Sequence record: LC727697.1
From: Pseudomonas phage sp. 30-2
DNA: 64,000 nucleotides
Direction: 5' to 3' (one strand)
Part shown: positions 1 through 64,000 of the stretch, in pieces
How positions within the stretch are numbered: position 1 is the stretch's first letter
Layout: every line of letters starts with the position of its first letter
Translations under genes and position numbers: made by a program
Notes under the pieces: generated by a model
Told to the model about the DNA's origin: nothing
Databases searched by the model: none
What the model saw: only the letters and a program-made list of their open reading frames with translations

Positions 1-727
1 AACTACTAGTATCGTCATTTAAAATGAATTCTATATTTTTTACATCAGTTTTATTACTTTTCCAGTCAGCTTCTAAATTACATATTATTTTAGATCGATA
101 CGACACATTAAAATAATCGTCTACATCGTAAATTAAACCAGGACCCGGTATATATTTTTTTATATCTGATAATGACAAATTACGTTTTAATATTGTCTCT
201 GTTGCTACAGATTCTGCAAAATCATCATTTAATAAAACAAATATACTTAGTAAATGAGGCAATATATCTCTGCTTGTTCCGCCGAACGAAAAACCCTTAA
301 TTGTGTTCCAGTAATCTAAAGAATTTAATTTGTTTTTATTAAGACATTTTATATTAATTGCTTTTGTATCTGGTATTAATTTTTTAAAATCAGAAATATT
401 AGAATTCCACATATTATTTTTTAATAAAATAAATCTAGTATACGGAAATTCTTTTTTAATATCTTCCCATTCTTGTGCCGATCTAAAACCATTTATGTCT
501 ATGAAAACAATTTTACATCTCGAAGCACAAAGTTTTGCTATTTCGTATTGAAAATGAGTAGATGTACGTACAAAAGCAGTAAAGAAATCTTTAGAATTAA
601 GTTCTTCTTCTATTTTATCGAACTCTACTATATCATCTACTTGTATAGTAGTTGTTATAAATCCTAAATTCGACAGTGTTGTTTCGTATAAAAGATCTTT
701 TTTTGTTTTTATAATTATACTATTCAT
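1..727 (-). CDS. hypothetical protein; 3' end lies beyond the window start (not in ORF track)
   Basis: Hand translation of the reverse complement from ATG at 725-727 gives MNSIIIKTKKDLLYETTLSNLGF... and runs stop-free to position 1. It starts 2 nt after the stop of ORF 730..1140, which is tight operon spacing. The plus-strand ORFs 330..551 and 473..667 are low-complexity and antisense to it. Confidence 0.45.
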   Translation of the reverse strand, partial: MNSIIIKTKKDLLYETTLSNLGFITTTIQVDDIVEFDKIEEELNSKDFFTAFVRTSTHFQYEIAKLCASRCKIVFIDINGFRSAQEWEDIKKEFPYTRFILLKNNMWNSNISDFKKLIPDTKAINIKCLNKNKLNSLDYWNTIKGFSFGGTSRDILPHLLSIFVLLNDDFAESVATETILKRNLSLSDIKKYIPGPGLIYDVDDYFNVSYRSKIICNLEADWKSNKTDVKNIEFILNDDTSS

Positions 728-729
728 GG

Positions 730-1140
730 TTATATTTTTAGTTTTTCTTTATCTCTGTCTATTAACAGAATATTTCTTTTTTCTTTTAATTTAGTTTTAC
801 CAAATTCTGTTAATTTATTAGTATACACTATTTTTGCCCTACATACAATAAAGGCAACAGACAACCCGTTATTCTTTAGGATGTCTGGTTTGTTTTCAAC
901 AGAATATGTTATATTTTTATTATTTTCTTTGTACGAAATAATCCATTCGTATAAATTAGTATTAGTATCAGAAAATTTAGTTGTTATTAAATTTTGTGCA
1001 GAATCTATTAAACACGAGAATATACAATAATTTTGATATCCATTTAATACACTATGCATATCTGTTTGTTCTGGTTTACAAGAAACAAACGTATTTAGAT
1101 ATTTTTTAGCGTCTGTATAATTTTTGAAAATCTTCATCAT
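730..1140 (-). CDS. hypothetical protein
   Basis: 136-aa ORF in a co-directional minus-strand array; no recognisable motif. Confidence 0.5.
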   Translation of the reverse strand: MMKIFKNYTDAKKYLNTFVSCKPEQTDMHSVLNGYQNYCIFSCLIDSAQNLITTKFSDTNTNLYEWIISYKENNKNITYSVENKPDILKNNGLSVAFIVCRAKIVYTNKLTEFGKTKLKEKRNILLIDRDKEKLKI

Positions 1141-1663
1141 TCATGAATACACTAGAACTTACTGATCCGTATAAATCTGCCAGTATCATATCTTCTTTGA
1201 GTTTATGTTTTAGGTAAAATGTTATTAATATAAATACCGGGTGAGACAGTTTAGATAAATCTATTTTAGTATTTTTAACATTATCTACATAAATAAATTT
1301 TCCATTATTATGTAAATATACACCGTTTTTATTTACAAAGATGTGTATAGTTTCGTCATCTTTTAAAGAATAAATAAAACCATCATTTGTTATTTTCCAA
1401 GTTGTGTCAAAGTGACCAATATTTCTAAAAATAGAGAATATACTTAAAGCACAATTAAAAAAATTTCCAGATGAACACGCTGCTAGTTCTGCAATAAACA
1501 AAATTATAAGCATAGTGACAAAATAAAAACACGCCGGCCACACATTTTGTTCTGAAAAAAGGAAATATATTACAGACGTAAGAATTAAAGGTATAACTAT
1601 AAACGTTGTTATAGAACTTTTTATATTTCTATCTAAAAAAGCAAACCTAACACAATGATTCAT
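1106..1663 (-). CDS. putative membrane protein
   Basis: 185-aa ORF with hydrophobic stretches (IVIPLILTSVIYFLF; LIILFIAELAACS). Its 3' end overlaps 730..1140, so the true start of that downstream gene may be later. Confidence 0.45.
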   Translation of the reverse strand: MNHCVRFAFLDRNIKSSITTFIVIPLILTSVIYFLFSEQNVWPACFYFVTMLIILFIAELAACSSGNFFNCALSIFSIFRNIGHFDTTWKITNDGFIYSLKDDETIHIFVNKNGVYLHNNGKFIYVDNVKNTKIDLSKLSHPVFILITFYLKHKLKEDMILADLYGSVSSSVFMNDEDFQKLYRR

Positions 1664-1706
1664 ACCGTATCTCCGGAAAGTAGCATCCTTGCTACTTTAT
1701 TGTGTA

Positions 1707-2861
1707 TTAAATATCACTGTACTTTTCGTTATACAGCCGCCGGAATTTTGCATTCCGTTTCAGTACAGTTGTCTCTGCATATTCTCGCCAACCATCTTTT
1801 TTGAATTTAATCAGATCGGCAATTTTAATTACCATACGCAAGCTAAGTTCTCGCAGATCATTCTGGTTATCGATAATATATTCTAGGATTTCTTCATCTT
1901 CTCCGTTATTAAATTCATATTTACTAAGCATCCCGTCGCGCACAACTTGTTTAATGCGAAGGATCTGGTCTCTCGTACTACTAATTTCCATGTCTAAATA
2001 ATGACACCGGGACATAATTGCTTCTAGGTGCCTTCCAATTCGGGACTTTGTATCCTCGAAGTTAAGGTTAGTAAGGAAAATTACACTACCTTCGAAATCG
2101 AATTTAGGTGGAATATCATTTTCTTTTAAAACGCGGGACTCACTAAGCCAGTAAATAGTTCTACGCTTAGTAGTATCTAATGCACCTTTAAGGAGATTTA
2201 GACTATCTTCGTCAAATAGTACGCGGTCGCAATCATCGAAAATAAGGATTTTACCTTTATCTTTAAATTCGTAAAGCTTTTGGTAAACACCAATTGCACT
2301 TGCAGCGCCCTTTACGATCTCAAACGGTTCTTTATTATCTTTAATTTTATCCAACAAGAAACACCTGTTTAGTGTTTCTTCTACGCCGAAGCTTTTTCCG
2401 ATTCCGGGAGGACCGGAGATGATCATAGAACGGATTTCGCCTGCCGCAGCAGCCTCTGTTAGTTCATTTACAATCTCAAAAGTCCGTTTGATACGATTCA
2501 TTGCATCGTTTTCGGATTCTAGTTGCTGGTATTGCTTTTCGTAGTCAATTTCTACTGCGGTGCCTTCATACACTGTACCGCGACTAGATGCAGGAACATT
2601 ATTATTATTTTCGCCCACAAAAGGACGTATAACATTAGGCAAATCTAAAACCTCTCCTTGTTCGTTCGAATACTGTACTGTTGCGTCATTACCGAGTGTA
2701 ACTCTACATTTATGTTGAGACCATTCCGGCAATGCACCTAATACGTTAATAACTCGTTTTCCCGACCCAGTAACTTTCACATCTTCGAGTAAAAGGAATG
2801 TGCCGTTTACTTGCTGGTTACGGTACATTCCGTTAGTGATAGTTACGTACATCTGACTCAT
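1707..2861 (-). CDS. AAA+ ATPase
   Basis: Walker A GPPGIGKS, Walker B ILIFDDCD and sensor-1-like FLTNLN, preceded by an N-terminal domain of about 150 aa. Confidence 0.8.
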   Translation of the reverse strand: MSQMYVTITNGMYRNQQVNGTFLLLEDVKVTGSGKRVINVLGALPEWSQHKCRVTLGNDATVQYSNEQGEVLDLPNVIRPFVGENNNNVPASSRGTVYEGTAVEIDYEKQYQQLESENDAMNRIKRTFEIVNELTEAAAAGEIRSMIISGPPGIGKSFGVEETLNRCFLLDKIKDNKEPFEIVKGAASAIGVYQKLYEFKDKGKILIFDDCDRVLFDEDSLNLLKGALDTTKRRTIYWLSESRVLKENDIPPKFDFEGSVIFLTNLNFEDTKSRIGRHLEAIMSRCHYLDMEISSTRDQILRIKQVVRDGMLSKYEFNNGEDEEILEYIIDNQNDLRELSLRMVIKIADLIKFKKDGWREYAETTVLKRNAKFRRLYNEKYSDI

Positions 2862-2963
2862 AAATGCTACTCCTAGCTATGTTTTTAAACATGCTACAAG
2901 TATAGTGCTATCCAACAAATGAGTCAACCTAGGGTTAACCTAGAGTTAGGTTGGTTAGCTGTC

Positions 2964-3161
2964 TTACGCAAGTTCTTGTGAACTTTTTTGTTTTGCAATA
3001 ATTCTTTCTTGTTTAGTTCCTACCGAAACAGGTCGAACTTCCCATAGTTCGCATGATTTAGCACTACAATTTTCTACTTGTTGGCGCCAACTACCGGTAG
3101 ACTCAGGATCATAAATGCATCCTTTGCAGAATTCATCAATGCATTTTCTTAGACCTGCCAT
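2964..3161 (-). CDS. small zinc-ribbon protein (possibly YacG-like)
   Basis: 65 aa with a CKGC...(16 aa)...CSAKSC...LWEV pattern resembling the C-x2-C...C-x3-C...L.xW zinc ribbon of the gyrase inhibitor YacG. The segment is visibly GC-richer than its surroundings. Confidence 0.4.
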   Translation of the reverse strand: MAGLRKCIDEFCKGCIYDPESTGSWRQQVENCSAKSCELWEVRPVSVGTKQERIIAKQKSSQELA

Positions 3162-3163
3162 TT

Positions 3164-3373
3164 TTAGCTCCTCGTTTGTATCAGTTTATTAATAAGCAAA
3201 TAAGATAGTAAACTTATTATCCATACTATAGCAATTGTTATAACTAATGTAATAAAGAACGATGCAGGAAGAAACAAAATAACACAGGGAAGCAATGCAA
3301 ATAAAAATGCCTGTACCTTTACTAGTGTTTGTAAGTCTGATAATATTAATAGTAATATATAACGAATTTTCAT
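3164..3373 (-). CDS. small hydrophobic membrane protein
   Basis: 69 aa that are almost entirely hydrophobic; overlaps the neighbouring genes' start and stop by 4 nt. Confidence 0.4.
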   Translation of the reverse strand: MKIRYILLLILSDLQTLVKVQAFLFALLPCVILFLPASFFITLVITIAIVWIISLLSYLLINKLIQTRS

Positions 3374-3588
3374 AAAAAGTTTTCCGGTACTAAATGTATT
3401 TCCATTACCCTTACATTACTATCGCCAAACTTTTTCTTACAAGATTCTAATATAGATGATATTTTAGAAATATCATATTCTACAACCGGAGAATCCTGAT
3501 AATTTATCCATGTGCATGATTTCCAATTATTATCTGTAACTACGACAATATAACATTTAGACGGAGATATTTTAGATATAGCATTCAT
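3370..3588 (-). CDS. hypothetical small protein (tandem paralog A)
   Basis: 72 aa sharing Y.IVV...W...VDN...W.D..I.I.E..IVPE..L with the adjacent ORF. Confidence 0.5.
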   Translation of the reverse strand: MNAISKISPSKCYIVVVTDNNWKSCTWINYQDSPVVEYDISKISSILESCKKKFGDSNVRVMEIHLVPENFL

Positions 3589-3806
3589 AACACCTTCTCC
3601 GGGACAATATATACTTCTGCTATTTTTATTTCAGCATCCGGCCATTCGTTTTTACAATTGTCAAATTCATCATTTAAAACTACCGGATTGTCTACCAACA
3701 TATATTGATCGTCTAGCGATACCCAGCTAAATCTAGTATCGCCTGGATGACGCACAACTATGCAATATCCTTTAATGGGCGGAAGTTCTTTAATTACGTT
3801 TACCAT
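3585..3806 (-). CDS. hypothetical small protein (tandem paralog B)
   Basis: 73 aa, paralogous to 3370..3588; the two genes overlap by 4 nt. Confidence 0.5.
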   Translation of the reverse strand: MVNVIKELPPIKGYCIVVRHPGDTRFSWVSLDDQYMLVDNPVVLNDEFDNCKNEWPDAEIKIAEVYIVPEKVL

Positions 3807-3987
3807 AAATTACGTGCATGATTAATGATGTTTTTATTACTATACACTATTTTTAATAAAATACTATTTTGTTTCATACAGGAAACAGGTGTGCTTTTTA
3901 TATATATGCCTATTTTTGTCGTTTTATACATAAAATAAGTCAAAATTTTGAATAGTATAATTCTATTAAAATAGCTTGTGTCATAAA

Positions 3988-4017
3988 TTGCAAACATTAT
4001 AAAATTATATTATAAAT
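3988..4017 (+). promoter_or_regulatory. sigma70-like promoter candidate (TTGCAA-17-TATAAAT)
   Basis: -35 and -10 hexamers with a 17-nt spacer, inside an AT-rich intergenic region. Confidence 0.3.
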
Positions 4018-4483
4018 CTTGAATAACATATAATAAAACAGATGAAAGAATTATATTCTTTCATCATTTGAGTATGACACAGAAAACTAATTATAATGGA
4101 ATTCTTCTAAAGCACATAATAACTAATTAGTTTTATATACGGCAAGTATCAATGCATAATAATATAGGTAGTGTCGATTCAATACAAAACATAGTTTGAT
4201 GTATATTCTCTATATAATTTGGTTTGTTATTACACTATAGCGTATATAACTGTATACATTAATAATCGATTATGCAGATTAATGAAACTAAAAAATATAG
4301 ACACAAATATTATGTGTCTCAATTTATCATATTTGCTATATCCCGAGACGTATTAAATATAAAGAAAAATAACCATTTATTGACAAATGTAATTAGTAAA
4401 TGTATTTCTATAAAATATAGTTATCGTACAGATATTATTAATTATAATCTGAATATCTAAAACCGAATACCATATAATCAAAT

Positions 4484-4509
4484 AAAAACCCTACATTTGT
4501 AGGGTTTTT
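4484..4509. terminator. palindromic rho-independent terminator
   Basis: AAAAACCCTACAtttgTAGGGTTTTT: a perfect 7-bp GC-containing stem flanked by an A-tract and a T-tract, so it could act in both directions. Confidence 0.6.
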
Positions 4510-4562
4510 AATGACTTTAAGATTATAAAAGAAATAGACAAAATAGTTTTATATGAAATTGT

Positions 4563-4647
4563 TTAAATTAAAATTACAAAATGATATTGTTTAATATATT
4601 TCCATTTTAAATCACGAAATAGTATTTTAAATTAAAATCACAAAATG
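4563..4647. repeat. AT-rich direct repeats (22-mer twice, 63 bp apart)
   Basis: TTAAATTAAAATTACAAAATGA at 4563-4584 and TTAAATTAAAATCACAAAATGA at 4626-4647, plus related TTTTAAATCACGAAAT. Confidence 0.5.
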
Positions 4648-4764
4648 ACATTTAAAAATAATATTTAAAATTATATTTTATAGATTGATTTTCAAAAACA
4701 CATTTCAAAATATAAAATTGAAAATACAAATTGCAATTTTAAACAGCGAAGCAAGCTTCACTGG

Positions 4765-4818
4765 TAGTTATTAAGTATATTCGTTTTCGTAAACTACAAC
4801 TCATATACTTAATAACTA
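4765..4818. repeat. perfect 16-bp inverted repeat (stem-loop, 22-nt loop)
   Basis: TAGTTATTAAGTATAT at 4765-4780 and its exact reverse complement ATATACTTAATAACTA at 4803-4818. Confidence 0.55.
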
Positions 4819-4859
4819 ATTAAACGAATTTTATATATTAATTATTAATGCTTTTGATC

Positions 4860-5555
4860 TTATGATATTCGGGCGGAGAAGATTTCCTCCCCGTTTGGGA
4901 AGGAAATCGTAATAACAGAAACGTATGTTTCGGTATGGTACGAAGTTTAGTGTACGTTGGGAAGTGCAATCCCTGAGGCGGGCACCGATAGGTAATTCCT
5001 CATTGTAAACGCATCCTCTTACTCATATATACAGTTGCTACTAATGCTTACTGTCTCGCATCACTGCATATACTTTCAATGCCGGAATAAACTATAGCCA
5101 CACTAACAAAAACTATAGTCTATTGATGTTGGTGTTTCAACTTTCAGCCATACGGAATCTATACTGAAAGATTTATAGAAACTCTGTTTCAACCAGAGCA
5201 TCATCCTTTCCGTGTAGTAGTTGAGGCATATATTCTATGCCGTGGTTAGACCAACATCCTACACAAGTTTCGAGATTATATGCGGTTCTTACTAAGTCCT
5301 TTTAGTAAGTACAATCTCTGTGGCACCCAAAATCATAATTTAAATAACTGTTAAAACGTTAACCCGACACTATCGGAACTACAATAACAGCACGATGGGG
5401 ATAGTTTCTACTATCAATATCCAATAACGGAACAGAGCCACTTGTCTGTATATACATATAGCACTATCGTATATACATTTCTTACGCAAGCGCACAGTTT
5501 ACTAAAAGACAATACCAATGTCAAGTGCCTAATTACCACATTTTGTTACCAAACA
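4860..5555. other. ORF-free, GC-richer segment; candidate structured non-coding RNA. The full ORF-free span (no ORF >=60 aa on either strand) is 4510-5613; this call is the GC-richer core.
   Basis: Visibly higher GC than the flanks, with several local hairpins, for example CTTACTAAgtccttTTAGTAAG and CTTTCAG...CTGAAAG. No canonical tRNA features (no GTTCGAATC T-loop, no AGCTCAGT D-loop). Confidence 0.3.
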
Positions 5556-5558
5556 CAG

Positions 5559-5587
5559 TTGACTATTGAATATACATATTTTATAGT
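5559..5587 (+). promoter_or_regulatory. near-consensus sigma70-type promoter (TTGACT-17-TATAGT)
   Basis: -35 TTGACT at 5559-5564, 17-nt spacer, -10 TATAGT at 5582-5587, 26 nt upstream of the ATG at 5614. Confidence 0.5.
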
Positions 5588-5613
5588 ATGGTAAAAATTT
5601 TTACGGTATACGT

Positions 5614-6507
5614 ATGGATATTAGCTATATTAAAGCTTTAGGCGAATTAGAATATTTTATTAAATTTAGAAAAAATAAAGAAATAACAATTGCTAATAAT
5701 TCAGCTAAAGATGCACTAATTGCAGTCTGTAATTCTATTGACGTTGAATATATACCGTTCAATGCTACTGTATTGAATGTTCTTATGGAAATTAAAAGTC
5801 CAAAATTAATAAACTTTATATCAAGTAATTATTCATCTTCTATTAGTGAATATAACAGATCTATAAGTAAAGAAGATTTATATCTTGTCAGGCAATGTAT
5901 TGGAAAATTTTCAAATTCAATGTTTCCTATGAAAGTTCCTATAACATGTCATAAATTATTTTATGTTGTTTTAAAGAATTTAAAACCGAGAAAAGCATTA
6001 TCTAAAGATATAATAACGCAATTGTGTACCATACAATCTTTACCTGATTTAAACATAGTAAGACTTATTTTAAAAGAATTAAAACGACATAACGTTTTGT
6101 TGAATAAAAGAGTATTTAATTTTTTTTGTAGTAAAAGATATTCTGTTTTTGAAGAATATGTAAAATTTGTAGGGTTTGATACTATTTCTAAAAATAAACA
6201 ATATCACTGGTTTCTTTTTGAAAGGATGTCTTCGCTATTCTATATGCATAAAGCAAATGGTCAGACAATGTCTACTGATAGTTGTATTAAATTTCTTAAA
6301 AATATAGATTGGTCTTATATAGCAGGACGACATATATTGACTATATTTTCGAGGAATGTGTTGCATAGTAATTCTATAAAATATTTAGATCATATAAATC
6401 TCGATTTTTTGCCGTATTCGTACTGGAACAAACTTATAAAGATCTTCCCTCATTTGGCTGGGTCAGAACAACATGTACTAGCAAAACTTAAAGGTCCCCG
6501 AAACTAA
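5614..6507 (+). CDS. hypothetical protein (operon gene 1)
   Basis: 297-aa ORF with no recognisable motif. Its stop overlaps the next gene's ATG (TAATGA). Confidence 0.65.
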   Translation: MDISYIKALGELEYFIKFRKNKEITIANNSAKDALIAVCNSIDVEYIPFNATVLNVLMEIKSPKLINFISSNYSSSISEYNRSISKEDLYLVRQCIGKFSNSMFPMKVPITCHKLFYVVLKNLKPRKALSKDIITQLCTIQSLPDLNIVRLILKELKRHNVLLNKRVFNFFCSKRYSVFEEYVKFVGFDTISKNKQYHWFLFERMSSLFYMHKANGQTMSTDSCIKFLKNIDWSYIAGRHILTIFSRNVLHSNSIKYLDHINLDFLPYSYWNKLIKIFPHLAGSEQHVLAKLKGPRN

Positions 6508-7466
6508 TGAAAAAATCAGTATCACACATGTTATCACAAATTGACTGGAATTCGGTAGAACGAAACGATATAGAATATATATTAGAAAGTTCTATTAGAT
6601 ATGACATACCGTTAGAACATTCATCAGATGCACACTATGCATTATCATCGTTTTTTAACAATGATAATTTATCTACTAGTCTTTATGCATTTAAGAATAG
6701 TACACAGTTTGATGGGTTATGCAGAGCATTGCATGAATTTCTTATAAAAGACATTACTATTTTGTTTAATGAAAAAATAATTAATGAGTTTAAATCTAAA
6801 TTCAACAGTAAACCTATTGTAAATAATGTGGCAGCTAGGTACAGTGACTGTATTCCATTGATGCTGTGTTTAAATAAAATAGATGTGTCTGATTTACATA
6901 ATTTAAAAACATATAAAAATTATGATAAATTATATGCCAGTGTAATAGATAAACATATTAAACGTCTGTGTAGTATGGCAAATCTCGTATTTACTTATAA
7001 TTCATTTTCGTATTATTACCATTTGCCGCCAGCAATTAAACATACAGTATCTGACTTTAATAAGTCTAATAAATTGTGTCCTAAATATGCTTTAGATACA
7101 GTAAACGATCTTAAGCAAATATTTACTTTAGATACAATAAAAAACGATATAATAAAAAATAAGTACATTTCTAAATCTGATGTATACAATATTGTTAACT
7201 TTTTTGAAATTAACGAAAACGATATATCGGATGAACTTTCTTCTAAAGAATTTGTACACGGCACTCCGTTTACAGGTGCTAACTTAGTAGCATTTGCTAA
7301 GAAATATACGACAACCTTTAAGCCTATAGTACCTAAGCATCTCGAAAAATTAACAAAAACTAGTTGGTCAGAAATGTTTAAGATGTATCCTGAATTAAAA
7401 AATAACGAAGAATATTTTATGTATATTTTATCTACAGGCAAAGGAAAAAGAAAAACAAATGAATAA
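6507..7466 (+). CDS. hypothetical protein (operon gene 2)
   Basis: 319-aa ORF, translationally coupled on both sides. Confidence 0.65.
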   Translation: MKKSVSHMLSQIDWNSVERNDIEYILESSIRYDIPLEHSSDAHYALSSFFNNDNLSTSLYAFKNSTQFDGLCRALHEFLIKDITILFNEKIINEFKSKFNSKPIVNNVAARYSDCIPLMLCLNKIDVSDLHNLKTYKNYDKLYASVIDKHIKRLCSMANLVFTYNSFSYYYHLPPAIKHTVSDFNKSNKLCPKYALDTVNDLKQIFTLDTIKNDIIKNKYISKSDVYNIVNFFEINENDISDELSSKEFVHGTPFTGANLVAFAKKYTTTFKPIVPKHLEKLTKTSWSEMFKMYPELKNNEEYFMYILSTGKGKRKTNE

Positions 7467-8205
7467 CAAAATTTATATAGAAAAAGAAGATTTGAAAGAA
7501 ATCTTATTAAATACGTATAATTGCAAAAAACATAACATCGTAAAACTAATAGAGAATAATTATTCTAATGACGACGAACTACTGTATCATGCTGCTGTAG
7601 ATGCATCTACAGCAGCAAAAACTAGATTAGTTTCTAAAATGTCAGACAAGTTTGTTGCTAGACATATACACACATTCGGCGATAGTATTCCAAACGAGCG
7701 GTTAAAAACTATTGTTAGTATTCACCCTAAAGTGTTAATGAAGTATATACAAGTCTGGCATAATACTCCATACTATCGTGTAATTTATTATAATTCTAAA
7801 GACTGTATAAAACGTATGGCAAAAATATTAACAGATTTAGATTTAAACTCAATAGTATATAATACACCTATTCCTGAACAATTATTTAAAATTTCGTTTA
7901 GAACAAAATTTATTGAATTTGTAGCAAATAACAATATAGATAACATTAAACCTTGCCTTGTAATTTCTGAAATATGTAATAATAAATTGCCTAAATCTAG
8001 GGAAACTGAAACATTATTGAATAAAATACAATTAACTGGCACTGATGCTATTAGATTAATGAAAGTTGATCCCGAATATTACCATATAGCAGATAAAAAT
8101 AAAACAATGCCTATGAGTTTTCATAAAAAAGTAAAGCAATTATTTCCAAATTACTATGACGAATTAGCACATTGTATGTCAATTTTGGTAAGAAAAGGTA
8201 AGTAA
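7459..8205 (+). CDS. hypothetical protein (operon gene 3)
   Basis: 248-aa ORF overlapping the previous gene by 8 nt (ATGAATAA), followed by a terminator. Confidence 0.65.
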   Translation: MNNKIYIEKEDLKEILLNTYNCKKHNIVKLIENNYSNDDELLYHAAVDASTAAKTRLVSKMSDKFVARHIHTFGDSIPNERLKTIVSIHPKVLMKYIQVWHNTPYYRVIYYNSKDCIKRMAKILTDLDLNSIVYNTPIPEQLFKISFRTKFIEFVANNNIDNIKPCLVISEICNNKLPKSRETETLLNKIQLTGTDAIRLMKVDPEYYHIADKNKTMPMSFHKKVKQLFPNYYDELAHCMSILVRKGK

Positions 8206-8210
8206 TGCTA

Positions 8211-8233
8211 AAGGGGAATTTAATTCCCCTTTT
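8211..8233. terminator. palindromic rho-independent terminator
   Basis: AAGGGGAATTTAATTCCCCTTTT. Confidence 0.6.
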
Positions 8234-8276
8234 AATTTATATATAAGATAAATATCCATATTAAGGACTATTTTTT

Positions 8277-8702
8277 ATGCACTTATTTGAACTATTCGAT
8301 CAGATTGAAAAATATCAGTATACCAACATTAATGGAACCGTTAATGCATATTTTATTGTTGGTAATATGAAATATAGAGTCATAGAAACTATGGTTAATG
8401 GAAGACTATTAATATCGTTTACTGCAAAGGAAGTCGATGTTGACGATTATTATTATGATACTACTGTTACCGGAACTGGCAATGAATTTAAAGTATTCTC
8501 TACTATATTAGATATTACCAAACGTGCTATTTCTGAATTAAAACCTAACCAAATATATTTTACTGCCGATCTATCCGAGCCATCTAGAGTTAAATTATAC
8601 AATAGACTCGCAACAAAAATGGCTACTCAATATGGTTACACAATACAGTCAAACAAAAATACCAATAATGAACATACTTACCTTCTGACAAAGACTAGTT
8701 AA
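8277..8702 (+). CDS. hypothetical protein
   Basis: 141-aa ORF. Confidence 0.55.
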   Translation: MHLFELFDQIEKYQYTNINGTVNAYFIVGNMKYRVIETMVNGRLLISFTAKEVDVDDYYYDTTVTGTGNEFKVFSTILDITKRAISELKPNQIYFTADLSEPSRVKLYNRLATKMATQYGYTIQSNKNTNNEHTYLLTKTS

Positions 8703-8822
8703 AAATATATTGACAACGGTAATATGCTGTTATATAATATGCACACTAGCTAGGGAAGGCGTTGTTTCCCTTCTTAGGAAATATATACGTAGATAAATAC
8801 TTTAATAAAAGGAGAAACGTAT

Positions 8823-9071
8823 ATGATTTCTGTCACACGGGAATATAGATTAACAGAAGACGAATTTTATTCATTAAAAGGCACTACTCTATATTCTAAT
8901 TTACTTTATAACAAATATGTAGTTCATATTTCTAAGGATGAAGTAGAAAAACTCATTGCAGTTATTAGTACCAATATAAAATATCCTTGGTATATAAAAA
9001 TACAAGATGGTAGATCTACTGTATACTTTTCACAATATGTAGACCCAGGAATATTAAGTGGATTTTGTTAA
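8823..9071 (+). CDS. hypothetical protein
   Basis: 82-aa ORF preceded by AAAGGAGAAACGTAT-ATG, a strong Shine-Dalgarno site. Confidence 0.55.
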   Translation: MISVTREYRLTEDEFYSLKGTTLYSNLLYNKYVVHISKDEVEKLIAVISTNIKYPWYIKIQDGRSTVYFSQYVDPGILSGFC

Positions 9072-9300
9072 TATGACTAGGTTTAGTGTACAACGATCTG
9101 CTAACGGGTTAGGAGAAGTATTTAAGCTTTACTTAGGTGTATGGCTAGACTCTAATTGTGATGGAAAGTATACTATTTTAGAAGAAATACAACCTACAAA
9201 AAATGAAATTTTTTATAACATTGATTTCGAAAAACAGGAAGATCAAGTGTTTGTAACATTAAAAGGTTTTCCGGAAGAATTAAAGAAATACATGAAATAA
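9058..9300 (+). CDS. hypothetical protein
   Basis: 80-aa ORF overlapping the previous gene's end. Confidence 0.45.
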   Translation: MDFVNMTRFSVQRSANGLGEVFKLYLGVWLDSNCDGKYTILEEIQPTKNEIFYNIDFEKQEDQVFVTLKGFPEELKKYMK

Positions 9301-9327
9301 AAAGATAAATAACTGTGTAGTTTATAA

Positions 9328-9930
9328 ATGGATACTTTGATACTTAACAAAGACGGTAATCCGTTATGCATGTTACCATTATCTGTTGTAGACTGGCAAA
9401 CTAGTATTAAATTAGTATCGCTTGGCAAGGTCGAAATTTTAAAAAATTACGACAATTGGGAAGTTAATTCTCCCAGTATTACTATGAAGGTTCCGTCTAT
9501 TGTAATGTCAACTGAATACATTAAATGGAATCATAAAACAAAGTTTTCCAGAAACAACGTATATTTAAGGGATAACTATCAGTGTCAGTTTTGTTTTAGA
9601 ACGTTTCCTGTTAAACAGCTAACACTAGATCATGTTTTACCTAAGAGATACGGTGGTAAGACAAATTGGACTAATATATGTACTGCATGCAAAGTTTGCA
9701 ATAACAAAAAAGGCGATAACAAGAATATTATTCCCATTAAAATGCCACATAGACCTACTTATTATGAACTTGTTTCTCGTAGGCAACAATTACCTATTTT
9801 AATAAGAGATAGTGATTGGAAATTTTATTTGCCGTGGGATTCAAACTTAATAATTATTACTGATAAAAAATGTATATCAGAAATTGAATCGAGCCCGACA
9901 CACAATTACGGAGAAATGTTAAATGGCTAA
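9328..9930 (+). CDS. HNH endonuclease
   Basis: Canonical HNH core: CQFC...LTLDHVLPKRYGG...NWTNICTACKVCNNKKGD (C-x2-C...DH...N...C-x2-C-N). Confidence 0.8.
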   Translation: MDTLILNKDGNPLCMLPLSVVDWQTSIKLVSLGKVEILKNYDNWEVNSPSITMKVPSIVMSTEYIKWNHKTKFSRNNVYLRDNYQCQFCFRTFPVKQLTLDHVLPKRYGGKTNWTNICTACKVCNNKKGDNKNIIPIKMPHRPTYYELVSRRQQLPILIRDSDWKFYLPWDSNLIIITDKKCISEIESSPTHNYGEMLNG

Positions 9931-10195
9931 GAAAGCTAAAGCTGTAGAAAAAGAAGTTGTAGAAAAAGAAGTTGTAGATCAAGAGAATATGACTGAACAA
10001 GCAAGCGAAGAACCTCGTCTAGGTGTACAAGACATTAAAGATTTACTAACCATAGTTGATGTTGCATGCCAACGCGGAGCATTCCGCGCAGAAGAAATGG
10101 CTAGCGTCGGTGGAGTGTTTAGTAAAGTTAAATCTTTTGTATCAGCAATTGAACCTAAACAAGAAGAGCAAGAAGCTGAAACTGAAGCCAAATAA
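9923..10195 (+). CDS. acidic hypothetical protein
   Basis: 90 aa, start overlaps the HNH stop; GC-richer than the phage background. Confidence 0.55.
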   Translation: MAKKAKAVEKEVVEKEVVDQENMTEQASEEPRLGVQDIKDLLTIVDVACQRGAFRAEEMASVGGVFSKVKSFVSAIEPKQEEQEAETEAK

Positions 10196-10212
10196 TACAC
10201 GGAGATTTCCTA

Positions 10213-10953
10213 ATGAGTCTTAAGCGCCACATAGGGAAAATCGCTAATACCGGAACACGTGTGTATGTCGTGTTCCGGGAATTACCCGATGATCCTACTC
10301 ATTGTTTAGTAGTTGAAATAGATAGACTACCAGACATGTACCAAGATAACCTAAAAACTATAGTTGAAAGTAGAGAAGGACAAAATTCTGTCGATTTGTA
10401 TACTGTCCTAAATAATAAACTTTTAGGTGACGGATTGCCTGCACTTCGTACAATGCATGATCGGTCTTTTTTACGCAAAGTGGAAGTTAGACAGGTTTTT
10501 ATGCAACCGTACCCAGGTACTAATGTTGCTTTAGAACTTATTAATTCTCAGATACGCGAAGCTGCATTAGCAGGTGCCGACCCTGTACATACAGAAACTG
10601 CATCAGTACCTGTAGTTGAAGAATCTATTACTGATAAACAACGAGCAGAAGGTCTTATAGTTCAAGCACGGTTGCTTAAAGAAGAGGCTGATGCAAAGTT
10701 AGAGCTTGCATATTCTTTATGTCCTGAACTAAAACCAGCGCCTGGTCGTCAGCGTGAACTTACAGAAGAAGAACTAGAAGAACGTTACAAAGAGCGCCTA
10801 GAAAAACGTAAGGAAAAGCGCAGGGAAGCTAGGCAGAAACGAGAAGAAGAAAAGGCTAGAGCTTTACTAGAAGAAAGCAAAGCTAAGGCCGTTGAGGAAT
10901 TAGAACTTAAGGTTTCTCAAAAACTTGAGCGCGATTCTACTCGCGCGGAGTAA
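10213..10953 (+). CDS. hypothetical protein with charged coiled-coil C-terminus
   Basis: 246 aa with a Lys/Glu/Arg-rich C-terminal third; GC-richer segment. Confidence 0.6.
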   Translation: MSLKRHIGKIANTGTRVYVVFRELPDDPTHCLVVEIDRLPDMYQDNLKTIVESREGQNSVDLYTVLNNKLLGDGLPALRTMHDRSFLRKVEVRQVFMQPYPGTNVALELINSQIREAALAGADPVHTETASVPVVEESITDKQRAEGLIVQARLLKEEADAKLELAYSLCPELKPAPGRQRELTEEELEERYKERLEKRKEKRREARQKREEEKARALLEESKAKAVEELELKVSQKLERDSTRAE

Positions 10954-11194
10954 AATGCAAGAAATAAAAGAAGCTTTAGAAGTAAAGGGCATTAATATTA
11001 TATCCATTGAAGAAACTATGGATAACATTACACTAAAATGTAGATGTAAAGATACTAGTGAAATGATAGAAAAAGTTATTGAAGATGTTGTAATATCTGC
11101 ATTAGATATATATGGCAAGTTTTGTCATGTTAGTGCGACACAACACTTTAATATAGGAGAAGATGCGCTAACACTTGTTTTAGAAAAGCTTTAA
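10925..11194 (+). CDS. hypothetical protein
   Basis: 89-aa ORF followed by a terminator. Confidence 0.5.
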   Translation: MSAILLARSKMQEIKEALEVKGINIISIEETMDNITLKCRCKDTSEMIEKVIEDVVISALDIYGKFCHVSATQHFNIGEDALTLVLEKL

Positions 11195-11199
11195 CTAAC

Positions 11200-11228
11200 A
11201 AAACAGCCCTAGCTAGGGCTGTTTTTTT
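11200..11228. terminator. palindromic rho-independent terminator
   Basis: AAAACAGCCCTAGCTAGGGCTGTTTTTTT. Confidence 0.65.
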
Positions 11229-11360
11229 GGGCAAAAAATGCACAATTTTGCTTGGTAATAAAACTAACTAATACGCTGCATCGTGTTTGTGTGTGCTATT
11301 AAAACTATGCATTTTTGTATAATTGCTAAATATCTATATGCATAGAACGGAGTAGCATAT

Positions 11361-11681
11361 ATGGCCAAAATCTATCTTAAAAAACTCCCCGAACAGGAGG
11401 GGATTTCGTTTGATATAGAAGAATTTCTGCCTAGCATAAGCTTAGACGATTTACATCTTTCTTATGTAGATTATGTAGAAGTTATTTGTGAAAACGGTTC
11501 TGTTAATAAATTTGACAGACAGTTTATAGGAAATCTAATTAAGAGCAAAAAAGATGAACGGTTGTCTAAGTTAGGCAAAATAGAGGCTATTTTTATCTAC
11601 TTAGATATGATTAAACTAGAATCTGAATACCAGGAAGCATATCACAATATGCTATGTACTATTCATGCAAAAATAGAATAA
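11361..11681 (+). CDS. hypothetical protein
   Basis: 106-aa ORF preceded by a promoter-like region (TATAAT) and followed by a terminator. Confidence 0.55.
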   Translation: MAKIYLKKLPEQEGISFDIEEFLPSISLDDLHLSYVDYVEVICENGSVNKFDRQFIGNLIKSKKDERLSKLGKIEAIFIYLDMIKLESEYQEAYHNMLCTIHAKIE

Positions 11682-11692
11682 TTGATTAAAAT

Positions 11693-11718
11693 AAAAGGGC
11701 GTTAAGCCCTTTTATTTT
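11693..11718. terminator. palindromic rho-independent terminator
   Basis: AAAAGGGCGTTAAGCCCTTTTATTTT. Confidence 0.6.
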
Positions 11719-12110
11719 GTAAATTAGTTCTATAATAAATTTATCATAATCTTAATAAAATCTTTATAATATTTCAAATTCTCTTTATATATTTTTTGCC
11801 TATTACATATATGCAAGCACAACTGAGTACAATAACGTTTAAGTAAGAAAACCACCACATTTTTATAAATTTATGAAACCGGGTTTGCTTGTGGTTTTGT
11901 TTGTGTAACATACTATATGGAAATAGTGTGCTGTATGATACTACATTGTATAAAAACAATGATAATATGTTTCCTATAACATAAACGAATAGTATAACTG
12001 GAAGATAATGTAACATAACATTTTATTGTCTTATTTGACACAAACAAGCATACAATACTGCCCCTGTGCATTAAATACAATGCAAAATAAAAAGCATAGT
12101 AGATGTGCTT

Positions 12111-12207
12111 AAAACACGCAAATTTGCGCTATAGCGCGTTTTGCATGCGTAGTATTAGCTATGTATTGTAAAGCATAAAAACACGCAAATTTGCGCTAAT
12201 TTAGCGC
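12111..12207. promoter_or_regulatory. two identical 21-mers with palindromic GCGC cores (operator-like)
   Basis: AAAACACGCAAATTTGCGCTA at 12111-12131 and 12177-12197. Each contains the palindrome CGCAAATTTGCG, and the adjacent palindromes GCGCTATAGCGC and GCGCTAATTTAGCGC lie in otherwise AT-rich DNA. Confidence 0.4.
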
Positions 12208-12254
12208 TTATATACAGCTATGCTACAGCGCTTTAAGTAGCTAAAACTAGTCAA

Positions 12255-12285
12255 CAAAAAAGGGGCTTATAAGCCCCTTTTTTGT
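12255..12285. terminator. palindromic rho-independent terminator
   Basis: AAAAAAGGGGCTTATAAGCCCCTTTTTTG, immediately 3' of the VWA gene. Confidence 0.65.
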
Positions 12286-12297
12286 TTTAACCTACGA

Positions 12298-13482
12298 TTA
12301 TTCGTCGTAGTCGATGGTGATGCCAAACGGTGCAGTTACACCCTTGCGACCGTGGTTTATAAACACGGTATCGCAATAGTTAGGATCGCCGTAGTCATAC
12401 ACTTCCATGTCAGTGAAGAATACCAGCTGATGTGGCGGTTCGGTGAGCGTATCTTTAAGGAAGTTAAACACAGCCACAAAATCGGTACCGCCGCCGCCTT
12501 TGAGGGGATACTCATAGATTTCGTCTGCATTGTCGGGAGTATATTTTCGGAATTCATACACTCTAGTATCAAACGTTAGCACTTGTATGGAAAAGTCACT
12601 AAACTGTTCCATAATTCCTAACACTTCTCCTAAGAAATCCCTTAGCTGAGAAGAGCTAATCGAACCAGAGGCGTCTAGTGCCAAGATAACATCAATTTTG
12701 TCATCGACAATCTGACCCGGCAGAGTCGCACCAGTTCCCCAGCTCTTCCGCGACGGACGAGTCCACATATAGTCGGATTTAATGTGCGACGGAATAGTCT
12801 GGTTTAGCAATTCGCGCCAATCTAGTTTAGGTTCAGTGATGTCACTGATCATCTGACGCACACCTGCCGGAGTGTTGCCGACACCAGCAGCTTTAGCAGC
12901 CTGAAGAACAGCTTCAGTGATCTCGTCCCGAAGAGCAGCTTGCTCATCTGCAGACATAGGGATAGGACCGGATTTGCCAGTGCCGTCGCCGTCTTCATTC
13001 CCGGCACCACCCGGTTCGAGGTGAACGTCGAAGCTATCTTTATCTTTTAGTGACGGATCTTTCTTAATTAGTTCGTAGATCTGGTCAGCGGACATTCCGC
13101 GGTACTTTTCATCAAAGCACGGCTCGCACGTACCCGGACGGTGGATAAGCTTGCCGATCTTCATATCGTGCAATTCGAGGTTGATAACAAAGTCGGCAGC
13201 ACAGTTCCACAGTTTAGGCTCTCTGCTGCCGCGCCGCCCCATGTGGTCGTAGACGACGTGCATTACCTCATGACCGATGAGGAAGATAAGTTCCTTATCG
13301 TCCAAGTCTTCGAGGAACTTGGTATTATAATAAAGATGGCGTCCATCAGTACCGGCAGTAGGGCACCAGTCGTTCGCCTCGACTAGTTTAAGGCGCAGCG
13401 CCAAGGTCCCGAAAAACGGATGGTTCAACAGCAACTGAACACGGGCGCGGATGATGCGTTCTTCTAGGGTTTTAGTGGACAT
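12298..13482 (-). CDS. VWA-domain protein with N-terminal HExxH metallopeptidase-like domain (DUF2201-type MoxR partner; 'CobT-like')
   Basis: HEVMHVVYDH zinc motif and a VWA MIDAS motif DASGS (ILALDASGSISS), which is the family normally paired with MoxR ATPases. Conspicuously GC-rich. Confidence 0.8.
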   Translation of the reverse strand: MSTKTLEERIIRARVQLLLNHPFFGTLALRLKLVEANDWCPTAGTDGRHLYYNTKFLEDLDDKELIFLIGHEVMHVVYDHMGRRGSREPKLWNCAADFVINLELHDMKIGKLIHRPGTCEPCFDEKYRGMSADQIYELIKKDPSLKDKDSFDVHLEPGGAGNEDGDGTGKSGPIPMSADEQAALRDEITEAVLQAAKAAGVGNTPAGVRQMISDITEPKLDWRELLNQTIPSHIKSDYMWTRPSRKSWGTGATLPGQIVDDKIDVILALDASGSISSSQLRDFLGEVLGIMEQFSDFSIQVLTFDTRVYEFRKYTPDNADEIYEYPLKGGGGTDFVAVFNFLKDTLTEPPHQLVFFTDMEVYDYGDPNYCDTVFINHGRKGVTAPFGITIDYDE

Positions 13483-13537
13483 ATAATGCTCCGTTAAAAT
13501 GATATGTTTTGTGTTACGTTACAAGTATAACATTATG

Positions 13538-15046
13538 CTAGCGTACCTGCAATGTATATTTGTAATTGCCGCAATCGTAATATTTTAAATAACCTAAACT
13601 ATCCATTATTTCTGATTCGCTTAGATGTAAATTATTTTTATTAGAAATCTTAGATTTTATGAAATTAGATCTATGATATTTTATGTTGTCTTTTATATAC
13701 CAATAACCTGTATTTCTGTCATTCTTGGTTACATTTGTAAACCCGAGCTGTTTATATAAATTTCCATCTGACCAACACCTGTCTGCATATGTAATAATAG
13801 ATTTAGGGGAATATGTTTTTATGAAATATTTAAGAAGTTTGCTGGCTCCTCCTACAACAGTATTTTTGCTAGCATATCTAAGTAATTCATATTCCTCTTT
13901 TGTATATCTAGATTTCCCAAATGTCATTACGGCTACTAACAAATTCTCATTGTCGTATAGACCTAGTCTTACAGATGATTGACAAGAACCTTGGATGTGA
14001 GTTTCTTCTAAAAAAGTTAAAGATTCGTTAAATGTTATTTCTTTTATGGTTGTATTCCTTGCATATATTCTATCACTACAACCTAAAATAGATTTTAACC
14101 TTGATTTTATTATGTCTTGTTTTGATATCCAATCTACATCTAAAATTTGTATTAACTTTATTCCTTTATCTCTGCATTCTATAAATTTATCTACATGATA
14201 TGATTTTTTTCTGTGTTTTGTAGAATGCCAATAACAACCATTATATTCTATTGCTATGTTTGTACCTTTAATTACTATATCTAATTCTTTGTTAGATAAT
14301 ATAGATCGGTCATTGTTAATCACATCAAAACCTAGCGATACTATATAGTTAGATATTTCATTTTCGCCGGCAGACTTTGTTAAAGGATTACAAACATTGC
14401 ACCTCGGAGTAGACCCATAATCTACGTGTCCGATTACTATATTTCCGCATGCATTGCATACCCAGTCATACACATTTTTTCTAAAGCACCCTTCGTACTC
14501 GTCTATACTAAACGTAGGGGTGAGTATGTTAGAAAGTCGTTCTACTACTTTTTTATATCCCAATTCCTTTATAGTTCTATGATCTGGCTTTATATGTTTT
14601 TTACTTAATTGCTGTTTTGCAATAATATCTTTTGACTTAGATGGATTATCGACACCGTATTTTTCTATCCAAGTTTTTATCCTTTTTGTTTTCATACTTT
14701 CTTTTCCGGATTGTGTCATGCCTGGATGATTTTTTAAAGACCATTCCATATGGCATTTACATTTACTTTTATTTCCGCAAAATCCGTATTGGGTTTGTTT
14801 TGTATCTTTATTTCGCTTTAGTGTCCGTTTGTTATCATACTTACAGTAAACATTATCAGCCGGATTTAAGTATATATGAATCCTTTCTGTCACAGAAACG
14901 TCGTCACGAAGAAAGGAATTAGTTCGACGAACTAATTCCTCATATATTTCTTTTTTACTTTTTACTACATTTCCTAATGCGTTAGGATTTGTATTTTTTA
15001 TGAGTTCTTTTAATTCTATATCAAAGTTATCCATTATTCGTGCCAA
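13538..15046 (-). CDS. free-standing homing-endonuclease-like protein (Vsr/PD-(D/E)xK-like nuclease with Cys/His zinc-ribbon modules)
   Basis: IEYNGCYWHSTKH nuclease motif plus Cys-rich modules (CNACGN...H..C..C). Paralogous to ORF 30881..32569, which carries AIEYNGLYWHSSKH. Confidence 0.7.
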   Translation of the reverse strand: MARIMDNFDIELKELIKNTNPNALGNVVKSKKEIYEELVRRTNSFLRDDVSVTERIHIYLNPADNVYCKYDNKRTLKRNKDTKQTQYGFCGNKSKCKCHMEWSLKNHPGMTQSGKESMKTKRIKTWIEKYGVDNPSKSKDIIAKQQLSKKHIKPDHRTIKELGYKKVVERLSNILTPTFSIDEYEGCFRKNVYDWVCNACGNIVIGHVDYGSTPRCNVCNPLTKSAGENEISNYIVSLGFDVINNDRSILSNKELDIVIKGTNIAIEYNGCYWHSTKHRKKSYHVDKFIECRDKGIKLIQILDVDWISKQDIIKSRLKSILGCSDRIYARNTTIKEITFNESLTFLEETHIQGSCQSSVRLGLYDNENLLVAVMTFGKSRYTKEEYELLRYASKNTVVGGASKLLKYFIKTYSPKSIITYADRCWSDGNLYKQLGFTNVTKNDRNTGYWYIKDNIKYHRSNFIKSKISNKNNLHLSESEIMDSLGYLKYYDCGNYKYTLQVR

Positions 15047-15387
15047 GTATAAAATGTGGGTACCTTTTTATATACTATTTTTATAATATCGGCGTCTACA
15101 TACATATTTAATGCATTTATGGCATCGTTTAGTGTTCTAAATCCAAACTCTTTGTCAAACATAACTAAACCAGAATGTGTTATTTTAAAAGAAAGAAATT
15201 TATATTTTATTTCAGGAATATATACATATTCTATATTAGAGGTACCATATATAATTACATTAGCTGAAATCTTTAGTGACTTATTTAATATCTTACATGT
15301 TATTATTCTGAGACTTATATATAGTATAGTCATAACTGTTATTAATGCAGCTATGAAAATAGAATATATAATCTCGCTGACGATCAT
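15034..15387 (-). CDS. small membrane protein
   Basis: 117 aa with an N-terminal TM helix (IIYSIFIAALITVMTILYISL). Confidence 0.45.
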   Translation of the reverse strand: MIVSEIIYSIFIAALITVMTILYISLRIITCKILNKSLKISANVIIYGTSNIEYVYIPEIKYKFLSFKITHSGLVMFDKEFGFRTLNDAINALNMYVDADIIKIVYKKVPTFYTWHE

Positions 15388-15842
15388 ATTAATTTTTTCC
15401 TTTTTTTAAACACAACTTTATTATATTCTGTCTCTGTGTATTGTTTATATATATGTTCTACTTCTTTTAGTGCTTTTTCTAATGAATCATACGAACTATG
15501 TATATGTCTTCTTATAGAAAATCTATTTTGTTTTATATTAAAATAAAATATTTCGGACAGCCATATCTTTTTTATAAAATATAATGTAGGTTTACCTTTT
15601 CTTTTTATAGCTTCTATTTCGAATGAAGTAAAATATTTATTTTCAGATATTTCGCAGAGAATCATCAAATAAAACAATATCGCAATCCCGCATATACTGA
15701 CAGACAGTACACATACTATTAAAGGTATTATTACTAGTGCCAGTACGACATGTTCTTGGTATTCTAGAATAATGCATATAGTAATCAATACAGCAAATAA
15801 AGGTACTAATATTAAACATATGTTACTGAACGGAAGTCTCAT
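15384..15842 (-). CDS. small membrane protein
   Basis: 152 aa with 2-3 N-terminal TM helices. Confidence 0.45.
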   Translation of the reverse strand: MRLPFSNICLILVPLFAVLITICIILEYQEHVVLALVIIPLIVCVLSVSICGIAILFYLMILCEISENKYFTSFEIEAIKRKGKPTLYFIKKIWLSEIFYFNIKQNRFSIRRHIHSSYDSLEKALKEVEHIYKQYTETEYNKVVFKKRKKLI

Positions 15843-15843
15843 A

Positions 15844-16299
15844 CTACTTAGTACCTTTACTAGATTTTATTACAGTAGTAATGGCGCTGCTCTTTTTATA
15901 TAGCTCAGCTTGGTCTTCATACCTTTGGAATGTGTTAAGTGCCAATGATTCTGAATTAGTATAGAAATTCGCATAAATAGGAAGACAGCAAAAAGAATTG
16001 TCATGAAAATCGTAATAATATGTTTCACCTAATACATTTAATTTTAAAATATATTTTGTTGAGCTCCCTCTTTGCTTGTCTAAAACGACTTCTAGTTTAT
16101 AAAAACTAAATCTCTTTATATAAAAAAATTCTGCTATGATTTTTCTGTATACACAAGAAATTAATGATATAACACACTGATTAGGAACTGCAACAAGCAT
16201 ATAAATTAATGGCACGTTAGTAACATACATATATATTACAGAAAGAATATTTACTAATGTCATTATAATGACAAACAAAGATGAAGTTAGTGTTCTCAT
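15844..16299 (-). CDS. small membrane protein
   Basis: 151 aa with two N-terminal TM helices and a soluble C-terminus. Confidence 0.45.
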   Translation of the reverse strand: MRTLTSSLFVIIMTLVNILSVIYMYVTNVPLIYMLVAVPNQCVISLISCVYRKIIAEFFYIKRFSFYKLEVVLDKQRGSSTKYILKLNVLGETYYYDFHDNSFCCLPIYANFYTNSESLALNTFQRYEDQAELYKKSSAITTVIKSSKGTK

Positions 16300-16332
16300 T
16301 CTATAATTCTGTATCCTATTAATATATAAAAT

Positions 16333-16360
16333 AAAAGGGGCTTTAAGCCCCTTTTATTTT
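16333..16360. terminator. palindromic rho-independent terminator
   Basis: AAAAGGGGCTTTAAGCCCCTTTTATTTT. Confidence 0.65.
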
Positions 16361-16368
16361 GCCCTTAC

Positions 16369-17484
16369 TTAGTTCGAGTCGACAATAAACTTGCCGTACT
16401 CTTGGAAGAACTTAGTGAAGCAAGGGATCAACTTTCTGTTGATCGGCAGTTGGTATTCGCGCAACGCAGTACGCGCGCCGAGGATGACCATTTCTTGGGC
16501 AAAGTTGTTCATCATGTACTCGAAGAACAAGTTTACCGACTTGTGCCAATCCTCGGTAGTGTACTTTTTGTCGGCGTCAGCTACGTCAGCCAGCCACTCT
16601 TTTAGAGTGTAGCACATACTGACCACGAGCGAGTAACGAGCACTGATCTCTTCGACTTTGAGATCGGTTACCCGGCCGGTTAGCACATCTTCCGGCTTCG
16701 GAAGCTGCGAAGCATACTTCATGTGCTGCATGAAGGAGTAGCTGTGACTTTCGCCGACGGTTCCTGCGATAGTCGCACGTAGCAGGTGGTCCTTGTTGAT
16801 TCCTGCGAGCTGGAGGATGTCGGACACGAACTTCCAGGCTCGCGGAGTAGCAAACGCCTTGCTACGATCTTGGGGATCGAAGCAGAACAGGTTCTGCTTG
16901 TGCTGAGTGAGGTAGCCGACTACATCCGGGTGTACCGTGTTGTTAAGCGCCCACTGCTGCCAGTCCTCGAAGTTGGTTTCGATCTGCAAGTGAACGAAAC
17001 GGTTGGCCAACGGACTAGGCATACGATAAGTAACGCCCTTGTCGGTATCGCGGTTACCAGCAGCGACAATGTCGACGCCATCGGGCAGCTTATACGAACC
17101 GATGGCACGGTTCAGGATGAGCTGATATGCAGCGCCCTGCACGCTCGCCGGCGCCGAGTTCATTTCGTCCAGGAACAGGATGGCGTTGTCCAGGGTAGTT
17201 TCGCCGGGTTGCGGAAGATCGGACGGAATAGCCCAGCGCATGGTATTGGTTTTCGGATCGTAGTACGGAATGCCCTTAATATCAGTGGGATCCATGAGGA
17301 TCAGACGCATGTCGATGACCGGACGGTCAGCCTCGAAACCCAACTGGGCGATGATATCCGACTTGCCTACCCCCGGCGGACCCCAGAGGAACACAGGACG
17401 CTTCGCCTTGAACATGCCGCGGATAATTGCAGCACACTCCGTCGGACGAAGATACGTTTCTACGATGTTTTCTTTTTTAGCCAT
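16369..17484 (-). CDS. cobS: CobS/MoxR-family AAA+ ATPase
   Basis: Walker A GPPGVGKSD, Walker B ILFLDEMN and overall CobS-like architecture; GC-rich, which is why several spurious antisense ORFs are listed there. Confidence 0.85.
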   Translation of the reverse strand: MAKKENIVETYLRPTECAAIIRGMFKAKRPVFLWGPPGVGKSDIIAQLGFEADRPVIDMRLILMDPTDIKGIPYYDPKTNTMRWAIPSDLPQPGETTLDNAILFLDEMNSAPASVQGAAYQLILNRAIGSYKLPDGVDIVAAGNRDTDKGVTYRMPSPLANRFVHLQIETNFEDWQQWALNNTVHPDVVGYLTQHKQNLFCFDPQDRSKAFATPRAWKFVSDILQLAGINKDHLLRATIAGTVGESHSYSFMQHMKYASQLPKPEDVLTGRVTDLKVEEISARYSLVVSMCYTLKEWLADVADADKKYTTEDWHKSVNLFFEYMMNNFAQEMVILGARTALREYQLPINRKLIPCFTKFFQEYGKFIVDSN

Positions 17485-17674
17485 CTATAATGCCTCTGTG
17501 GTTGAATATGTTTTGCTGTTTAACACCTACATTTTACAGCTTGTAGCTTTTAAAACAACACATAATTAACAATTTTTATGAATGCTATTATTTGTTGTTT
17601 TGCAAAGCAGGATGTTATTAAAGCAAATAACTATATAGTTAGTCAACATAGTAAAACGTAATTTTTTAATCATT

Positions 17675-17706
17675 AAAAAAGGGCAATTATAGCCCTTTTT
17701 TCTTTT
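17675..17706. terminator. palindromic rho-independent terminator
   Basis: AAAAAAGGGCAATTATAGCCCTTTTTTC. Confidence 0.6.
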
Positions 17707-18238
17707 TTCTCTTAAAATATTTAGGAAGTCTAAATGTAGGATACCAGCAGGAGCCACGCGGACCGGAATGCCTAGGATAAGCATATCGTTTTCTTTTATC
17801 TTTGCTGTCTTTATATAGTTTAACACCTGTATTATAAAATGATGATCTTTTACTGCTAATTGTTTCTTCCCCGATACAGCGATCATTTCTTTTTTTACAT
17901 GTATTATTTTTATGTTGTTTTGGTTTTCTTTTGTTAAACGAAGAATGAAATATTTCATAATCGGGTGTTTTATTTATAAACCGATAAGATATAGAAACTA
18001 ACTCAGCAACAAACATATAAAATACTTCATTAAGCACAGGGATAGTATCTAAATATTCTGGTTTATTTTGCAATAATTGCATTATTTTGAGAATAATTAA
18101 GAAACTCGCTATAATAGGATTAAAAACTACATTTCCTACTAGTAATATATAAAATGATAGATTCTTAAAATCATACATTTTATTTCTGTGTGTCATCAAA
18201 AACCATTTAATGTAATATTTCATTTTTATACTATTCAT
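17687..18238 (-). CDS. membrane protein with basic C-terminus
   Basis: 183 aa with TM segments and a Lys/Arg-rich tail. The overlapping ORF 17566..17958 reads through the terminator and is rejected. Confidence 0.45.
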   Translation of the reverse strand: MNSIKMKYYIKWFLMTHRNKMYDFKNLSFYILLVGNVVFNPIIASFLIILKIMQLLQNKPEYLDTIPVLNEVFYMFVAELVSISYRFINKTPDYEIFHSSFNKRKPKQHKNNTCKKRNDRCIGEETISSKRSSFYNTGVKLYKDSKDKRKRYAYPRHSGPRGSCWYPTFRLPKYFKRKKKKGL

Positions 18239-18261
18239 GTTCCTTTTTAGATATTTTTCTA

Positions 18262-18627
18262 TTAAATCACATTTGCGATGTAATGGTATTTTAATACTTG
18301 TCTAAGACGATCTGGTATCTCTACAAAGCGAACATAGTTTTTACCATCTTTAGTAATTTCTCCCGATATCATTTTCAATATGGCATCTTCTTTAGTAATT
18401 ATTTCGATTAATTTTTCGTCTAATTTATATTTTGAACCAGAAATTCTTGTTGCCATCTTTAAATCGAAATTATTTAACTTGCTTAGATAACAAATTAAGC
18501 CGGGAGCAAGTACTACTACAGTGTATACCTCTACATCTTTTTTAAAGAAGTTTAGTAGTGTGCAGAACATAAATGTTCCTTTACTTTTTGCCAATTGATT
18601 TAACAATTTCATCAGGTGGATTTTCAC
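18262..18627 (-). CDS. hypothetical protein
   Basis: 121-aa ORF. Confidence 0.45.
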   Translation of the reverse strand: MKIHLMKLLNQLAKSKGTFMFCTLLNFFKKDVEVYTVVVLAPGLICYLSKLNNFDLKMATRISGSKYKLDEKLIEIITKEDAILKMISGEITKDGKNYVRFVEIPDRLRQVLKYHYIANVI

Positions 18628-18955
18628 CTAAATATACATATCCGCCCTTGTTGTAAGCTACTGCAACAAATTGTTTTTTACGTTCTTTTTCTTTTAATGC
18701 AATTTCTTCTCTTATTGCAAATTCGTCTTCATATTTGACTGGAATTGCGTTGTTTATAGGTTTATTTGTTTCTATGCTTTTGTATTCTGATAGTGTAGTA
18801 GCCCATGCAGGTATACTAGGACTTAGTTCTATATTAGGTTTTTTATAAGTATTAGATTTACCGTACTTATTAGGATTGCCACCTAATTTCATATTAGTTA
18901 TATATTGTTGATGTTTTTTGTTTTCGGCTCTAGTGATAGATTTAGATTTTTTCAT
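18581..18955 (-). CDS. hypothetical protein
   Basis: 124-aa ORF. Confidence 0.45.
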   Translation of the reverse strand: MKKSKSITRAENKKHQQYITNMKLGGNPNKYGKSNTYKKPNIELSPSIPAWATTLSEYKSIETNKPINNAIPVKYEDEFAIREEIALKEKERKKQFVAVAYNKGGYVYLGENPPDEIVKSIGKK

Positions 18956-19009
18956 GACAATTTTACAGCACTTTATATACTGTAATTTTATAAAAGTATT
19001 TAAAATATG

Positions 19010-19381
19010 TCAAACACTATGTTCGAACGATTCTAACCAGAGCTTTATATCGCCTATTAAATTTAAATATAAAGAATCGTCGTATGAAAACAATATTAAT
19101 CTTTTATCACTAAAATAATAAGGAAATTTTAGATGCCTACCTAATAGCAATCTTTGTCTGAAAGTTATTTTAAAATCTATATGGTAGGTATAAGAAGTGA
19201 ATAGTTTTGAAAATAGTTTTAGACCATCATACGACAGTCTAAAACTAGAAGGGTGTGCAAATATAAAACGATTAAGTTCTATATCTGTTAACTCAGTTAA
19301 AGATTCGTTATTTTCTCTTAAATAAGAGAAAATTGAATCTCTAAGCTTAGTATTCTTCACCGGTGTATTTTTCTCCTGCAA
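19010..19381 (-). CDS. hypothetical protein
   Basis: 123-aa ORF. Confidence 0.45.
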   Translation of the reverse strand: MQEKNTPVKNTKLRDSIFSYLRENNESLTELTDIELNRFIFAHPSSFRLSYDGLKLFSKLFTSYTYHIDFKITFRQRLLLGRHLKFPYYFSDKRLILFSYDDSLYLNLIGDIKLWLESFEHSV

Positions 19382-19640
19382 TTAATTTATGAACAGTAAA
19401 GTCAGTGCATTTAAACATTTCATTTAAACGTTCAGCCAAATTAAGTGCATGGCCCGGGTTAACAAATGTAGATTTCTTATATTTAGGAGCATAATCTATC
19501 AATGCACTCTGTGACCGTATATTGATAGGCTCGCCTTTATAAAATACAGCAAACACAGCTTCAGCTTCAAGTATTTGCTCAGATTTATATGTTTTTGGAT
19601 CTACATGTTCAACAAGGATAGTAGGTTTTGGACGTGCCAT
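19347..19640 (-). CDS. hypothetical protein
   Basis: 97-aa ORF. Confidence 0.45.
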   Translation of the reverse strand: MARPKPTILVEHVDPKTYKSEQILEAEAVFAVFYKGEPINIRSQSALIDYAPKYKKSTFVNPGHALNLAERLNEMFKCTDFTVHKLIAGEKYTGEEY

Positions 19641-19699
19641 ATATATCTCCAGTAATAGCCATCGTATTATTTATCTGATTTTATAATTTACTGGGTATA

Positions 19700-19731
19700 T
19701 AAAAACCCTGTATAGTCTATACAGGGTTTTT
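19700..19731. terminator. palindromic rho-independent terminator
   Basis: AAAAACCCTGTATAGTCTATACAGGGTTTTT with a 10-bp perfect stem. Confidence 0.65.
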
Positions 19732-19917
19732 ATATTTAATATACATTGCGTATATACACGATATTAGATAACCTATAGGCCATAATATCCATAATATAGT
19801 CGATAGTATAAATACACATAACCAATTTTCTTTTAATACAAGATTTCTTATAGCTAAATGATGCAGTATACCTACTAAAATAGATTGGATTATTATGTAC
19901 AATACTACTAACGTCAT
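19717..19917 (-). CDS. small two-TM membrane protein (holin-like size)
   Basis: 66 aa, very hydrophobic; the 3' end overlaps the terminator. Confidence 0.35.
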   Translation of the reverse strand: MTLVVLYIIIQSILVGILHHLAIRNLVLKENWLCVFILSTILWILWPIGYLISCIYAMYIKYKNPV

Positions 19918-19919
19918 TA

Positions 19920-20492
19920 TTAGCTATTGATCCATTCTTCTTCCGACATCCAAATTGGTTTAAAATTTTTATATATATCGTGTTGCGAACCCAACTGTGC
20001 CCATTTAGTATTATCTTCTTTCATATCAGTAGCTCCAAGCATATACTTATTCTTTGCAGTAGATACATAATCATGAGTTATATAGTTAGTATTAAATACC
20101 AAAAAATTAGGATGATTTATTAATGTTGCTTCTACCCAAGCACCATATGCTTCTGTGCCTAATACGTTATCATATTGTTCCTTGCATGAAATTATATTGT
20201 TATCTAAAACCCAACAATATCTAACTTCATTGTCTTTTGTAATTTCAAAAAATGCAGGTCCGTTATCCCTGTGTATCTTTCCATGATTATACCAAACTTC
20301 GCATACATTGGGAATTATAAGAGCAGGACCGTTTGTTCTGTGACTTTGACCCCAACCATCCATAAACAAATAGATATCTTTAAACATTTCGTGTTTAAAC
20401 ACATAACAGTCTACGTCTTCTTCTATTTGTTTAAACAAATCGGGATCATAACTTCTTCTGTTCATAATTAAATTTCCTGATAAGAACTGCAA
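19920..20492 (-). CDS. MORN-variant repeat protein
   Basis: WYNHGKIHRDNGPA repeat units of the YxNGKLHRxDGPA type. Confidence 0.55.
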   Translation of the reverse strand: MQFLSGNLIMNRRSYDPDLFKQIEEDVDCYVFKHEMFKDIYLFMDGWGQSHRTNGPALIIPNVCEVWYNHGKIHRDNGPAFFEITKDNEVRYCWVLDNNIISCKEQYDNVLGTEAYGAWVEATLINHPNFLVFNTNYITHDYVSTAKNKYMLGATDMKEDNTKWAQLGSQHDIYKNFKPIWMSEEEWINS

Positions 20493-20758
20493 CGTTCTAA
20501 TTTTAATACAACTAGATTATTTGTTTCGGAATCTGTTGTACAAACTGCCCTATACCAAACTAATTCCATACATTCACCATGCACTAAGTTAGTATATTTG
20601 TTTATAAATGTTCTATTTGCTTCTGAGTTAGGAACTATGTGCTCGGATAACTTAATATTAAAGAATATTGTGGGAATATCGGCACCTAAATCATATACTA
20701 CGTTTTTATACATAGATTCTAATTCTTGTTTTGCTAATAGTTCATAGTTATCGAGCAT
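20468..20758 (-). CDS. hypothetical protein
   Basis: 96-aa ORF. Confidence 0.45.
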   Translation of the reverse strand: MLDNYELLAKQELESMYKNVVYDLGADIPTIFFNIKLSEHIVPNSEANRTFINKYTNLVHGECMELVWYRAVCTTDSETNNLVVLKLERCSSYQEI

Positions 20759-20769
20759 TTTTATTTTCC

Positions 20770-21228
20770 TTATTTTTTATTAATACTGGTTGTTGCTCTT
20801 GCTTCGAGTTCAGTTTTGAAAGGTCCACTAAACTCGTATTTTTCTAATGTAGAAAGTTTAGGACAAAAACTGTTTATATATGATCCAGGAAATTTAATAC
20901 TATAATATCCGGCACAGTGTATTGATTTTCCTCCCTCTGTTTTAGTGTAACAAGGAAGATTATTTACTGATTGTGCCTTAACAGGGTTAGCAGTAGATAC
21001 TGGCCATCCATCTAATTCGAACACTTCTTCTGTTTTACTAATATATACTATATTACTGAATATATCTTCACCGAAGAATGTATTTGCATCATCTTGCGTA
21101 TCGAATAACATAGATCCGCCAGGAGTCATTAGATTGAGCTTTTCTTTAGTTCTAGTAAGTATACCTACTTTATCGCCCTGGTTGTCTAACACAATCCACG
21201 AAGTTTCAGTTAATGATTTTAATTTCAT
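20770..21228 (-). CDS. hypothetical protein
   Basis: 152-aa ORF immediately downstream of rnh. Confidence 0.5.
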   Translation of the reverse strand: MKLKSLTETSWIVLDNQGDKVGILTRTKEKLNLMTPGGSMLFDTQDDANTFFGEDIFSNIVYISKTEEVFELDGWPVSTANPVKAQSVNNLPCYTKTEGGKSIHCAGYYSIKFPGSYINSFCPKLSTLEKYEFSGPFKTELEARATTSINKK

Positions 21229-21230
21229 AA

Positions 21231-22217
21231 TTATGGTTTAGCATTAAGAAGTTTTGCAAATTCGTCTGGATATTTAGAGATTTGCTCTAGTGCCCATCTA
21301 TTACAGAATTTTAAAAAATGGATGCCTACGTTAGATACGGGCGGTTTATTACGAGCCACATCTGCGACTGTTTTAAATTCTGTTTTTAGATCATCTGGCT
21401 GACAAGTTAAGTCAATTAGTGTTTTGTTAAATTCGTACTTATCGTGAACAACAAATTCATTACCAGCAGAATCTGTAATTTTTGTCAACATAAAATTATT
21501 CCATGCGTAACCTTTATTATCCATATCGGCAAATACTTCACGCATGCCTACTTTATTTTTAGAACTAGTTTCTCTTGCACCTGGGTACGCTGCAAAAATA
21601 AAATCAGATTTATCTCCCCTAATGCATTTTTCAAATAATAACCATTTAGGATCAGGAGCTACTTTTGGTTTCTTTGTTTTATTATCAATTACAGGTTTGC
21701 CTTTATTATCAAAGAAACCTTCTAATGTGATTAGTTGTTCTGTAATTCCATTATATATTTTAACGTTAGGTGCTAATAGCTGGAAAAAATCGCTGTCTGA
21801 ACTAACAATGATATGATTATCATTTGGATTATTTTGAATCCAAGTAGCTATCATATCATCTGCTTCTGCTTTATGGTGATGTAGTACGCTAGAATTTGTT
21901 TTATCATTAATGAATGTGATTAAATCGTTATATGCTTCCATTAAAGCAGCATCTTCTTCGATTTCAGCTTCTGTTCTTGCCATTCTAGCTGCTGTTCGGT
22001 TGAACTTATATTCTTTATAAAAGTCCTTCCGCCAAGATTTGCCTTCTATGCAAAACACAGCATGATCTGCAGAATGGTCTCTGTATACTTTGCGTATACT
22101 GTTAAACATTACATGAAGACACATGCCTACTTTTTCATCTAACGAGGAGGACCTGATTACATGTTTTGCTCTATGAAACATGTTAAATGTATCGATTAAA
22201 ATATAAGTTTTAGACAT
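21231..22217 (-). CDS. rnh: RNase H / 5'-3' flap exonuclease (T4 rnh-like)
   Basis: N-terminal ILIDTFNMFHRAKH resembles T4 RNase H LLIDGSNL.YRA; the 328-aa size fits. Confidence 0.8.
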   Translation of the reverse strand: MSKTYILIDTFNMFHRAKHVIRSSSLDEKVGMCLHVMFNSIRKVYRDHSADHAVFCIEGKSWRKDFYKEYKFNRTAARMARTEAEIEEDAALMEAYNDLITFINDKTNSSVLHHHKAEADDMIATWIQNNPNDNHIIVSSDSDFFQLLAPNVKIYNGITEQLITLEGFFDNKGKPVIDNKTKKPKVAPDPKWLLFEKCIRGDKSDFIFAAYPGARETSSKNKVGMREVFADMDNKGYAWNNFMLTKITDSAGNEFVVHDKYEFNKTLIDLTCQPDDLKTEFKTVADVARNKPPVSNVGIHFLKFCNRWALEQISKYPDEFAKLLNAKP

Positions 22218-22828
22218 TACTTAACTTCCCTTCTATAGTTTTCTTTGCTATCTATTTTGTCATTATCTTCTGAAAGATCGTCTACAGATCCCATTCCTCC
22301 GAATTCGTCTAATGCGATATTTTTACATAAAGTAGATAACCATAAATTTACTACTTCTTCGTCAGTCCTACCTACATATCCGTATTCGTGCAATTCTTCT
22401 ATAAAATATTCATTCCAGTCTAATTCCATTTCTCCTGTTGAAATATCAGAGGAAGACAAGCCTATCTTTATTATATCTACCCAAGGTAGCTTTCTTAAGG
22501 TAGCAATTCGTTTGCTATGTTCCCTTTCATTTATTTTATGATGCTTTAAATCTATATCAGCTAATTTTAAGTCTAAAGCCAGACCCGGATCGTATTGAGT
22601 TTTAGCTAAAGCAACATCGTATTCGTATTCTGTTATTTTACCATATTTAAAATCAATATGTAACAATTCAATTTCTTTGGCTTTGCTTGTTGTATTCGAT
22701 AGTGCTACTAATTCCCTATCTAATTCTTCTCCTTCGAGATAATACTCTGCTTTTGCAATAGCTTTCTGTTTAGCAGGTAATCCCCAGCTATATGGCCATA
22801 ACCAAAATGGAAATAATCTTTTTTTCAT
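22217..22828 (-). CDS. hypothetical protein
   Basis: 203-aa ORF, coupled to rnh (ATGA overlap). Confidence 0.5.
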   Translation of the reverse strand: MKKRLFPFWLWPYSWGLPAKQKAIAKAEYYLEGEELDRELVALSNTTSKAKEIELLHIDFKYGKITEYEYDVALAKTQYDPGLALDLKLADIDLKHHKINEREHSKRIATLRKLPWVDIIKIGLSSSDISTGEMELDWNEYFIEELHEYGYVGRTDEEVVNLWLSTLCKNIALDEFGGMGSVDDLSEDNDKIDSKENYRREVK

Positions 22829-23244
22829 TTATTAAAAATATCCGTTAATTTATTGAACTGGTGTATGTTATTATGATATAACCAGTCTGCAGATTTGTAA
22901 AATATTTCTAGACAATTATCTTCATAATATTTTACTAAAACATTAAAATTGTTATTTTCTATATTTTTAGAAACTGTTTCTCTTCCGTCAACTAATCCTT
23001 GATCATACAGTGCTGTATCTGCATTATTCGATTTTAGTGCAGTGTATTTGCCGTATGCATGAAGTACCTGACCTATATTATACAATTTTAAAGTTAATAC
23101 TTCGGTATTTGCATATTCAGACAGTTTAGTAACCATCCCGACGCATTTTCCATGAAGATGCGGATTTATATAGGATTTATTTTCTCCGCATACTGCATAC
23201 GACGATATTAAACTAAACACTACAGAAAGGATAATACGGTTCAT
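22825..23244 (-). CDS. secreted/lipoprotein-like hypothetical protein
   Basis: N-terminal signal peptide MNRIILSVVFSLISSYAVCGE. Confidence 0.5.
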   Translation of the reverse strand: MNRIILSVVFSLISSYAVCGENKSYINPHLHGKCVGMVTKLSEYANTEVLTLKLYNIGQVLHAYGKYTALKSNNADTALYDQGLVDGRETVSKNIENNNFNVLVKYYEDNCLEIFYKSADWLYHNNIHQFNKLTDIFNK

Positions 23245-23248
23245 GGTT

Positions 23249-24121
23249 TTACCTACCTAGTTGATCGTCACCCCAGGTTAATACGTGAACACGCAAACTA
23301 ACATTCCATTCGTATTCGAAGATAGCTTTATCTGCAAGTCTTCCAATTACCGGGTCTGTTTGTTGGGAATAAATGCCCCCGACTGGCATAACCCACACAT
23401 CTGGTAAATACCCATCGGCATTTAATGTGTCTACTATACTTTTTGCTTGATCCCACGATCGCTGATCTTCATTTACTACAAATTTTAGATAGCTATCCGG
23501 TGCAATATCTATATATTCCTTCATTAAATTTATATGGATAGCTCGTTTGGGTTGTTCACCTGCTACATGAAGTAGTTTAGGTGACATAGAAAAATAAAAT
23601 TGCACACCGATCGATTTGCATCTGTTAACTAAATCGATTAAGCATTTTTCTAACGGTCTAGTTGTATTTGTTTCTATTCCTATCCATGCAGGATAATCAT
23701 TAGTATCTATCCAATAATTTACTATATCTACTATAGATTCTTGGTTTACTAACGGTTCTCCGCCCGTAAATACATGACCTATTTTTTTACCAAATGTTTT
23801 ACTAGGAATTAATTGTTTTATTTCATTTGCAACTACAACAGGATCGACTTCTGTTGCAAGATGTTTAAATTTAGCAAATACAGAATAGTCTGAATCACAT
23901 CCATATTTAGGAGTCGGTAATTGTTTATAATCTGTAATGTTTGTTACATCTATTAAATCCGGTCGTTGTTCTACCCATGTTTCGGGATTTCCAGGTTCTT
24001 TTTGTCCAAAGCCCCTACATTGCAACGAACATCCGAAAAATCTAAGCCAAGTGCATAGTTTTCCGGTATGTAGGCTTTCTCCCTGGACTGAGAAAAACTT
24101 TTCAGTATATCTGTGTTTCAT
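23249..24121 (-). CDS. queE: QueE-like radical-SAM enzyme (7-carboxy-7-deazaguanine synthase homolog)
   Basis: FSVQGESLHTGKLCTWLRFFGCSLQC aligns to the QueE N-terminus (IQGEG...FVRTAGCDYSCSWC); also FTGGEPL, IETNTT and a C-terminal RVHVLTWGD. The Cys spacing is C-x7-C-x3-C, with Phe where the third canonical Cys would be. Confidence 0.7.
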   Translation of the reverse strand: MKHRYTEKFFSVQGESLHTGKLCTWLRFFGCSLQCRGFGQKEPGNPETWVEQRPDLIDVTNITDYKQLPTPKYGCDSDYSVFAKFKHLATEVDPVVVANEIKQLIPSKTFGKKIGHVFTGGEPLVNQESIVDIVNYWIDTNDYPAWIGIETNTTRPLEKCLIDLVNRCKSIGVQFYFSMSPKLLHVAGEQPKRAIHINLMKEYIDIAPDSYLKFVVNEDQRSWDQAKSIVDTLNADGYLPDVWVMPVGGIYSQQTDPVIGRLADKAIFEYEWNVSLRVHVLTWGDDQLGR

Positions 24122-24191
24122 ACATAATCCGCTTTATTTTATAATATACATTATAAACGCAATCATACTAAAAGTAAAGAATAACTTTATA

Positions 24192-24626
24192 TTAAATAAA
24201 TTGTTTAAATTCAAAACTTACCGAATCATGGTAACTTATTTCATCATGATAAAAATCTACAATTGTATTATTTCTTGTTGCAAATATTGATGCTACTCTA
24301 ATTTTACTAATGTCTTCTTTCGTAAAAAAGAATTCGTCTTCTAACAAAGAAATAACAGAATTTACAGTATTGCCTGTATCGATAACATCATCTACGATAA
24401 TGCATTCAGAACTTATGTCATTATTTGTACTAAAACAATCTTCTACCGGATCGTATGTTACAATGGGGCAATCATAATAATAGCTAATCATAGTGGCAGG
24501 AATTAGTCCACCTTTGCTAATAGCAATAATAACTTTAGGAGAAATTCCTGCTTCGTCTATATCACTAACCAAGTCACTGACAATAACTGGCATTTGATCC
24601 ATTGATACAAAATTTTTATCGTACAT
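24192..24626 (-). CDS. type-I phosphoribosyltransferase, xanthine-guanine PRT-like
   Basis: VIIAISKGGLIP...CIIVDDVIDTGNT matches Gpt IIAVSRGGLVP...FIVIDDLVDTGGT, the PRPP-binding motif. Confidence 0.7.
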   Translation of the reverse strand: MYDKNFVSMDQMPVIVSDLVSDIDEAGISPKVIIAISKGGLIPATMISYYYDCPIVTYDPVEDCFSTNNDISSECIIVDDVIDTGNTVNSVISLLEDEFFFTKEDISKIRVASIFATRNNTIVDFYHDEISYHDSVSFEFKQFI

Positions 24627-24637
24627 ATAATATCTCC

Positions 24638-25156
24638 TTAAAATATATAAAAGTGTTTACTTAATTCTAAATACGGTTGTACTAATTCTATAATGTGTTG
24701 TTCATTATTCTTATCTAACAAATTATATATTTTTGAATTAATTCCTGTCGATTTAGAAAATTCTTCTAAATAGTCTTTATTAGTGTTATTAGAGAGTTTT
24801 AAAAAGGCATCATTATTTTCTGCACTTTTATTTCTAAATACTATTATTTCTTTTATAGAAGTATTTTTTAATACTGATAATAAGTTTATAAATTGAATAC
24901 TATTGTGGTAGAAATGTTGTTGTAATGTATTGCTTTTTTCTACAGCACAATGAATAAGCGTGTCTGCATCAGACTCGAGTATTATATCTTCTGCGATACT
25001 AGATGCATAGCTAGTTTGATAAAAATTAGTTATGTAACTATTTTTTGAATTAATTAAATCAAATCCCACTACATTATATCCTAATGTATAATAGTATTTG
25101 CTTACTGTTTTACCAACATAACCGTTACAACCAGTAATAATGACACGCATTGCCAT
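24638..25156 (-). CDS. short NAD(P)-binding Rossmann-fold protein (truncated epimerase/SDR-like)
   Basis: N-terminal VIITGCNGYVGK (GxxGxxG) motif; only 172 aa. Confidence 0.5.
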   Translation of the reverse strand: MAMRVIITGCNGYVGKTVSKYYYTLGYNVVGFDLINSKNSYITNFYQTSYASSIAEDIILESDADTLIHCAVEKSNTLQQHFYHNSIQFINLLSVLKNTSIKEIIVFRNKSAENNDAFLKLSNNTNKDYLEEFSKSTGINSKIYNLLDKNNEQHIIELVQPYLELSKHFYIF

Positions 25157-25417
25157 TTACTCTTTTTTCTCCGTACCGTTTATGATAGATAATATGACTT
25201 CGTATTCGTCATATGCAGATTTTAATGCAGGATATTTTTCTGAAAGTAATTTATCTACTTCTAACATGCACAACATTTTTTCTATCTGTTCTATCTTTTT
25301 CCTCAATACTGAAAGTTCTGTATCATACATGCCTAGATCCGTTAATCCGGAGTAGCTAGCTGGCATAGAGTTTATCGTTGTAGTAGTATATATTCCCGAC
25401 AGTTGTTTATTATACAT
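25157..25417 (-). CDS. hypothetical small protein
   Basis: 86-aa ORF whose stop abuts the next start. Confidence 0.4.
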   Translation of the reverse strand: MYNKQLSGIYTTTTINSMPASYSGLTDLGMYDTELSVLRKKIEQIEKMLCMLEVDKLLSEKYPALKSAYDEYEVILSIINGTEKKE

Positions 25418-25431
25418 AATAGCATCCTTGC

Positions 25432-25809
25432 TTATTTGAAAAATTCTAAAACAGCTTTATTAATATTGTCTTCTGCCACTGTAATCACAACGTCCCTGTT
25501 AGGATATACAATGTTAATTTGTTCATATAATTCTTCTGCCATTGTTTCACAAGATTTACCATCTAGTTTTAGCAGAGATTCACTATACAGTCTTTCTAAG
25601 AACCGTCTAAATTGAATAAATTCGATATCTCGTTCATTATGAAAAACTTCAATTTTAACAGTAAAATAAAAATAATGAAAATGAGGATATCCTAAAAAAG
25701 ATACATCTTTCCAATCATTTGTAGCTAGTGCAGGGTTACTATCTGCACCCAGGTACATGTGAATTCCTTCTTTCTGAAAAGGAACTTCGATCCATCGTTT
25801 AATTCCCAT
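25432..25809 (-). CDS. hypothetical protein
   Basis: 125-aa ORF; QueD identity was considered but HGH motifs are absent. Confidence 0.45.
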   Translation of the reverse strand: MGIKRWIEVPFQKEGIHMYLGADSNPALATNDWKDVSFLGYPHFHYFYFTVKIEVFHNERDIEFIQFRRFLERLYSESLLKLDGKSCETMAEELYEQINIVYPNRDVVITVAEDNINKAVLEFFK

Positions 25810-25893
25810 AAAAATAATCCTTATTTTTAATTTTGTAATATTATAATGTTTTCGTATTAAAATGTAAATTGTATGCAGAATATTAAATGGAAA

Positions 25894-26955
25894 TTATTTT
25901 AAAATTCTTTTATACAACTCTGTTCCGTTATAATATTTGTTTAATTCGGGCAGTAAATTAAGTTTCATTTCTTCTACTATAAAATTATAATTACGCATAG
26001 TATAATCTATTAGGGTAACTAAATTTTTTAGGTCTGCCAGATTTTCCGAAATAGTCCATTCATTTGGATATACATACAAATTTCTGTTTTTTACATTTTC
26101 TGTCATTTCTTTATAAGACAATCGGTCAGGCAATAATGGAATTGCACCGACTAATGCACCTTCGTAGAAACCTATACCCAATGTTTCCTGCAACGAAGCC
26201 GAAAAGACAATTTTAGAACGTTTAAGAAGTGTATGGTATTCTGCCTTTGATAATTTAGTTTCTTGTGCAAAAACAAACTCGTAGTTAGGAAGTAATGATC
26301 TTAATTTTTTAAATATATTTGGTTGTTTTTCCGGAGAAATTCGATGAGGAAATAATACAGTATCTGTCTTGTTAGTAGAAGGTGTAAGTTGGTCAACTAA
26401 ATATTCCATTGGCCAACCTACTATATCGTGTCTGTTTATGTTAGCTGTTTTACCAAAAAGGTTATCTATCATGAGATCTTTACTAAAATTAGTTGCATAG
26501 AAATTCACATCATATATATTATATAACGATCTTTCAAATTCATATGACCAATTTTTATCAAAGTGCCTTCCTAAAAAATCATGCGGATCATACGAACCGG
26601 CGTGCCACAACCCCATTATTTTAAATTTTTTATTCATTAACGATCGCATGTAATTTAGTTGAACTACTGTGGGATTCCATGCGTCTGTATAGAGAACAAC
26701 ATCGTTATCGTTTAAAGTTTCTATTATACTTGCTAATTTAATGAATTGATTGCATTTGAATATGTTTGTATTTGCAAAGTTAAGGAAGGCACCCGCAGAG
26801 GTGCCTTCGTCAACATAATCTACATCAATTTGAACTATTTCTGCATCGAGACCGGATTCGTTTATATACTTTTCTAGTTGCGGTTTAAGAAACGTATTCC
26901 ATTCTGACGTATACCGAGTTTCTATTGATTCGATTGGGATTATTATAACTTTCAT
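25894..26955 (-). CDS. GT-B fold glycosyltransferase (family-1/GT4-like)
   Basis: FPHRISPEKQ and ETLGIGFYEGALVGAIPL correspond to the E-x7-E / nucleotide-sugar-binding region of GT4 enzymes. Confidence 0.65.
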   Translation of the reverse strand: MKVIIIPIESIETRYTSEWNTFLKPQLEKYINESGLDAEIVQIDVDYVDEGTSAGAFLNFANTNIFKCNQFIKLASIIETLNDNDVVLYTDAWNPTVVQLNYMRSLMNKKFKIMGLWHAGSYDPHDFLGRHFDKNWSYEFERSLYNIYDVNFYATNFSKDLMIDNLFGKTANINRHDIVGWPMEYLVDQLTPSTNKTDTVLFPHRISPEKQPNIFKKLRSLLPNYEFVFAQETKLSKAEYHTLLKRSKIVFSASLQETLGIGFYEGALVGAIPLLPDRLSYKEMTENVKNRNLYVYPNEWTISENLADLKNLVTLIDYTMRNYNFIVEEMKLNLLPELNKYYNGTELYKRILK

Positions 26956-28577
26956 TAATTGTCTAATCCTTGTTCTAATTCGGTTAGTTTTTCGTCGTTT
27001 ATGTCTGCAAATTTATTTTCATCTTCGATTGCAGTAGCATCTACATCAAAAAGACTGTTAAATGAGTTTGAGTTATAATTGCCGAAACTAATGCTGTCTA
27101 GCATAGGTCTATAATCTTCTAATAATTGTCGCTTATTAGGAGTACTCGGATCTAGCAATACTTCTACAAAATGATCAAAATATAAAATCGAACTAGGGAC
27201 GTGATTACTTACTTCTATAGTACCTTTCTTTTTATCTCTAGTCCAATCTCGGTAATCTACTTTAACTCGCAACCGTTCTATATCAACTAATCTATTAGAT
27301 TCTTGGATTGCAGCTATATGATTGTAAACATTGTGATTCATTATTAATAAGTAACTAAGTGAATCCCAACTGGTTTTACCTACTTTACCATTTTTATTTG
27401 CACTCGGTGGCACGTATTCTGCATCTTTTCCTTCTTTGAGAGCAGTTTCTACATCTTCTTTTGTAAAGTTTGCATTTTTAACACCATTTATTATACCATA
27501 ACCATTGTGATATGGACATATGTCTTTTAATGATAATTTTTCCATAATAGGACTCATAAACGGCATAGGAATATCCTTATCACTAAACTCTCTGCTGTCC
27601 GGAGCAGAATCCATATTATATCCCCACCGTTTGGGATTAAAATAATTATAGTTATATGCAAGACCGTATGCCACAGAAACAAACGGAGAAGCTGCGTCAA
27701 AACTTATGTTAATATTGGGATTATAATGTTTTCTTATATTTCGCTGAATAGATGTTAAGAAACAAGCCCAATCAGTCCTGCCTAGTCCGAGAAAGTGTAT
27801 CCAGTTTTTATCTGAAATAATATTATCATCTATTAAATCTAAGAATCGAGAAAGAGCACAATACATATTTCTCATGTTTATACCAGCAAATGCATACCCT
27901 TCGAGTGTATGACTAGCCGGATATCCCATTTCTACTACTTTAGCTGGGTCACTAAATGCTTTTACGTTGTCGTACCAAATTTTAGATGTATCTACATCTG
28001 ATCCCGATAATACACTAAGGAATTTAGTTGCGCCAGGAGTTCTGTTCTTCATGTAATAATGTAAATTATGAAGAGAATAATCTAATGTATCTTCAAATTT
28101 ATTAAGACCGGTTTTTGAACTGTACGGAGGAGTAGCAGCAAACGCAGGAACATCTAGTGTCATTGACCAGTCGGCGGTATGTTCACACCATTTTAAAATT
28201 TCATTTCTTATTTTATCTCCGCTAGCTCCTTTAAAATCATCCCAGTTTAATTTAATTACACCGGTAGCTACCTGGAAACCACCCGAGTCTGCAATAACTG
28301 TTGTTTGTGTTTTGTCCCTGGCTTGGATCATCCATTCTTTTGCATCAGTTCTAGATAAAGACAGTTCTGCATGGCCTGCAGAATATAACCCATACCCGTA
28401 AAAGAATGTATCGCTAGATGGATCTAAAAAATTAAGAGTATTATATCCATTAGGAAAGCTAGGTATTTTTCTTGTAGACGGATCGTTAATAGAACTGTCT
28501 AATTGTTTTGTGTAAAACCCACTAATTGCAGGCAAATAGATCGCATAATCTTTTTGACTGTTTGATAAATTTTTCAT
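26955..28577 (-). CDS. tRNA-guanine transglycosylase-family protein (DpdA-like DNA 7-deazaguanine transglycosylase), 540 aa with C-terminal extension
   Basis: VIADSGGFQV carries the TGT catalytic DSGGFQ motif; the start overlaps the GT stop (ATGA). Confidence 0.7.
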   Translation of the reverse strand: MKNLSNSQKDYAIYLPAISGFYTKQLDSSINDPSTRKIPSFPNGYNTLNFLDPSSDTFFYGYGLYSAGHAELSLSRTDAKEWMIQARDKTQTTVIADSGGFQVATGVIKLNWDDFKGASGDKIRNEILKWCEHTADWSMTLDVPAFAATPPYSSKTGLNKFEDTLDYSLHNLHYYMKNRTPGATKFLSVLSGSDVDTSKIWYDNVKAFSDPAKVVEMGYPASHTLEGYAFAGINMRNMYCALSRFLDLIDDNIISDKNWIHFLGLGRTDWACFLTSIQRNIRKHYNPNINISFDAASPFVSVAYGLAYNYNYFNPKRWGYNMDSAPDSREFSDKDIPMPFMSPIMEKLSLKDICPYHNGYGIINGVKNANFTKEDVETALKEGKDAEYVPPSANKNGKVGKTSWDSLSYLLIMNHNVYNHIAAIQESNRLVDIERLRVKVDYRDWTRDKKKGTIEVSNHVPSSILYFDHFVEVLLDPSTPNKRQLLEDYRPMLDSISFGNYNSNSFNSLFDVDATAIEDENKFADINDEKLTELEQGLDN

Positions 28578-28649
28578 TATATTCCTTAATTATTCTTTAG
28601 TGCATATGTATTTAGGTTAATTCATTTATAAATGAAAAATATAGGGCAA

Positions 28650-28910
28650 TTATTGCCCTATATCATATATTTTTAATGTTCTTTTTGCCCATACACTTAG
28701 TTGTTCACACAACTCTTTTTCGGATTCTTGTTTATAATACAAATTGTCTGTTTTCTTAATACGCTCGAATATAATTTTTTCTTTCTTTGTAAAAAATATA
28801 TATTTTCTGTATACAAGAGTAACTGTAGTTATTGGTCTACCTATAGAATTGTAAGATTCCTGTACAATATAGTATTGCAATTTAACTAATTTACGAGCAG
28901 GTAAGATCAT
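28650..28910 (-). CDS. hypothetical protein
   Basis: 86-aa ORF. Confidence 0.35.
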   Translation of the reverse strand: MILPARKLVKLQYYIVQESYNSIGRPITTVTLVYRKYIFFTKKEKIIFERIKKTDNLYYKQESEKELCEQLSVWAKRTLKIYDIGQ

Positions 28911-28913
28911 TAT

Positions 28914-29660
28914 TTATGCACTTTTTGCAGGAAGAATATATTGAACTTCTATTAACCCAGTATCGAGTTCAATCATTAATGCACCCTGGCTAGAAATAGA
29001 CATAGTACATTTGCCACTATCTGCGTTTTTTAGAATTGCTAACACTTCTGGTAATGGCCAGGACCAGTTATTGCGTAATGTGCTCTTTACATCTTTTGCA
29101 AATGGTACAACGGTGCGGTCGCTAGTAGCACCGGTGCCTATGTGGAATTCTAAAACACCGTCTGTTACTTTAACTAAAAAGTTAGATTCATAAGAACCCA
29201 ATACAGCACTAAAATATTGAAGATCCTTCATCGCTTGTTTAGTAGGTTGAATAACTATATCCCACACAACTCCTCTAAACGGCGGAACTTTTAGCACTTC
29301 GTCTACTGTATCTCGTGCCATAAACCGGTACGACGATTTATGACCCGTCGAAGAAGAAAATACAATTTCTGCAGGAATTTCTTCACCGTTACGTTCTTGT
29401 TTCTTAATAGAAACTTCAGCATCATCTCCCGAATATGGTGGGAAATTTAACATACCGCTCAGTACAGACATTCTACTTAAACCTACAGTATCGTCTAACC
29501 CCGGAATGGATTTTTTTAAAGAACCGTACATAACTACAGTTTTATTGGTTGACATAGCTTCTAATTTAGTTTCATTTACAGAACCAATAATTTTAACAGT
29601 ATCTATAAAACCCAAACCGTGAGTGTTACGAACTACGTCCTTTAAATTGTCTACAATCAT
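28914..29660 (-). CDS. sliding-clamp-like protein (gp45-like)
   Basis: 248 aa, immediately downstream of the DNA polymerase as in T4-like replication modules; weak by-eye resemblance to gp45. Confidence 0.45.
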   Translation of the reverse strand: MIVDNLKDVVRNTHGLGFIDTVKIIGSVNETKLEAMSTNKTVVMYGSLKKSIPGLDDTVGLSRMSVLSGMLNFPPYSGDDAEVSIKKQERNGEEIPAEIVFSSSTGHKSSYRFMARDTVDEVLKVPPFRGVVWDIVIQPTKQAMKDLQYFSAVLGSYESNFLVKVTDGVLEFHIGTGATSDRTVVPFAKDVKSTLRNNWSWPLPEVLAILKNADSGKCTMSISSQGALMIELDTGLIEVQYILPAKSA

Positions 29661-29740
29661 TACTTATTATTCTCCTAAGATGTGTGTGAATTATACATTA
29701 AATATTTTCATAATGCAAGTGTACAAAGTATAGTTTTTGA

Positions 29741-30880
29741 TTACCAACCAAACAGCGAATCGAAGTGTGCAGCAGCTTCTTCTGTTTTACTAAAATCCCA
29801 TTTTAGAATACCTAAAAGGTTCTTAACTTTGTTATCTACTACTTTTTCTCTCATTAAATCTTCATCAAATGGCAAAGACGTAAACCATTCTGGTAAGTGC
29901 AATTCATCTACAGGATATGCTATACTAGTAAAATGATTGTCTGCGGTTTCTTTTAAATAACAAACAACACATTTTTGACCATCTGAGATTTTAGGAGTAT
30001 GTAGGTCTTTATTGATAAGCTTTAGTTTATTCCAATTCATCGCAGCAGACACGTGACCAGGGACAGTGATTCTAGACTCTCTTCCTGCTAACTTTTTATT
30101 CATGTGTTCTTCTAATTTATCTTCATATGTACTGATACCGTTGACGCCTTTTGGCATTCCCTTTTCCCACGGTTTCATTTTATTAAATTCTTTTTTAAAT
30201 TCTCTAATATATTCTATTACTTCATCTTCTGTTTTATGTGTTAGCACCATAACTAGAATTTCCATGAGGAATGTTTGGACAAATTTAGGCGTATCTGACC
30301 GACGTAAGTCTAAACCCATTGCTTTTACTTTTCCTGGGCTGTTTTCGTCGTCGTATCTAGTACCTTCTTTATCATACATCATAGCAGCATAACGTTTCTT
30401 TTTAATAAAAAGACCAGAAGTAGCTACAATTTCCCTACCTGACTTAATAACACCTTCTGAGTTTTTATATGGAACATTAAATGTTTGTTTTAAAAATTCT
30501 GGAAATGTATCACTTACTTGTGACGAAACGTTGTCGTATAATTTAATGACAGTATCTTTATCCCATTCCATTTCGCCAGATTCTACAAGGTCTTTTACTG
30601 CAGGCCATGCAGTAAAATAGCAAGAATTGTGAACTAATATATTATTTCCAAAGAAATACGGATTATCGGGATTTTTCATCCCTATATCGTATACATATTG
30701 TTTCTTTTTTCCTAAATTAGTTACTTTAGATACCTTTCCTAAAGACACATTAAATTTATTAGGATCTCTTTCTTTTATATTTTTGTTTAATTCTTCTAGC
30801 GCTCTTTTTGCACTTTTATATTCTTCGTCTTCTGTTTTTGCAGAAAATACACCTAAAAGGTGTTTTGTTAGATTATGCAT
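29741..30880 (-). CDS. DNA polymerase B C-terminal fragment preceded by intein C-half (IntC)
   Basis: Residues 1-85 end in KKQYVYDIGMKNPDNPYFFGNNILVHN, the intein blocks F/G with a terminal HN. The extein starts SCYFTAWPAV and contains the polymerase KKKRYA motif; its C-terminal region aligns with T4 gp43. Confidence 0.85.
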   Translation of the reverse strand: MHNLTKHLLGVFSAKTEDEEYKSAKRALEELNKNIKERDPNKFNVSLGKVSKVTNLGKKKQYVYDIGMKNPDNPYFFGNNILVHNSCYFTAWPAVKDLVESGEMEWDKDTVIKLYDNVSSQVSDTFPEFLKQTFNVPYKNSEGVIKSGREIVATSGLFIKKKRYAAMMYDKEGTRYDDENSPGKVKAMGLDLRRSDTPKFVQTFLMEILVMVLTHKTEDEVIEYIREFKKEFNKMKPWEKGMPKGVNGISTYEDKLEEHMNKKLAGRESRITVPGHVSAAMNWNKLKLINKDLHTPKISDGQKCVVCYLKETADNHFTSIAYPVDELHLPEWFTSLPFDEDLMREKVVDNKVKNLLGILKWDFSKTEEAAAHFDSLFGW

Positions 30881-32569
30881 TTATAAATCCTTTGTATAAA
30901 CAATATTTCCCGAATCCCAAATCCTGCCATATCCGTTTGCGTAAATATTTTCTACTACGCTAACCGAATTATTATAATTTTTTAATTTAACTTTTGCCTT
31001 GTCTTTAGAGAAAGATAATCTATTATATGTATCTTTGAAGTCAGTATAATAAAATCCAGGAGCTATTATTGAAGTTTTAGCAAATCCGTTTTTTTCATAA
31101 ACGTTTCCTACGGACCAGCGCCTATTTGCATATGATACTATCTTGCCTGTAAAATTACAAGAAACTACCTTTAATAATTTAGAAAACCCACCTATTACAC
31201 TTGTGTTATTTAGGTTACAAAATCTTACTATTTCCCAGTTTGCATTTTTATTAAACCTGGGCTTTGCAATTGTTAATAAAGAAACTAATTGATCCGAATA
31301 ATACAATCCGTATGCATGCCGAAATTGTGCATGACCTTGCAAATGATTCGTTTCGGCGAATTGCTTTGCATCATCGAACTTAACTTCTTTAATTTCTGTT
31401 TTTCTTGCATATATTTTATTAGATAAACCTAGTTTATTTTTTATTACTGAGATCCATATATCTTTTTTAGTATGCCATTCGTTGTCGAAAATGTGTAATA
31501 ATTGGATATTATTTTGTTCACATGTAGTGGTTTTATCAAGGTGGTATGTTTTATATTTTTGATCAGTTTCTATATGTTTAGAAGAATGCCAATAAAGTCC
31601 ATTATATTCTATTGCAAGATTTTTACTAGGAACATATATGTCTAATTCGAACCCGAATCTATTGTATGAATGAATTGTATCTGAGCAATAAGATTTAACT
31701 AAATCGAATATTTCTATTTCTGCCTTAGACCTGTATGTAGTTTCTGCTACTTTATCTAAACCGCATTTCTGACAACCGTGTCCGGCAGTATGATAGTATG
31801 ATATAAGGTTAAAGTCGCCGTGTACCGGGCATGTTATAATAACTTTATCTCTAATGTTAGTGTATATAGTTTTAGTATAGTCATAAAAATTATTATGAAC
31901 GTTATTACTTCTTTCTATGAAAGAATCTGTGTCATATGATAATCTATGACCGATGGCTTCGAACGAGCATTTTTTACAACCGTGACCTGATTGATGGACG
32001 TTTGCTTTTTGTTTAAATATTCCATGTATTGGACATTTAATAGATACATCTTTTGTTAAGAATGTAAAATCAGTAGATACAGAATAATCATAAAAATTAT
32101 TATGTATTTTAGAACACTGCGTTTTCCAGTTATTGAAGTTATCTAGACTTACTTTACGCTCAGCTGAACATTTTTGGCATTTGTGACCTTTTAGTCTAGA
32201 ACTAAGTTTTTGAACAATTATGCCGTGTTTAGTGCATCTGTATGTTATATTGTCAGATGTCGGAATATATCCATCCCACACACAATATATGTATTGGTCA
32301 TCATCTATGCATTTTATAAATTTATCAAATGAATACTTGTGTTTATTATATTTGCATTCTGTGTGATATTCTGCTTGTTTTGCCGAAACAGTTATTCTAT
32401 TACCACATTCTTTACATACAGGCGGCGATATTCCTTCTATATAATACTTGAATGCAACCCATTTATCAAATACGGGCTCATACAAAGAAAGAATACGATT
32501 GTATTCTTTCTTATTATTCTTTTTTAATTCTTTTGCGTATGACTGATAATAATCTTTATTCATATACAA
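30881..32569 (-). CDS. free-standing homing endonuclease (Vsr-like nuclease plus three HNNFYDY...CP.HG.F...GHGC.KC zinc-ribbon modules) between the intein halves
   Basis: AIEYNGLYWHSSKH and triplicated Cys/His modules. It starts 14 nt inside the upstream polymerase ORF and stops immediately before the ATG of the downstream polymerase ORF. Confidence 0.75.
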   Translation of the reverse strand: MYMNKDYYQSYAKELKKNNKKEYNRILSLYEPVFDKWVAFKYYIEGISPPVCKECGNRITVSAKQAEYHTECKYNKHKYSFDKFIKCIDDDQYIYCVWDGYIPTSDNITYRCTKHGIIVQKLSSRLKGHKCQKCSAERKVSLDNFNNWKTQCSKIHNNFYDYSVSTDFTFLTKDVSIKCPIHGIFKQKANVHQSGHGCKKCSFEAIGHRLSYDTDSFIERSNNVHNNFYDYTKTIYTNIRDKVIITCPVHGDFNLISYYHTAGHGCQKCGLDKVAETTYRSKAEIEIFDLVKSYCSDTIHSYNRFGFELDIYVPSKNLAIEYNGLYWHSSKHIETDQKYKTYHLDKTTTCEQNNIQLLHIFDNEWHTKKDIWISVIKNKLGLSNKIYARKTEIKEVKFDDAKQFAETNHLQGHAQFRHAYGLYYSDQLVSLLTIAKPRFNKNANWEIVRFCNLNNTSVIGGFSKLLKVVSCNFTGKIVSYANRRWSVGNVYEKNGFAKTSIIAPGFYYTDFKDTYNRLSFSKDKAKVKLKNYNNSVSVVENIYANGYGRIWDSGNIVYTKDL

Positions 32570-34967
32570 TAGATAATATTATATCACTGTCTGTTAAATC
32601 TGTGGGTTTAACTTCTAACAGTTCTGCATTACGTATAACCATAATAGAATGATCTTCGGTTACTATAACTTTATTTCCGTTGTTGTCTTCTATTTCGAAT
32701 AACTCTTTTTCTACTTCGTGGCGGTACACATAGTTTATATGCCCCATATATGGTTGTTTTGCAGAATTGTCCCACGACATTACCATAACATCTTCATTCG
32801 AAGCAAATTCTTTTTCTGCATGAACTACATGCTTGTCAGACACATTAAACAATTCTTCTATAGTTATTTTACCTAGAGAAGTATTTAGGATAGTTGATCC
32901 ATCTACACTATCTGTATCACCATAAATTACACAATCGCCTTCGTGATCGTAAATGCCAGTGAACATTTCGTTTGTTTTAGAAGCCATATGTCTAGTGATA
33001 CAGCGCCCTGTGAGTGTAGTACTCTGCCCTAGTCTTTTATCGTAGAATCTAGAATGTTCGTTAAGTAGTCCGCCATATAAGCTGTTCAATCCAATTTTAC
33101 GAACTAACTGGGCTTTATCCCAATATTCGTAATATTCGTTTTGCATATGGGAATCTGACATAACAATTGAATTGTCAGACGACACTTCTAGACCATACTT
33201 TTTCATATATATTGCTACTTCTTGCCAATTTTTTGATTCGACAAGATTTTTTAATGTAGCTGCAACATATACATCATTAATATTATAATGGTCTGCTAAT
33301 TCAACTTCGCCTACGCATATTCCATCTAATACCGATTTATCTTCTAAAAATACAGTTTTGTCGCTATGGTGTTCTTTATCTAAAGAATTATAATCTGATG
33401 CAATTTTCTGCATCCCTTTACGTTCTGCATACCATCTTGTAAGTAGTAACGGAATTACACCTGCTCTGTCTTGTGTAAATATAGTTCCGTTAGCACTGAT
33501 ATGCCAATTCTGACCACTGTTGAATACTAATTCGTATATTTCGGCACCTGACAGTTCAAACGAGCGCCCGTCTGCCATATCTAACGTTAATATAGTACCC
33601 CTGTCTTTGTTTAACACATATTCCATTTCTAAAGTGGTAAACCTATCGTTCCACCATGCAGCAAATGTATGTTTTGTTCCGCCTTTTGCACACCATTCTT
33701 CGATTGCAGGGTTAGTAAGTGTTAACCGAATTTGTCCTATAATAGTTTCTGGGCTCATGTTTAGTGCCCTTAACACAGAAGGATACAGAGAATTTAAGTC
33801 ACTGGAGCCAATATCTCTATGCAGTCCTACTTTAGGATATGCTACCCAGCCGCCTGCAGCTTTAAGTGTATCATTATTTTTAAAACGTTGCCTAGATGGC
33901 ACTACCATGCCGTTATTATGTGCTTCGATTATAATTGCTTGTTCGGTTGTAGCTACTGCACCCATAACTGTAGGGATAGGAATGCAATTACTATGTGCAA
34001 TAGTAGAAGCCAGATCTATATATTTTAATTTTCTATCTAACTTATCTAGGAGTCGAGTATCTTGAATGTTATATTCTAAAAACTTTTTAAAATCATATTT
34101 ATAAAGTTTGTCTAATGTTCCGTTGTATGGAACTTTTCGTTCACCTAGTTCAATTTCCGAAATAGAATCTAACGAGTAACTATGACGTTCTTCGTAATTA
34201 TATTTTTTATACAATTGGAGATAATCTAAATGTATTCTACCAGACGTTTCGAATGTAACAAAACTACTGCCGCCTTCTTGTTCAATATTGCGCTTCTTGG
34301 GCATAAGATTCCAAAGGCATAATTTTCTTAGTTCATTCTTACCTAATAATTTTACAATTCTGTTAAAAGTATAGGGAATATCGAAACGTTCTGAGTTCCA
34401 ACCTGATAAAATATCTGCATCTTCTACTAAGTCAATAAACATACTTAGCATTTCTTTTTCATTTTTACATATAATTGTTTCGCCTACTTCCGATGCTATG
34501 CGTTGTGCATCTTCTGGCAATATAGTCTCTGGTGCTAATGCTAAGCAAACCATTTGCTGCATCCATTGCAAATATACAGATATTGATATAATGGGATTAA
34601 AAGGATCAGCCGGGTCAGCATAACCGCGTTTTTGATCAAACGCGGTCTCGATATCGAAGAATGCAACATGTAAATCTGGCATAGGTGCATTCTTATAGTT
34701 TACTTCCAGGCATCTAAATTCTGGCCTGACGTCTATTTCGCACGTTTGCGAAAAATCTAGCATTTTCATTTGAGTCATTTTTTCATTTATGCTAGATGGC
34801 TTAATTGCTTTAGCATTATTACCGAATATATCTTTATACGGTCCGTTTGCATCTAATATGTAATACGTATGATCTATAGGGTATTGTTTGTATATTCGTT
34901 TGCCTGCAGATCGTTCTGCAACTAGAAGTATTTCATTTTTCTTATCTTCGAAAATATCGATGTACAT
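32556..34967 (-). CDS. DNA polymerase B N-terminal fragment (exonuclease + palm through motif C) fused to intein N-half (IntN)
   Basis: Exo motif FFDIET and motif C VIYGDTD, followed by SVDGSTIL (intein block A) ... KVIVTEDHSIMV (block B, TxxH); IntN of about 117 aa is encoded at 32559-32909. The real start is MYIDIFEDKK at 34967 with AGGA 8 nt upstream; the track's longer start reads through a terminator. Confidence 0.85.
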   Translation of the reverse strand: MYIDIFEDKKNEILLVAERSAGKRIYKQYPIDHTYYILDANGPYKDIFGNNAKAIKPSSINEKMTQMKMLDFSQTCEIDVRPEFRCLEVNYKNAPMPDLHVAFFDIETAFDQKRGYADPADPFNPIISISVYLQWMQQMVCLALAPETILPEDAQRIASEVGETIICKNEKEMLSMFIDLVEDADILSGWNSERFDIPYTFNRIVKLLGKNELRKLCLWNLMPKKRNIEQEGGSSFVTFETSGRIHLDYLQLYKKYNYEERHSYSLDSISEIELGERKVPYNGTLDKLYKYDFKKFLEYNIQDTRLLDKLDRKLKYIDLASTIAHSNCIPIPTVMGAVATTEQAIIIEAHNNGMVVPSRQRFKNNDTLKAAGGWVAYPKVGLHRDIGSSDLNSLYPSVLRALNMSPETIIGQIRLTLTNPAIEEWCAKGGTKHTFAAWWNDRFTTLEMEYVLNKDRGTILTLDMADGRSFELSGAEIYELVFNSGQNWHISANGTIFTQDRAGVIPLLLTRWYAERKGMQKIASDYNSLDKEHHSDKTVFLEDKSVLDGICVGEVELADHYNINDVYVAATLKNLVESKNWQEVAIYMKKYGLEVSSDNSIVMSDSHMQNEYYEYWDKAQLVRKIGLNSLYGGLLNEHSRFYDKRLGQSTTLTGRCITRHMASKTNEMFTGIYDHEGDCVIYGDTDSVDGSTILNTSLGKITIEELFNVSDKHVVHAEKEFASNEDVMVMSWDNSAKQPYMGHINYVYRHEVEKELFEIEDNNGNKVIVTEDHSIMVIRNAELLEVKPTDLTDSDIILSIVYE

Positions 34968-34983
34968 AATTGTCCTACAAAAT

Positions 34984-35016
34984 AAAAAGCCGCGCAAAAG
35001 CACGGCTTGTTTTGAA
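34984..35016. terminator. rho-independent terminator
   Basis: AAAAAGCCGcgcaaaagcaCGGCTTGTTTTG. Confidence 0.5.
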
Positions 35017-35020
35017 AATA

Positions 35021-35320
35021 TTAACGACCTTCTTTAATTGCGTCTAGAATCTCTTCTACTTCATTAATCTTATCTAGTTCTTCGTTTAAAGAACGTTTAT
35101 GTGCGATTTTAATAACTTTATTAAGCTGGGAAGGCTTAACATTTACTTCTTCTGCAATTGCTTTAACTGTTTCTGCTAGTCCGGTTTTTAAATCTTCAAT
35201 TTCTTGCATGACTTGCATGCCTTCGGAAACTAACTGTTTAATTCGCCGGACGTCTTCAGCAGAGTAGTGGCGAGAATTTGGATTAATGTCAGTCATTGTT
35301 AACTCCGTTAAACATTGCAT
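35021..35320 (-). CDS. hypothetical protein (GC-richer)
   Basis: 99-aa ORF; may start at an internal Met (MTDINPNS). Confidence 0.5.
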   Translation of the reverse strand: MQCLTELTMTDINPNSRHYSAEDVRRIKQLVSEGMQVMQEIEDLKTGLAETVKAIAEEVNVKPSQLNKVIKIAHKRSLNEELDKINEVEEILDAIKEGR

Positions 35321-35376
35321 ATATTATACTAGTGTAAACGGAGTTAGTCAATGAAATTTTTCCTAATTTAAAGGAC

Positions 35377-37287
35377 TTATTGTTGTATTTTTACAGAAGT
35401 TATTTGTATATTAGATTTGGTCCCACATACTGCAAACTTAGTATTCTGTGTTATTGTAGAATCTAGACTTGTAGTAACAGATTGTCCTTGTGCAGTGCCA
35501 GAAGTAACTTCATAAGTAAACTGATTATTTTCGAAATCATATGTTATTTTAAAGGTATGGTTGGCAGTAGAATGAGGCAAACTACCTATAACACTACCTT
35601 GTTTAACTATTTGAATGACACTGTTAATTCTATCGGCATACGCATATGGGAATATACCGGAATTAAAATCAGATTCTGACTCTGCAAATGTGGTAGGAGT
35701 TGTGTTTGTTAAGCCATATCTCATTTGTTGTGTTGAATCTGAAGATATGGTATTTCCTATTATTTCTACTTTTTTAGAACCATATATAAAATATTTTTGA
35801 TAGCCGCCACCGGATGTTTGTCCGGAGGAATTAAATTGTATAATATTTCCCATAGCATCTGCTGTAGTAGTTGTGCCAGACAATACAGAGCGCGAATAAC
35901 TACCTGTATTTGTTAATAAATTGGGAAATGTAGGTAAACGAACCGGCGGAACGAAACCGTTTATATCATACATTGCTTTAGAAATACATCTTATATTCCA
36001 GCGTTCTGCTAATGCATAACCATCTGCTGGCGCAGTCCATGTGTTTCTAATAGGTATTTGACTATTCCATAGTGGCCTTGCCTCGTTTACTTGGGCTAGT
36101 CTAACACCATCTACAAATAATCCTATTACCCCATTTTTCCGCATTGCACATACATGGGTATCTTTGTTTAATACTAAAGTACCATTGGGTGCTTGCAATA
36201 CTCCGGAATTACCGTTTGCTTGGTCGTATAATCCGTCAGTGGAATAGAAATGTCTGACGCTTCCATTTTGTTGCATAGAGATAGACCATCCGATGTCAGT
36301 GCCACCCGAAGATGTCCATTGACCTATTAGTATGGCGCCGCCGGCGCCTACTGTAGATAAGTTTATATATAATTCTATTGTGTAATCGCCCGATTGCCAA
36401 TTTGTTACAGGAGAAAATTGGAAGCCAGAAGTATTATTAGTAGTTGTTACAAATCGTCCTGTTGTAGAATTAGATAAACCTGTAAGTAGTAAAGTAGGAG
36501 TATTCATAGTTTCTTGGAACAATGAATTTCGTTTACATGTTATTTGACCTACTACTAAGCTAGCATCTTCCGGGGTATAGTAGTCTGGCTTTACATCAGC
36601 CATAGTTACGCTAGCTAGTGTGAATGGTGCAACATACAATGCCTTGTCATTTACTATTCTAATATTTTTTCTATATCCATTAAAATAGTTATTTGTGGTG
36701 GCCATGCTTCTTGTAGAGAATATAGACCCCGATACAACATTAGTATGCCCTGCAAATGACACTTCAAACGAACCTGCTAGTTGTCCATTTACAAATCCAT
36801 ATAACATAGTGTCATCCCTACATACGGCTAAATGAACGTCTTGGTCTGAAGGTACTTGTACATTACTGAATGTAAATACTTGTCTAGTACCGGCAGTAGC
36901 AGTTCCATTATTCCATTGAAATACTAAATTGTTGTTAATTACAGATAACAACCAAAATTCGTTAGATGAATTCCATGTACCTATTATATTACTAGTAGAC
37001 GGAATTTCGCCTTCTGACCTTATTGTTAGTTCTATTGTAAATTTGGTATTTTTAAGTATACTAGGTAACTTTCTATAGAAATAATTGTTTACTGTGCTAC
37101 CGGAAGTATACAACGAACTATTTTGTATAGAAACTGTACCAGACGAAATCGACATCGATTCTGTTGCTTCGTCTAATGGTTCATTTGCTAGAAATTTATA
37201 TTGTAGGACAGGACCTACATCGACTAACGGCGCCGGTCTATATTTTATATGTAAATTTCCGTTATGATTAAATTTTCCTAATTTCAT
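35377..37287 (-). CDS. tail-fibre/structural protein
   Basis: 636 aa, rich in Ser/Thr/Gly/Asn, located in the structural module. Confidence 0.65.
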   Translation of the reverse strand: MKLGKFNHNGNLHIKYRPAPLVDVGPVLQYKFLANEPLDEATESMSISSGTVSIQNSSLYTSGSTVNNYFYRKLPSILKNTKFTIELTIRSEGEIPSTSNIIGTWNSSNEFWLLSVINNNLVFQWNNGTATAGTRQVFTFSNVQVPSDQDVHLAVCRDDTMLYGFVNGQLAGSFEVSFAGHTNVVSGSIFSTRSMATTNNYFNGYRKNIRIVNDKALYVAPFTLASVTMADVKPDYYTPEDASLVVGQITCKRNSLFQETMNTPTLLLTGLSNSTTGRFVTTTNNTSGFQFSPVTNWQSGDYTIELYINLSTVGAGGAILIGQWTSSGGTDIGWSISMQQNGSVRHFYSTDGLYDQANGNSGVLQAPNGTLVLNKDTHVCAMRKNGVIGLFVDGVRLAQVNEARPLWNSQIPIRNTWTAPADGYALAERWNIRCISKAMYDINGFVPPVRLPTFPNLLTNTGSYSRSVLSGTTTTADAMGNIIQFNSSGQTSGGGYQKYFIYGSKKVEIIGNTISSDSTQQMRYGLTNTTPTTFAESESDFNSGIFPYAYADRINSVIQIVKQGSVIGSLPHSTANHTFKITYDFENNQFTYEVTSGTAQGQSVTTSLDSTITQNTKFAVCGTKSNIQITSVKIQQ

Positions 37288-37289
37288 GT

Positions 37290-38237
37290 TTAACCTTTAA
37301 AGAAATATATTTCGTTATATCTGGGGGCAGTAAAATAGTTGGCAGCGCCAGGATAAGAACTACTACCGCCTATCATATATACACCGGTTTCTGTAACTAC
37401 ATATTCTGCAGACCAGCGGCGAGGCAACCCGGTATCTAAAATTTCCCATGTCATTTTATTTAAATCTAATATTTTAAATAAAAGCGTATTAGAAGAAGAT
37501 GACGCGCCGTATACAGCATATTGTTTATATACAAACCCGCCGAACCAGCTAGAAGGTGCTCCCGGAATTGTAGTAGGTAAAGTTGTCCACGTATTAGTAG
37601 ATATGTTGTATTCTAGAACGTCTGAAAGATTGTTTGATGTTTCGTTCCAGCCACCTAGTACATATATTTTCCCGTTATACGATCCTATGGTATGACCATT
37701 TCTTGGCGATGGCATACTTGTTCTTACTGTCCATGCTCTTGTACTAGCATTAAATCTATAACACAATGCATTTGTTATATTATTTTGCCCAATACCTCCT
37801 ATAACAAATACGTTTAGATTATCTACTGATGCGGTTCTTCCTTGTCCTCTAGAACCGCCGGCCATATCTGTATATCGTGTACCTGTTGCAGTGGAAGGGT
37901 TTATCTGAAAATACGAAGTATTATATCCATTGTTAGAACCACACAGCGCCCAAAAACTTCCATTGTAATAGCCGCCTCCTCCCCATGCCCAGGCTCCTAT
38001 GTTTCCGCTAGGACTTAACCAAGTATTAGTTGCTATATTGTATCGTCTATATATTTGTATTTGGCCTACACTAGGAACAGCTTCGCCCCCGAATATATGC
38101 AACATTCCGCCACCATATCCTGCAGTAAAATTTGCAATGTTTTGTGGCATCGTAGTAACTAAGGTTTTAGTTAAAAACGGTCTATTAATTGTTGCTGATA
38201 TTTTGCCTACGGATGGACTTCCTTTTATTTTCAACAT
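37290..38237 (-). CDS. Kelch-repeat beta-propeller protein
   Basis: Repeated GG.Y..GG / GKIYVLGG / YNISTNTWT Kelch-type blades. Confidence 0.65.
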   Translation of the reverse strand: MLKIKGSPSVGKISATINRPFLTKTLVTTMPQNIANFTAGYGGGMLHIFGGEAVPSVGQIQIYRRYNIATNTWLSPSGNIGAWAWGGGGYYNGSFWALCGSNNGYNTSYFQINPSTATGTRYTDMAGGSRGQGRTASVDNLNVFVIGGIGQNNITNALCYRFNASTRAWTVRTSMPSPRNGHTIGSYNGKIYVLGGWNETSNNLSDVLEYNISTNTWTTLPTTIPGAPSSWFGGFVYKQYAVYGASSSSNTLLFKILDLNKMTWEILDTGLPRRWSAEYVVTETGVYMIGGSSSYPGAANYFTAPRYNEIYFFKG

Positions 38238-38239
38238 AT

Positions 38240-38812
38240 TTAATTATCCATTAATCTAGTTTGAAGCAGCAAAAATAAATTTCTTTTTTCTGCAATATCG
38301 TCGGATGGTATTAATTCAGAAAATAGTTCAAAGTTGTTTTCTAAGACTAATTTTCTTGCTTTAGATGCACTTACACCTTCTATAGAAGTACTCTCTTCTA
38401 GTCTATTACCAGACGATATTATATCTAATTCTATGCCTATACTTTTTGCATATGCAGGCATATTTCTCTTGTAATCTTCTAATCTATCACTTCCTGCAAT
38501 AAAGGTTACGTGTTTATATTTTTTCGAAAGTAAATCTAATGCAGAAAACGGATTATTTATTTTAGATTCGTTAATATTTACCCCAGGAAAAAACATTTTC
38601 ATATATGATACTTTTTCTTCCCAAAGTAATGGATTTTTTTTATTTCCAGAAGAGTGAGACAAAAACACACAATGCGCAGCATTATATTCTTTTGCTATCT
38701 TTAGCATTTCTGATATAACTTTTCCGTGCCCTATTGTAGGGGGATTCATTCTACCATAAACAAACACTACTGAATTTAAAGTATTATTTAATATAGAGGT
38801 AAGTATGCTCAT
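38240..38812 (-). CDS. cytidylyltransferase-superfamily nucleotidyltransferase (TagD / RfaE-II / NMNAT-like)
   Basis: YGRMNPPTIGHGKVI is the (T/H)xGH motif, and the C-terminal SIEGVSASKARKLV matches the TEGISTTKIK-type motif. Confidence 0.6.
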   Translation of the reverse strand: MSILTSILNNTLNSVVFVYGRMNPPTIGHGKVISEMLKIAKEYNAAHCVFLSHSSGNKKNPLLWEEKVSYMKMFFPGVNINESKINNPFSALDLLSKKYKHVTFIAGSDRLEDYKRNMPAYAKSIGIELDIISSGNRLEESTSIEGVSASKARKLVLENNFELFSELIPSDDIAEKRNLFLLLQTRLMDN

Positions 38813-39019
38813 TGTCTAATCCAATTAAAGAGCTGACCCAAACGGGTCAGCTAACAAATTCCGACTTGTATTCTTGCACCAAGTAGCTATATGTGATACA
38901 ATGTTATGTGTGACTGTCAGCTATTAATTAAAAATACTTAAGCCTGGTCTGGGCTTGGGTATTCTATTTAAGTTCTACCAAAACCCCGAATGGTTAAAAC
39001 TGTGTATGTATTATTCATT

Positions 39020-39361
39020 TTAAGAGCCAGATGATTTGGTACGTTGTCTAATTTCGCCAAACACTGCCGCACCTGTTATTATAGTGCCAAATGCAATATG
39101 AAACAACCCTGCGTTTTGTAATGTTAATGGTTCCCATTTCTGTAATTTTAAAACTTCTGTTTTTTCTAGAACAAGATTTTGCTCAGATAAGTTAGAAATT
39201 TTAGATAACATTTCTTTGTTGTATTGATGGACTAGGACCGGCATAACAACAAAATCCATAACGCAGATAAACAAATAGACTAATGCCGCCAGCGGTTTCC
39301 AATTAAGCATTTTGTCCGAAGTTAGGGGTTTAGTGTTCTCTGACATTTTTTGTTTCCTCAC
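39020..39361 (-). CDS. two-TM membrane protein
   Basis: 113 aa with hydrophobic helices LAALVYLFICVMDFVVMPVLV and GLFHIAFGTIITGAAVFG; a CATAAATACT late-promoter-like motif lies upstream. Confidence 0.5.
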   Translation of the reverse strand: MRKQKMSENTKPLTSDKMLNWKPLAALVYLFICVMDFVVMPVLVHQYNKEMLSKISNLSEQNLVLEKTEVLKLQKWEPLTLQNAGLFHIAFGTIITGAAVFGEIRQRTKSSGS

Positions 39362-39477
39362 GAAAGAACCCCATGCTCTGGAGCCTCTACTCCGAGCAGG
39401 AACTCCTGTGCATAGTATTTTACTATACGAAAGTATTTATGAGTTTATTGTGTTTTGTGATCTGCTCTGTTTATACA

Positions 39478-39508
39478 TAAATAAAGGGCCCTAGGGCCCT
39501 TTATTTAA
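39478..39508. terminator. palindromic rho-independent terminator
   Basis: AAATAAAGGGCCCTAGGGCCCTTTATTTA, a perfect palindrome. Confidence 0.65.
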
Positions 39509-39519
39509 TTTAAAACAAC

Positions 39520-42204
39520 TTATAGAATTGTATATTGGAGTAATACAGTAACAGTACCTGTACTTGCGCCATGTGCAGCTATAGTTAGAGTAATATCTTG
39601 TCCGGCGACCGAATTAGAGAACACGTCCACTTGATATAATCCAGCTACCTCCGGATCATTAGTTGTGTCTGATGCTAGTGTAACTGAGTTATGAGTTACA
39701 GTAGCCCAGGCAGCAGTATCAGCAGCAGTATTTACTTTAAATATTATACTATTGATAATAATGCCGTTTGCAGGTAGATCGGTGCCTTCTATTATAGGAG
39801 TCGAACTATCAGTATCAAATGGAATATTTTCTAATTTTACAGTACGAACTGAACCTGCAGCAGAACCCAGTTGTGCAATAGCATCGGTATTAATTTTAAT
39901 CTGTGCATCTAATAACTTGTCTGCATTAGCTAAACTTGTAGCAGTAGTTATATAGTTAGTAGTTGCATCGGCAGTATAAGTACCATCTGTATTGAGCCCG
40001 GCGCCTGTTTCTATAGCATCTACTTCTGTTTGGTTGGCTTTTAGTGCTATATCGTCTTCGTTGGACTTTATTTGTGTATCTAGCAAAATAGTTGCTTGTT
40101 TTATACTAGTTGCAGAATTTAAATAATTTGTTCCAGTATAAGGTGCTAGTGTGCCATCTGTTCCTAAGCCAACAGCAGTCTCTATGGCATCTACTTCGGT
40201 TTGATCTGCTTTATCTAATATATCGTCTGCATTAGTTTTTACTTGTGCGTCAAGTAAAGTAGTAGCCTGTCTTATACTAGTTGCAGAGTCTAAATAGTTT
40301 GTTCCGGTATATGCAGAAAGAGTTCCGTCAGTGTTTAATCCCACAGATGTCTCTATGGCATTTACTTCTGTTTGTAGTGCTGTTATGTTGCTAGAAGCAC
40401 TCGAAACAGCAGTATCTACATATAGTTTGTTAACTAACGATGCGTCAGTTAAACCAGAAGAATATGCAGATGCAGTTACGCCGGTAACAACAATTTTTCC
40501 TGTGCCTTTTACTCCTAAGTTTAGGCCTAAGTTTGTATCTGAACCTAATGCAGTAATAGACGGGTTTGAACTCGCAGCAGCACCGGCAATAGCTATATTA
40601 TTTGCTAATGTAGAATAGAATATAGTATTAGTTTCTGTTGCAGTAATATAGTCTACTGTGTTTGCAGTGTTTCCTATAATAACACCGTCACCGCGTAGAC
40701 TTAGTTGTTCACCTAGTTCTGCACTTATTTCTGCATTACCATTGCCTTGTATTACTACTTCGCCTGTACCGTTTGGCGCAATAATTATGTTTCCGTTTGT
40801 TTCTGTTGTAGAAATTGTACTAGTAGCACTATCTACAGTCAGTGATCCTACATTCAGTATACCTGCAGAAAAAGTAAGAGCAGAGTTATCTTCTAAATGA
40901 CCGGAAGTTCCTGCCAGTACTATTCTTCCGCTAGTTAAGTTACTTGCAGTTAAATTAGACGAAGTAAGACCTGCAGAAGTAATAGTAGCAACAGCAGTAT
41001 TATCAGCAGTAAAGGTAATTGTACCGTTAGATCCTGTGTCTGTTACTACAACAGAACTGTCTAATTGAGAAATACTATTAGAAGAAAAACCAGATGTAAA
41101 TTCGGCAGCTAATTGGCTTATAGAAACCTTTTTGTTACTAGTTCCATCGTATATTGGGAGGACATCAGTATCGTTTAGTGCAGAGGAAACGGCAGTCAAT
41201 CCATTTACATCTAACCCTACTGTTATATTTCCTGCAGAACCGTCTGTATTAGATACAGCAATACCTAATTTATTGCCAGTAGTATCTGCAACTATAGTTC
41301 TACTTACATAGCTAGAACCAGATTTTACTATAACACCGTCGGTTTGTCCTAACGCAGTAACAACTCCTAAATCAGTAAATAATTTATTTACTGTTAATTT
41401 ATTATTAGTTGTACCGTTAGATACTGCTAGAGATAATGTATCAGCAGCAGTGCCTGTAAAATCCGATAAAGTAGGAATACTTAACGAAAATTCATTATCC
41501 GACAACGCTAGGCCAGCGCCAGCAGTATATGTTGCGCCTGCAGAAGTGTATTTTACCCAGAATTGCGGATCAACGTTCATCTGGTTAGGAGGAGTAACTT
41601 CTGAACCACCGTATTGTGCAGTTAAAGTATAACCGTCGCCTGCAGAAGTACCGTTTTCTACAAGAACATATGAGCCAAATATAAACTCATTATCTTCGTC
41701 CGAATCTGGTGCCCTGTCTAATGTAACTGTATTGTTTTCCGTGTCTACGTTAGTAACAATATAAATACCGTTTCTAGCTGCGCCAGCATCGTTGACAGTA
41801 GGTGTGTCACCTGTTATAGTTATACCTTCTAGTCTAACTAAAACACGACTTCCCATTTCCAGTACATGTCCGTCTACTGTTCTGGGGAAATCACTAAATA
41901 CACCGGCAGCCCAAGTTGCACCTGTTCCCGGATTAGTATTATTACCGTCTACAGTATATGACTGTTGTGTAGAAACTGAAACACTTTGGAGTGGTTTTAT
42001 TCCGCCGCTTATAGAATCTACATATGCTTTAGTTGCTAAATGTTCTGGTTGTAGGGGTGTTCCGCCTATAACGGGTGCATAGTTAGTACCGCCCAGGTCG
42101 CTAGTGAATGCAAATACACCGCTTGTAAAAGAGAGGCGGCCGCCTTTTTTGCCTAGCTGGACATCGCGTCCGATGCCACTTATGCTAAAATTTTTAATAG
42201 CCAT
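39520..42204 (-). CDS. tail fibre protein with three tandem ~47-aa repeats
   Basis: 894 aa with the repeat TEVDAIET.VGL.TDGTL..YTGTNYL.SATSI.QAT.LLD.Q.K.N.DDI three times; the repeat is visible at DNA level at about 39960-40400. Confidence 0.7.
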   Translation of the reverse strand: MAIKNFSISGIGRDVQLGKKGGRLSFTSGVFAFTSDLGGTNYAPVIGGTPLQPEHLATKAYVDSISGGIKPLQSVSVSTQQSYTVDGNNTNPGTGATWAAGVFSDFPRTVDGHVLEMGSRVLVRLEGITITGDTPTVNDAGAARNGIYIVTNVDTENNTVTLDRAPDSDEDNEFIFGSYVLVENGTSAGDGYTLTAQYGGSEVTPPNQMNVDPQFWVKYTSAGATYTAGAGLALSDNEFSLSIPTLSDFTGTAADTLSLAVSNGTTNNKLTVNKLFTDLGVVTALGQTDGVIVKSGSSYVSRTIVADTTGNKLGIAVSNTDGSAGNITVGLDVNGLTAVSSALNDTDVLPIYDGTSNKKVSISQLAAEFTSGFSSNSISQLDSSVVVTDTGSNGTITFTADNTAVATITSAGLTSSNLTASNLTSGRIVLAGTSGHLEDNSALTFSAGILNVGSLTVDSATSTISTTETNGNIIIAPNGTGEVVIQGNGNAEISAELGEQLSLRGDGVIIGNTANTVDYITATETNTIFYSTLANNIAIAGAAASSNPSITALGSDTNLGLNLGVKGTGKIVVTGVTASAYSSGLTDASLVNKLYVDTAVSSASSNITALQTEVNAIETSVGLNTDGTLSAYTGTNYLDSATSIRQATTLLDAQVKTNADDILDKADQTEVDAIETAVGLGTDGTLAPYTGTNYLNSATSIKQATILLDTQIKSNEDDIALKANQTEVDAIETGAGLNTDGTYTADATTNYITTATSLANADKLLDAQIKINTDAIAQLGSAAGSVRTVKLENIPFDTDSSTPIIEGTDLPANGIIINSIIFKVNTAADTAAWATVTHNSVTLASDTTNDPEVAGLYQVDVFSNSVAGQDITLTIAAHGASTGTVTVLLQYTIL

Positions 42205-42270
42205 TGTTATTAGTCCTTCGATATATTATACCGATATTTATCGGTATTTTTGTATTTTTACTTGCTAAGA

Positions 42271-42915
42271 TTATAATCTAGTCATAACTAACTGGGAACC
42301 TGCGTATGCAGAACACGACGTGCCAGATGACGACGAAGCAAGAGATATAGTTAGTGTGTCTGGAGACCCACTAGAATTTTCTATAAAACCTTGAACCCAA
42401 ACATTATACAAATTATTTGCAATAGCAACTGTAGTTACTGTAATAGTTGCACTTGCTCCTAAAACAAAACCGTTTACAAGTGTCGATGCTGTTCCTGTTT
42501 TTGCATTTTCTACACTAGAAAAAGATCTGGTCAATGATCCATTTGTCATTAATTGATATTTTATACCAGCAGCAGTATTATCGGAAGAATATAACAATAA
42601 TAACGTGTATGAATATGTTGTATTTGCTTCTAGTGGGATACTAGTAAAATCTGTTATTGCGCTTAATGTAGAACCGGAAACTGTTTTGTCAGCTTGCATT
42701 GTGTACTTTGTAGTTCTTCCATCTACATAACTTTTAGGAACGGCATGTGTGGATGCAGTTGCCGTTCCTACGGCGATCGGACATAATACATTGCTATCCG
42801 TTTCTACTTTAAAACTAGATGTTTCAGGCGTATATGTTATTTTTCCACCTTTTTTTCCAAACTGTAAAACATTAGATACAGCACTAAGAAGAAAACTTTT
42901 TATCATTTTATACAA
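42271..42915 (-). CDS. structural (fibre-associated) protein
   Basis: 214 aa, Thr/Ser-rich. Confidence 0.55.
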   Translation of the reverse strand: MYKMIKSFLLSAVSNVLQFGKKGGKITYTPETSSFKVETDSNVLCPIAVGTATASTHAVPKSYVDGRTTKYTMQADKTVSGSTLSAITDFTSIPLEANTTYSYTLLLLYSSDNTAAGIKYQLMTNGSLTRSFSSVENAKTGTASTLVNGFVLGASATITVTTVAIANNLYNVWVQGFIENSSGSPDTLTISLASSSSGTSCSAYAGSQLVMTRL

Positions 42916-42943
42916 TCCGTGTTAATAAAGATATTTACCTGTC

Positions 42944-44917
42944 TTATGTGTATGATACAATTATCTTTACTCGTCCGGTAGTAGAACCGTTACTATCCAA
43001 ATAAGCTACAATTTCTGTATCGGTTCCAGAATCGAAATATACATTAGGTGTTATAAAATAAGTGTCTTCTACAGTTAAATCTATAAAATCAGAACTCATT
43101 AATATGTCTGTGTTATTAATATCTGTTCCTATGGACAATGTTGCATTTTCGTTACTGAATATTTCTTCTACAGTAATAGATATTTGCGTAACTTTAGAAT
43201 TATTACTCATTTTTCCTATAGTAACAGCTTCTGAGGAATTATACTGTATTTCTAGTTCTATAGAACTTGCATCTGTTTTTGCAGAATCTTCATCGGCTGT
43301 TTTTATCCAACTATTTCCGTTCCATAAATATAGTGCCCATTCACCTGCCTTGGATCCGTTTGGTAACATTCCGTCAATTACATATGCTTGATCGCCCGTT
43401 AACGGGGTTAATGCATCTCTTGCAGATATATTTGCTACTACATACGTGTCTGCCGTTCTTATGCCGTTAGCAACTGACATAACATATGCAGGCATTCCAT
43501 TTTCGTTAGATAGTAAACCGAGTTCGTCTATTGGATTTCCTAATATATTTTTAAATATAATTCCGGTGCCCGTTAAACTAACAAATTTCATAAAACTGTT
43601 AGTTGCAGCAGGTGTGTATAACGGCAAACCGGTTGCAGAATTCGGACCTGCTATAGGAGAACCAAAACTTTCATTACTTATATTTTCTATAACTATCTCT
43701 GTTCCTAACGTATTAGTTAATGTAACTTGCCCGTTCTCTGCTATTGCCACTATGCCAGGTATGTTTGCATTATTAATAGCTATAGCAACATCATTTGCTT
43801 CACCCCATTGACCTGGGCTAGCAGTGTCGCTATTGAATATTATTTCAACATTGTTTATTTTTGCTGAACCCGGCGGAGTTATACCAACGAATATACCACC
43901 GAATGCCATATCAGCTGTATTTGACACACAACTAGCAGGTGCCAACTGCAAAGAGCTTTCTATTCCTGTATCAATAGTAAATGTATTAATTCTATCTACG
44001 AGATCTTGAATATTAGTAGAAGGTATAACTATGTTAGAATTATTTAGAGAAAATGTGTTTCCTACAACAATTGTCATATTATCTGTGCTTTTTGTTGTAA
44101 TAGATGTTCCTTGTATTGCATTTGTTATTTTTACATATGCAGGAACACCCGTATTTTCGGTAGTTAACTTTCCGGGATCTGTATCAGAAATATATAAAGT
44201 GTCACCGATTTGGCCTAATACAGATGCTTGATAGTTTTTACTAAAAACATTTACAGGAGAAACTATGAAATCATTTGGTCCCGGTCCCGAACTGTATACT
44301 GTCCCTAAAATTTTATGAGTAATGTTATTGTCTGATAAGATGTATCCCGCAGCGGGATCTAAAGATAATATATCGCCTTTTATAAATCCGTTATTTTCTT
44401 TATATAATTGTAATATTTCATTTTTCTTTTCTTTTCTAAATCTACTATCTAACGATGAAACAAAACCATATTTGTTTATAGAAGCCGGTAATGGATCTAA
44501 TAATGGCATTCCATCTACACTAAGAGTGAATAATATATTATTACCTAATTGGGGACTTATTAATCCATCTTGTGAAATTGCAGAAAATGTATTATACCTA
44601 AATGTATCTCTAATTACTGCAACTAATGATGTTTCTGTTTTTTCAGTTATAGAAATAATTTCAAAAGCTTGCGGTATATCAGTGTTAGATATCCAATCCC
44701 CTACATTTAAATCTAAACCGTTATATGTATATGGTTCTCTTGTGTTTTCGTAACTATGAAACTGCGGAATAACGGTTGCAGATATAATCCATGTATAAAA
44801 TCTGGGAGAACTTCCGTTTTCCCAGAATTCGTCACCTTGATTGTACGGCCAATAGTCTTTACCAACTGCTGATTGTATATTCAGTTGAATTACTTTATTA
44901 GGTATAGATAAAATCAT
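42944..44917 (-). CDS. structural/tail fibre protein
   Basis: 657-aa ORF. Confidence 0.65.
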   Translation of the reverse strand: MILSIPNKVIQLNIQSAVGKDYWPYNQGDEFWENGSSPRFYTWIISATVIPQFHSYENTREPYTYNGLDLNVGDWISNTDIPQAFEIISITEKTETSLVAVIRDTFRYNTFSAISQDGLISPQLGNNILFTLSVDGMPLLDPLPASINKYGFVSSLDSRFRKEKKNEILQLYKENNGFIKGDILSLDPAAGYILSDNNITHKILGTVYSSGPGPNDFIVSPVNVFSKNYQASVLGQIGDTLYISDTDPGKLTTENTGVPAYVKITNAIQGTSITTKSTDNMTIVVGNTFSLNNSNIVIPSTNIQDLVDRINTFTIDTGIESSLQLAPASCVSNTADMAFGGIFVGITPPGSAKINNVEIIFNSDTASPGQWGEANDVAIAINNANIPGIVAIAENGQVTLTNTLGTEIVIENISNESFGSPIAGPNSATGLPLYTPAATNSFMKFVSLTGTGIIFKNILGNPIDELGLLSNENGMPAYVMSVANGIRTADTYVVANISARDALTPLTGDQAYVIDGMLPNGSKAGEWALYLWNGNSWIKTADEDSAKTDASSIELEIQYNSSEAVTIGKMSNNSKVTQISITVEEIFSNENATLSIGTDINNTDILMSSDFIDLTVEDTYFITPNVYFDSGTDTEIVAYLDSNGSTTGRVKIIVSYT

Positions 44918-44920
44918 ATA

Positions 44921-47900
44921 TTACCACCCAAATATCACATATGCATGCGTAGGCTGAAGAGGACCATAACTTTGGGCTCCAGTAGTTGATACCCTGCACT
45001 GGAATCCTGATAATTTTCCAGTTCCTGTCCCAAATGGATTTTCAGTAGTTGTAAGCTCTAACGTATGCGGATGACTAGTAGTATCTTGCATTTTTAATAC
45101 ATATCTGCCTTGTGTTACTAAGTAACCATACCACATCCACCCAGCAGGCGGGTATGGTCTATTTGCAAATACTAAATCTAAAGTAAGATTATTATTTGCA
45201 ACATTATCTACTATAGTGTATGATATGTTAGGCGAACACTCAATTGTACCTATTAAATTACCAGGGGTATAATTGATTTTTAACCATTCGCCGGGGAAGC
45301 CGCCCGGAGACGGACTAGTACCGCTTTGATCTCCAGGAATCCACTTTCCTAGTGCTGCACTATATATGAGTACTTGACCGTCAGTAGGTGCAGTAGATGT
45401 ATCTACATCATTTAAATCACTTATATTTTCTGGAATAGAAGGTAAATTAGTTAAGTCGTTGTAGTCTCCAGTTGTAGCAACAGTAGATAATCCTGTTATA
45501 CTACTAGCAGAAATAGACTGAACATATTCTACTGAATTCCCGGTTGAGTTCCATTTTAAGAATGCGTTCGGAATAGCAGAATTATCCGTGTCGTTCAACC
45601 CAACCAAGCTAAAGCTATTATTTACGGGTATACTAGGTGTATTTAAAATATCATCATAATCGATTTGTGTATTAATCCACAAATTTTGTGTATTGTCATA
45701 CGATAATACTTGATTGTTAGTAGGAGTAGTTAAGTTAACGTCAGTTAATGATGCTAGTGTGCTCGAACCGCTTCCAGCATTGCCTGCCAACCAATACGTA
45801 CCGTTGTATACTAAAGCCTGACCTGTTACAGGAGGTGTAACTAAATTCACATCGGTTAAGTCGTCTAACATAACTGGTATGTTAGGTGTATTAGTTAAAT
45901 CGCTATAATCACCGGTAGTAGCAACAGTAGCCAAACCAGAAATAGATTCTGAAGGTATTGATTGTACATAAGATATAGATGTTCCTTGTGCATTCCATTT
46001 TAAAAATCCATTTGGTAGGGAAGGAGTATCAGTATCTGATAATCCAATAAATGTTCCTATATTAGAAGGTTTATCTAATAAGTCATTATAACTACCAGAA
46101 GTAGCAACTACAGATAAAGTGGGTAGACCTTGGAGTTGACTATATGATAACTTAGAAGAAGACCATGATGACCCGTTAGCTACTAACACATTCCCCGAAG
46201 TAGGAGTGGCACTAGATACATCAGTTAAATCTTCAAGCGACTGGTTACCTGTTCCAGACCCGTCTTGACCCTTGAGTGCAATAATACCCCAAATAGAAGA
46301 ATCGGTAGGCAAAATACCAGTAACAGGACCGTTGCCAGGACTAACAATGTATGAAGATCCTCCATAACTAACAACGTCTTGGTCTTGATAAGTTTCCGAA
46401 TTATTATATTCATTTTTGTAAGTAAAACCACTGCCTGTTCCTCCAGAGCCAGCTAACGCTAATATACCCCATTTAGATTGGTCAGTAGGGGTGATTCCTG
46501 TAATAGGTCCTTGCCCGTCTAACACTACATAAGATGAACCGTTATAATAAACTACATCTTTATCTACATATTCGGTATTAGAATCATAAGTTCCCTTATA
46601 AGTAAAGAATGATCCGTCTTCACCTTTTAGTGCTAGTATATTCCAATTTAAGTTTGTACTGCTAGGCGGAATAGAAATATCGCCGCCAGCTACTTCAGCA
46701 ACACATATATAACTAGAACCAGCATAACTTACTGCGTCGTTTATATTATAACTAGTTTCTTCCCATTCGCCGCGCCAGGTTATGAGTATAGTAGTTCCAC
46801 CGGACGATACTGTTATAAATGAGAGATTTCCATTTCCGTCTGTAGCTAAAACTTGACCGCTCGTTCCGTCAGTTGTAGGCCAAGATAGTTCATTTAAATA
46901 TAAATTGCTACCTGTTAATTTTAAACTAGTTTCCGATATTATTTCCGGAGATTGACCTTCGACGACAATCTTACCGCTGCCACCGAGAATGACATTTACA
47001 TTTCCGGATCCAGGTCCGGTTTTTAAAACTAGCTCGTCTACTAATTCTTCAGTATTAATATACGTATTACCGTCTGTACTAAAAATAGCAGTAGGATCAC
47101 TTGTTCCGCCGCCAGTCGATGGCGTAGTAGGAACCCATGTGCTAGAAGAGGAATTATATGTTAGAACCTGGCCATTAGATACACCACTGACATTCACATC
47201 TACTAAATTGGATAATAAGCCAGTTGTTGCAACATTGGCTAATCCTGTTATAGCAGACGAAGGTATTGAAGTAACATATTCTATTTCTGTACTTAAATTG
47301 TTCCATTTTAAAAACCCATTTGCTTCCGGTATATCGTTAGTATCGGATAAACCTAAGAATGTAAATGAATCGTTTTGCGGTATAGTAGGAGTATTTGACA
47401 AATCGTTGTAATTTATTACAGAACCGATCCATTGTCCTGTTCTAAAAACTAGTACACTTCCTTCTTGAGTAGAAGCACTGACAGAAACATCTGACAAATC
47501 ACCTAAATGTGTAGGAATAACGGGTGTGTTTATTAAATTATTAAAATCTACAGATCCGTTATACCAGGTTGATCCATTAAATAGCAGTGTTTGGTTTATT
47601 GAGGGTGTTGTAATAGCAACATTAGATAAATCGTCTAACGAAATAGAACTACTGGCAGGCATACCCACCCATTTTGTTCCGTTAAATTGTAGTACATATC
47701 CGGCTATAGTACCGGCAGTGTCTACATCATCTAATCCACTTAATGTGTTTGATATAGACGGAAGATTAGATAAATCATTGTAGCTAAGTTTTCTGTTTAC
47801 CCAGCCTGTGTTGTCAAAAACAAGGGTTTGACCGTTAGTTGGACTAGCTACAGAAACGTCTACTAAGTCGTCTAGTCTTTTAACTTCGGCTCCCCCGCCT

Positions 47901-47941
47901 TCTGATCCACTTGATCCAAAAAAATCATTTAAATTAGACAT
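44921..47941 (-). CDS. large tail fibre protein
   Basis: 1006 aa starting MSNLNDFFGSSGS, with internal TTGDY.DLTN.P repeats. Confidence 0.7.
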   Translation of the reverse strand: MSNLNDFFGSSGSEGGGAEVKRLDDLVDVSVASPTNGQTLVFDNTGWVNRKLSYNDLSNLPSISNTLSGLDDVDTAGTIAGYVLQFNGTKWVGMPASSSISLDDLSNVAITTPSINQTLLFNGSTWYNGSVDFNNLINTPVIPTHLGDLSDVSVSASTQEGSVLVFRTGQWIGSVINYNDLSNTPTIPQNDSFTFLGLSDTNDIPEANGFLKWNNLSTEIEYVTSIPSSAITGLANVATTGLLSNLVDVNVSGVSNGQVLTYNSSSSTWVPTTPSTGGGTSDPTAIFSTDGNTYINTEELVDELVLKTGPGSGNVNVILGGSGKIVVEGQSPEIISETSLKLTGSNLYLNELSWPTTDGTSGQVLATDGNGNLSFITVSSGGTTILITWRGEWEETSYNINDAVSYAGSSYICVAEVAGGDISIPPSSTNLNWNILALKGEDGSFFTYKGTYDSNTEYVDKDVVYYNGSSYVVLDGQGPITGITPTDQSKWGILALAGSGGTGSGFTYKNEYNNSETYQDQDVVSYGGSSYIVSPGNGPVTGILPTDSSIWGIIALKGQDGSGTGNQSLEDLTDVSSATPTSGNVLVANGSSWSSSKLSYSQLQGLPTLSVVATSGSYNDLLDKPSNIGTFIGLSDTDTPSLPNGFLKWNAQGTSISYVQSIPSESISGLATVATTGDYSDLTNTPNIPVMLDDLTDVNLVTPPVTGQALVYNGTYWLAGNAGSGSSTLASLTDVNLTTPTNNQVLSYDNTQNLWINTQIDYDDILNTPSIPVNNSFSLVGLNDTDNSAIPNAFLKWNSTGNSVEYVQSISASSITGLSTVATTGDYNDLTNLPSIPENISDLNDVDTSTAPTDGQVLIYSAALGKWIPGDQSGTSPSPGGFPGEWLKINYTPGNLIGTIECSPNISYTIVDNVANNNLTLDLVFANRPYPPAGWMWYGYLVTQGRYVLKMQDTTSHPHTLELTTTENPFGTGTGKLSGFQCRVSTTGAQSYGPLQPTHAYVIFGW

Positions 47942-48032
47942 ATGTTTCCTTTTACACTTAGCTAAAATCTATTATATTGTTATCACAATATTTACCAGAT
48001 TTTAGTAGTATTTTAACATAGGTAAAATATAA

Positions 48033-48058
48033 TAAAAGGGCTTAAAAGCCCTTTTATT
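48033..48058. terminator. palindromic rho-independent terminator
   Basis: AAAAGGGCTTAAAAGCCCTTTTATT. Confidence 0.6.
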
Positions 48059-48443
48059 AACTAAGAGATATTGGTGCAAAATATGTGTTTGAACTAAACA
48101 TCATATCTGTTGCAGATGTATTATGTACTGTAAGGGTTGCTGTACCTGAACCTAATAAAAATGCAGGTTGATTTGTATTAAAATTACCAGTTATTGTTTC
48201 GAAATCTATTACTATATTAGATCCTATTTTTATATAAAGTTCGTATGTGTCTGTTTGGTTACCTATTATTGTAGAAACAGCGAGGAATAACACAGCACCT
48301 GATGATACTCCTAAAATAAAGTCTCTAGTTTCGCCAGATGTAATAGTAGTTGCAGAAGTATTAATTCTTTTTGCAGGAATAGCACTGGGATAACTTCCAG
48401 TGCTATTAGATGTTCCGCCGAAATAATCATTTAAATTAGACAT
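48057..48443 (-). CDS. small fibre-associated protein sharing its N-terminus with the 1006-aa fibre
   Basis: 128 aa starting MSNLNDYFGGTSNS. Confidence 0.55.
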   Translation of the reverse strand: MSNLNDYFGGTSNSTGSYPSAIPAKRINTSATTITSGETRDFILGVSSGAVLFLAVSTIIGNQTDTYELYIKIGSNIVIDFETITGNFNTNQPAFLLGSGTATLTVHNTSATDMMFSSNTYFAPISLS

Positions 48444-48444
48444 A

Positions 48445-51400
48445 TTATAATCCTATGTAACCTTTTTGTAATTCTGTATTAGATCCATGAGCAGGATTAC
48501 AAACAACTGCTAATGGTATATTTGTACTGCCTGCAGGTTCGTTTATGTTGATTACAGACATGCCTGTTGCATTTACTTCTAAATTGCCCGTTATTGTTCC
48601 AGATACAATAGCTGATCTAGCATCAACTGTACTATGTCTAGTTGCAGCTATCATTATGCCTTCTGAGTTTTTAACTTCAAAATTAGCAGTAGATATACTT
48701 GTATCTAACGACAGGATTGTGCCGGATTTGATATTATTGAATATCACAAATACAAACGATTGACTAGTATCGTCGTTGTGTATTAGTTTACTTCCGTGTT
48801 TTAACACAATACCATCTTGTGCTTGGTTTGCAATATAAACGGATTGTCCGGCATTAAATGACAATATAGAACCGTCTGCACGGATTGCAGCGCTGGCTTG
48901 CCTGCATAGATTTCCTGCCAATACTACACTAGAACCCGGTATAGATTGTATTGCAGTTTCGTATCCATATACTGCAAAGTTTGCACCTAAACCAACATAC
49001 GCAGGTCCATCATATATACCTGTGGTATATGTTCTTCCTACAGTAAGTGCAGTTCCTAAACCAGTATCGTCTACTAACGCTATGTTATCTATGAAACCTA
49101 ACGAATATCCGCCAGCTACATACATGTTTGTATTTTTAAATACTGTAGTGAATTTAGATATAGTTCCGGTGTACCCAGTATAGTCAGATACATCTGCTAA
49201 TACACTATTAGGAATTACTATCTCTAAAGTATTAGATCCTGTGTTTATTGCTGTTACAATTTCAACACATTCTAACATAGTTGCTGCTGACGTAATCTTT
49301 ATAATGTCCCCTACTTCGTAGTCACTGACAGAAGAAAGTTGCATTGTTACCGTTGCCAATCCTGCATTATTGGTTATATTAGTAACAGTAAATGAACTAC
49401 TTGCTTGGGGCAATTCGCCTATAAGTTTTACATTCATCCCTTGAATGTGACTAAACGCAATAGGATTGGTAGGTTCGTAGACACCTTCTGCAACACGAAC
49501 TATAATTTCTGCAGAACTATTTACAAATTTGCCATCTAGACTAAGGAAAGCAGCATTTAATGTAGCAAATGGAGATTCTTCGGTTCCACTTCCTGTAGTG
49601 TCGTTACCATCTGTAGCTACATAAACTATTATATCCGAATCAGATGCAATATCAGTTTTTCTACCTAATTCACCTATGCCGTCTGTTACTTTCCAACCTA
49701 CTACCGAATCGACGTATGTAAATTCTATAGAAGCATTTTCGTTTGCAATTTCTAATATTTCGTTTTTACCCATTATTGGGTTGCCGTTGCCATCTACAAA
49801 GCAACTTGCTTTATCGTAAGTACCTAACAAGTCAGCTATTCTAACAACAGCGTTAACACTTGCTCCTGTCGGTAATTTAACAGTTACTGCACCATTGTTG
49901 GTATTAACATAAATTGCTTCGCCCGGTTGAGCTATTAGCATAGCAGGAGTGCTAGATGAATCTACAGTACGCCAATTCGTAACTGGAATGTTTTGTTTAG
50001 ATATCTCACCTATACCATCTGTTATTTTCCAACCGTACGTTGTGTCTACAAATGTTAACTCTATACTTGCATTTTGGTTCTGAATAGTTAGTGTGTTATC
50101 CATGCTGGCACCCATTAAAGGCATGCCATTAGTATTCACTACGCAACTATTTGTTCTAAATGTACCTTTCCAATCAGCAATACGAATTACCATATTTTCG
50201 GTAGGGGCAACAGGCAGAGTAATTGTTACACTAGCAGAAGTTGTATCTACCAATAAATATTCTGAACCAGTTACAGTATAGTTGCCATTTATCTTTGTCC
50301 ACGAAGTTACTACCGGCGATCCTGAACTATTTTTGTTTATCCAGCTATTTGTTACAGCATCATAAGTAAGAACTTGTCCGTCTTCTACTGAATTTAGATT
50401 TACGTCTACTAAACTTCCTAGTATTCCGTTAGTAGCAACCGGAGCTAGGTTATCTATGTCAGTTAGTGCATTTATGCTACTTACATATTCGAGTATAGGA
50501 TTAACATCGTCTATATCACTACCGGGCGGAATAGTAAACGCAGGATATTTTATAAATGTATTAGGCTGCGGATTTCCTGCGTCAGCTAACTTCCTAAAAT
50601 AATACGAATTATTTTCCGGTTTATTGGATAAATCGTTAAAATCACCACTTATAGCTACACTAGATAATCCTATTATATCAGAAACATTAATAGATGATTG
50701 ATATAAAACCTCATCACCGCTTGCATTCCATCGCAAGAATCCGTTAGGTAGTGCAGTATCTGCAGTGTCAGTTAGATCTAGTATAGATGTAGTAGATCCT
50801 GATGGCTTATTAGTTAAATCATTATAATCACCACTGAATGCAACTAACGCAAATGTAGGTAAATCTGTTAATTCAGAATACGTAACTGGTTCGTTTACCC
50901 ATGTAGTGCCGTTGTATTTTAAAACATCACTAGCAGCTAGATCAGATAGAGATACATCTGTTAGATCAGCTAGGGCTGTACTACCAGATGGGTTAGTTGC
51001 AGGTTCTTTTGCAATCCAATTATTTGAACTACTATCCCATGTTAATACATATCCGTTTGTAGGAACAGGATTAACGGTATTAACATCTGCTAAATCGTTA
51101 ATTGATGCCGGTATAGCAGGTTTATTAGATAAGTCATTATAATTTCCACTGGTAGCAACCGGAGCTAACCCAGTTATATCATTTGTACTTATTGTAGTAA
51201 TATACTGAACTGTGCTACCCGATGAATCCCACCGCAAGAATCCATTAGGTACAGCAGATGAACTAGTATCAGTTAATTGCAACAGACTCATACTTATAGT
51301 TCCAGTTAAGTCACTATAAGATAGTTGTTTATTCTGCCAAACAATACTATTGTCTGGCTGCACAGTTGCTCTAAGAACATTACCGTCAACTACAGGGAAA

Positions 51401-54400
51401 GTAAGAGTAACATCAGTTAAGTCATTTAATGCTACTACCGTGGATCCGCCCGAACCTGCTATATTACGTAAATTGTAATTTATCCAACGTTGATTTTGAC
51501 GATCCCATATTAAACCCCAAACAGCTTGTGTAGCTGGATTGTTCATATCAGGTAAATTTACATTTACATTTATTAAATCGTGCAAATCTCCTGTGGTTGC
51601 TACTTCTGCTAATCCGGCAATTACGCTTGCAGAAATACTATCTTCGTATATAATTAGATTTCCGGTAGTATCCCAACGTAAGTATGCATTAGCCCTATCT
51701 TCCGGCAATGTTATATTTTGGGTATCGCTTAAACCTATAAAAGAAGAACTAGTGTTCGGTCGTGCTTGCCATATTCCGTTAGAATATGTTAACACATCCT
51801 CTGGTTGTGCTAAATAATTTCCATTAGTATCACGCATACGAACGTCAGCAAGTCCGTTTAGTTCAGTTACTAATGTGGGTTTATTAGTTAAGTCATTATA
51901 ATTTCCACTAGTAGCAACTGTAGCTAATTGAGAGGGTTTAACTACCGTTTCAAACGATAGTTGGCCAGCTCCATTTGTAACTACTGCTTGCCCAACTGTA
52001 CCGTCGGTCATTGGATAACTTATATTACCTAATGATATGCCAGTAGATGAATCTAATTTTATTCTAGAAGTAGAAGAAATAAGAGCATCTACGTTATTAG
52101 CAACTGGATTTAGAATAATTGAGCTATTTGTATTTCCTAACTCGAATATTATATTTCCAGTAGTAGGTCCTGCTGTTAGAACAATGCTATCTAAAATATC
52201 GTTAGTAGAAACTTTTGTATTTCCGCTCTCTATGTAGGCTTGTATTTGATTAGGATTATAAGGTACAGGTACCCATGCAGAACCATTCCATTGCAATACT
52301 TCATTCTGGTTCAAACCTATTAAATCTACATCACTCAGTGAAGATAGTTTACCTATAGTCGCAACAGTAGCTAATCCAGAAACAGATTGTGCATCGATTG
52401 TATTTGCATATATTACCTGATTTGCACTGGAATTCCAACGCAATATACCATCTGCAACTGGTGTATTATTTGTATCATTTAACCCAAGTAAACTAAAACT
52501 GCCATTAGTAGGTATGGATGGTTTATTGTTTAGATCATCATAGCTGCCTGTAGTTGCAACATTAGCAAACGACGGTTTATTAGATAAATCATCATAACTT
52601 CCGCTAGTAGCAACAGTAGCTAATCCACTTATTTGAGAAACGTTATGGACATGAACTGTCGGTGTAAATTGCGTAGGAATACCCAACAAATCCGAATATT
52701 GTCCTGTTGTAGCTACATCTGACAGATCAGTTTTATTAGCATACACACTTAAATCGGGTGCATTTATTAAATCTGAATATTCTCCAGTTGTAGCTATGTC
52801 AGCTAATGATACAGATAAAACATAGTCAGATAAATCCGGTGTTCCTTGCAAATCTGCATACTGGCCAGATGATGCGACAGGAGCCAATCCAGTTATTGCA
52901 TTTACAGGAATTGTTTGAATATATTCAACACTACTTCCAGATGCATTCCAGCGTAAGAATCCGTTTGCAACAGGTACAGAATTAGTATCTGATAATCCCA
53001 CTAATGAATATGAACTATTAGTAGGTGCGTTAGTTAAATCATTATAATCACCACTAAATGCATCAGAGGTATTTAATTTATTATCTAGGGATGCCTGTAA
53101 TCCGGATACGTCTGCTATATTGTGGGTATGTTCGGCTGGATTAAATTCAGCAGGAATATTTATTAAATCAGTATAACTACCTGATGAAGAAACTGTAGCT
53201 AATAACGGTTTGCCTAATAAATCCGAATATTGTCCGGTTGTAGACACAACAGACAATCCTGCTACATCTGTTGCAGGAATGTTTGCTGACGATACAACAA
53301 ATGAACCGTCTAAGTTCCATTTTAAATAGCCGCCGGGCTGAACAGTGGGACTTACATCATTCAAACCTATAAATTTAAAATCAAAATTAGTAGGAATAAA
53401 CGGTTTATTTGTTAAACTATCATAATCGCCGTCAAACGCAGGCGGCGCATCAATTAAGTCGCTATAACTCCCGGTTATAGCAACAGTCGATAAGGAAGGG
53501 GTACCCAATAAATCCGAATACTGACCTGATATAGCAACGTCCGACAATCCTGAAATATCTTGCGGATATATATAATCTTGATATGCAACTAAGGTACCTA
53601 AATTATTCCACCGTAAGAATCCATTAGGTACAGCAGGACTAAATGTATCTTGAAGATCTATTAACCCCGGCTTATTTGTTAAACTATTATAATCGCCGTC
53701 GAATGCAATATTTGCGTCAAGTTTGCTGTCTAGTAAACTTTGCAGGCCTAGTACGTCTACTACGTCGTGTGTATGCGCAGCGGGGCTAAAAACGCTTGGT
53801 TTATTGCTTATATTAGCCCAATCTATGCTTGCTTGTGTTATTGCACTAGCAACCCATGCTGTTCCGTTCCAGGTTAATACGTTCCCTGTTTGTTTAGAAG
53901 AAACATCTACATCTAATAAGTCGTTTAAATTTTCTACTAACTCGGGTTTATTTATTAAATCAGAATATCTGCCAGTTGTAGCAACAGTAGATAATTCTGA
54001 ATCAGTAACATAGTTATCTAAGTTAGGAGTACCGGAAATATCAGTATAAGATAATTGCTTGTTTATCCATGAAGTGCCGTTAAAATAAATAACATCTTTT
54101 GGAAGTCTAGTAGTTAAATTGACAGTCAATTTACTATCTAGCGAATTTTGCAATCCTATAATATCAGATATAGCATGCGTATGTGCGGTTGGCGCCATTG
54201 CAGTCGGTTTATTAACTAAATCGTTATAATCGTTGCTAGTAGCTACAGATGCCAATCCTGTGATTTGTGCAGCCGGGTGAGTATGCGCACTTGGTGCAAA
54301 TGTCAAAGGCACATTGTTCAAATCAGAATAATTACCGGTGGTTGCAACAGTGGAAAATTCAGTTCTAAGCGGATACACTGACAAATTAGGTTTTCCTAAT

Positions 54401-55155
54401 AAGTCATTATAATTTCCACTAGTAGCAACTGGAGCTAACCCGGTTATTACAGTAGCAGAAATTGAAGTAATAAATTCTACCTCATCGCCACTTGCGTTCC
54501 AGCGCAAGAATCCGTTGGGTAGTGCAGTATCGTTAACATCTGTTAATCCAACTATAGTATTAGAAGTTGCACTGGGAATATTTACTAAATCATTATAATC
54601 ACCACTGAATGCAACTGATGACAATTCGCTAGATCTAACTACATCACTCAAATCTGGTTTGTTTGTTAGTGATGTATAATCTATTTTCTTATTTGTCCAA
54701 GAACCTGATTCCCATGCTAATACATCATCAGCTGTAGGGGAGATAACAGAGACATCTGATACATCATTTAACGTTATATTACTATTAACCCATGCAGAAC
54801 CGTCCCATTTAAGATATTGGGTTATAGTAGGAGATACTATATTTGTGTCTAGTAATTCATCTAGACTAGGTAATTGGCCACCGCTGCCAGGTACTGGTAA
54901 AAATGCCATTCCGCCCGCGGAAGTTATAGTTAGTACGTATCCAGGCACTTTATTACCAGATATTGCAAGTTTATCAATTGTTATAGAACCGTCTAATATA
55001 TTAGACGAATCTAATACGATTCTGGGATTTGTGCTATTTACAAATGCCTGGACAGTATCGTCATAAACTAAAAATTGACCATTAGTTGGTGTACTATCTA
55101 TTAGAAAATCTGGAACAAATTGATTTAATACAGAAGGACCTGATTGTATACTCAT
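48445..55155 (-). CDS. giant repeat-rich fibre/host-recognition protein (2236 aa)
   Basis: Dozens of degenerate (A/V)(A/T)(S/T)G.Y.DL.NKP and AHTH...I.GL repeat units. It is unbroken in one frame, while all antisense ORFs are short. Confidence 0.8.
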   Translation of the reverse strand: MSIQSGPSVLNQFVPDFLIDSTPTNGQFLVYDDTVQAFVNSTNPRIVLDSSNILDGSITIDKLAISGNKVPGYVLTITSAGGMAFLPVPGSGGQLPSLDELLDTNIVSPTITQYLKWDGSAWVNSNITLNDVSDVSVISPTADDVLAWESGSWTNKKIDYTSLTNKPDLSDVVRSSELSSVAFSGDYNDLVNIPSATSNTIVGLTDVNDTALPNGFLRWNASGDEVEFITSISATVITGLAPVATSGNYNDLLGKPNLSVYPLRTEFSTVATTGNYSDLNNVPLTFAPSAHTHPAAQITGLASVATSNDYNDLVNKPTAMAPTAHTHAISDIIGLQNSLDSKLTVNLTTRLPKDVIYFNGTSWINKQLSYTDISGTPNLDNYVTDSELSTVATTGRYSDLINKPELVENLNDLLDVDVSSKQTGNVLTWNGTAWVASAITQASIDWANISNKPSVFSPAAHTHDVVDVLGLQSLLDSKLDANIAFDGDYNSLTNKPGLIDLQDTFSPAVPNGFLRWNNLGTLVAYQDYIYPQDISGLSDVAISGQYSDLLGTPSLSTVAITGSYSDLIDAPPAFDGDYDSLTNKPFIPTNFDFKFIGLNDVSPTVQPGGYLKWNLDGSFVVSSANIPATDVAGLSVVSTTGQYSDLLGKPLLATVSSSGSYTDLINIPAEFNPAEHTHNIADVSGLQASLDNKLNTSDAFSGDYNDLTNAPTNSSYSLVGLSDTNSVPVANGFLRWNASGSSVEYIQTIPVNAITGLAPVASSGQYADLQGTPDLSDYVLSVSLADIATTGEYSDLINAPDLSVYANKTDLSDVATTGQYSDLLGIPTQFTPTVHVHNVSQISGLATVATSGSYDDLSNKPSFANVATTGSYDDLNNKPSIPTNGSFSLLGLNDTNNTPVADGILRWNSSANQVIYANTIDAQSVSGLATVATIGKLSSLSDVDLIGLNQNEVLQWNGSAWVPVPYNPNQIQAYIESGNTKVSTNDILDSIVLTAGPTTGNIIFELGNTNSSIILNPVANNVDALISSTSRIKLDSSTGISLGNISYPMTDGTVGQAVVTNGAGQLSFETVVKPSQLATVATSGNYNDLTNKPTLVTELNGLADVRMRDTNGNYLAQPEDVLTYSNGIWQARPNTSSSFIGLSDTQNITLPEDRANAYLRWDTTGNLIIYEDSISASVIAGLAEVATTGDLHDLINVNVNLPDMNNPATQAVWGLIWDRQNQRWINYNLRNIAGSGGSTVVALNDLTDVTLTFPVVDGNVLRATVQPDNSIVWQNKQLSYSDLTGTISMSLLQLTDTSSSAVPNGFLRWDSSGSTVQYITTISTNDITGLAPVATSGNYNDLSNKPAIPASINDLADVNTVNPVPTNGYVLTWDSSSNNWIAKEPATNPSGSTALADLTDVSLSDLAASDVLKYNGTTWVNEPVTYSELTDLPTFALVAFSGDYNDLTNKPSGSTTSILDLTDTADTALPNGFLRWNASGDEVLYQSSINVSDIIGLSSVAISGDFNDLSNKPENNSYYFRKLADAGNPQPNTFIKYPAFTIPPGSDIDDVNPILEYVSSINALTDIDNLAPVATNGILGSLVDVNLNSVEDGQVLTYDAVTNSWINKNSSGSPVVTSWTKINGNYTVTGSEYLLVDTTSASVTITLPVAPTENMVIRIADWKGTFRTNSCVVNTNGMPLMGASMDNTLTIQNQNASIELTFVDTTYGWKITDGIGEISKQNIPVTNWRTVDSSSTPAMLIAQPGEAIYVNTNNGAVTVKLPTGASVNAVVRIADLLGTYDKASCFVDGNGNPIMGKNEILEIANENASIEFTYVDSVVGWKVTDGIGELGRKTDIASDSDIIVYVATDGNDTTGSGTEESPFATLNAAFLSLDGKFVNSSAEIIVRVAEGVYEPTNPIAFSHIQGMNVKLIGELPQASSSFTVTNITNNAGLATVTMQLSSVSDYEVGDIIKITSAATMLECVEIVTAINTGSNTLEIVIPNSVLADVSDYTGYTGTISKFTTVFKNTNMYVAGGYSLGFIDNIALVDDTGLGTALTVGRTYTTGIYDGPAYVGLGANFAVYGYETAIQSIPGSSVVLAGNLCRQASAAIRADGSILSFNAGQSVYIANQAQDGIVLKHGSKLIHNDDTSQSFVFVIFNNIKSGTILSLDTSISTANFEVKNSEGIMIAATRHSTVDARSAIVSGTITGNLEVNATGMSVININEPAGSTNIPLAVVCNPAHGSNTELQKGYIGL

Positions 55156-55168
55156 ATTCTTTTTAACC

Positions 55169-55603
55169 CTACATTGCTAACAGCACTTTATCTACACTAC
55201 CCATATCTTCGTTTGTTACAAGCACAGGCGGCGGTATATATCCTTCCCACGATACAACTGCTCTTAGATAAGTAAAATTACCTATAAAAGTAAATGCCTT
55301 TGTACCAGTATCGCCATTTTTCTCGCCTGTGGGATGCGCCGGATCTTCGGGGAAACGTAAAACAGTGGTTCTTCTATTTCGTTCAGTTACATCTATATTA
55401 AACCAATCCGACTCTTCTGGATTCATAGATAGAGTTCCTTGAAGCATAAAGTATCCTTTAAAATTATAATAAGACATAGATACTGTATGAATTCCGTCAG
55501 TAAAACCGAAAAAGTTGTCAGCCCTAACTCTTTCACCTACTATTTTCATTTCTCCGTCAAAACTTGCACCTTGCAGCATTAATACAGATTTTCTAATACT
55601 CAT
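55169..55603 (-). CDS. structural hypothetical protein
   Basis: 144 aa, co-transcribed with the giant fibre gene. Confidence 0.55.
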   Translation of the reverse strand: MSIRKSVLMLQGASFDGEMKIVGERVRADNFFGFTDGIHTVSMSYYNFKGYFMLQGTLSMNPEESDWFNIDVTERNRRTTVLRFPEDPAHPTGEKNGDTGTKAFTFIGNFTYLRAVVSWEGYIPPPVLVTNEDMGSVDKVLLAM

Positions 55604-55621
55604 TTTGACCTCTATTATTAT

Positions 55622-55633
55622 GCAGTATTTATC
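55622..55633 (-). promoter_or_regulatory. T4-late-promoter-like motif (GATAAATACTGC)
   Basis: The reverse complement of GCAGTATTTATC reads GATAAATACTGC, matching the T4 late consensus TATAAATACT with one mismatch. It lies about 20 nt upstream of the structural operon start. Confidence 0.4.
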
Positions 55634-55680
55634 AGTGTACGTAATTGTATTGAATTAGTACGTTACTGAAACTTGTTGTC

Positions 55681-55710
55681 AAAAAAATAGCCCCGTTTGG
55701 GGCTATTTTT
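55681..55710. terminator. palindromic rho-independent terminator
   Basis: AAAAAAATAGCCCCGTTTGGGGCTATTTTT. Confidence 0.65.
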
Positions 55711-55720
55711 AGGAGTAGTG

Positions 55721-57940
55721 TTAAACTACAGTTTGGTCTATTTTCTTTTTAGCTTTAGTAGCAGGGGCAATTGCTTGTATAACTACAACTTCGTCTGCTA
55801 CTACCCTGACTTCTGCGTGACCGCCATTTTTAAGATCGCCAAGTAGCATCAGCTTTGACAGCGGCAACTTGACTTTCTCTTGGAACAGCCTCGCGAGCGG
55901 CCGGGCTCCCATCTTAGGATCATATCCATCTGTTGCTAATTTTTGACGTGCTTCTTGGGTAAGGATCAACGATACGCCTTTTTCTAGTACACTTGCTTGC
56001 ACTTTAGCAAACTCAGTGTCTACAATCTTAGACATTTCGTTAATAGTGAGCGCAGAGAACTTAACAATGCCGTCGAGCCTGTTCCGGAATTCAGGCGCAA
56101 ATCCTTTTGTAACTGCGCTATCTATTGCACCGTCGTTAAAATTATTTCCAAATCCAATTGATGCTTTAGCAGCTTGAGCAGCGCCGGAGTTAGATGTCAT
56201 TAGTAGCAAAACGTTACCAAAGAATACAGTTTTGCCAGTTGACGAAGTTAGCCGGGCGTCATCCATCACCTGAAGGAACGTACTAAATACCTTCGGGTGT
56301 GCTTTTTCGATTTCGTCTAGCAACAAGATGCAGTTGGGATTTTTTTCAATCTCAGAGATTAACTGCCCTGCGCCAGCTTCACCTTCGCCGTGCCCTACAT
56401 ATCCGGGCGGCGCGCCCAGCAATCGGGCGACGCTATGCTGTTCTTGGTATTCAGACATATCGAACCGCACTAAAGGAATACCCATATGTTGGGATAGTTT
56501 TTTTGCCAAGAACGTTTTGCCAGTACCGGTCGGACCCACTAATAAGAAGTTACCAATCGGCTTATTGGCATCTCGAAGTCCTGCTTTGTGTACCATTACT
56601 GCTTCGCAGAGCTTGTTAATAGCTTCGTCTTGCCCGAACACATCGTGTTTGAGATTACCTTCTAGACGAGCAATGGTGTCGTTTTCGGTGTTATCCAACA
56701 TTTCCGGACGCATATGAGCTAATTTAGCTACAGTTTCTATGACCATACGCTCGGTAATAGTAGAGATCCCTGCTAATTTAGCTCTGGCGCCGACCAGGTC
56801 TATTGCATCGATTGATTTGTCGGGCTGGTGCCGAGTTTTGATGTATCGTTCGGTCAAATCGACTGCTAGATCTAGAGTCCCTACGTCGTATTTGACGCCA
56901 TGGAACTCTTCGTAATATTGCTTTAATCCGGCAACTATTTTTTTAGTGTCACCTACACTAGGCGGCGGAACATCCACTTTTTGGAACCGGCGCATTAACG
57001 CCCGATCTTTTTCGAAGTGTGTACTATATTCGTCGTAGGTAGTTGCGCCTATGCAACGAAGTGTTCCTTTTGCTAATTCTGGCTTGAGCAGGTTAGCAGC
57101 GTCTACCGACGAGCCATTACTTGCACCAGCGCCCATGATCATATGTATTTCGTCGATGAAGACGATGGCATTTTTCATTGCTTTTAGTTCGTCTAGTAGC
57201 GCTTTCATGCGCTCTTCGAACTCGCCGCGATATTTAGTGCCTGCCATCATCGCGCCGATATCGAGTGAAATAACTTGTTTGTCAGAAATTGCTTCGGGCA
57301 CCTCACCATTGACGATTTTCATCGCCAACCCTTCGGCAATTGCTGTCTTACCCACACCTTCTTTGCCGGTAAGAATGCAATTGTTTTTTCGCCGGCGGGC
57401 AAGGGCTTCGATAACTTCTTCTAGTTCAGTTTCCCGGCCGATAACCGGATCGATTTTGCCCTCAGATACTTCGTCGTTAAGATTGCGAGTAAACGACTTT
57501 ATAAGGGATTCTGCTTCTGCAGATTTCTTCGCTTCAGTTACTACAGCAGTAGTAACACCGTAGTGCGCGAGAAGCTGGCTTGCATTGCAACTGGTGTCTT
57601 TGATGAGTGCATCGAGCATATCGACATACGTCATTGCTTTGTTAGGATCTAATGCAATTTTAGTTGCCAATTGCTGGCACCAGCGACTAAGAGAGGGACT
57701 GATATCAATATTCATATCAGTTATGTGTCGGGATTTTCCCAATTGGGTAACAAGGAAATCAGATACTGCTTTAGTTAATTGATCCGGGTCTGCATTGCAG
57801 TTTTTAACACAGTCCTTTACTTCGTCGTATCCTAATAAAACATATAATACATGATCTGAAGTAATGGCTTCGTGTTGGTGACTTACTGCAAGTTTTTTGG
57901 CTTCAGTAAGTACAGTATTCAGTTTCTTTTGGCTATCCAT
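55721..57940 (-). CDS. clpA: ClpA-like double-AAA+ unfoldase
   Basis: Clp_N domain and two Walker A sites (GKEGVGKTAIA; GPTGTGKTFLAKKL). The IGF ClpP-docking tripeptide is present (SIGFGNNF). GC-rich. Confidence 0.85.
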   Translation of the reverse strand: MDSQKKLNTVLTEAKKLAVSHQHEAITSDHVLYVLLGYDEVKDCVKNCNADPDQLTKAVSDFLVTQLGKSRHITDMNIDISPSLSRWCQQLATKIALDPNKAMTYVDMLDALIKDTSCNASQLLAHYGVTTAVVTEAKKSAEAESLIKSFTRNLNDEVSEGKIDPVIGRETELEEVIEALARRRKNNCILTGKEGVGKTAIAEGLAMKIVNGEVPEAISDKQVISLDIGAMMAGTKYRGEFEERMKALLDELKAMKNAIVFIDEIHMIMGAGASNGSSVDAANLLKPELAKGTLRCIGATTYDEYSTHFEKDRALMRRFQKVDVPPPSVGDTKKIVAGLKQYYEEFHGVKYDVGTLDLAVDLTERYIKTRHQPDKSIDAIDLVGARAKLAGISTITERMVIETVAKLAHMRPEMLDNTENDTIARLEGNLKHDVFGQDEAINKLCEAVMVHKAGLRDANKPIGNFLLVGPTGTGKTFLAKKLSQHMGIPLVRFDMSEYQEQHSVARLLGAPPGYVGHGEGEAGAGQLISEIEKNPNCILLLDEIEKAHPKVFSTFLQVMDDARLTSSTGKTVFFGNVLLLMTSNSGAAQAAKASIGFGNNFNDGAIDSAVTKGFAPEFRNRLDGIVKFSALTINEMSKIVDTEFAKVQASVLEKGVSLILTQEARQKLATDGYDPKMGARPLARLFQEKVKLPLSKLMLLGDLKNGGHAEVRVVADEVVVIQAIAPATKAKKKIDQTVV

Positions 57941-57949
57941 GTGTACCCC

Positions 57950-58639
57950 TTACGAGATTGTGTATGGTTTTGCTTTGTACGTTAGTAGTATACTAGTATC
58001 GCTACTTTTAGTCAAACGAACTTTTGTGAACATGTTGACAGTTATATACAAATGACCTGTTATGGTTTCTAAAATATTGTTTACTGTATATGTATTCTTA
58101 ATACCTTTGTTCTTCACTAGTATTTTAGATCCAGATACAAATGATGTAGGTATACCTACTTTTATCTTATTTCCGTACGGATGCTCAACTATTATTTCTG
58201 TGCCCATAATTATGTCGAGACTTTCTACAGAAATAGTTGCATATACATCTATGCCATTTTGAGCTATAGAAAATGTATCATGTATGAATATTACGGTAAC
58301 TAATAATATAGAATTGTTTACTATTATTATTTTTTGTGAATTATGAGGGAAATGTGGCGGAATTTCTATAATAAATTTATGATTAGCTGTCTTGAATTTG
58401 CCGCCTTTATTTTGGTATTTTAATGGAATATATACTGTATCTGTGTATTGTTCTGTTTTAATAGAAATCCATTTTATTGCATATTCGTATGCTTCCCTTA
58501 CTTGTTTAAACATGTTTTCTGCATCTTTATCTTTATTTCTGTCAGGATGATATTTTGATGCAAGTTTTCTGTATGCAGTCTTTATCTGTTTTTCTGTGGG
58601 ATTAGCAGATACGCCAAGGATTGTTTGCCAATTCTTCAT
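57950..58639 (-). CDS. J-domain (DnaJ-like) protein
   Basis: N-terminal J domain [31 protein letters not shown] with the HPD motif. Confidence 0.75.
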
Positions 58640-58677
58640 GATAGTTAAAGCACTTATCGAAAATAAGTGCTTTTTGA

Positions 58678-59379
58678 TTATAATTTGGCTATAATAGGTT
58701 GCTTAGATTGGTGTTGAAGTATTATATATTCGTTTAGTTTATATACTTCCCATTTTTTACCTAAAAATGCCGATAATAAAGCAACATTACTATCTACATT
58801 AGATAGTTCTATAGCACATTCATTTAGTTTTAAACTATTAAATGCTTTTTCGCCTATATACAATGGCTCAAAACTTACTGTTCTATGAGAATTAGATATG
58901 TATATTCTAGAATCATCTATGTGAGCAGAAGATATATCACTGTCAGTAAGCATAGATATTACACTTTCTGTTATTGATGCTTCTTCGTCATCTAGTAATA
59001 TTATATAATCTAATAGTCTTTCGTCATCGTATGGTAGTAATTCGTTACAAAGATATGCTTTAACTAACCAGTCTTGCTTTCCAGACACATTTTCTACATC
59101 TTTTATAATCTTGTAAAATTTTTCAAAGAAGCCTGCTTTTCTTTTTAATTCTACAAATACTAAATAATTTCCGTTTTCGTCGGGATTGGGACTTACATCG
59201 ACATCTAATACTTCTATAAAACTTTTTTCTATAAAATCGTCTAAATCAAACGCAGGGTCTTCGTCAATGGTATAGAATGCAATGACTATAACTTCTTCCT
59301 GTGTTCCAGATTTAGGCATATACTCATCCACCGAAATTATAGGTAATACAGTTCCTTTCAATGAGTGTCTAGCTAACAT
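58678..59379 (-). CDS. hypothetical acidic protein
   Basis: 233-aa ORF. Confidence 0.5.
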
Positions 59380-59408
59380 TATATACCCCTTTATAATATG
59401 GAATAATT

Positions 59409-59942
59409 TTATAGATTTCCATCTACATCGTTTATTCCGTTTTCGCCTGCTGCTTCTACATCAGCTATTGCACTAGGATCTATATCATCTACGTTAGAGA
59501 AATCCTGCATGCCATCTATTATTGCTTCGTCTATAAATTTCCTAGGCATAGTTATTGTCACTAACCAAATAGGCAATTCTTCTATTTTTGCTTGCTTAGT
59601 AGCTGGGTTTTCGTAGTCAGGTCTACCTGTTACTTTTTTTGGTTCTAAAAAAACATCCCTTTCGTACTTTACTTTGCAACCGTATTTTAGTAAACGCAAT
59701 CCTGCATCGGGATCTGGCATATCTTTTTCATTGTACATCCAGGTAGTAGTAACCCAATATCTAGAAATAAAGGGTCCGGCAACTAATTCTCCTTTATTCC
59801 AATTTGCATAAGAAAAAACATTACAGTTATCTAATGTTTTTTCTAATTCTATGAGCATATCTAATACTTTATTATTTCCTGCTATTTGAACTAAATTCTC
59901 TCTAGCAGTATCTGCATTGTGTTTGTTCATTTTACTATCCAA
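59409..59942 (-). CDS. hypothetical protein
   Basis: 177-aa ORF; a divergent promoter region follows. Confidence 0.5.
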   Translation of the reverse strand: MDSKMNKHNADTARENLVQIAGNNKVLDMLIELEKTLDNCNVFSYANWNKGELVAGPFISRYWVTTTWMYNEKDMPDPDAGLRLLKYGCKVKYERDVFLEPKKVTGRPDYENPATKQAKIEELPIWLVTITMPRKFIDEAIIDGMQDFSNVDDIDPSAIADVEAAGENGINDVDGNL

Positions 59943-60106
59943 ATAATATATTATATTTATCTACACATTAATCTTAATATTTAAAATTAGATGTAGATTT
60001 TTCTTAAGTCTTAATGTATAATAACACACATAAATAACAATGTAAAGATTAGATCTTTATACATATTATCACACTAAAAATAAGATTTTAACCAGGAGTC
60101 ATACTT

Positions 60107-60880
60107 TTGAAACAACGTGATAAGCGCAAAGCTCGAGCAAGCGAAGGTCCTAACAGTACCTTTCATCTAGTAACTAACAATGTTGTTCAACCGTCTACTA
60201 ATACTAAACAAGTAAGATCTATACAAAGAAAACAAGAAGTTAAGCTAATACCAAAAAGCTTAGCACAAGAAGAATATGTAAACGCATTAGAAGACGATAC
60301 ACAGCACATTGTATTTGCAACAGGTCCAGCAGGATCTGGAAAAACATTACTAGCATCTATGTATGCAATTAAAGCATATAAAGAAGGTAAATGCGATAAG
60401 ATTGTAATTACTAGGCCAGCAGTATCAGTAGACGAAGAACACGGTTTTTTGCCAGGCACGCTAATAGATAAAATGGCTCCTTGGGTAATACCAATAATGG
60501 ATGTGTTTAAAGAATATTATTCCCCTGTCGAAATAGAACAAATGCTTATGGAAGAAATTATAGAAATTGCTCCCCTTGCATATATGAGAGGCAGAACATT
60601 TAAAAATTGTGTTATATTAGCAGACGAAATACAGAATACAACGCCTAACATGTCTAAAATGCTTTTTTCAAGAATAGGTGAGAATTGTAAAATGATAGTC
60701 ACTGGCGATATAGAGCAACACGATCGGGGCTTCGAAATAAATGGACTAAAAGATTTCTTAGAAAGACTCGATAAAGCAGGCGGCAATAAACACATAAGTG
60801 TCATTAAATTTACTTCAAAGGATATTAAACGTCATCCACTGATTGAAGATATTTTAGAAATGTATAAGGACATTAATTAA
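60107..60880 (+). CDS. phoH: PhoH-family ATPase
   Basis: VFATGPAGSGKTLLA Walker A and DEIQN Walker B. TTG start with AGGAG 8 nt upstream. Confidence 0.85.
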   Translation: MKQRDKRKARASEGPNSTFHLVTNNVVQPSTNTKQVRSIQRKQEVKLIPKSLAQEEYVNALEDDTQHIVFATGPAGSGKTLLASMYAIKAYKEGKCDKIVITRPAVSVDEEHGFLPGTLIDKMAPWVIPIMDVFKEYYSPVEIEQMLMEEIIEIAPLAYMRGRTFKNCVILADEIQNTTPNMSKMLFSRIGENCKMIVTGDIEQHDRGFEINGLKDFLERLDKAGGNKHISVIKFTSKDIKRHPLIEDILEMYKDIN

Positions 60881-60882
60881 AT

Positions 60883-60910
60883 AAAAGGGGCATATGCCCC
60901 TTTTATTTTG
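60883..60910. terminator. palindromic rho-independent terminator
   Basis: AAAAGGGGCATATGCCCCTTTTATTTTG. Confidence 0.65.
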
Positions 60911-60930
60911 TCTAATTATTAAACCCAAAA

Positions 60931-60960
60931 TAAAACCCTAACTAGTTAGGGTTTTATTTT
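60931..60960. terminator. palindromic rho-independent terminator
   Basis: TAAAACCCTAACTAGTTAGGGTTTTATTTT. Confidence 0.6.
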
Positions 60961-60962
60961 TG

Positions 60963-61559
60963 TTAGTTTACAATATTTTCTATTTCGGTCCAAAGTTTGT
61001 CTATATCAATCCTTATAATATTTTTAGAAGTTTTTACATTTGTATTATGAGGATGAAGTGCAAGAACAGTTTTTATACCGAGTTTATGACCTAATTCTGC
61101 GTTACCCGGATGGTCTTCTATCCAGAGAATTGCATCTTTAGAATATTTCTTTAACAATTCTTCTTTACTTAGTCCAGGCTCTATGCAATGGACTTCATCA
61201 AACACTTCTTTGCCGAATACTTCAGAGATATTGTATTTTCTATTATCTAGTGCATGTTCTTTCCCACTTAAGCTACTAATAGCAACAAAACTAAATCCTT
61301 TATCTTTTAATTTATTAATAGCATCTACTGCGTTATCCATGGGAGACAGATATCGCATTGCACTAGAATTATTAAACTCTGTTATAAGTTCATTAATGGC
61401 ATCTTTATCTAATTTTAAGTCAGATGCCATATCATACGTAGATGCAACAATATTACTATCTTGCGGTATAAGGTTTTTAGATTTCAAAAAATTTAAAAAT
61501 TCGGGATACCATTTTAAAAGTACACCGTCAACATCTACTAGTATAAGATTATTGCTCAC
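60963..61559 (-). CDS. HAD-superfamily phosphatase, 5'(3')-deoxyribonucleotidase-like
   Basis: ILVDVDGVLLKW resembles the NT5C/HAD motif I VDMDGVL. Confidence 0.55.
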   Translation of the reverse strand: MSNNLILVDVDGVLLKWYPEFLNFLKSKNLIPQDSNIVASTYDMASDLKLDKDAINELITEFNNSSAMRYLSPMDNAVDAINKLKDKGFSFVAISSLSGKEHALDNRKYNISEVFGKEVFDEVHCIEPGLSKEELLKKYSKDAILWIEDHPGNAELGHKLGIKTVLALHPHNTNVKTSKNIIRIDIDKLWTEIENIVN

Positions 61560-61911
61560 TAGATTCTGTCTCGCTAATTTTGGATTCTGTAGTTTCTTCG
61601 CTAGCAGTATTTGATTCTTTTATTGCAAACGGATTCTCTTTACCTAAAAGGCTATAAAATTGCCCAAACTGAATGGGATATTTTTCAGCAACATATTTTG
61701 CAATTTCGTTATATGACGCATTGCCTTCTGTTCTATTTTTATATACAGTTTCTGCCTTTGCATCTAAAATAACAGACGATTGAAGCAACACAGAATTCGG
61801 CAACTTATTAAGAAATGAACACTCTTCTGTTACTTCCCATTGGTCTTTAGTGTATTTCTTTAGTGAATATCGATGAGTCAGTACAATGTATGCTCGTTTA
61901 GTTGAAACCAT
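61549..61911 (-). CDS. hypothetical protein (possible clamp-loader small subunit by position)
   Basis: 120 aa directly downstream of the gp44-like gene. Confidence 0.4.
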   Translation of the reverse strand: MVSTKRAYIVLTHRYSLKKYTKDQWEVTEECSFLNKLPNSVLLQSSVILDAKAETVYKNRTEGNASYNEIAKYVAEKYPIQFGQFYSLLGKENPFAIKESNTASEETTESKISETESSEQ

Positions 61912-61912
61912 A

Positions 61913-62842
61913 TTAAAGTCCTCGTCTGTTTCGTTCTAATTCTATAATTGTTGCTGATAAGTTTATTTCCGGATCAGCAACTAATGAGTGTTTAGATAAG
62001 CCATTTCTAATAATAAGAATTGCACTATCTTTTTGATCATCAGTGTCACCCCAAAGATCTAAATTATCATACATAAACCTATACATATCATCATACTCTT
62101 CTTGTCGTATTTGTTTACATATAAGTTGCCTTGCTTCGGAATATTTTCCATTTTTAAACAGAGCAATTGCACTAATCTTATAATCTTCTGTTGTTACACT
62201 AGATGCTTGCGGTATTTCTAATACACCACTAGTTGTATTCTGCTGAAGTACATTAATGCATTTTCTAAGATCAGGATACGTAGATTTTACGAAATCGTCT
62301 AACACTTCTAATTCAAAACTAATGCCTTCATTTAAAAGTATAGTCGCCATTCGTGTAGTAAATTCGACTTCATCTACTTTTTCTACGTGGAAACTCTGAC
62401 AACGACTATGTAATGCAGGGATAATTTTATTTTGATAATTACCTGTAAGAATAAATCTACAAGAATTTGAATATTGCTCTAATATTCCACGAAGTGTTGC
62501 TTGTGCATTTATACTTAAATGGTCACACTCGTCTAGTATAATATATTTAAAATCACCGAACGGTAATGTAGAAGCAAACCCACTAACTGTGTCCCTAATA
62601 AAATCTACACCGTTATCTCTAGATGCGTTAATGAACAGACAATCGGCATCCATTACTCCTAATTCATTTAACAGTAACCTAGCTAAAGTAGTTTTGCCTA
62701 CACCGGGTGTACCGGTAAGCAAAAGATTTCCGATACTTTTATTGTCTATCCAACTTTGTACTTGCTTCTTTTGTTGTTCACTAGTAAATACGTAATCTTC
62801 TACTTTTTTAGGACGATATTTTTCTGTCCATAATTCTTTCAT
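61913..62842 (-). CDS. clamp loader AAA+ subunit (gp44/RFC-like)
   Basis: Walker A GTPGVGKTTLA, DEAD-like ILDECDHL and the SRC motif ALHSRCQSF. Confidence 0.8.
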   Translation of the reverse strand: MKELWTEKYRPKKVEDYVFTSEQQKKQVQSWIDNKSIGNLLLTGTPGVGKTTLARLLLNELGVMDADCLFINASRDNGVDFIRDTVSGFASTLPFGDFKYIILDECDHLSINAQATLRGILEQYSNSCRFILTGNYQNKIIPALHSRCQSFHVEKVDEVEFTTRMATILLNEGISFELEVLDDFVKSTYPDLRKCINVLQQNTTSGVLEIPQASSVTTEDYKISAIALFKNGKYSEARQLICKQIRQEEYDDMYRFMYDNLDLWGDTDDQKDSAILIIRNGLSKHSLVADPEINLSATIIELERNRRGL

Positions 62843-62855
62843 TAGATATTATGCC

Positions 62856-63182
62856 TTAATTATAAACTCGTGTTTCTACTATTATATTGTCTTCTGGCTC
62901 TTCATCGGATATCAATAAAATAGAATCTATTTCAGCACAGTAATATACATTTTGCTCTGTAGTGTGTACTGGACGGGACCAGCGACCGTGCTTAATTAAC
63001 ACCCATTGGCCTACAACAAATGTATCTTTTTGATCTTCTCTTATATGGGATACTTGTGCCCACCGAGCGCGGATGCCGTGTGACTTACCGTTATCATCTG
63101 TAAAAATAATACCGCCTACAGTGCGTTCGCCTTTTTTAAAATTAGTTACAATAATGTTGTTATGAAGTGGTATTATATTCAT
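62856..63182 (-). CDS. groES: GroES/gp31-like co-chaperonin
   Basis: MNIIPLHNNIIVTNFKKGERTVGGIIFT closely parallels E. coli GroES [28 protein letters not shown]. Confidence 0.7.
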   Translation of the reverse strand: MNIIPLHNNIIVTNFKKGERTVGGIIFTDDNGKSHGIRARWAQVSHIREDQKDTFVVGQWVLIKHGRWSRPVHTTEQNVYYCAEIDSILLISDEEPEDNIIVETRVYN

Positions 63183-63183
63183 T

Positions 63184-63525
63184 TTAAATATCTTTATTAC
63201 TATCTTCTGTTATAGTAATGTTCCCTTCGTCATCTATAATTTCTTTCTTACGTTTTTCTTTTGTAACTTTTTTAGATTGTACTACTTCTTCGTGCTCATC
63301 TTCTTCATCTAGATTGGGTTTGATAGAAGCTGTTGCAGTTTCTGTTTGATGTTCAGAATGGTATCTGTGAACTCGCTCGGCAGCAGTTTCTATAATTTCG
63401 CCGCCTGGACCCAACTTGTCGCCTTTTGCGTTAACATTCATGTTTCCTACTGCAACTACATTTTCATTTTGAATACGGAGTGAATCCATATCTACTAATA
63501 CGCCATTGTTAGATTTTTTTTGCAT
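63184..63525 (-). CDS. hypothetical protein
   Basis: 113-aa ORF. Confidence 0.45.
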   Translation of the reverse strand: MQKKSNNGVLVDMDSLRIQNENVVAVGNMNVNAKGDKLGPGGEIIETAAERVHRYHSEHQTETATASIKPNLDEEDEHEEVVQSKKVTKEKRKKEIIDDEGNITITEDSNKDI

Positions 63526-63537
63526 AATTAACTCCTT

Positions 63538-64000
63538 TTATTTTAGAAATTCTTTTATATCTAAATTATATTTTAGTGAATCTACTTTATGCACGCCTAT
63601 TAAAAATAATACATAAGACGCAACACTAGACCCGCGACCCACACCCCAGATAAGGCAATTTTCCCTCATATATGATACAAAATATATCATAAATCTTAGC
63701 ATATTGTATAAACCGCGTTCTTGAAAGAGTTTCAGTTCCATTAATACTCTTTCTTTTTGTGCATCAGTGTCACATAAATTTAATATAAAAGAATCTATAT
63801 CTATATTTTTAAATTCCGGTGGCATAAACCATTCTGAAGACATTTTTTCATGAAATTCATCAACAGAACAAGTTAAGTGTTTCGTCGTATTAAGTTTATG
63901 CAACCCTAACACTTGTTCTACGTGCATATTATACTTGTTTATGTCTTCGTTGTCAACAAAGAGTGGATCTCCCAGCTGGTTCCCTTGCAAAAGGATATTT
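63538..64000 (-). CDS. partial CDS (5' end outside window) whose C-terminus resembles the DnaE/PolC fingers GxGRGS region
   Basis: No in-frame stop up to the window edge, so the annotated TTG start is probably artificial. ...ERVLMELKLFQERGLYNMLRFMIYFVSYMRENCLIWGVGRGSSVASYVLFLIGVHKVDSLKYNLDIKEFLK aligns with E. coli DnaE [28 protein letters not shown]...[35 protein letters not shown]. Confidence 0.4.
   Translation of the reverse strand, partial: NILLQGNQLGDPLFVDNEDINKYNMHVEQVLGLHKLNTTKHLTCSVDEFHEKMSSEWFMPPEFKNIDIDSFILNLCDTDAQKERVLMELKLFQERGLYNMLRFMIYFVSYMRENCLIWGVGRGSSVASYVLFLIGVHKVDSLKYNLDIKEFLK

Follow-up and report, generated by a model that had tools for sequence, protein, structure and literature searches.

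The question that this locus raises is what a phage genome so densely filled with genes keeps in more than a kilobase that appears to hold none. The window, that is, the whole 64,000-nt stretch of Pseudomonas phage sp. 30-2 (LC727697.1) that was analysed, is covered to 93.6% by open reading frames (ORFs) of at least 60 amino acids (aa). Its largest gap lacking any such ORF in all frames spans positions 4461-5613 (1,153 nt; the longest ORF inside it has 50 aa), and the next largest measure 329 nt, at the window edge, and 281 nt. An initial annotation had described about 1.1 kb without ORFs here, which this census confirmed, and had presented the segment as GC-elevated. That description holds for 4859-5477, termed the core herein, relative to its flanks (G+C fraction 0.389 versus 0.18-0.25); the contrast is with the flanks and not with the genome, the core being at the 87th percentile of 619-nt segments (window mean, 0.341). 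It fails for 4511-4858, termed the tail herein, where a G+C fraction of 0.175 (0.1th percentile) is one of the lowest in the window. The interval thus has two parts, a GC-richer core and a separate, extremely AT-rich stretch.

A comparison of its first 20 kb places the window with the PA5oct-like jumbo phages of P. aeruginosa, at identities of 98.4-98.9% to 10 GenBank records; these phages belong to a single genus, Wroclawvirus, of the family Arenbergviridae. The window runs in the reverse orientation of these records and is identical to none of the 10. On its minus strand, the core corresponds to positions 246116..246734 on the plus strand of the PA5oct record (MK797984) with 0 indels and 99.3% identity, a value that is also reached, again indel-free, over 681 nt. 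MK797984 carries at this position an ncRNA feature (EST35_0353) described as ‘putative lncRNA; ncRNA004; Annotation based on RNA-Seq data’. Synteny with PA5oct was also found, with the gp352 orthologue on one side and the gp355-gp359 block on the other. Judged by sequence and gene order, the window locus is the orthologue of PA5oct ncRNA004, a transcript known from RNA-seq of PA5oct; it is the same locus in a sister isolate, with the same length and identical flanking genes.

The existence of the element is therefore not new, ncRNA004 having been annotated in PA5oct by strand-specific RNA-seq (Lood et al. 2020; PMC7318152, Table 1). The published record consists of coordinates, strand and read fractions only, and states that the promoter is not known (PMC7318152); we found no added data on ncRNA004 in the later literature on PA5oct. 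Its share of phage reads was 0.08, 0.03 and 0.02% at 5, 15 and 25 min, respectively (PMC7318152). Because the feature makes up 0.22% of the genome, these shares lie below average coverage and correspond, by our arithmetic, to about 0.4 to 0.1 times the genome-wide value. To this record we add here a promoter, a terminator, a two-part anatomy, evidence for purifying selection and fold statistics, as well as the exclusion of coding capacity and of all Rfam families.

It is the minus strand that encodes the RNA, and a sigma-70-like promoter was recognised on it at 5524-5496 (-35 box TTGACA at 5524-5519, a 17-nt spacer, and -10 box TAAACT at 5501-5496). It matches the consensus at 10 of 12 positions, has a predicted start near 5489 and precedes by 19 nt the 5' end that RNA-seq gave for ncRNA004 (5477). 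Both hexamers are invariant in the 10 genomes; the variable sites 5514 and 5518 fall in the spacer and vary in one genome only. Promoter-like matches as a class showed no excess over chance (19 found, 15.5 expected). PA5oct is transcribed by the RNA polymerase of its host, from promoters that carry the motifs TTGAC and TATAATA (PMC7318152). The promoter that the initial annotation had placed at 5559-5587 is a true consensus match (TTGACT-17-TATAGT, plus strand) but belongs to the neighbouring gp352 (5614-6507) and not to the RNA. It is divergent from the minus-strand promoter, lies back to back with it, and marks the edge of the locus, outside the RNA.

At the other end, a terminator suspected near 4484-4509 was recovered as a palindromic intrinsic terminator at 4483-4510 (UAAAAACCCUAC-loop-GUAGGGUUUUUA, a 12-bp hairpin); a transcript from the minus-strand promoter would meet it before any other terminator-like site. 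In our scan it was reported for the minus strand alone, and its palindromic symmetry suggests that it could act in both directions. All four of its variable sites (4495-4498) are in the tetraloop, the 24 stem positions being invariant across the 10 genomes. Since the minus strand carries the RNA, the earlier reading of the locus as a terminator followed by a promoter on the plus strand was the wrong way round, and 4483-4510 ends the unit. The RNA-seq 3' end of PA5oct ncRNA004 corresponds to 4859, away from the terminator at 4510-4483 (PMC7318152). Beyond the terminator lies an AT-rich spacer (3998-4482), and after it come leftward genes. Because this spacer has promoter-like and terminator-like sites of its own, the non-coding unit looks self-contained and not like a 5' leader of those genes.

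Constraint was estimated by counting variable sites in a 20-kb alignment of the window and nine distinct relatives (10 genomes). Codon positions 1, 2 and 3 were variable at 1.9%, 1.1% and 7.0% of sites, respectively, and 4-fold degenerate sites at 9.9% (155/1563). The core varied at 2.9% of its sites (18/619), the tail at 4.0% (14/348), the whole unit (4483-5489) at 3.6% and the adjacent spacer, 3998-4482, at 15%. Compared with 4-fold degenerate sites, the core is 3.4 times slower (odds ratio 0.27, p = 4e-9), and slower change was also seen in the whole unit (p = 6e-10) and in the tail taken by itself (p = 2e-4). No indel columns were present in 4483-5613 versus 33 in the spacer, and pairwise identity was 98.3-100% for the unit versus 88-98% for the spacer. 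That the spacer diverges and the unit does not indicates that unconstrained non-coding DNA does diverge in these phages, and the rates show purifying selection on the unit. Sequence constraint alone cannot tell RNA function from function at the DNA level, and the depth of conservation is shallow because there is no homologue outside the genus.

Structure prediction for the minus strand of the core gave a domain of many helices, which is closed by a long-range helix of 15 bp between 5324-5338 and 4860-4875 (probability 0.74) and contains about a dozen local hairpins with probabilities above 0.9; the minimum free energy (MFE) and centroid structures agree on it. The predicted hairpins include those at 5087-5123 (13 bp), 5025-5073 (11 bp) and 5225-5241. 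A stem-loop that had been pointed out near 5288-5312 is real and lies at 5288-5309 (8-bp stem CUUACUAA / UUAGUAAG, loop AAGGAC), with a pair probability of 0.98 and no variation among the 10 genomes. The strongest hairpin of the core, at 4881-4908, has a 12-bp stem (GAUUUCCUUCCC / GGGGAGGAAAUC), the tetraloop AAAC and a pair probability of 0.99; its sole variable site, 4896, is in the loop.

The core reached an MFE of -183 kcal/mol on the minus strand, where its dinucleotide shuffles stood at -149 to -150 kcal/mol and z was -5.0 and -5.4, a strong signal; on the plus strand, z was -4.3 and -3.8. The inner core (4912-5340, 429 nt), from which both the closing helix and the strongest hairpin are left out, still reached z = -4.0, with 0 of 100 shuffles as stable; the folding signal is distributed over many helices. 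As a background, 25 other 619-nt segments had z values of about -1.2 (standard deviation about 1.4), and the one outlier among them that equals the core contains a perfect 16-bp palindromic terminator. A scan of 300-nt segments found others that are strongly negative, and z at 300 nt alone does not single out the locus; each of the three strongly folding segments that we inspected has a single perfect palindromic terminator of 16-19 bp.

Across the relatives, RNAalifold returned 190 pairs with 0 double changes, 10 wobble-compatible single changes and 1 broken pair, at a mean column identity of 99%. The lack of compensatory changes among the 190 pairs is explained by the relatives all being about 99% identical in the core. 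Read on the minus strand, 11 of the core's 15 transitions are A<->G, and 9 of the 13 variable paired sites keep their pair as A-U or G-U (P = 0.03 versus randomly placed mutations of the same types), with no excess on the plus strand; this pairing-compatibility test is weak and suggestive only. RNAs of the RsmY/RsmZ type carry many unpaired GGA motifs in hairpin loops. A sponge for RsmA/CsrA of this kind was considered and is not supported, GGA not being enriched (10 versus 7.4 expected, P = 0.16) and only one copy lying in a clear hairpin loop. The hexamer AGGAUG occurs three times (P = 0.001, noticed post hoc), in copies that are mostly predicted to be paired.

The tail contains, on the minus strand, two hairpins, a perfect one of 16 bp (4765-4780 / 4803-4818) and one of 8 bp (4744-4763), together with an imperfect long dyad (about 4568-4742) made up of copies of the 12-mer TTAAAATYACAA in both orientations. 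Both exact copies of this 12-mer in the window fall in the tail, together with an inverted copy with one mismatch, and when up to two mismatches are allowed, 9 of the 75 matches lie in a single span of 226 bp. The 12-mer is not enriched at the PA5oct ncRNA003 locus. Folding of 4483-4858 gave z = -6.3, the long dyad alone only z = -2.1, and in the tail the pairing-compatibility test mildly favours the plus strand. The tail may be either the 3' part of the RNA or an element that acts at the DNA level. BLAST matched three places per record, which we considered as paralogues and rejected as palindromic self-matches of the 4765-4818 hairpin and the terminator.

Large phage-borne RNAs of comparable size are already known and are common in phages as well as prophages. 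ROOL, GOLLD and HEARO are non-coding, multi-helix RNAs of about 0.5-0.8 kb, the size class of this locus, and their function is unknown; GOLLD and ROOL are often adjacent to tRNA genes in phage or prophage DNA. The initial annotation had drawn an analogy with GOLLD and ROOL and proposed a search for HEARO too, and this part of it did not survive. Searches with Rfam 15 (4227 families) gave 0 matches at gathering thresholds in the 64-kb window, only terminator-like chance matches over 4000-6000, and 0 matches at E <= 10 over 4840-5500 (a 661-nt query). There were no tRNA genes nearby, and ARAGORN found 0 tRNA and 0 tmRNA genes in the whole window, in agreement with the earlier statement that none could be recognised. 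Unlike ROOL, GOLLD and HEARO, the locus has no Rfam match, is confined to one genus of near-identical phages, has a fold without covariation support and is transcribed at very low abundance in PA5oct. The broader proposal of a large structured RNA fares better: the segment is non-coding, has a transcribed orthologue, is constrained and folds better than random.

Divergent relatives were found neither in IMG/VR (by gp352 protein or two DNA patterns) nor in JGI metagenomes (by DNA pattern or thioredoxin-like neighbour), GTDB genomes (by DNA pattern) or plasmids (by blastn). A query of 5.8 billion proteins with gp352 retrieved the PA5oct cluster only, and tblastn of gp351 against GenBank phages retrieved the same 10 records only. 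The RNA thus appears to be lineage-restricted, with no relatives beyond Wroclawvirus in the databases searched. Within PA5oct, no paralogy with ncRNA001-003 was apparent, the only shared sequence being an exact word of 12 nt, AAGGATGATGCT, that also occurs in ncRNA001. All are alike in their discovery by RNA-seq, their lack of ORFs and the absence of Rfam matches; however, ncRNA001 and ncRNA002 are located in the terminal repeat and account for about 1-5% of phage reads, as opposed to 0.02-0.08% for ncRNA004 (PMC7318152).

Three other explanations of the interval have to be weighed, beginning with a pseudogene in decay or a group of small protein-coding genes of the sort that several GenBank records show. 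Two to four small CDS (hypothetical proteins, 32-50 aa) are annotated across the core in the Paride, Cassandra, Deifobo, Ettore and PAC2 records, the G+C fraction of the core (0.39) is within the range of coding DNA, and 9 of its first 12 variable sites (4866-5157) share a codon phase. This periodicity was picked out post hoc and was rejected, since all 18 sites are distributed 9 / 4 / 5 (chi-square 2.3, not significant). Six-frame translations with stops masked had 0 matches in Pfam and no meaningful ones in PHROGs. Codon usage was also scored as log odds, with 28 genes of the window as the training set; over nearly all of 4000-5610 the best of the six frames stayed below the 5th percentile of genic segments, and the score rose to typical values at 5620, the start of gp352. 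Among the small ORFs, that of 33 aa (5103-5204) has an in-frame stop in 4 of the 10 genomes, those of 43 and 32 aa show non-synonymous changes at every substitution, and a 62-aa ORF at 4272-4460 is open in this window alone. Concatenated small ORFs, used as a query for gene-caller artefacts, had 0 matches, in a search that also missed the deposited small proteins. A neutral pseudogene would be expected to change at the rate of 4-fold degenerate sites, which the core does not. The unit has no protein-coding capacity, the small proteins annotated across it in several records are spurious, and we regard a former or present gene here as very improbable. A second rival is that the interval is regulatory intergenic DNA, in which promoters, operator-like repeats and terminators would insulate two opposed gene blocks, the weak transcript would be a by-product and the conservation would stem from DNA sites that proteins bind. 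The back-to-back divergent promoters and the palindromic terminator at the boundary are consistent with this, as are the very low transcript abundance (PMC7318152) and a motif, G[AT]ATATACAT, that occurs five times in 64 kb (0.9 expected), with three copies (5448, 5469 and 5568) around the promoters. Nonetheless, 1 kb of indel-free sequence evolving about three times slower than 4-fold degenerate sites exceeds what promoters and operators need, the spacer at 3998-4482 evolves freely despite its promoter-like and terminator-like sites, and a GC-rich, strongly folding core has no obvious role at the DNA level. Purely regulatory DNA is in our view an unlikely account of the whole.

The main rival is a transcription-activated cis-acting replication origin, at which the minus-strand transcript would prime synthesis at, or open, the AT-rich, repeat-bearing dyad region of 350 bp at 4511-4858 via an R-loop, this region serving as the unwinding element. 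At ColE1 RNA II, T4 oriF/oriG and the T7 primary origin, a promoter-directed non-coding transcript runs into an AT-rich unwinding region, and RNA II, about 550 nt long, requires its fold. Here, too, a promoter is followed by a non-coding RNA of 620 nt, and this in turn by the stretch of the window richest in A+T, but the resemblance to these systems is in layout only, which is necessary for an origin and far from sufficient; there is no sequence or structural similarity to them and no initiator gene is adjacent. The clustering of TTAAAATYACAA copies in the tail fits an origin, but it is partly expected in AT-rich DNA and has no counterpart at ncRNA003, and the long dyad is by itself marginal at its z of -2.1. 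Conservation without indels, and substitutions in the AT-rich part that do not favour a fold of the minus-strand RNA, are also compatible with this explanation. The locus coincides with a switch in gene orientation and a local GC-skew minimum; however, an island of plus-strand genes, 6 kb long, fully accounts for the change in skew, and the cumulative skew keeps falling over the rest of the window. GC skew is uninformative about an origin here because it follows gene orientation. To our knowledge, origins of the T4 and T7 types need no structured RNA of 620 nt. A transcript of low abundance that peaks early would suit a primer or activator RNA (PMC7318152, Table 1), and PA5oct encodes an RNase H-like protein (PMC7318152). 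We consider an origin rather unlikely, if a little less so than regulatory DNA.

With moderate confidence, we favour the explanation that the interval is a self-contained, non-coding, minus-strand transcription unit whose RNA acts through its fold. Transcription from the host-type sigma-70 promoter at 5524-5496 would yield an RNA of about 0.6-1.0 kb, the 5' part of which (5477-4859) would fold into a compact multi-helix domain closed by the long-range helix. An AU-rich, hairpin-bearing tail would come next, and the intrinsic terminator at 4510-4483 would end the unit. The product would then act as an RNA, most plausibly by serving, in few copies and early in infection, as a scaffold or decoy for a protein. 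A more far-reaching outcome is conceivable, and we put it forward only tentatively: the RNA could be the founder of a new class, a structured phage RNA of 0.6-1 kb whose closed multi-helix domain would work as a machine or assembly, with the standing of ROOL and GOLLD but unrelated to them, or else it could mark the first RNA-primed origin in RaK2/PA5oct-like jumbo phages.

Large RNAs encoded by phages form a small class, most of which lacks an explanation. Phages of the PA5oct type, among them Paride, which kills dormant Pseudomonas, are candidates for therapy, and their genomes are largely uncharacterised. While it reveals no new principle, this analysis turns a bare ‘putative lncRNA’ label into a unit whose promoter, core, tail and terminator are defined; this unit is shown to be under selection and offers a concrete target for experiments.

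Annotation of the non-coding transcription unit on the minus strand (4483-5489) differed among the GenBank genomes of PA5oct-like Wroclawvirus phages. Of the ten records, five placed small "hypothetical proteins" across it (Paride, Cassandra, Deifobo, Ettore, and PAC2; 4838-4969, 5103-5204, 5359-5457, 5442-5594, and 4685-4774), MIJ3, Callisto, and phi30-3 carried no annotation there, and the PA5oct record had an ncRNA at this locus. These small CDS look over-annotated, since they did not pass simple tests for coding. Another PA5oct RNA, ncRNA003, showed a length discrepancy, being 604 nt in GenBank (PA5oct 103065-103668), where it overlaps the CDS gp169, and 304 nt in Table 1 of the PA5oct study (103065..103368; Lood et al. 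2020, PMC7318152). The GC-rich 5' portion of ncRNA003 spans ~260 nt and closes with a hairpin and then a T-run; the short form is probably the true ncRNA003.

Within the 619-nt core RNA, the orthologue of PA5oct ncRNA004, AGGAUG occurred three times (5254-5259, 5201-5206, and 5011-5016, minus strand) against 0.15 expected (P = 0.001, for a word chosen post hoc), representing three of the seven minus-strand copies in the window. The core also shared an exact 12-nt word, AAGGATGATGCT, with the abundant PA5oct ncRNA001. A promoter-like match inside the core (TTGAAA-17-TATAGT, 10/12; 5112-5140), on the same minus strand as the RNA, could give rise to a shorter transcript.

The conserved ncRNA unit adjoins an AT-rich, hypervariable spacer (3998-4482). 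In the genome alignment, 15% of spacer sites were variable, with 33 indel columns; pairwise identity was 88-98%, compared with 98-100% in the flanks, and haplotypes were mosaic across it. The spacer contains a promoter-like site (4322-4294) and two terminator-like sites (4319-4299 and 4065-4041), all on the minus strand, as well as a 62-aa ORF (4272-4460) whose reading frame is open in the window isolate only.

Elsewhere in the window, perfect palindromes of 16-19 bp at or near gene boundaries (16328-16360, 19697-19735, and 12253-12286) consist of an A-run, a GC-rich core, and a T-run (for example, AAAATAAAAGGGGCTT / AAGCCCCTTTTATTTT), and look like bidirectional terminators. The 300-nt segments with the strongest folding z-scores (-5.7 to -7.4) contain or adjoin them.

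The 10-mer G[AT]ATATACAT, a motif picked post hoc, had five copies in 64 kb against 0.9 expected, a count reached in 0 of 100 shuffles. Three of the five (5448-5457, 5469-5478, and 5568-5577) flank the back-to-back promoters of the RNA and gp352; the others are on the minus strand at 4199-4208 and 58898-58907. Two copies fall within the 5'-most 40 nt of the transcript, where they pair with each other, and one lies inside the spacer of the gp352 promoter. This 10-mer, noticed post hoc, may have an operator role.

Follow-up and report, generated by a model that had tools for sequence, protein, structure and literature searches.

A probable trans-splicing split intein and a free-standing Vsr-like endonuclease gene in the fractured family-B DNA polymerase gene of Pseudomonas phage sp. 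30-2

The DNA considered here (the window) is a stretch of 64,000 nt from Pseudomonas phage sp. 30-2 (LC727697.1), a PA5oct/MIJ3-like jumbo Pseudomonas phage. Three ORFs, all on the minus strand, make up its polymerase locus, 29741..34967, which is 98.1-98.3% identical at the nucleotide level to the locus in MIJ3 and PA5oct. Read along the minus strand, the features are as follows.

34987..35008, minus strand: terminator-like hairpin between the upstream gene and ORF1, from a consensus scan
32556..34967, minus strand: ORF1, 803 aa counted from the ATG; PolB 1-686 plus a 117-aa N-intein
32910..34967, minus strand: N-extein, PolB residues 1-686, comprising the exonuclease domain and the larger part of the polymerase domain as far as ...VIYGDTD in motif C
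32559..32909, minus strand: IntN, 117 aa, with Ser1, NX Arg63-His64 and block B T84-E-D-H87; stop codon at 32556..32558
30881..32569 from TTG (562 aa) or 30881..32563 from ATG (560 aa), minus strand: endonuclease ORF
31754..32422, minus strand: endonuclease N-terminal region, treble-clef/zinc-ribbon repeats (C..HG..Q..GxGCxKC), presumed DNA-binding
31448..31729, minus strand: endonuclease catalytic domain, Vsr-like/EDxHD by profile, with E306, D308, E319 and H326 (560-aa numbering)
30884..31411, minus strand: endonuclease C-terminal domain, ~175 aa, possibly of GNAT/Mom-like fold
30888..30892, minus strand: Shine-Dalgarno-like AAGGA, 7 nt upstream of the ORF3 ATG, within the 3' end of the endonuclease ORF
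29741..30880, minus strand: ORF3, 379 aa; 85-aa C-intein plus PolB 687-980
30749..30880, minus strand: IntC N-terminal extension, aa 1-44, predicted helical
30626..30748, minus strand: IntC core, aa 45-85, blocks F and G, ending ...NILVHN; net charge +4
29744..30625, minus strand: C-extein, PolB residues 687-980, beginning with Ser+1 (SCYFTAW...); stop codon at 29741..29743

The polymerase is thus divided between the outer two ORFs. ORF1 runs through ...VIYGDTD into 117 further residues (SVDGSTIL...SIVYE) and then a stop; ORF3 opens with 85 residues that end ...NILVHN and continues with SCYFTA. For the endonuclease ORF between them, an initial annotation of the sequence gave 562 aa and a 14-nt overlap with ORF1, which holds for the TTG start; from the ATG at 32563, the start used by the deposited records, the protein has 560 aa and the overlap is 8 nt. 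The frames of these two ORFs differ. At its other end the endonuclease TAA directly adjoins the ORF3 ATG, with zero overlap, as had been described; the endonuclease ORF and ORF3 share one frame, parted by this single TAA.

An ATG is annotated as the ORF1 start in all deposited records, and the ATG at 34967 is further favoured as the true start by the hairpin at 34987..35008, within which the alternative GTG at 35003 falls. No Shine-Dalgarno motif precedes the endonuclease start, so that this gene appears, from its sequence, to be weakly translated; the ORF1 stop codon comes 5 nt after its ATG, a spacing suggestive of termination-reinitiation. No regulatory hairpin or promoter like those of Dassa et al. 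precedes the endonuclease gene: the ORFs overlap, and hence there is no UTR. A hairpin was found inside the endonuclease coding region. Promoter-like matches in the region are only slightly above those in shuffled sequence (41 versus 30.4 +/- 5.6), and neither the Rfam nor the tRNA scan of the window gave a match.

Both exteins are recognizable as polymerase. The N-extein matches Pfam DNA_pol_B_exo1 and DNA_pol_B as well as PHROG 262, and the C-extein matches PHROG 1918/262. Joined, they align with RB69 gp43 (1CLQ) with no gap across YGDTD|S and with all polymerase motifs present; this bears out the earlier proposal that splicing in trans would restore YGDTDS. They also match, again without a gap, an uninterrupted polymerase (L006) at 51% identity. 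Both exteins and IntN are under purifying selection, which is strong for the exteins: across eight genomes (the window and seven deposited isolates), codons that vary synonymously only stand against codons with amino-acid changes as 63 to 9 in the N-extein and as 26 to 0 in the C-extein.

The ends of ORF1 and ORF3 that face the endonuclease gene cover complementary parts of intein profiles, in agreement with the split intein placed at motif C by the initial annotation. Pfam Intein_splicing (PF14890) matches ORF1 residues 693-798 with its positions 2-93 (E 2.6e-9, over the gathering score) and ORF3 residues 22-85 with its positions 99-155 (E 6.6e-5; 23.2 bits, under the gathering score of 35.8). 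The N half passes NCBIfam intein_Nterm (TIGR01445; 32.1 bits, cutoff 24.5); the C half lies just under the cutoff of intein_Cterm (TIGR01443; 15.4 bits, cutoff 15.6) and is matched by a family-specific HMM at E 3.7e-15. Hint-profile matches, suggested earlier as a check, are therefore significant on both ORF ends, for the C half by E-value, its scores individually being under the curated cutoffs.

The full catalytic set is kept: Ser1; the NX Arg-His (Arg63-His64 in VYRHEV); TxxH of block B/N3, as T84-E-D-H87; the block F Asp; and the C-terminal His-Asn followed by Ser+1 (...LVHN|SCYF). The NX motif (Arg/Lys-His) is specific to Ser1 inteins (Pasch et al. 2023, PMC10189870). In an alignment of 38 related inteins S1, T84, D86, H87, D182 and N202 are invariant, with H201 near-invariant and H64 conserved (each at least 90%); the IntC core has zero substitutions across the eight genomes. 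IntN is without cysteine, and charge is segregated between the halves, with a net -14 on IntN and +5 on the whole of IntC. The MSA-based AF2 model of the joined halves (202 aa) has a mean pLDDT of 89.8, and of at least 95 at IntN and at the IntC core; a single-sequence model of the fused intein (pLDDT 43) was discarded. Foldseek top matches to the predicted structure are all inteins, the best being 9HTH, the Aes123 PolB1 split intein (target-normalised TM 0.84-0.85), which the intein profile also matches in the PDB at E 1.6e-36. The joined halves are confidently predicted to form a Hint (horseshoe) fold, and on residues and model together the element classifies as a class 1 intein of the Ser1 cysteine-less subgroup.

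The endonuclease (PHROG 559/3339; 5113 homologs) was studied through an alignment and profile of 40 sequences, itself included. E306, D308, E319 and H326 are invariant in all 40, and the profile matches PDB 3R3P, the catalytic domain of I-Bth0305I, at E 1e-6; D308 and H326 align with D196A and H213A, residues mutated in the 3R3P crystal construct. A direct phmmer search of the PDB with the protein gave no match, and the 40-homolog profile was needed. Catalytic-family matches among the 40 are to MTES_1575 (23 sequences) and Vsr (three). HNH is absent, both from this protein in Pfam at E up to 1 and from the 22 families matched by the 40 sequences. The HNH label carried by the MIJ3 record, by Imam et al. 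(2019) and by PHROG 559 was accordingly rejected, given the missing HNH match and the profile match to 3R3P; by its profile the enzyme is Vsr-like, of the EDxHD/Hef type, as the initial annotation had it in calling it Vsr-like. The PA5oct label, 'Hef-like', agrees with the EDxHD family.

In comparison with I-Bth0305I (Taylor et al. 2011, PMC3239194), homology covers the catalytic domain, including the conserved catalytic Asp and His, and the surroundings differ. I-Bth0305I is intron-encoded and has 266 aa, with an N-terminal NUMOD/helix-turn-helix and a C-terminal nuclease (PMC3239194); the present enzyme has four N-terminal zinc-ribbon modules and an extra C-terminal domain of ~175 aa. The Cys/His columns of the N-terminal region are invariant in the alignment; Pfam DUF723 is found in this endonuclease and in 37/40 sequences, DUF4379 in 30/40. 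For the C-terminal domain, Pfam Mom (PF25680) is matched by 13/40 sequences (best E 9e-11), this endonuclease itself giving no significant Pfam match to Mom; there is a weak PDB match to a GNAT acetyltransferase (E 0.21), and a search of the literature for papers that connect Mom/GNAT with Hef-type endonucleases returned nothing relevant. The ORF is intact in the eight genomes, with its own start and stop. Its variable codons (47 synonymous-only, 26 amino-acid-changing; 26/73) include a larger share of amino-acid changes than the neighbouring coding parts, which makes endonuclease activity less certain.

An extra N-terminal stretch on IntC had been pointed out, with a length of about 50 aa; the stretch is there, at ~44 aa, and is atypical for an IntC. 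It is missing in Aes508 (IntC 39 aa) and in PTm1 (43 aa). The AF2 model of the joined intein has helices here at 121-130 and 136-153, of low confidence (pLDDT 48-78). Relatives were collected by exhaustive HMMER search; a word-indexed search (IntC plus 55 aa of extein) gave one fragment only. Homologous stretches occur in a contiguous 202-aa intein (P0124; 42% identity over the full length, E 6e-55), in the 76-aa IntC of a split intein that has lost its endonuclease gene (L013), and in P0159. The extension is thus conserved in a small PolB intein clade, in contiguous form, in split form with the endonuclease gene (this phage) and in split form without it, and homology identifies it as the intein's own linker, kept on the C-terminal side of the break. 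A GTG at codon 45, the sole internal alternative start in IntC, would give a typical 41-aa IntC; it was rejected, having no Shine-Dalgarno motif where the ATG has a good one, and the extension being homologous in relatives. That the extension has become a functional module, for IntC solubility, for tuning or delaying assembly, or for contact with polymerase or endonuclease, is a rather doubtful suggestion.

A published framework is that of the fractured genes of Dassa et al. (PMC2677866): an intein half in each of two adjacent same-strand ORFs, separated by a free-standing gene for a GIY-YIG or Vsr-like endonuclease. Those loci are metagenomic (gp41, NrdA, NrdJ, IMPDH, DnaE and others), with an IntC of ~35-45 aa; many have a hairpin and a late-promoter motif in a UTR ahead of the endonuclease gene, as well as an endonuclease ORF that shares 6-69 bp with the IntC ORF (PMC2677866). 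Here the endonuclease ORF instead overlaps ORF1, leaving no UTR, and abuts ORF3 without overlap; the UTR motifs and the overlap with the IntC ORF are frequent traits and not defining ones. All the defining traits are present, namely a same-strand host gene that is split, an intein half in each ORF and an unfused endonuclease ORF between, so that the 'fractured gene' reading of the initial annotation stands.

Its implied novelty for the essential polymerase does not. The arrangement is already known: a split intein with the same block sequences was described for the MIJ3/PA5oct group (Imam et al. 2019, Front Microbiol, PMC6892783), and the same layout is annotated in Aeromonas and Tenacibaculum phages (Aes508, PTm1). 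MIJ3 orf153-155 and PA5oct gp311-313 are the same three ORFs with the same intein blocks A, N2, B, N4, F and G, and their locus has no structural difference from this one. The MIJ3 paper terms the intein 'putative' and passes over both the long IntC and the two codons by which the site is offset from that of the SCTP-2 intein (PMC6892783); in the PA5oct omics paper polymerase, endonuclease and split go unmentioned.

Among Aeromonas T4-like phages, Aes123 and Aes508 PolB1 have the same site (Y-x-DTD|S ... VHN|S) with Ser1, Ser+1 and no cysteine, and in Aes508 a Vsr-like free-standing endonuclease gene likewise lies between the intein halves. The Aes123 split intein trans-splices (Humberg et al. 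2025, PMC11923092), and splicing has been demonstrated for other phage PolB inteins as well. This is the best structural and profile match, yet IntN identity is only ~34%. Further differences are the IntC length (39 aa versus 85 aa here), a reversed charge polarity (Aes IntN +8 and IntC -11; here -14 and +5), an endonuclease of 353 aa without the zinc-module array or C-terminal domain architecture found here, and, in Aes508, a 17-nt out-of-frame overlap of the endonuclease ORF with the IntC ORF, where here the two abut. Tenacibaculum phage PTm1 (ORF-239/240/241) has the same site (YADTD|S ... VHN|S), annotated as 'intein-containing split DNA polymerase precursor' with a 'VSR endonuclease' between the halves; it differs in a 43-aa IntC, a 261-aa endonuclease and a 247-nt spacer before the endonuclease gene. 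Read-through fusion of endonuclease and ORF3 across the in-frame TAA was considered and rejected: the shared frame was judged chance, the frames differing in Aes508 and PTm1. The PolB mini-intein of Salicola phage SCTP-2, in a jumbo-phage gp43 homologue, is 32% identical over the full joined length; it is contiguous, of 163 aa, with Thr+1, a Lys-Asn end and no long linker, and it is not strictly allelic because it sits two codons upstream (YGD|S ... LKN|TDS).

These comparisons, with the residues and the predicted fold, make it very probable that the locus is a fractured family-B (gp43-type) polymerase gene whose halves are joined by trans-splicing. A cysteine-less class 1 mini-intein would have inserted in motif C between YGDTD and S; later a free-standing gene for a Vsr-like (EDxHD/Hef-type) endonuclease would have invaded the intein at the place in the Hint fold where endonucleases canonically insert, turning one gene into three ORFs. 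Today the phage would make PolB(1-686)-IntN and IntC-PolB(687-980) separately, and the acidic IntN would pair with the basic IntC core to form a Hint domain. Splicing would start with an N-O acyl shift at Ser1, continue with transesterification to Ser+1 and then with cyclisation of the terminal Asn, and end with an O-N shift. The expected product is a polymerase of 980 aa with YGDTDS intact and the junction peptide TNEMFTGIYDHEGDCVIYGDTDSCYFTAWPAVK. By cleaving alleles devoid of the element, the endonuclease most probably drives its spread.

Might the halves instead dock non-covalently and work as a two-chain enzyme? Precedents for split enzymes that work unspliced exist among polymerases and for NrdA (Dassa et al. 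2009, PMC2677866), the models being the intein-less gp43A/gp43B of some T4-like phages and the NrdA of phage Aeh1, and Aes508 has an intein-less split further upstream in the same gene. Here, however, the break falls inside catalytic motif C, so that ~200 aa of intein would stay in the active site unless spliced out; all splicing residues are kept, the IntC core is invariant in the eight genomes and the allelic Aes intein splices. Docking is accordingly an improbable account. Decay of a polymerase gene inactivated by invasion, with another polymerase replicating the genome, is less credible still: nothing was found in its favour, and against it stand the strong purifying selection on both exteins, the intact ORFs in all isolates and the retention of all polymerase motifs.

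The least probable reading, to which hardly any weight can be given, takes the three ORFs for a sequencing or assembly error in what is really a classical intein with an in-frame endonuclease domain. The single TAA between endonuclease ORF and ORF3, in one frame, is what such an error might look like, but ORF1 is read in a frame other than that of the endonuclease ORF, and the EDxHD endonucleases of related loci are likewise free-standing and in other frames. Across the window and the seven isolates, from six countries and different laboratories, the 5227-nt region has no indels, the junctions and stop codons are identical and the three ORFs are intact; in none of the eight is there one continuous frame, the outcome that the initial annotation had named as contrary to its proposal. 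Because eight independently sequenced genomes share this indel-free arrangement, the three-ORF structure is not a sequencing artefact; sequence data refute that reading to the extent that they can. The fractured, trans-spliced gene remains the preferred account.

A selfish endonuclease can permanently break an essential gene, as fractured genes show, with a split intein to rescue the protein. The present locus offers a clean example from a cultured phage, in a therapeutic-candidate group (PA5oct). Added here are the corrected endonuclease family, EDxHD/Vsr-like instead of HNH, the explanation of the long IntC as retained intein linker, and the existence of all four evolutionary states for this site. 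These are the states of the Dassa model: empty (L006), contiguous (P0124), fractured with endonuclease (the window) and split without endonuclease (L013). The last three fall in this intein clade. Of modest practical interest, the intein is also a candidate orthogonal protein-ligation tool, because it is naturally split, cysteine-less and opposite in charge polarity to the engineered Aes/CLm intein.

Three successive ORFs on the minus strand make up the polymerase locus at 29741..34967:

32556..34967, minus strand: ORF1, 803 aa from ATG; family-B exonuclease and polymerase domains
30881..32569 from TTG (562 aa) or 32563 from ATG (560 aa, the start used in deposited records), minus strand: ORF2, endonuclease
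29741..30880, minus strand: ORF3, 379 aa; first 85 residues (IntC) end ...YVYDIGMKNPDNPYFFGNNILVHN, then SCYFTAW... and the remaining polymerase

ORF1 reaches ...VIYGDTD and runs on for 117 more residues (IntN; SVDGSTIL...VIVTEDHSIMV...SIVYE) before its stop. The ATG at 34967 is favoured as the true start of ORF1 because the alternative GTG upstream of it lies within a terminator-like hairpin (34987..35008). ORF1 and ORF2 overlap in different frames, by 14 nt with the TTG start or 8 nt with the ATG, and the TAA stop of ORF2 immediately adjoins the ATG of ORF3. ORF2 and ORF3 themselves lie in one reading frame, with that single TAA between them (30878..30883, minus strand); a read-through fusion was considered and rejected, as the frames differ in Aeromonas phage Aes508 and Tenacibaculum phage PTm1, so that the shared frame is probably coincidence. 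Annotation of related isolates varies: the Callisto and 30-3 records label each of the three genes ‘hypothetical protein’, while the MIJ3 record (LR588166) misnames the gene for the C-terminal polymerase fragment ‘ATPase’ and calls the endonuclease ‘HNH homing endonuclease III’. Over the whole window (1..64000), scans detected no tRNA gene, and nothing in Rfam exceeded its gathering score.

The ends of ORF1 and ORF3 match complementary parts of intein profiles, as expected of the split intein proposed in the initial annotation. Positions 2-93 of Pfam Intein_splicing align with ORF1 residues 693-798 (E 2.6e-9, above gathering score) and positions 99-155 with ORF3 residues 22-85 (E 6.6e-5); the N half passes the NCBIfam intein_Nterm cutoff, and the C half falls 0.2 bits under that of intein_Cterm. 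A profile built from 38 related PolB inteins matched 27 solved intein or Hint-domain (BIL) sequences, best 9HTH (E 1.6e-36). When IntN joined to IntC was modelled by AF2 with the 38-intein alignment (mean pLDDT 89.8, pTM 0.83), the best Foldseek match was again 9HTH, the fused Aes123 PolB1 split intein (target-normalised TM 0.84-0.85), followed by other inteins only. The catalytic positions are complete (Ser1, T84-x-x-H87, block F Asp, His-Asn and Ser+1), and IntN carries, as Arg63-His64, the ‘NX’ motif specific to Ser1 inteins (Pasch et al. 2023, PMC10189870). The halves bear opposite net charges (IntN -14; IntC +5, mostly within the first strand of its core), the pattern that ‘capture and collapse’ assembly would predict. 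This polarity is the reverse of that in the Aes123 PolB1 intein (IntN +8, IntC -11; here IntN is 32559..32909 and IntC 30626..30880, minus strand). Because it also contains no cysteine, the intein may be orthogonal to the engineered CL/CLm inteins of protein chemistry.

Joined, the exteins form a 980-aa sequence that aligns with RB69 gp43 (1CLQ, E 1.6e-63) without a gap at the junction (viYGDTDScyftaw versus VLYGDTDSIYVSAD), in keeping with the gp43-like polymerase first described; TNEMFTGIYDHEGDCVIYGDTDSCYFTAWPAVK is the tryptic peptide across the predicted splice junction. The closest relative beyond the genus, an IMG/VR contig (L006, 51% identity), has a single uninterrupted 883-aa ORF (IIYGDTDSVYFSAWP), and the site is likewise uninterrupted in Rak2-like and Atu_ph07-like jumbo phages (~47% identity).

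One way to account for the locus is that the ORF1 and ORF3 products would trans-splice to restore a one-chain polymerase, the endonuclease being the mobility factor of the element. We consider this very probably correct; splicing here is inferred from homology and conservation, and the literature search turned up no experiment on splicing in this phage. That the two chains instead make up a working enzyme without splicing is improbable. Decay of the polymerase gene is more improbable again: among eight genomes (this phage, PA5oct, MIJ3, Deifobo, Callisto, PAC2, Cassandra and 30-3, the latter seven isolates from six countries), variable codons divide into synonymous-only and amino-acid-changing as 63 to 9 in the N-extein, 19 to 4 in IntN, 47 to 26 in the endonuclease, 1 to 1 in IntC and 26 to 0 in the C-extein. 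Purifying selection thus acts on the polymerase parts and on the intein; the endonuclease is under weaker constraint, yet not decaying. Least credible of all is an artefact of sequencing or assembly, since the 5227-nt region is common to all eight genomes with zero indels, identical junctions and three intact ORFs (identity to the window is 98.1-98.3% for MIJ3 and PA5oct); nor, for the same reason, are the three ORFs one continuous frame.

The arrangement is already on record. Imam et al. 2019 (PMC6892783) described this split intein and listed the same block sequences. GenBank records of Aes508 and PTm1 place ‘intein-containing split DNA polymerase precursor’ genes on both sides of a VSR-like endonuclease gene, with an identical splice site (YxDTD|S...VHN|S); the PolB1 intein of Aes123, which belongs to that Aeromonas phage group, trans-splices, as shown experimentally, and has been both purified and crystallised (PMC11923092). 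Other PolB inteins (CP21, LCGC14, GOM-OPS-1 and PolB16) were already characterised, and the fractured-gene arrangement in general goes back to Dassa et al. 2009 (PMC2677866), who defined it. The finding is thus a correct re-discovery.

Each of the four states in the model of Dassa et al. can be observed at this insertion site:

Empty site: L006
Contiguous intein: the metagenomic protein P0124 and about 40 others
Fractured with endonuclease gene: this phage, Aes508, PTm1
Split, endonuclease gene lost: L013, the closest split relative (150-kb contig), with merely 110 nt and no endonuclease gene between the intein halves

In L013 (6740..6954 and 7001..8717), polymerase motif B (KINLNS|LYGA) is additionally interrupted by a group I intron (Rfam RF00028, 95.4 bits). 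The mini-intein of Salicola phage SCTP-2 (3501..3989), the comparator used in the MIJ3 paper, has its insertion point two codons upstream (YGD|S...LKN|TDS, Thr+1), so it is related but not allelic. Both sites are widely occupied among metagenomic polymerases. Eight metagenomic PolB (P0253, P0161, P0122, P0241, P0202, P0189, P0228 and P0200) carry two complete tandem inteins separated only by the motif C dipeptide ‘TD’ (YGD|intein|TD|intein|S); the single ORF P0274 runs IntC, TD, IntN, which implies a three-piece polymerase whose middle extein is two residues.

IntC is long: 85 aa, versus 39 in Aes508 and 43 in PTm1, and alignments of most metagenomic IntC-PolC ORFs start at about residue 45-50 of ORF3. 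The initial annotation, otherwise accurate throughout, was right that an extra N-terminal stretch exists and overstated its length, which is about 44 rather than about 50 aa. A mis-called start, with the GTG at codon 45 as the real one, was rejected: an AAGGA motif lies 7 nt upstream of the ATG, and none precedes the GTG. Three relatives have homologous extensions. The contiguous intein of P0124, at the same site, is exactly 202 aa, as are IntN and IntC together here, and the alignment (42% identity end to end, E 6e-55) is continuous through the break; L013 has a 54% identical IntN and a 76-aa IntC starting MKDNLIKILSATTKEEVAFAVKEFLNEV...; the third is the split IntC of P0159. AF2 places the extension, at low to moderate confidence, as two helices protruding just after strand 110-116, the canonical endonuclease-insertion point. 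From these homologs and this placement, the extension is a linker belonging to the intein itself, and the endonuclease gene was inserted at its N-terminal edge, with no intein sequence deleted.

The endonuclease has more than 5000 homologs. Its description as Vsr-like holds: a profile of 40 homologs matches the I-Bth0305I catalytic domain (3R3P, E 1e-6), and the invariant D308 and H326 fall where the 3R3P construct is mutated (D196A, H213A). The PA5oct label ‘Hef-like’ agrees, since Taylor et al. 2011 (PMC3239194) assigned phage Hef-type endonucleases to the Vsr-like ‘EDxHD’ family. The ‘HNH’ label (MIJ3 paper and record, PHROG 559) is not supported, as Pfam hits of the protein and the 40 aligned sequences include no HNH profile. 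Unlike I-Bth0305I, the protein has an N-terminal array of four treble-clef/zinc-ribbon modules (DUF723/DUF4379) and an additional C-terminal domain of ~175 aa (residues ~385-560; 30884..31411, minus strand). Pfam ‘Mom’ (PF25680, GNAT-like) is matched there by 13 of the 40 aligned sequences (best E 9e-11), alongside a weak PDB match to a GNAT acetyltransferase; the searchable literature yielded no DNA-modification-type fold within a homing endonuclease. A second free-standing Hef/EDxHD-like endonuclease gene (13538..15046, minus strand; 502 aa, sharing 37.5% identity with residues 272-557 of the first) neighbours a VWA-domain-like gene (12298..13482), with no obvious split gene around it.

The absence of a Shine-Dalgarno motif, together with an ATG 5 nt ahead of the stop of ORF1 (ATGAATAA), points to ORF2 being translated at a low level by termination-reinitiation. 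About 50 nt past the start, within the coding sequence, is a perfect 12-bp stem with a 4-nt loop (AAGAAAGAATAC-AATC-GTATTCTTTCTT; 32485..32512), invariant in the eight isolates (folding z-score of the surrounding 151 nt, -3.55), which may limit endonuclease expression.

Follow-up and report, generated by a model that had tools for sequence, protein, structure and literature searches.

A J-domain co-chaperone gene linked to clpA in a PA5oct-like jumbo phage and across viral ClpA loci

Overview

A gene for a J-domain co-chaperone stands beside the gene for a ClpA-type unfoldase in a PA5oct-like Pseudomonas aeruginosa jumbo phage of the genus Wroclawvirus, and the arrangement is widely kept among viruses: in 72 of 75 informative viral loci the genes stand on one strand in the order J-ClpA or J-peptide deformylase-ClpA, whereas any J gene lies nearby in only 2 of 80 bacterial clpA loci. 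J-domain proteins are commonly held to serve Hsp70 alone, and in bacteria the usual operon companion of clpA is clpS. An earlier note on this DNA had called the pairing unusual; the survey bears this out, and the pairing is conserved besides. To judge from gene order, it is not accidental, and the linkage is the new result of this work. The retention of a J gene, often together with a deformylase gene, beside ClpA in an old and large viral clade points to an undescribed functional connection of the Hsp70/Hsp40 system to a ClpP-docking unfoldase.

The ClpA, J and GroES-like genes are in themselves no new discovery, as GenBank annotation already covers PA5oct gp297, gp298 and gp290, and reviews name ClpA and DnaJ in jumbo phages. 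In Attai 2018, Iyer 2021 and the moraphage paper, J-(PDF)-ClpA is neither presented as a conserved operon nor studied for function, and the papers on this phage genus do not discuss ClpA or the J protein.

The J-ClpA linkage across viruses and bacteria

The J and ClpA genes are separated by zero genes or one, a peptide deformylase (PDF) gene standing between them in about half of the viral loci, and the J-to-ClpA gap in relatives runs from -17 to +74 nt; farther out, the distances between genes differ by kilobases, with inserts of 0.04-4.3 kb. Both of the branches at the base of the viral ClpA tree have the link, and the J gene is absent beside ClpA in the 121Q/RaK2-type and SCTP-2 phages. In bacteria, the position directly upstream of clpA is taken by clpS in at least 56 of 80 loci. 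Many database matches labelled as phage had a bacterial gene context or the look of cellular fragments (Acinetobacter phage MD-2021a, Listeria phage LM 4-x, three IMG/VR clpS-clpA contigs and fragments named "Bacteriophage sp."); such of them as came into this locus analysis were set aside as bacterial-type.

Distances among the J proteins are correlated with those among the ClpAs (r = 0.85, Mantel p ≤ 0.001). Both the C-terminal region of J and the N-domain of ClpA are fast-evolving, and their distances also correlate (r = 0.85). Specific co-evolution of these two domains was nevertheless rejected, as the partial Mantel test is positive for every domain pair, which indicates a lineage effect.

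Several other genes of the region, namely gp295, gp296, gp299, PhoH, the clamp loader and the GroES-like gene, are syntenic across the relatives too, and part of the conservation of the linkage is the general collinearity of the phage lineage. Genes resembling gp295 and gp296 are found upstream of J in 50-52 of the 61 loci whose upstream sequence reaches 3 kb or more. Downstream of clpA come the structural gene gp299 and then the giant fibre gene gp300 (2236 aa), an order also kept in relatives.

Organization of the locus

The window, which is the whole 64,000-nt stretch analysed (Pseudomonas phage sp. 30-2, LC727697.1), codes for a ClpA 100% identical to PA5oct QCG76179. The clpA and J reading frames lie where the earlier note had placed them (Table 1). 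They are adjacent, as it had said, but J does not follow clpA; on the coding strand it is the upstream gene. The description of clpA as GC-rich holds relative to the phage (44.9% GC against 34.1% for the window) and not in any wider sense. Its GC3 is 0.415, where the genome median is 0.219. Among 121 ranked ORFs, an anomalously high GC3 is common to ClpA (rank 8) and ClpP (0.451, rank 7), and is not seen in the J, ClpS, ClpX and FtsH genes.

Table 1. Features of the J-clpA region (positions in the window)
Feature	Position	Strand	Remarks
Intrinsic terminator	55681-55710	-	directly 3' of clpA; 12-bp stem, AAAC loop, U-run
clpA	55721-57940	-	739-aa ClpA-type double-ring AAA+ unfoldase; PA5oct gp298 orthologue
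D2 sensor-2	55898-55909	-	GARP
D2 R finger	56072-56089	-	FRNRLD
IGF tripeptide	56150-56158	-	predicted ClpP-docking loop; residues 595-597; reads S-IGF-G
D2 Walker B	56303-56329	-	ILLLDEIEK
D2 pore loop	56393-56404	-	GYVG
D2 Walker A	56513-56536	-	GPTGTGKT
D1 RR finger	56981-56992	-
D1 Walker B	57143-57166	-	IVFIDEIH
D1 pore loop	57227-57235	-	KYR
D1 Walker A	57344-57367	-	GKEGVGKT
ClpA N-domain (Clp_N)	57521-57940	-	Pfam Clp_N 30.4 bits
J-clpA junction	57941-57949	-	9-nt spacer; J stop codon TAA overlaps ribosome-binding site AAGGGG
J-domain co-chaperone	57950-58639	-	229 aa; PA5oct gp297 orthologue
HPD motif	58541-58549	-	residues 31-33; reads Y-HPD-R
12-bp hairpin	58647-58673	-	ends 7 nt upstream of J start codon; no clear coding-strand U-tract
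gp296-like gene	58678-59379	-	upstream of J; PHROG "virion structural protein"
gp295-like gene	59409-59942	-	upstream neighbour; PHROG "virion structural protein"; mass-spectrometry flag
GroES/T4 gp31-like co-chaperonin candidate	62856-63182	-	108 aa; PA5oct gp290 orthologue

The form of the J-clpA junction suggests co-transcription and possibly coupled translation. The terminator behind clpA has a folding energy of -18.7 kcal/mol (z = -7.5); it was missed by a consensus scan, found by reading of the sequence and confirmed by folding. This strong terminator and the short junction bound the J-clpA cassette. The hairpin upstream of J is weaker (-12.9 kcal/mol, z = -4.7) and may act in attenuation, processing or stabilisation. 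The gp295-like and gp296-like genes are probably transcribed in one unit with J and clpA, starting in the divergent PhoH/gp295 intergenic region.

The ClpA unfoldase

The claim of a full-length ClpA with two AAA+ modules was sound: all Walker, pore-loop, finger and sensor-2 motifs are intact, and Pfam recognizes Clp_N, AAA, AAA_lid_9, AAA_2 and ClpB_D2-small, corresponding to an N-domain (residues ~1-140), D1 (~165-420), D2 (~430-625) and D2-small (631-711). The IGF tripeptide, whose absence had been named as grounds for dropping the idea, is present, and in the HMMER alignment the phage segment "kaSIGFgnn" falls on the ClpP-docking loop "rkSIGLihq" of E. coli ClpA (1ksf). The catalytic and docking motifs are kept in all 126 aligned relatives, the docking tripeptide as IG[F/L/M/Y/V/I] or as VGF, PGF or FGV. 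A degraded or fragmentary gene was rejected on the intact motifs of D1 and D2 and on the end-to-end match to the ClpA models.

The best NCBIfam model is TIGR02639, with an end-to-end score of 791.5 bits, below its equivalog cutoff for bacterial ClpA (993.15 bits), while the match to PHROG 4871 ("ATP-dependent protease") reaches 810 bits. Because the TIGR02639 cutoff is not reached, the protein is filed in the viral ClpA-like subfamily (PHROG 4871) and not as a bacterial ClpA equivalog. A coiled-coil middle domain is lacking, as ClpA models and E. coli ClpA residues 160-736 are matched in one contiguous stretch, whereas the matches to ClpB, ClpC and ClpV models are split into two. A ClpB-like disaggregase was rejected on the absence of this M-domain and the presence of the IGF loop.

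The N-domain is the fast-diverging part of the protein, with 15-24% identity to relatives compared with 47-60% in the AAA+ core. The Clp_N match covers one repeat (30.4 bits; cutoff 20.7), and the similarity to the N-domain of E. coli ClpA amounts to only 12 bits over residues 11-130. Owing to this divergence, the binding of either phage or host ClpS to ClpA is uncertain.

The best cellular ClpAs among those sampled, Pseudomonas included, are 42-45% identical to the phage protein, and the viral ClpAs split from the bacterial ones with an NJ bootstrap of 100/100. Phylogeny had been proposed as a means of identifying a donor lineage; it yields no recent donor, because the viral ClpAs form a group of their own, and the idea that the gene was recently captured, from the host or from some other bacterium, was thus rejected. 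On this tree, the J-ClpA cassette belongs to an old, phage-specific ClpA lineage.

The J-domain protein

The canonical J domain that had been reported is confirmed by Pfam (DnaJ 62.9 bits, DnaJ_C 30.3 bits) and by the YHPDR sequence; HPD is kept in 68 of 69 J orthologues, the lone exception being a truncated ORF. The protein consists of the J domain (residues 1-67), a degenerate linker/CTD-I region (68-120) and a DnaJ-type, CTD-II-like β-sandwich (123-205). In the AlphaFold model the J domain has a pLDDT of 86-97 and the CTD (123-205) is confident, whereas pLDDT is low over residues 64-120, where the CTD-I region is also shorter than in relatives. Foldseek matches include Thermus DnaJ and the CTDs of CbpA-like proteins, Sis1 and Hdj1. 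No CxxCxG motif, as in a zinc finger, occurs in any of the 69 orthologues. The G/F linker of most relatives (mean G+F 27%) is absent from the PA5oct protein.

Other proteostasis genes of the genome

In the PA5oct record (MK797984), genes for ClpP, ClpS, ClpX (gp255), FtsH (gp266) and Hsp20 (gp259) lie 6.5-18 kb past the window, and MoxR-VWA, oligopeptidase A and GroES-like genes are further members of the proteostasis set. The phage ClpP, gp272, is encoded 12.6 kb from clpA (Pfam CLP_protease 202 bits), and its Ser-His-Asp triad was aligned to solved ClpP structures (acSMG, mIHr, kfDtflsa). Its RefSeq name is "head maturation protease". The protein was detected by mass spectrometry in a virion preparation, and it may have a role other than that of ClpAP partner. 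A search for a clpS-like adaptor elsewhere in the genome, as had been advised, found gp260 (Pfam ClpS 77 bits). Relative to an approximate E. coli ClpS reference, it keeps the N-degron pocket residues N34, D35, T38, M40 and H66, with D36 replaced by N, as well as the ClpA-contact residues E79, E82 and K84. A tblastn search of the phage genome, with approximate sequences as queries, gave nothing significant for DnaK, GrpE, GroEL or PDF.

Full-length ClpA and ClpP matches occur in the same groups of isolated jumbo phages (PA5oct-like, Atu_ph07, Phosso and SCTP-2), and the match counts of the two agree for the Escherichia, Klebsiella, Erwinia and Salmonella phage groups. Among the best 80 ClpA and the best 80 ClpP matches in IMG/VR, whose flanks are short, no contig is in both lists.

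The GroES-like ORF scores 21.6 bits with Pfam Cpn10 (cutoff 21.1) and far below the cutoffs of the NCBIfam GroES models; its PHROG matches are 931 ("head morphogenesis", E 3.8e-7) and 3188 (GroES, E 1.3e-5), and the gene occupies the same relative position in L007, L008, L050 and L045. The nearby GroES/gp31-like gene of the earlier note is retained on a match that is weak but consistent across the Pfam and PHROG libraries.

The note had also proposed that the phage rewires host proteolysis and chaperone networks, for instance by redirecting host ClpP. The latter is unnecessary because the phage codes for its own ClpP (gp272), ClpS (gp260) and ClpX (gp255), and this part of the proposal is not supported. 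The rewiring survives on the Hsp70 and chaperonin side, where host machinery would be borrowed because the phage has neither DnaK nor GroEL; on the Clp side there is no need of it.

Proposed function

With a confidence little better than even, the genes are read here as coding for a phage-autonomous ClpAP(S) protease whose genes are expressed together with that of a co-chaperone; the latter would recruit host DnaK, and the whole would serve as a triage module. The intact genes and motifs, the conserved gene order and the set of Clp and chaperone genes are read from the sequences, while every physical interaction, the substrates and the timing are inferred. The phage ClpA would assemble into a hexamer and dock by its IGF loops onto ClpP, preferably gp272, with ClpS gp260 as a possible N-degron adaptor. 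The J protein, of class-B type, would have to recruit host DnaK through its HPD motif, because no phage Hsp70 was found in the genome, and may bind client proteins by its C-terminal β-sandwich. During infection, J and ClpA would thus triage clients between refolding by DnaK and unfolding and degradation by ClpAP, within a wider phage set of ClpX, FtsH, Hsp20, GroES-like protein, MoxR-VWA and oligopeptidase A. Retention of the docking loop favours the use of ClpP, since an irrelevant ClpP would predict loss of the loop. The canonical phage ClpP, the high GC3 that ClpA and ClpP share and their occurrence in the same groups of isolated phages also speak for the model. Against it count the sub-cutoff TIGR02639 score and divergent N-domain of ClpA, the RefSeq name of gp272 and its presence in a virion preparation, the general collinearity behind part of the linkage, and the position of the cassette between virion-protein and giant fibre genes.

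That position fits a role in assembly equally well. J (with host DnaK) and ClpA might act mainly as foldases and unfoldases for virion morphogenesis, for example of the 2236-aa fibre, with ClpP dispensable or used for clearance only, which we consider unlikely. The cassette does lie downstream of two virion structural genes and upstream of gp299 and gp300, a GroES/gp31-like gene is nearby, and Iyer et al. (2021) suggested that ClpA/ClpX may "aid in virion assembly". However, a strong terminator separates clpA from gp299/gp300, the spacing between ClpA and its structural neighbours varies by kilobases, and neither ClpA nor J was detected in virions. A universal docking tripeptide would also be unexpected in a pure chaperone; ClpB and Hsp104 are without one. 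The intact and conserved IGF loop would also serve docking on the host ClpP1/ClpP2 of P. aeruginosa, by which proteolysis would be redirected to phage-chosen substrates. Such mixed complexes are physically plausible because the docking pockets of ClpP are broadly conserved, and the divergent ClpA N-domain suggests a new substrate or adaptor specificity, but the canonical phage ClpP, ClpS and ClpX, and the joint occurrence of ClpA and ClpP among jumbo-phage isolates, make this scenario rather improbable.

A similarly low probability is given to J and ClpA being mere neighbours that act independently in a collinear core region. The synteny of gp295, gp296, gp299, PhoH, the clamp loader and the GroES-like gene speaks for it, as does the retention of ClpA without J in 121Q/RaK2-type and SCTP-2 phages; yet J and ClpA are held more tightly (0-1 gene between them) than the neighbouring links with their 0.04-4.3 kb inserts, the link is present in both basal viral ClpA branches, and overlapping or abutting ORFs suggest co-translation. 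At the other extreme, J in the operon slot of clpS might bind the viral ClpA N-domain and hand clients, or DnaK-bound clients, directly to ClpA. The slot itself (J upstream of clpA in 72/75 viral loci, clpS in at least 56/80 bacterial ones), the tight or overlapping junctions and the correlated distances of the fast-evolving J C-terminal region and ClpA N-domain point this way. On the other hand, the partial-Mantel signal is equal for all domain pairs, a deformylase gene intervenes in about half of the loci, the phage still has ClpS, and no J protein is known to bind ClpA, so that such direct delivery seems very improbable. Just as doubtful, and the most speculative, is the suggestion that J in the ClpS slot couples host DnaK to phage ClpAP without an M-domain, and that the proteolysis suite (ClpAPS, ClpXP, FtsH and oligopeptidase A) frees amino acids from the host proteome and thereby allows Paride and other Wroclawvirus phages to replicate in starved, deep-dormant P. 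aeruginosa.

The gene set also changes the reading of "host-like" genes in jumbo phages: this phage imports a nearly complete system of ATP-dependent proteolysis, but of the Hsp70 and chaperonin systems just the co-chaperone half of each. Replication on deep-dormant P. aeruginosa has been shown for a single phage, Paride, which is of the same genus. The ClpA, J and proteolysis genes are therefore candidates for the mechanism of this therapeutically relevant trait. Should the module be an ordinary quality-control accessory, the gain would mainly be better annotation.

Relation to known systems

The phage ClpA resembles bacterial ClpA (E. coli, 1ksf/6w1z) in its domain order of Clp_N (matched over one repeat), D1, D2 and D2-small without an M-domain, in its ATPase, pore and finger motifs, and in the homologous position of IGL and IGF. 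It differs in an identity of at most 42-45%, a barely alignable N-domain, an N-D1 linker ~22 residues shorter, the J gene upstream in place of clpS, and its place in the separate viral group. The protein is a member of the jumbo-phage ClpA family (PHROG 4871; Atu_ph07 gp292, RaK2/121Q "ClpA-like", moraphage VOG02072), in which the 121Q/RaK2 branch and SCTP-2 differ by having no J gene. ClpA was found to be conserved in RaK2-like phages, with DnaJ listed as the next gene (Attai 2018), and is near-core in moraphages; the list of Iyer 2021 for jumbo phages includes ClpA, ClpX, ClpP, ClpS, DnaJ and Hsp10.

The J protein shares the HPD J domain, a CTD-II-like β-sandwich and the lack of CxxCxGxG with class B Hsp40s (Thermus thermophilus DnaJ, E. 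coli/Klebsiella CbpA, Sis1, DNAJB1), but it is without the G/F linker and its CTD-I is degenerate, while most viral relatives keep both. The ClpB-DnaK-DnaJ bi-chaperone is the only well-established precedent for cooperation between a J protein and an Hsp100, and ClpB has a DnaK-binding M-domain and no ClpP-docking loop. The likeness lies in an Hsp100 linked to the Hsp70/Hsp40 system; the phage ClpA is the reverse of ClpB, having the IGF loop and no M-domain. The GroES-like product recalls T4 gp31/GroES as a small Cpn10-like phage protein in a genome without GroEL, and would for this reason have to use host GroEL, although its similarity is weak and exceeds the Pfam gathering score only narrowly. 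Rki of the T4-related phage RB43, the product of ORFan gene 057w, was the first phage J-domain protein to be characterised, and is described in the abstract as stabilising sigma-32 (Perrody et al. 2012, PMC3486835). Both are phage J domains obliged to act via host DnaK; compared with Rki as described there, the PA5oct-type J protein has a DnaJ-type CTD for client binding and shares an operon with ClpA.

A conserved J-ClpA cassette

Between its positions 55000 and 60000, the window shares 98.3-98.9% identity with ten jumbo phages of Pseudomonas aeruginosa that belong to the PA5oct/MIJ3/Paride group (Wroclawvirus, ~287 kb), and the ClpA encoded there has the same amino-acid sequence as PA5oct gp298 (100% identity; the PA5oct record coordinate equals 251563 - w, where w is the window coordinate). 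The adjacent J (DnaJ-type) protein is the counterpart of gp297, and a GroES-like protein that of gp290, a "chaperonin". Since these three PA5oct genes correspond to those of the window, GenBank annotation exists for all of them, and the ClpA, J and GroES-like genes were thus known beforehand. RefSeq, in its re-annotation (NC_071039.1), gives ClpP as a "head maturation protease" and assigns ClpA to "porphyrin biosynthesis". The latter label has clearly been carried over in error from a generic AAA+ PHROG: phrog_249 matches the D2 P-loop region of ClpA only.

The earlier note described a ClpA with a ClpP-docking IGF loop next to a J-domain protein, and this observation is borne out as a whole, with ORFs at the correct gene coordinates. 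The ClpA model TIGR02639 is matched end to end, at 791.5 bits, under its equivalog cutoff of 993. The HMMER alignment to E. coli ClpA forms one unbroken stretch over residues 160-736, in which the phage SIGF falls on the SIGL docking loop of E. coli. The gene is undegraded: the Walker A and B motifs of both modules, the KYR and GYVG pore loops, the arginine fingers and sensor-2 are all intact. Its description as GC-rich holds relative to the AT-rich phage (44.9% vs 34.1%), but not otherwise. Among relatives, identity in the ClpA N-domain is 15-24%, compared to 47-60% in the AAA+ core. Some metagenomic relatives reach 1076-1129 aa and carry Hom_end/LAGLIDADG Pfam matches, which suggest inteins within viral clpA genes (proteins P0050, P0052, P0054 and P0106, and possibly locus L014).

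The J domain is canonical, as had been claimed, and contains the HPD motif. The AlphaFold model of the J protein is confident at residues 1-67 (the J domain) and in a β-sandwich at 123-205, and poor at 64-120; its Foldseek matches are Thermus DnaJ and the C-terminal domains of CbpA-like proteins, Sis1 and Hdj1. The protein has no zinc finger, and it also lacks the G/F linker which is present in most of its relatives. The match of the nearby GroES-like ORF is weak, yet it agrees across three libraries.

Coordinates of the features, in the window unless another record is named
Feature	Position	Strand	Description
clpA	55721-57940	minus	739 aa; Clp_N, AAA, AAA_lid_9, AAA_2, ClpB_D2-small (Pfam)
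IGF codons of clpA	56150-56158	minus	aligned with E. coli docking loop
J-protein gene	57950-58639	minus	229 aa; J domain and DnaJ_C match over Pfam threshold
HPD codons of J-protein gene	58541-58549	minus	
Upstream hairpin	58647-58673		12-bp, stable, ends 7 nt 5' of J start codon; z = -4.7
gp300 gene	48445-55155	minus	virion protein, 2236 aa
MoxR-type AAA+ ATPase gene	16369-17484	minus	GC3 0.68
DUF2201 metallopeptidase-VWA gene	12298-13482	minus	GC3 0.53
Homing-endonuclease-like ORF	13538-15046		between MoxR-type and VWA genes
Proteostasis cluster	MK797984 169742-181020 (PA5oct stretch L095, 22742-34020)		6.5-18 kb past window position 64000

On the coding strand, J precedes clpA; its stop codon TAA overlaps an AAGGGG ribosome-binding site, with 9 nt to the clpA ATG. 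Directly 3' of clpA lies a 12-bp hairpin with a U-run (-18.7 kcal/mol, z = -7.5). The hairpin upstream of J has no clear U-tract on the coding strand, and no clear Shine-Dalgarno sequence is seen between it and the ATG. The large intergenic region closest on the upstream side is the divergent PhoH/gp295 spacer. It contains the best promoter-like sites of a scan that overall does not exceed chance. Just downstream of the cassette is the gene for gp300, built of many copies of a ~30-40-aa motif (…VATSGNYNDLxNKP…) typical for long fibre proteins.

Viral specificity of the linkage

A DnaJ gene is found directly upstream of ClpA in phage Atu_ph07, and Phosso exhibits the order DnaJ, peptide deformylase (PDF), ClpA. 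In three metagenomic relatives (ClpA 52-54% identical), a DnaJ+DnaJ_C gene abuts or overlaps clpA, and the pair sits within the PhoH/gp295/gp296 block. The linkage was surveyed with a J-domain HMM in 80 IMG/VR loci among the matches listed, plus isolates, setting aside 10 uninformative loci and 4 bacterial-type clpS-clpA loci. J abuts ClpA in 37 loci (gap -17 to +74 nt), while 35 have a slot of ~450-920 nt, mostly 455-550 nt, between the two; in 33 of these 35 the slot is occupied by a 150-170-aa ORF. Six slot ORFs were printed, four of which are PDFs with the GxGxAANQ, EGCLS and HExDH motifs; one is without the first motif only, and one (locus L062) has none. The J gene is missing at three viral loci: 121Q, SCTP-2 and L045.

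The earlier note had called the ClpA/J pairing unusual, and so it is: the linkage is found in 72 of 75 informative viral loci, compared to J in 2 of 80 cellular genomes, picked as those with the ClpAs closest to the phage protein. In these cellular genomes clpS lies ahead of clpA in no fewer than 56 of the 80, and only two have J within 2.5 kb. The genes for gp295, gp296 and gp299 are syntenic too, yet their distance to the cassette shifts by kilobases while the J-to-ClpA spacing is constant. Distances among J proteins correlate with those among ClpAs (r = 0.85, Mantel p <= 0.001), and a partial Mantel test over domain pairs shows a signal specific to none.

The modest novelty here is comparative: a J-(PDF)-ClpA operon that is conserved and specific to viruses, and it opens clear experiments. 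Jumbo phages are listed as carrying ClpA, ClpX, ClpP, ClpS, DnaJ and Hsp10 (Iyer et al. 2021). ClpA is conserved in RaK2-like phages (Attai et al. 2018), where ClpX, ClpP, ClpS, ClpA and ClpB are listed for Atu_ph07, and it is near-core in moraphages. Neither a description of the operon nor a test of a phage ClpA was found in the literature searched, and the main text of the PA5oct, MIJ3 and Paride papers contains no mention of Clp or DnaJ. Paride is able to replicate in dormant cells.

Roughly one viral locus in two (L014, L030, L048, L054, L059, L086 and ~30 others) has a PDF gene of 150-170 aa between J and clpA, and operons with and without this gene are scattered over the ClpA tree.

Origin of the phage ClpA

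Among cellular ClpAs, the best matches come from Alpha- and Gammaproteobacteria (Pseudomonas included) and are 42-45% identical to the phage protein; identity is up to 49-54% for uncultured viral relatives and 41-43% for isolated jumbo phages. In an unrooted neighbour-joining (distance) tree of 164 sequences, with a bacterial sample of Proteobacteria-like sequences, 80 viral ClpAs split from 84 bacterial-type ClpAs in 100/100 bootstraps. J linkage occurs in each of the two basal branches on the viral side, so that the phages without J seem to have lost it secondarily. Among isolated jumbo phages, ClpP homologues and ClpA occur in the same groups.

The counts of phage ClpA and ClpP matches are inflated by several records that bear a phage label (phage-collection matches H21/H22 and H116-H146) and are short fragments or have ClpB/ClpV-type or clpS-clpA matches. 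They include Acinetobacter phage MD-2021a, contigs of Listeria phage LM 4-11-1 and 4-14-1, and many "Bacteriophage sp." fragments. MD-2021a, the sole record inspected, proved to be a bacterial chromosomal contig, with clpS-clpA amid argC, aroF and rpiA.

Proteostasis genes elsewhere in the genome

Redirection of host ClpP had been proposed as one way in which the phage rewires host proteolysis. PA5oct, however, has its own ClpP (gp272), in a cluster with ClpX (gp255), ribosomal protein S21, Hsp20 (gp259), ClpS (gp260), gp265 and FtsH (gp266). Oligopeptidase A (gp188) is farther away, and the "polyubiquitin-like" gp281 is also outside the cluster. Pfam confirms the ClpX, Hsp20, ClpS, FtsH, ClpP and oligopeptidase A assignments; for gp265, a Bax1-I/YccA-like membrane protein, the Bax1-I match is under the gathering score. 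The Ser, His and Asp residues of gp272 are in place in alignments to solved ClpPs, and ClpP is 100% conserved across 10/10 relatives. The clpS-like adaptor sought by the earlier note is gp260, whose N-degron-pocket and ClpA-contact residues are kept relative to E. coli ClpS. By tblastn, the PA5oct genome gives no significant match to DnaK, GrpE, GroEL or PDF. As ClpX, ClpS, ClpP and ClpA are present and DnaK, GrpE and GroEL were not found, the phage brings a full Clp system, yet the Hsp70 and chaperonin systems as co-chaperone halves only. The proposed rewiring is therefore only partly supported, because hijacking of host ClpP is not required.

Of 121 long ORFs, with a median GC3 of 0.219, ClpA (0.415) and ClpP (0.451) are both within the top 8 outliers; GC3 is ordinary for J, ClpS, ClpX, FtsH and the capsid protein. 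The ClpA-minus-J difference averages just 0.04 over 71 relatives, the larger differences including Atu_ph07 and Phosso, isolates from GC-rich hosts. The MoxR-type and metallopeptidase-VWA genes are the window's two other GC-rich islands, and with ClpA and ClpP they account for half of the genome's top eight GC3 outliers. These two genes are the MoxR-vWA chaperone pair described for group 2.2 jumbo phages (Iyer et al. 2021).
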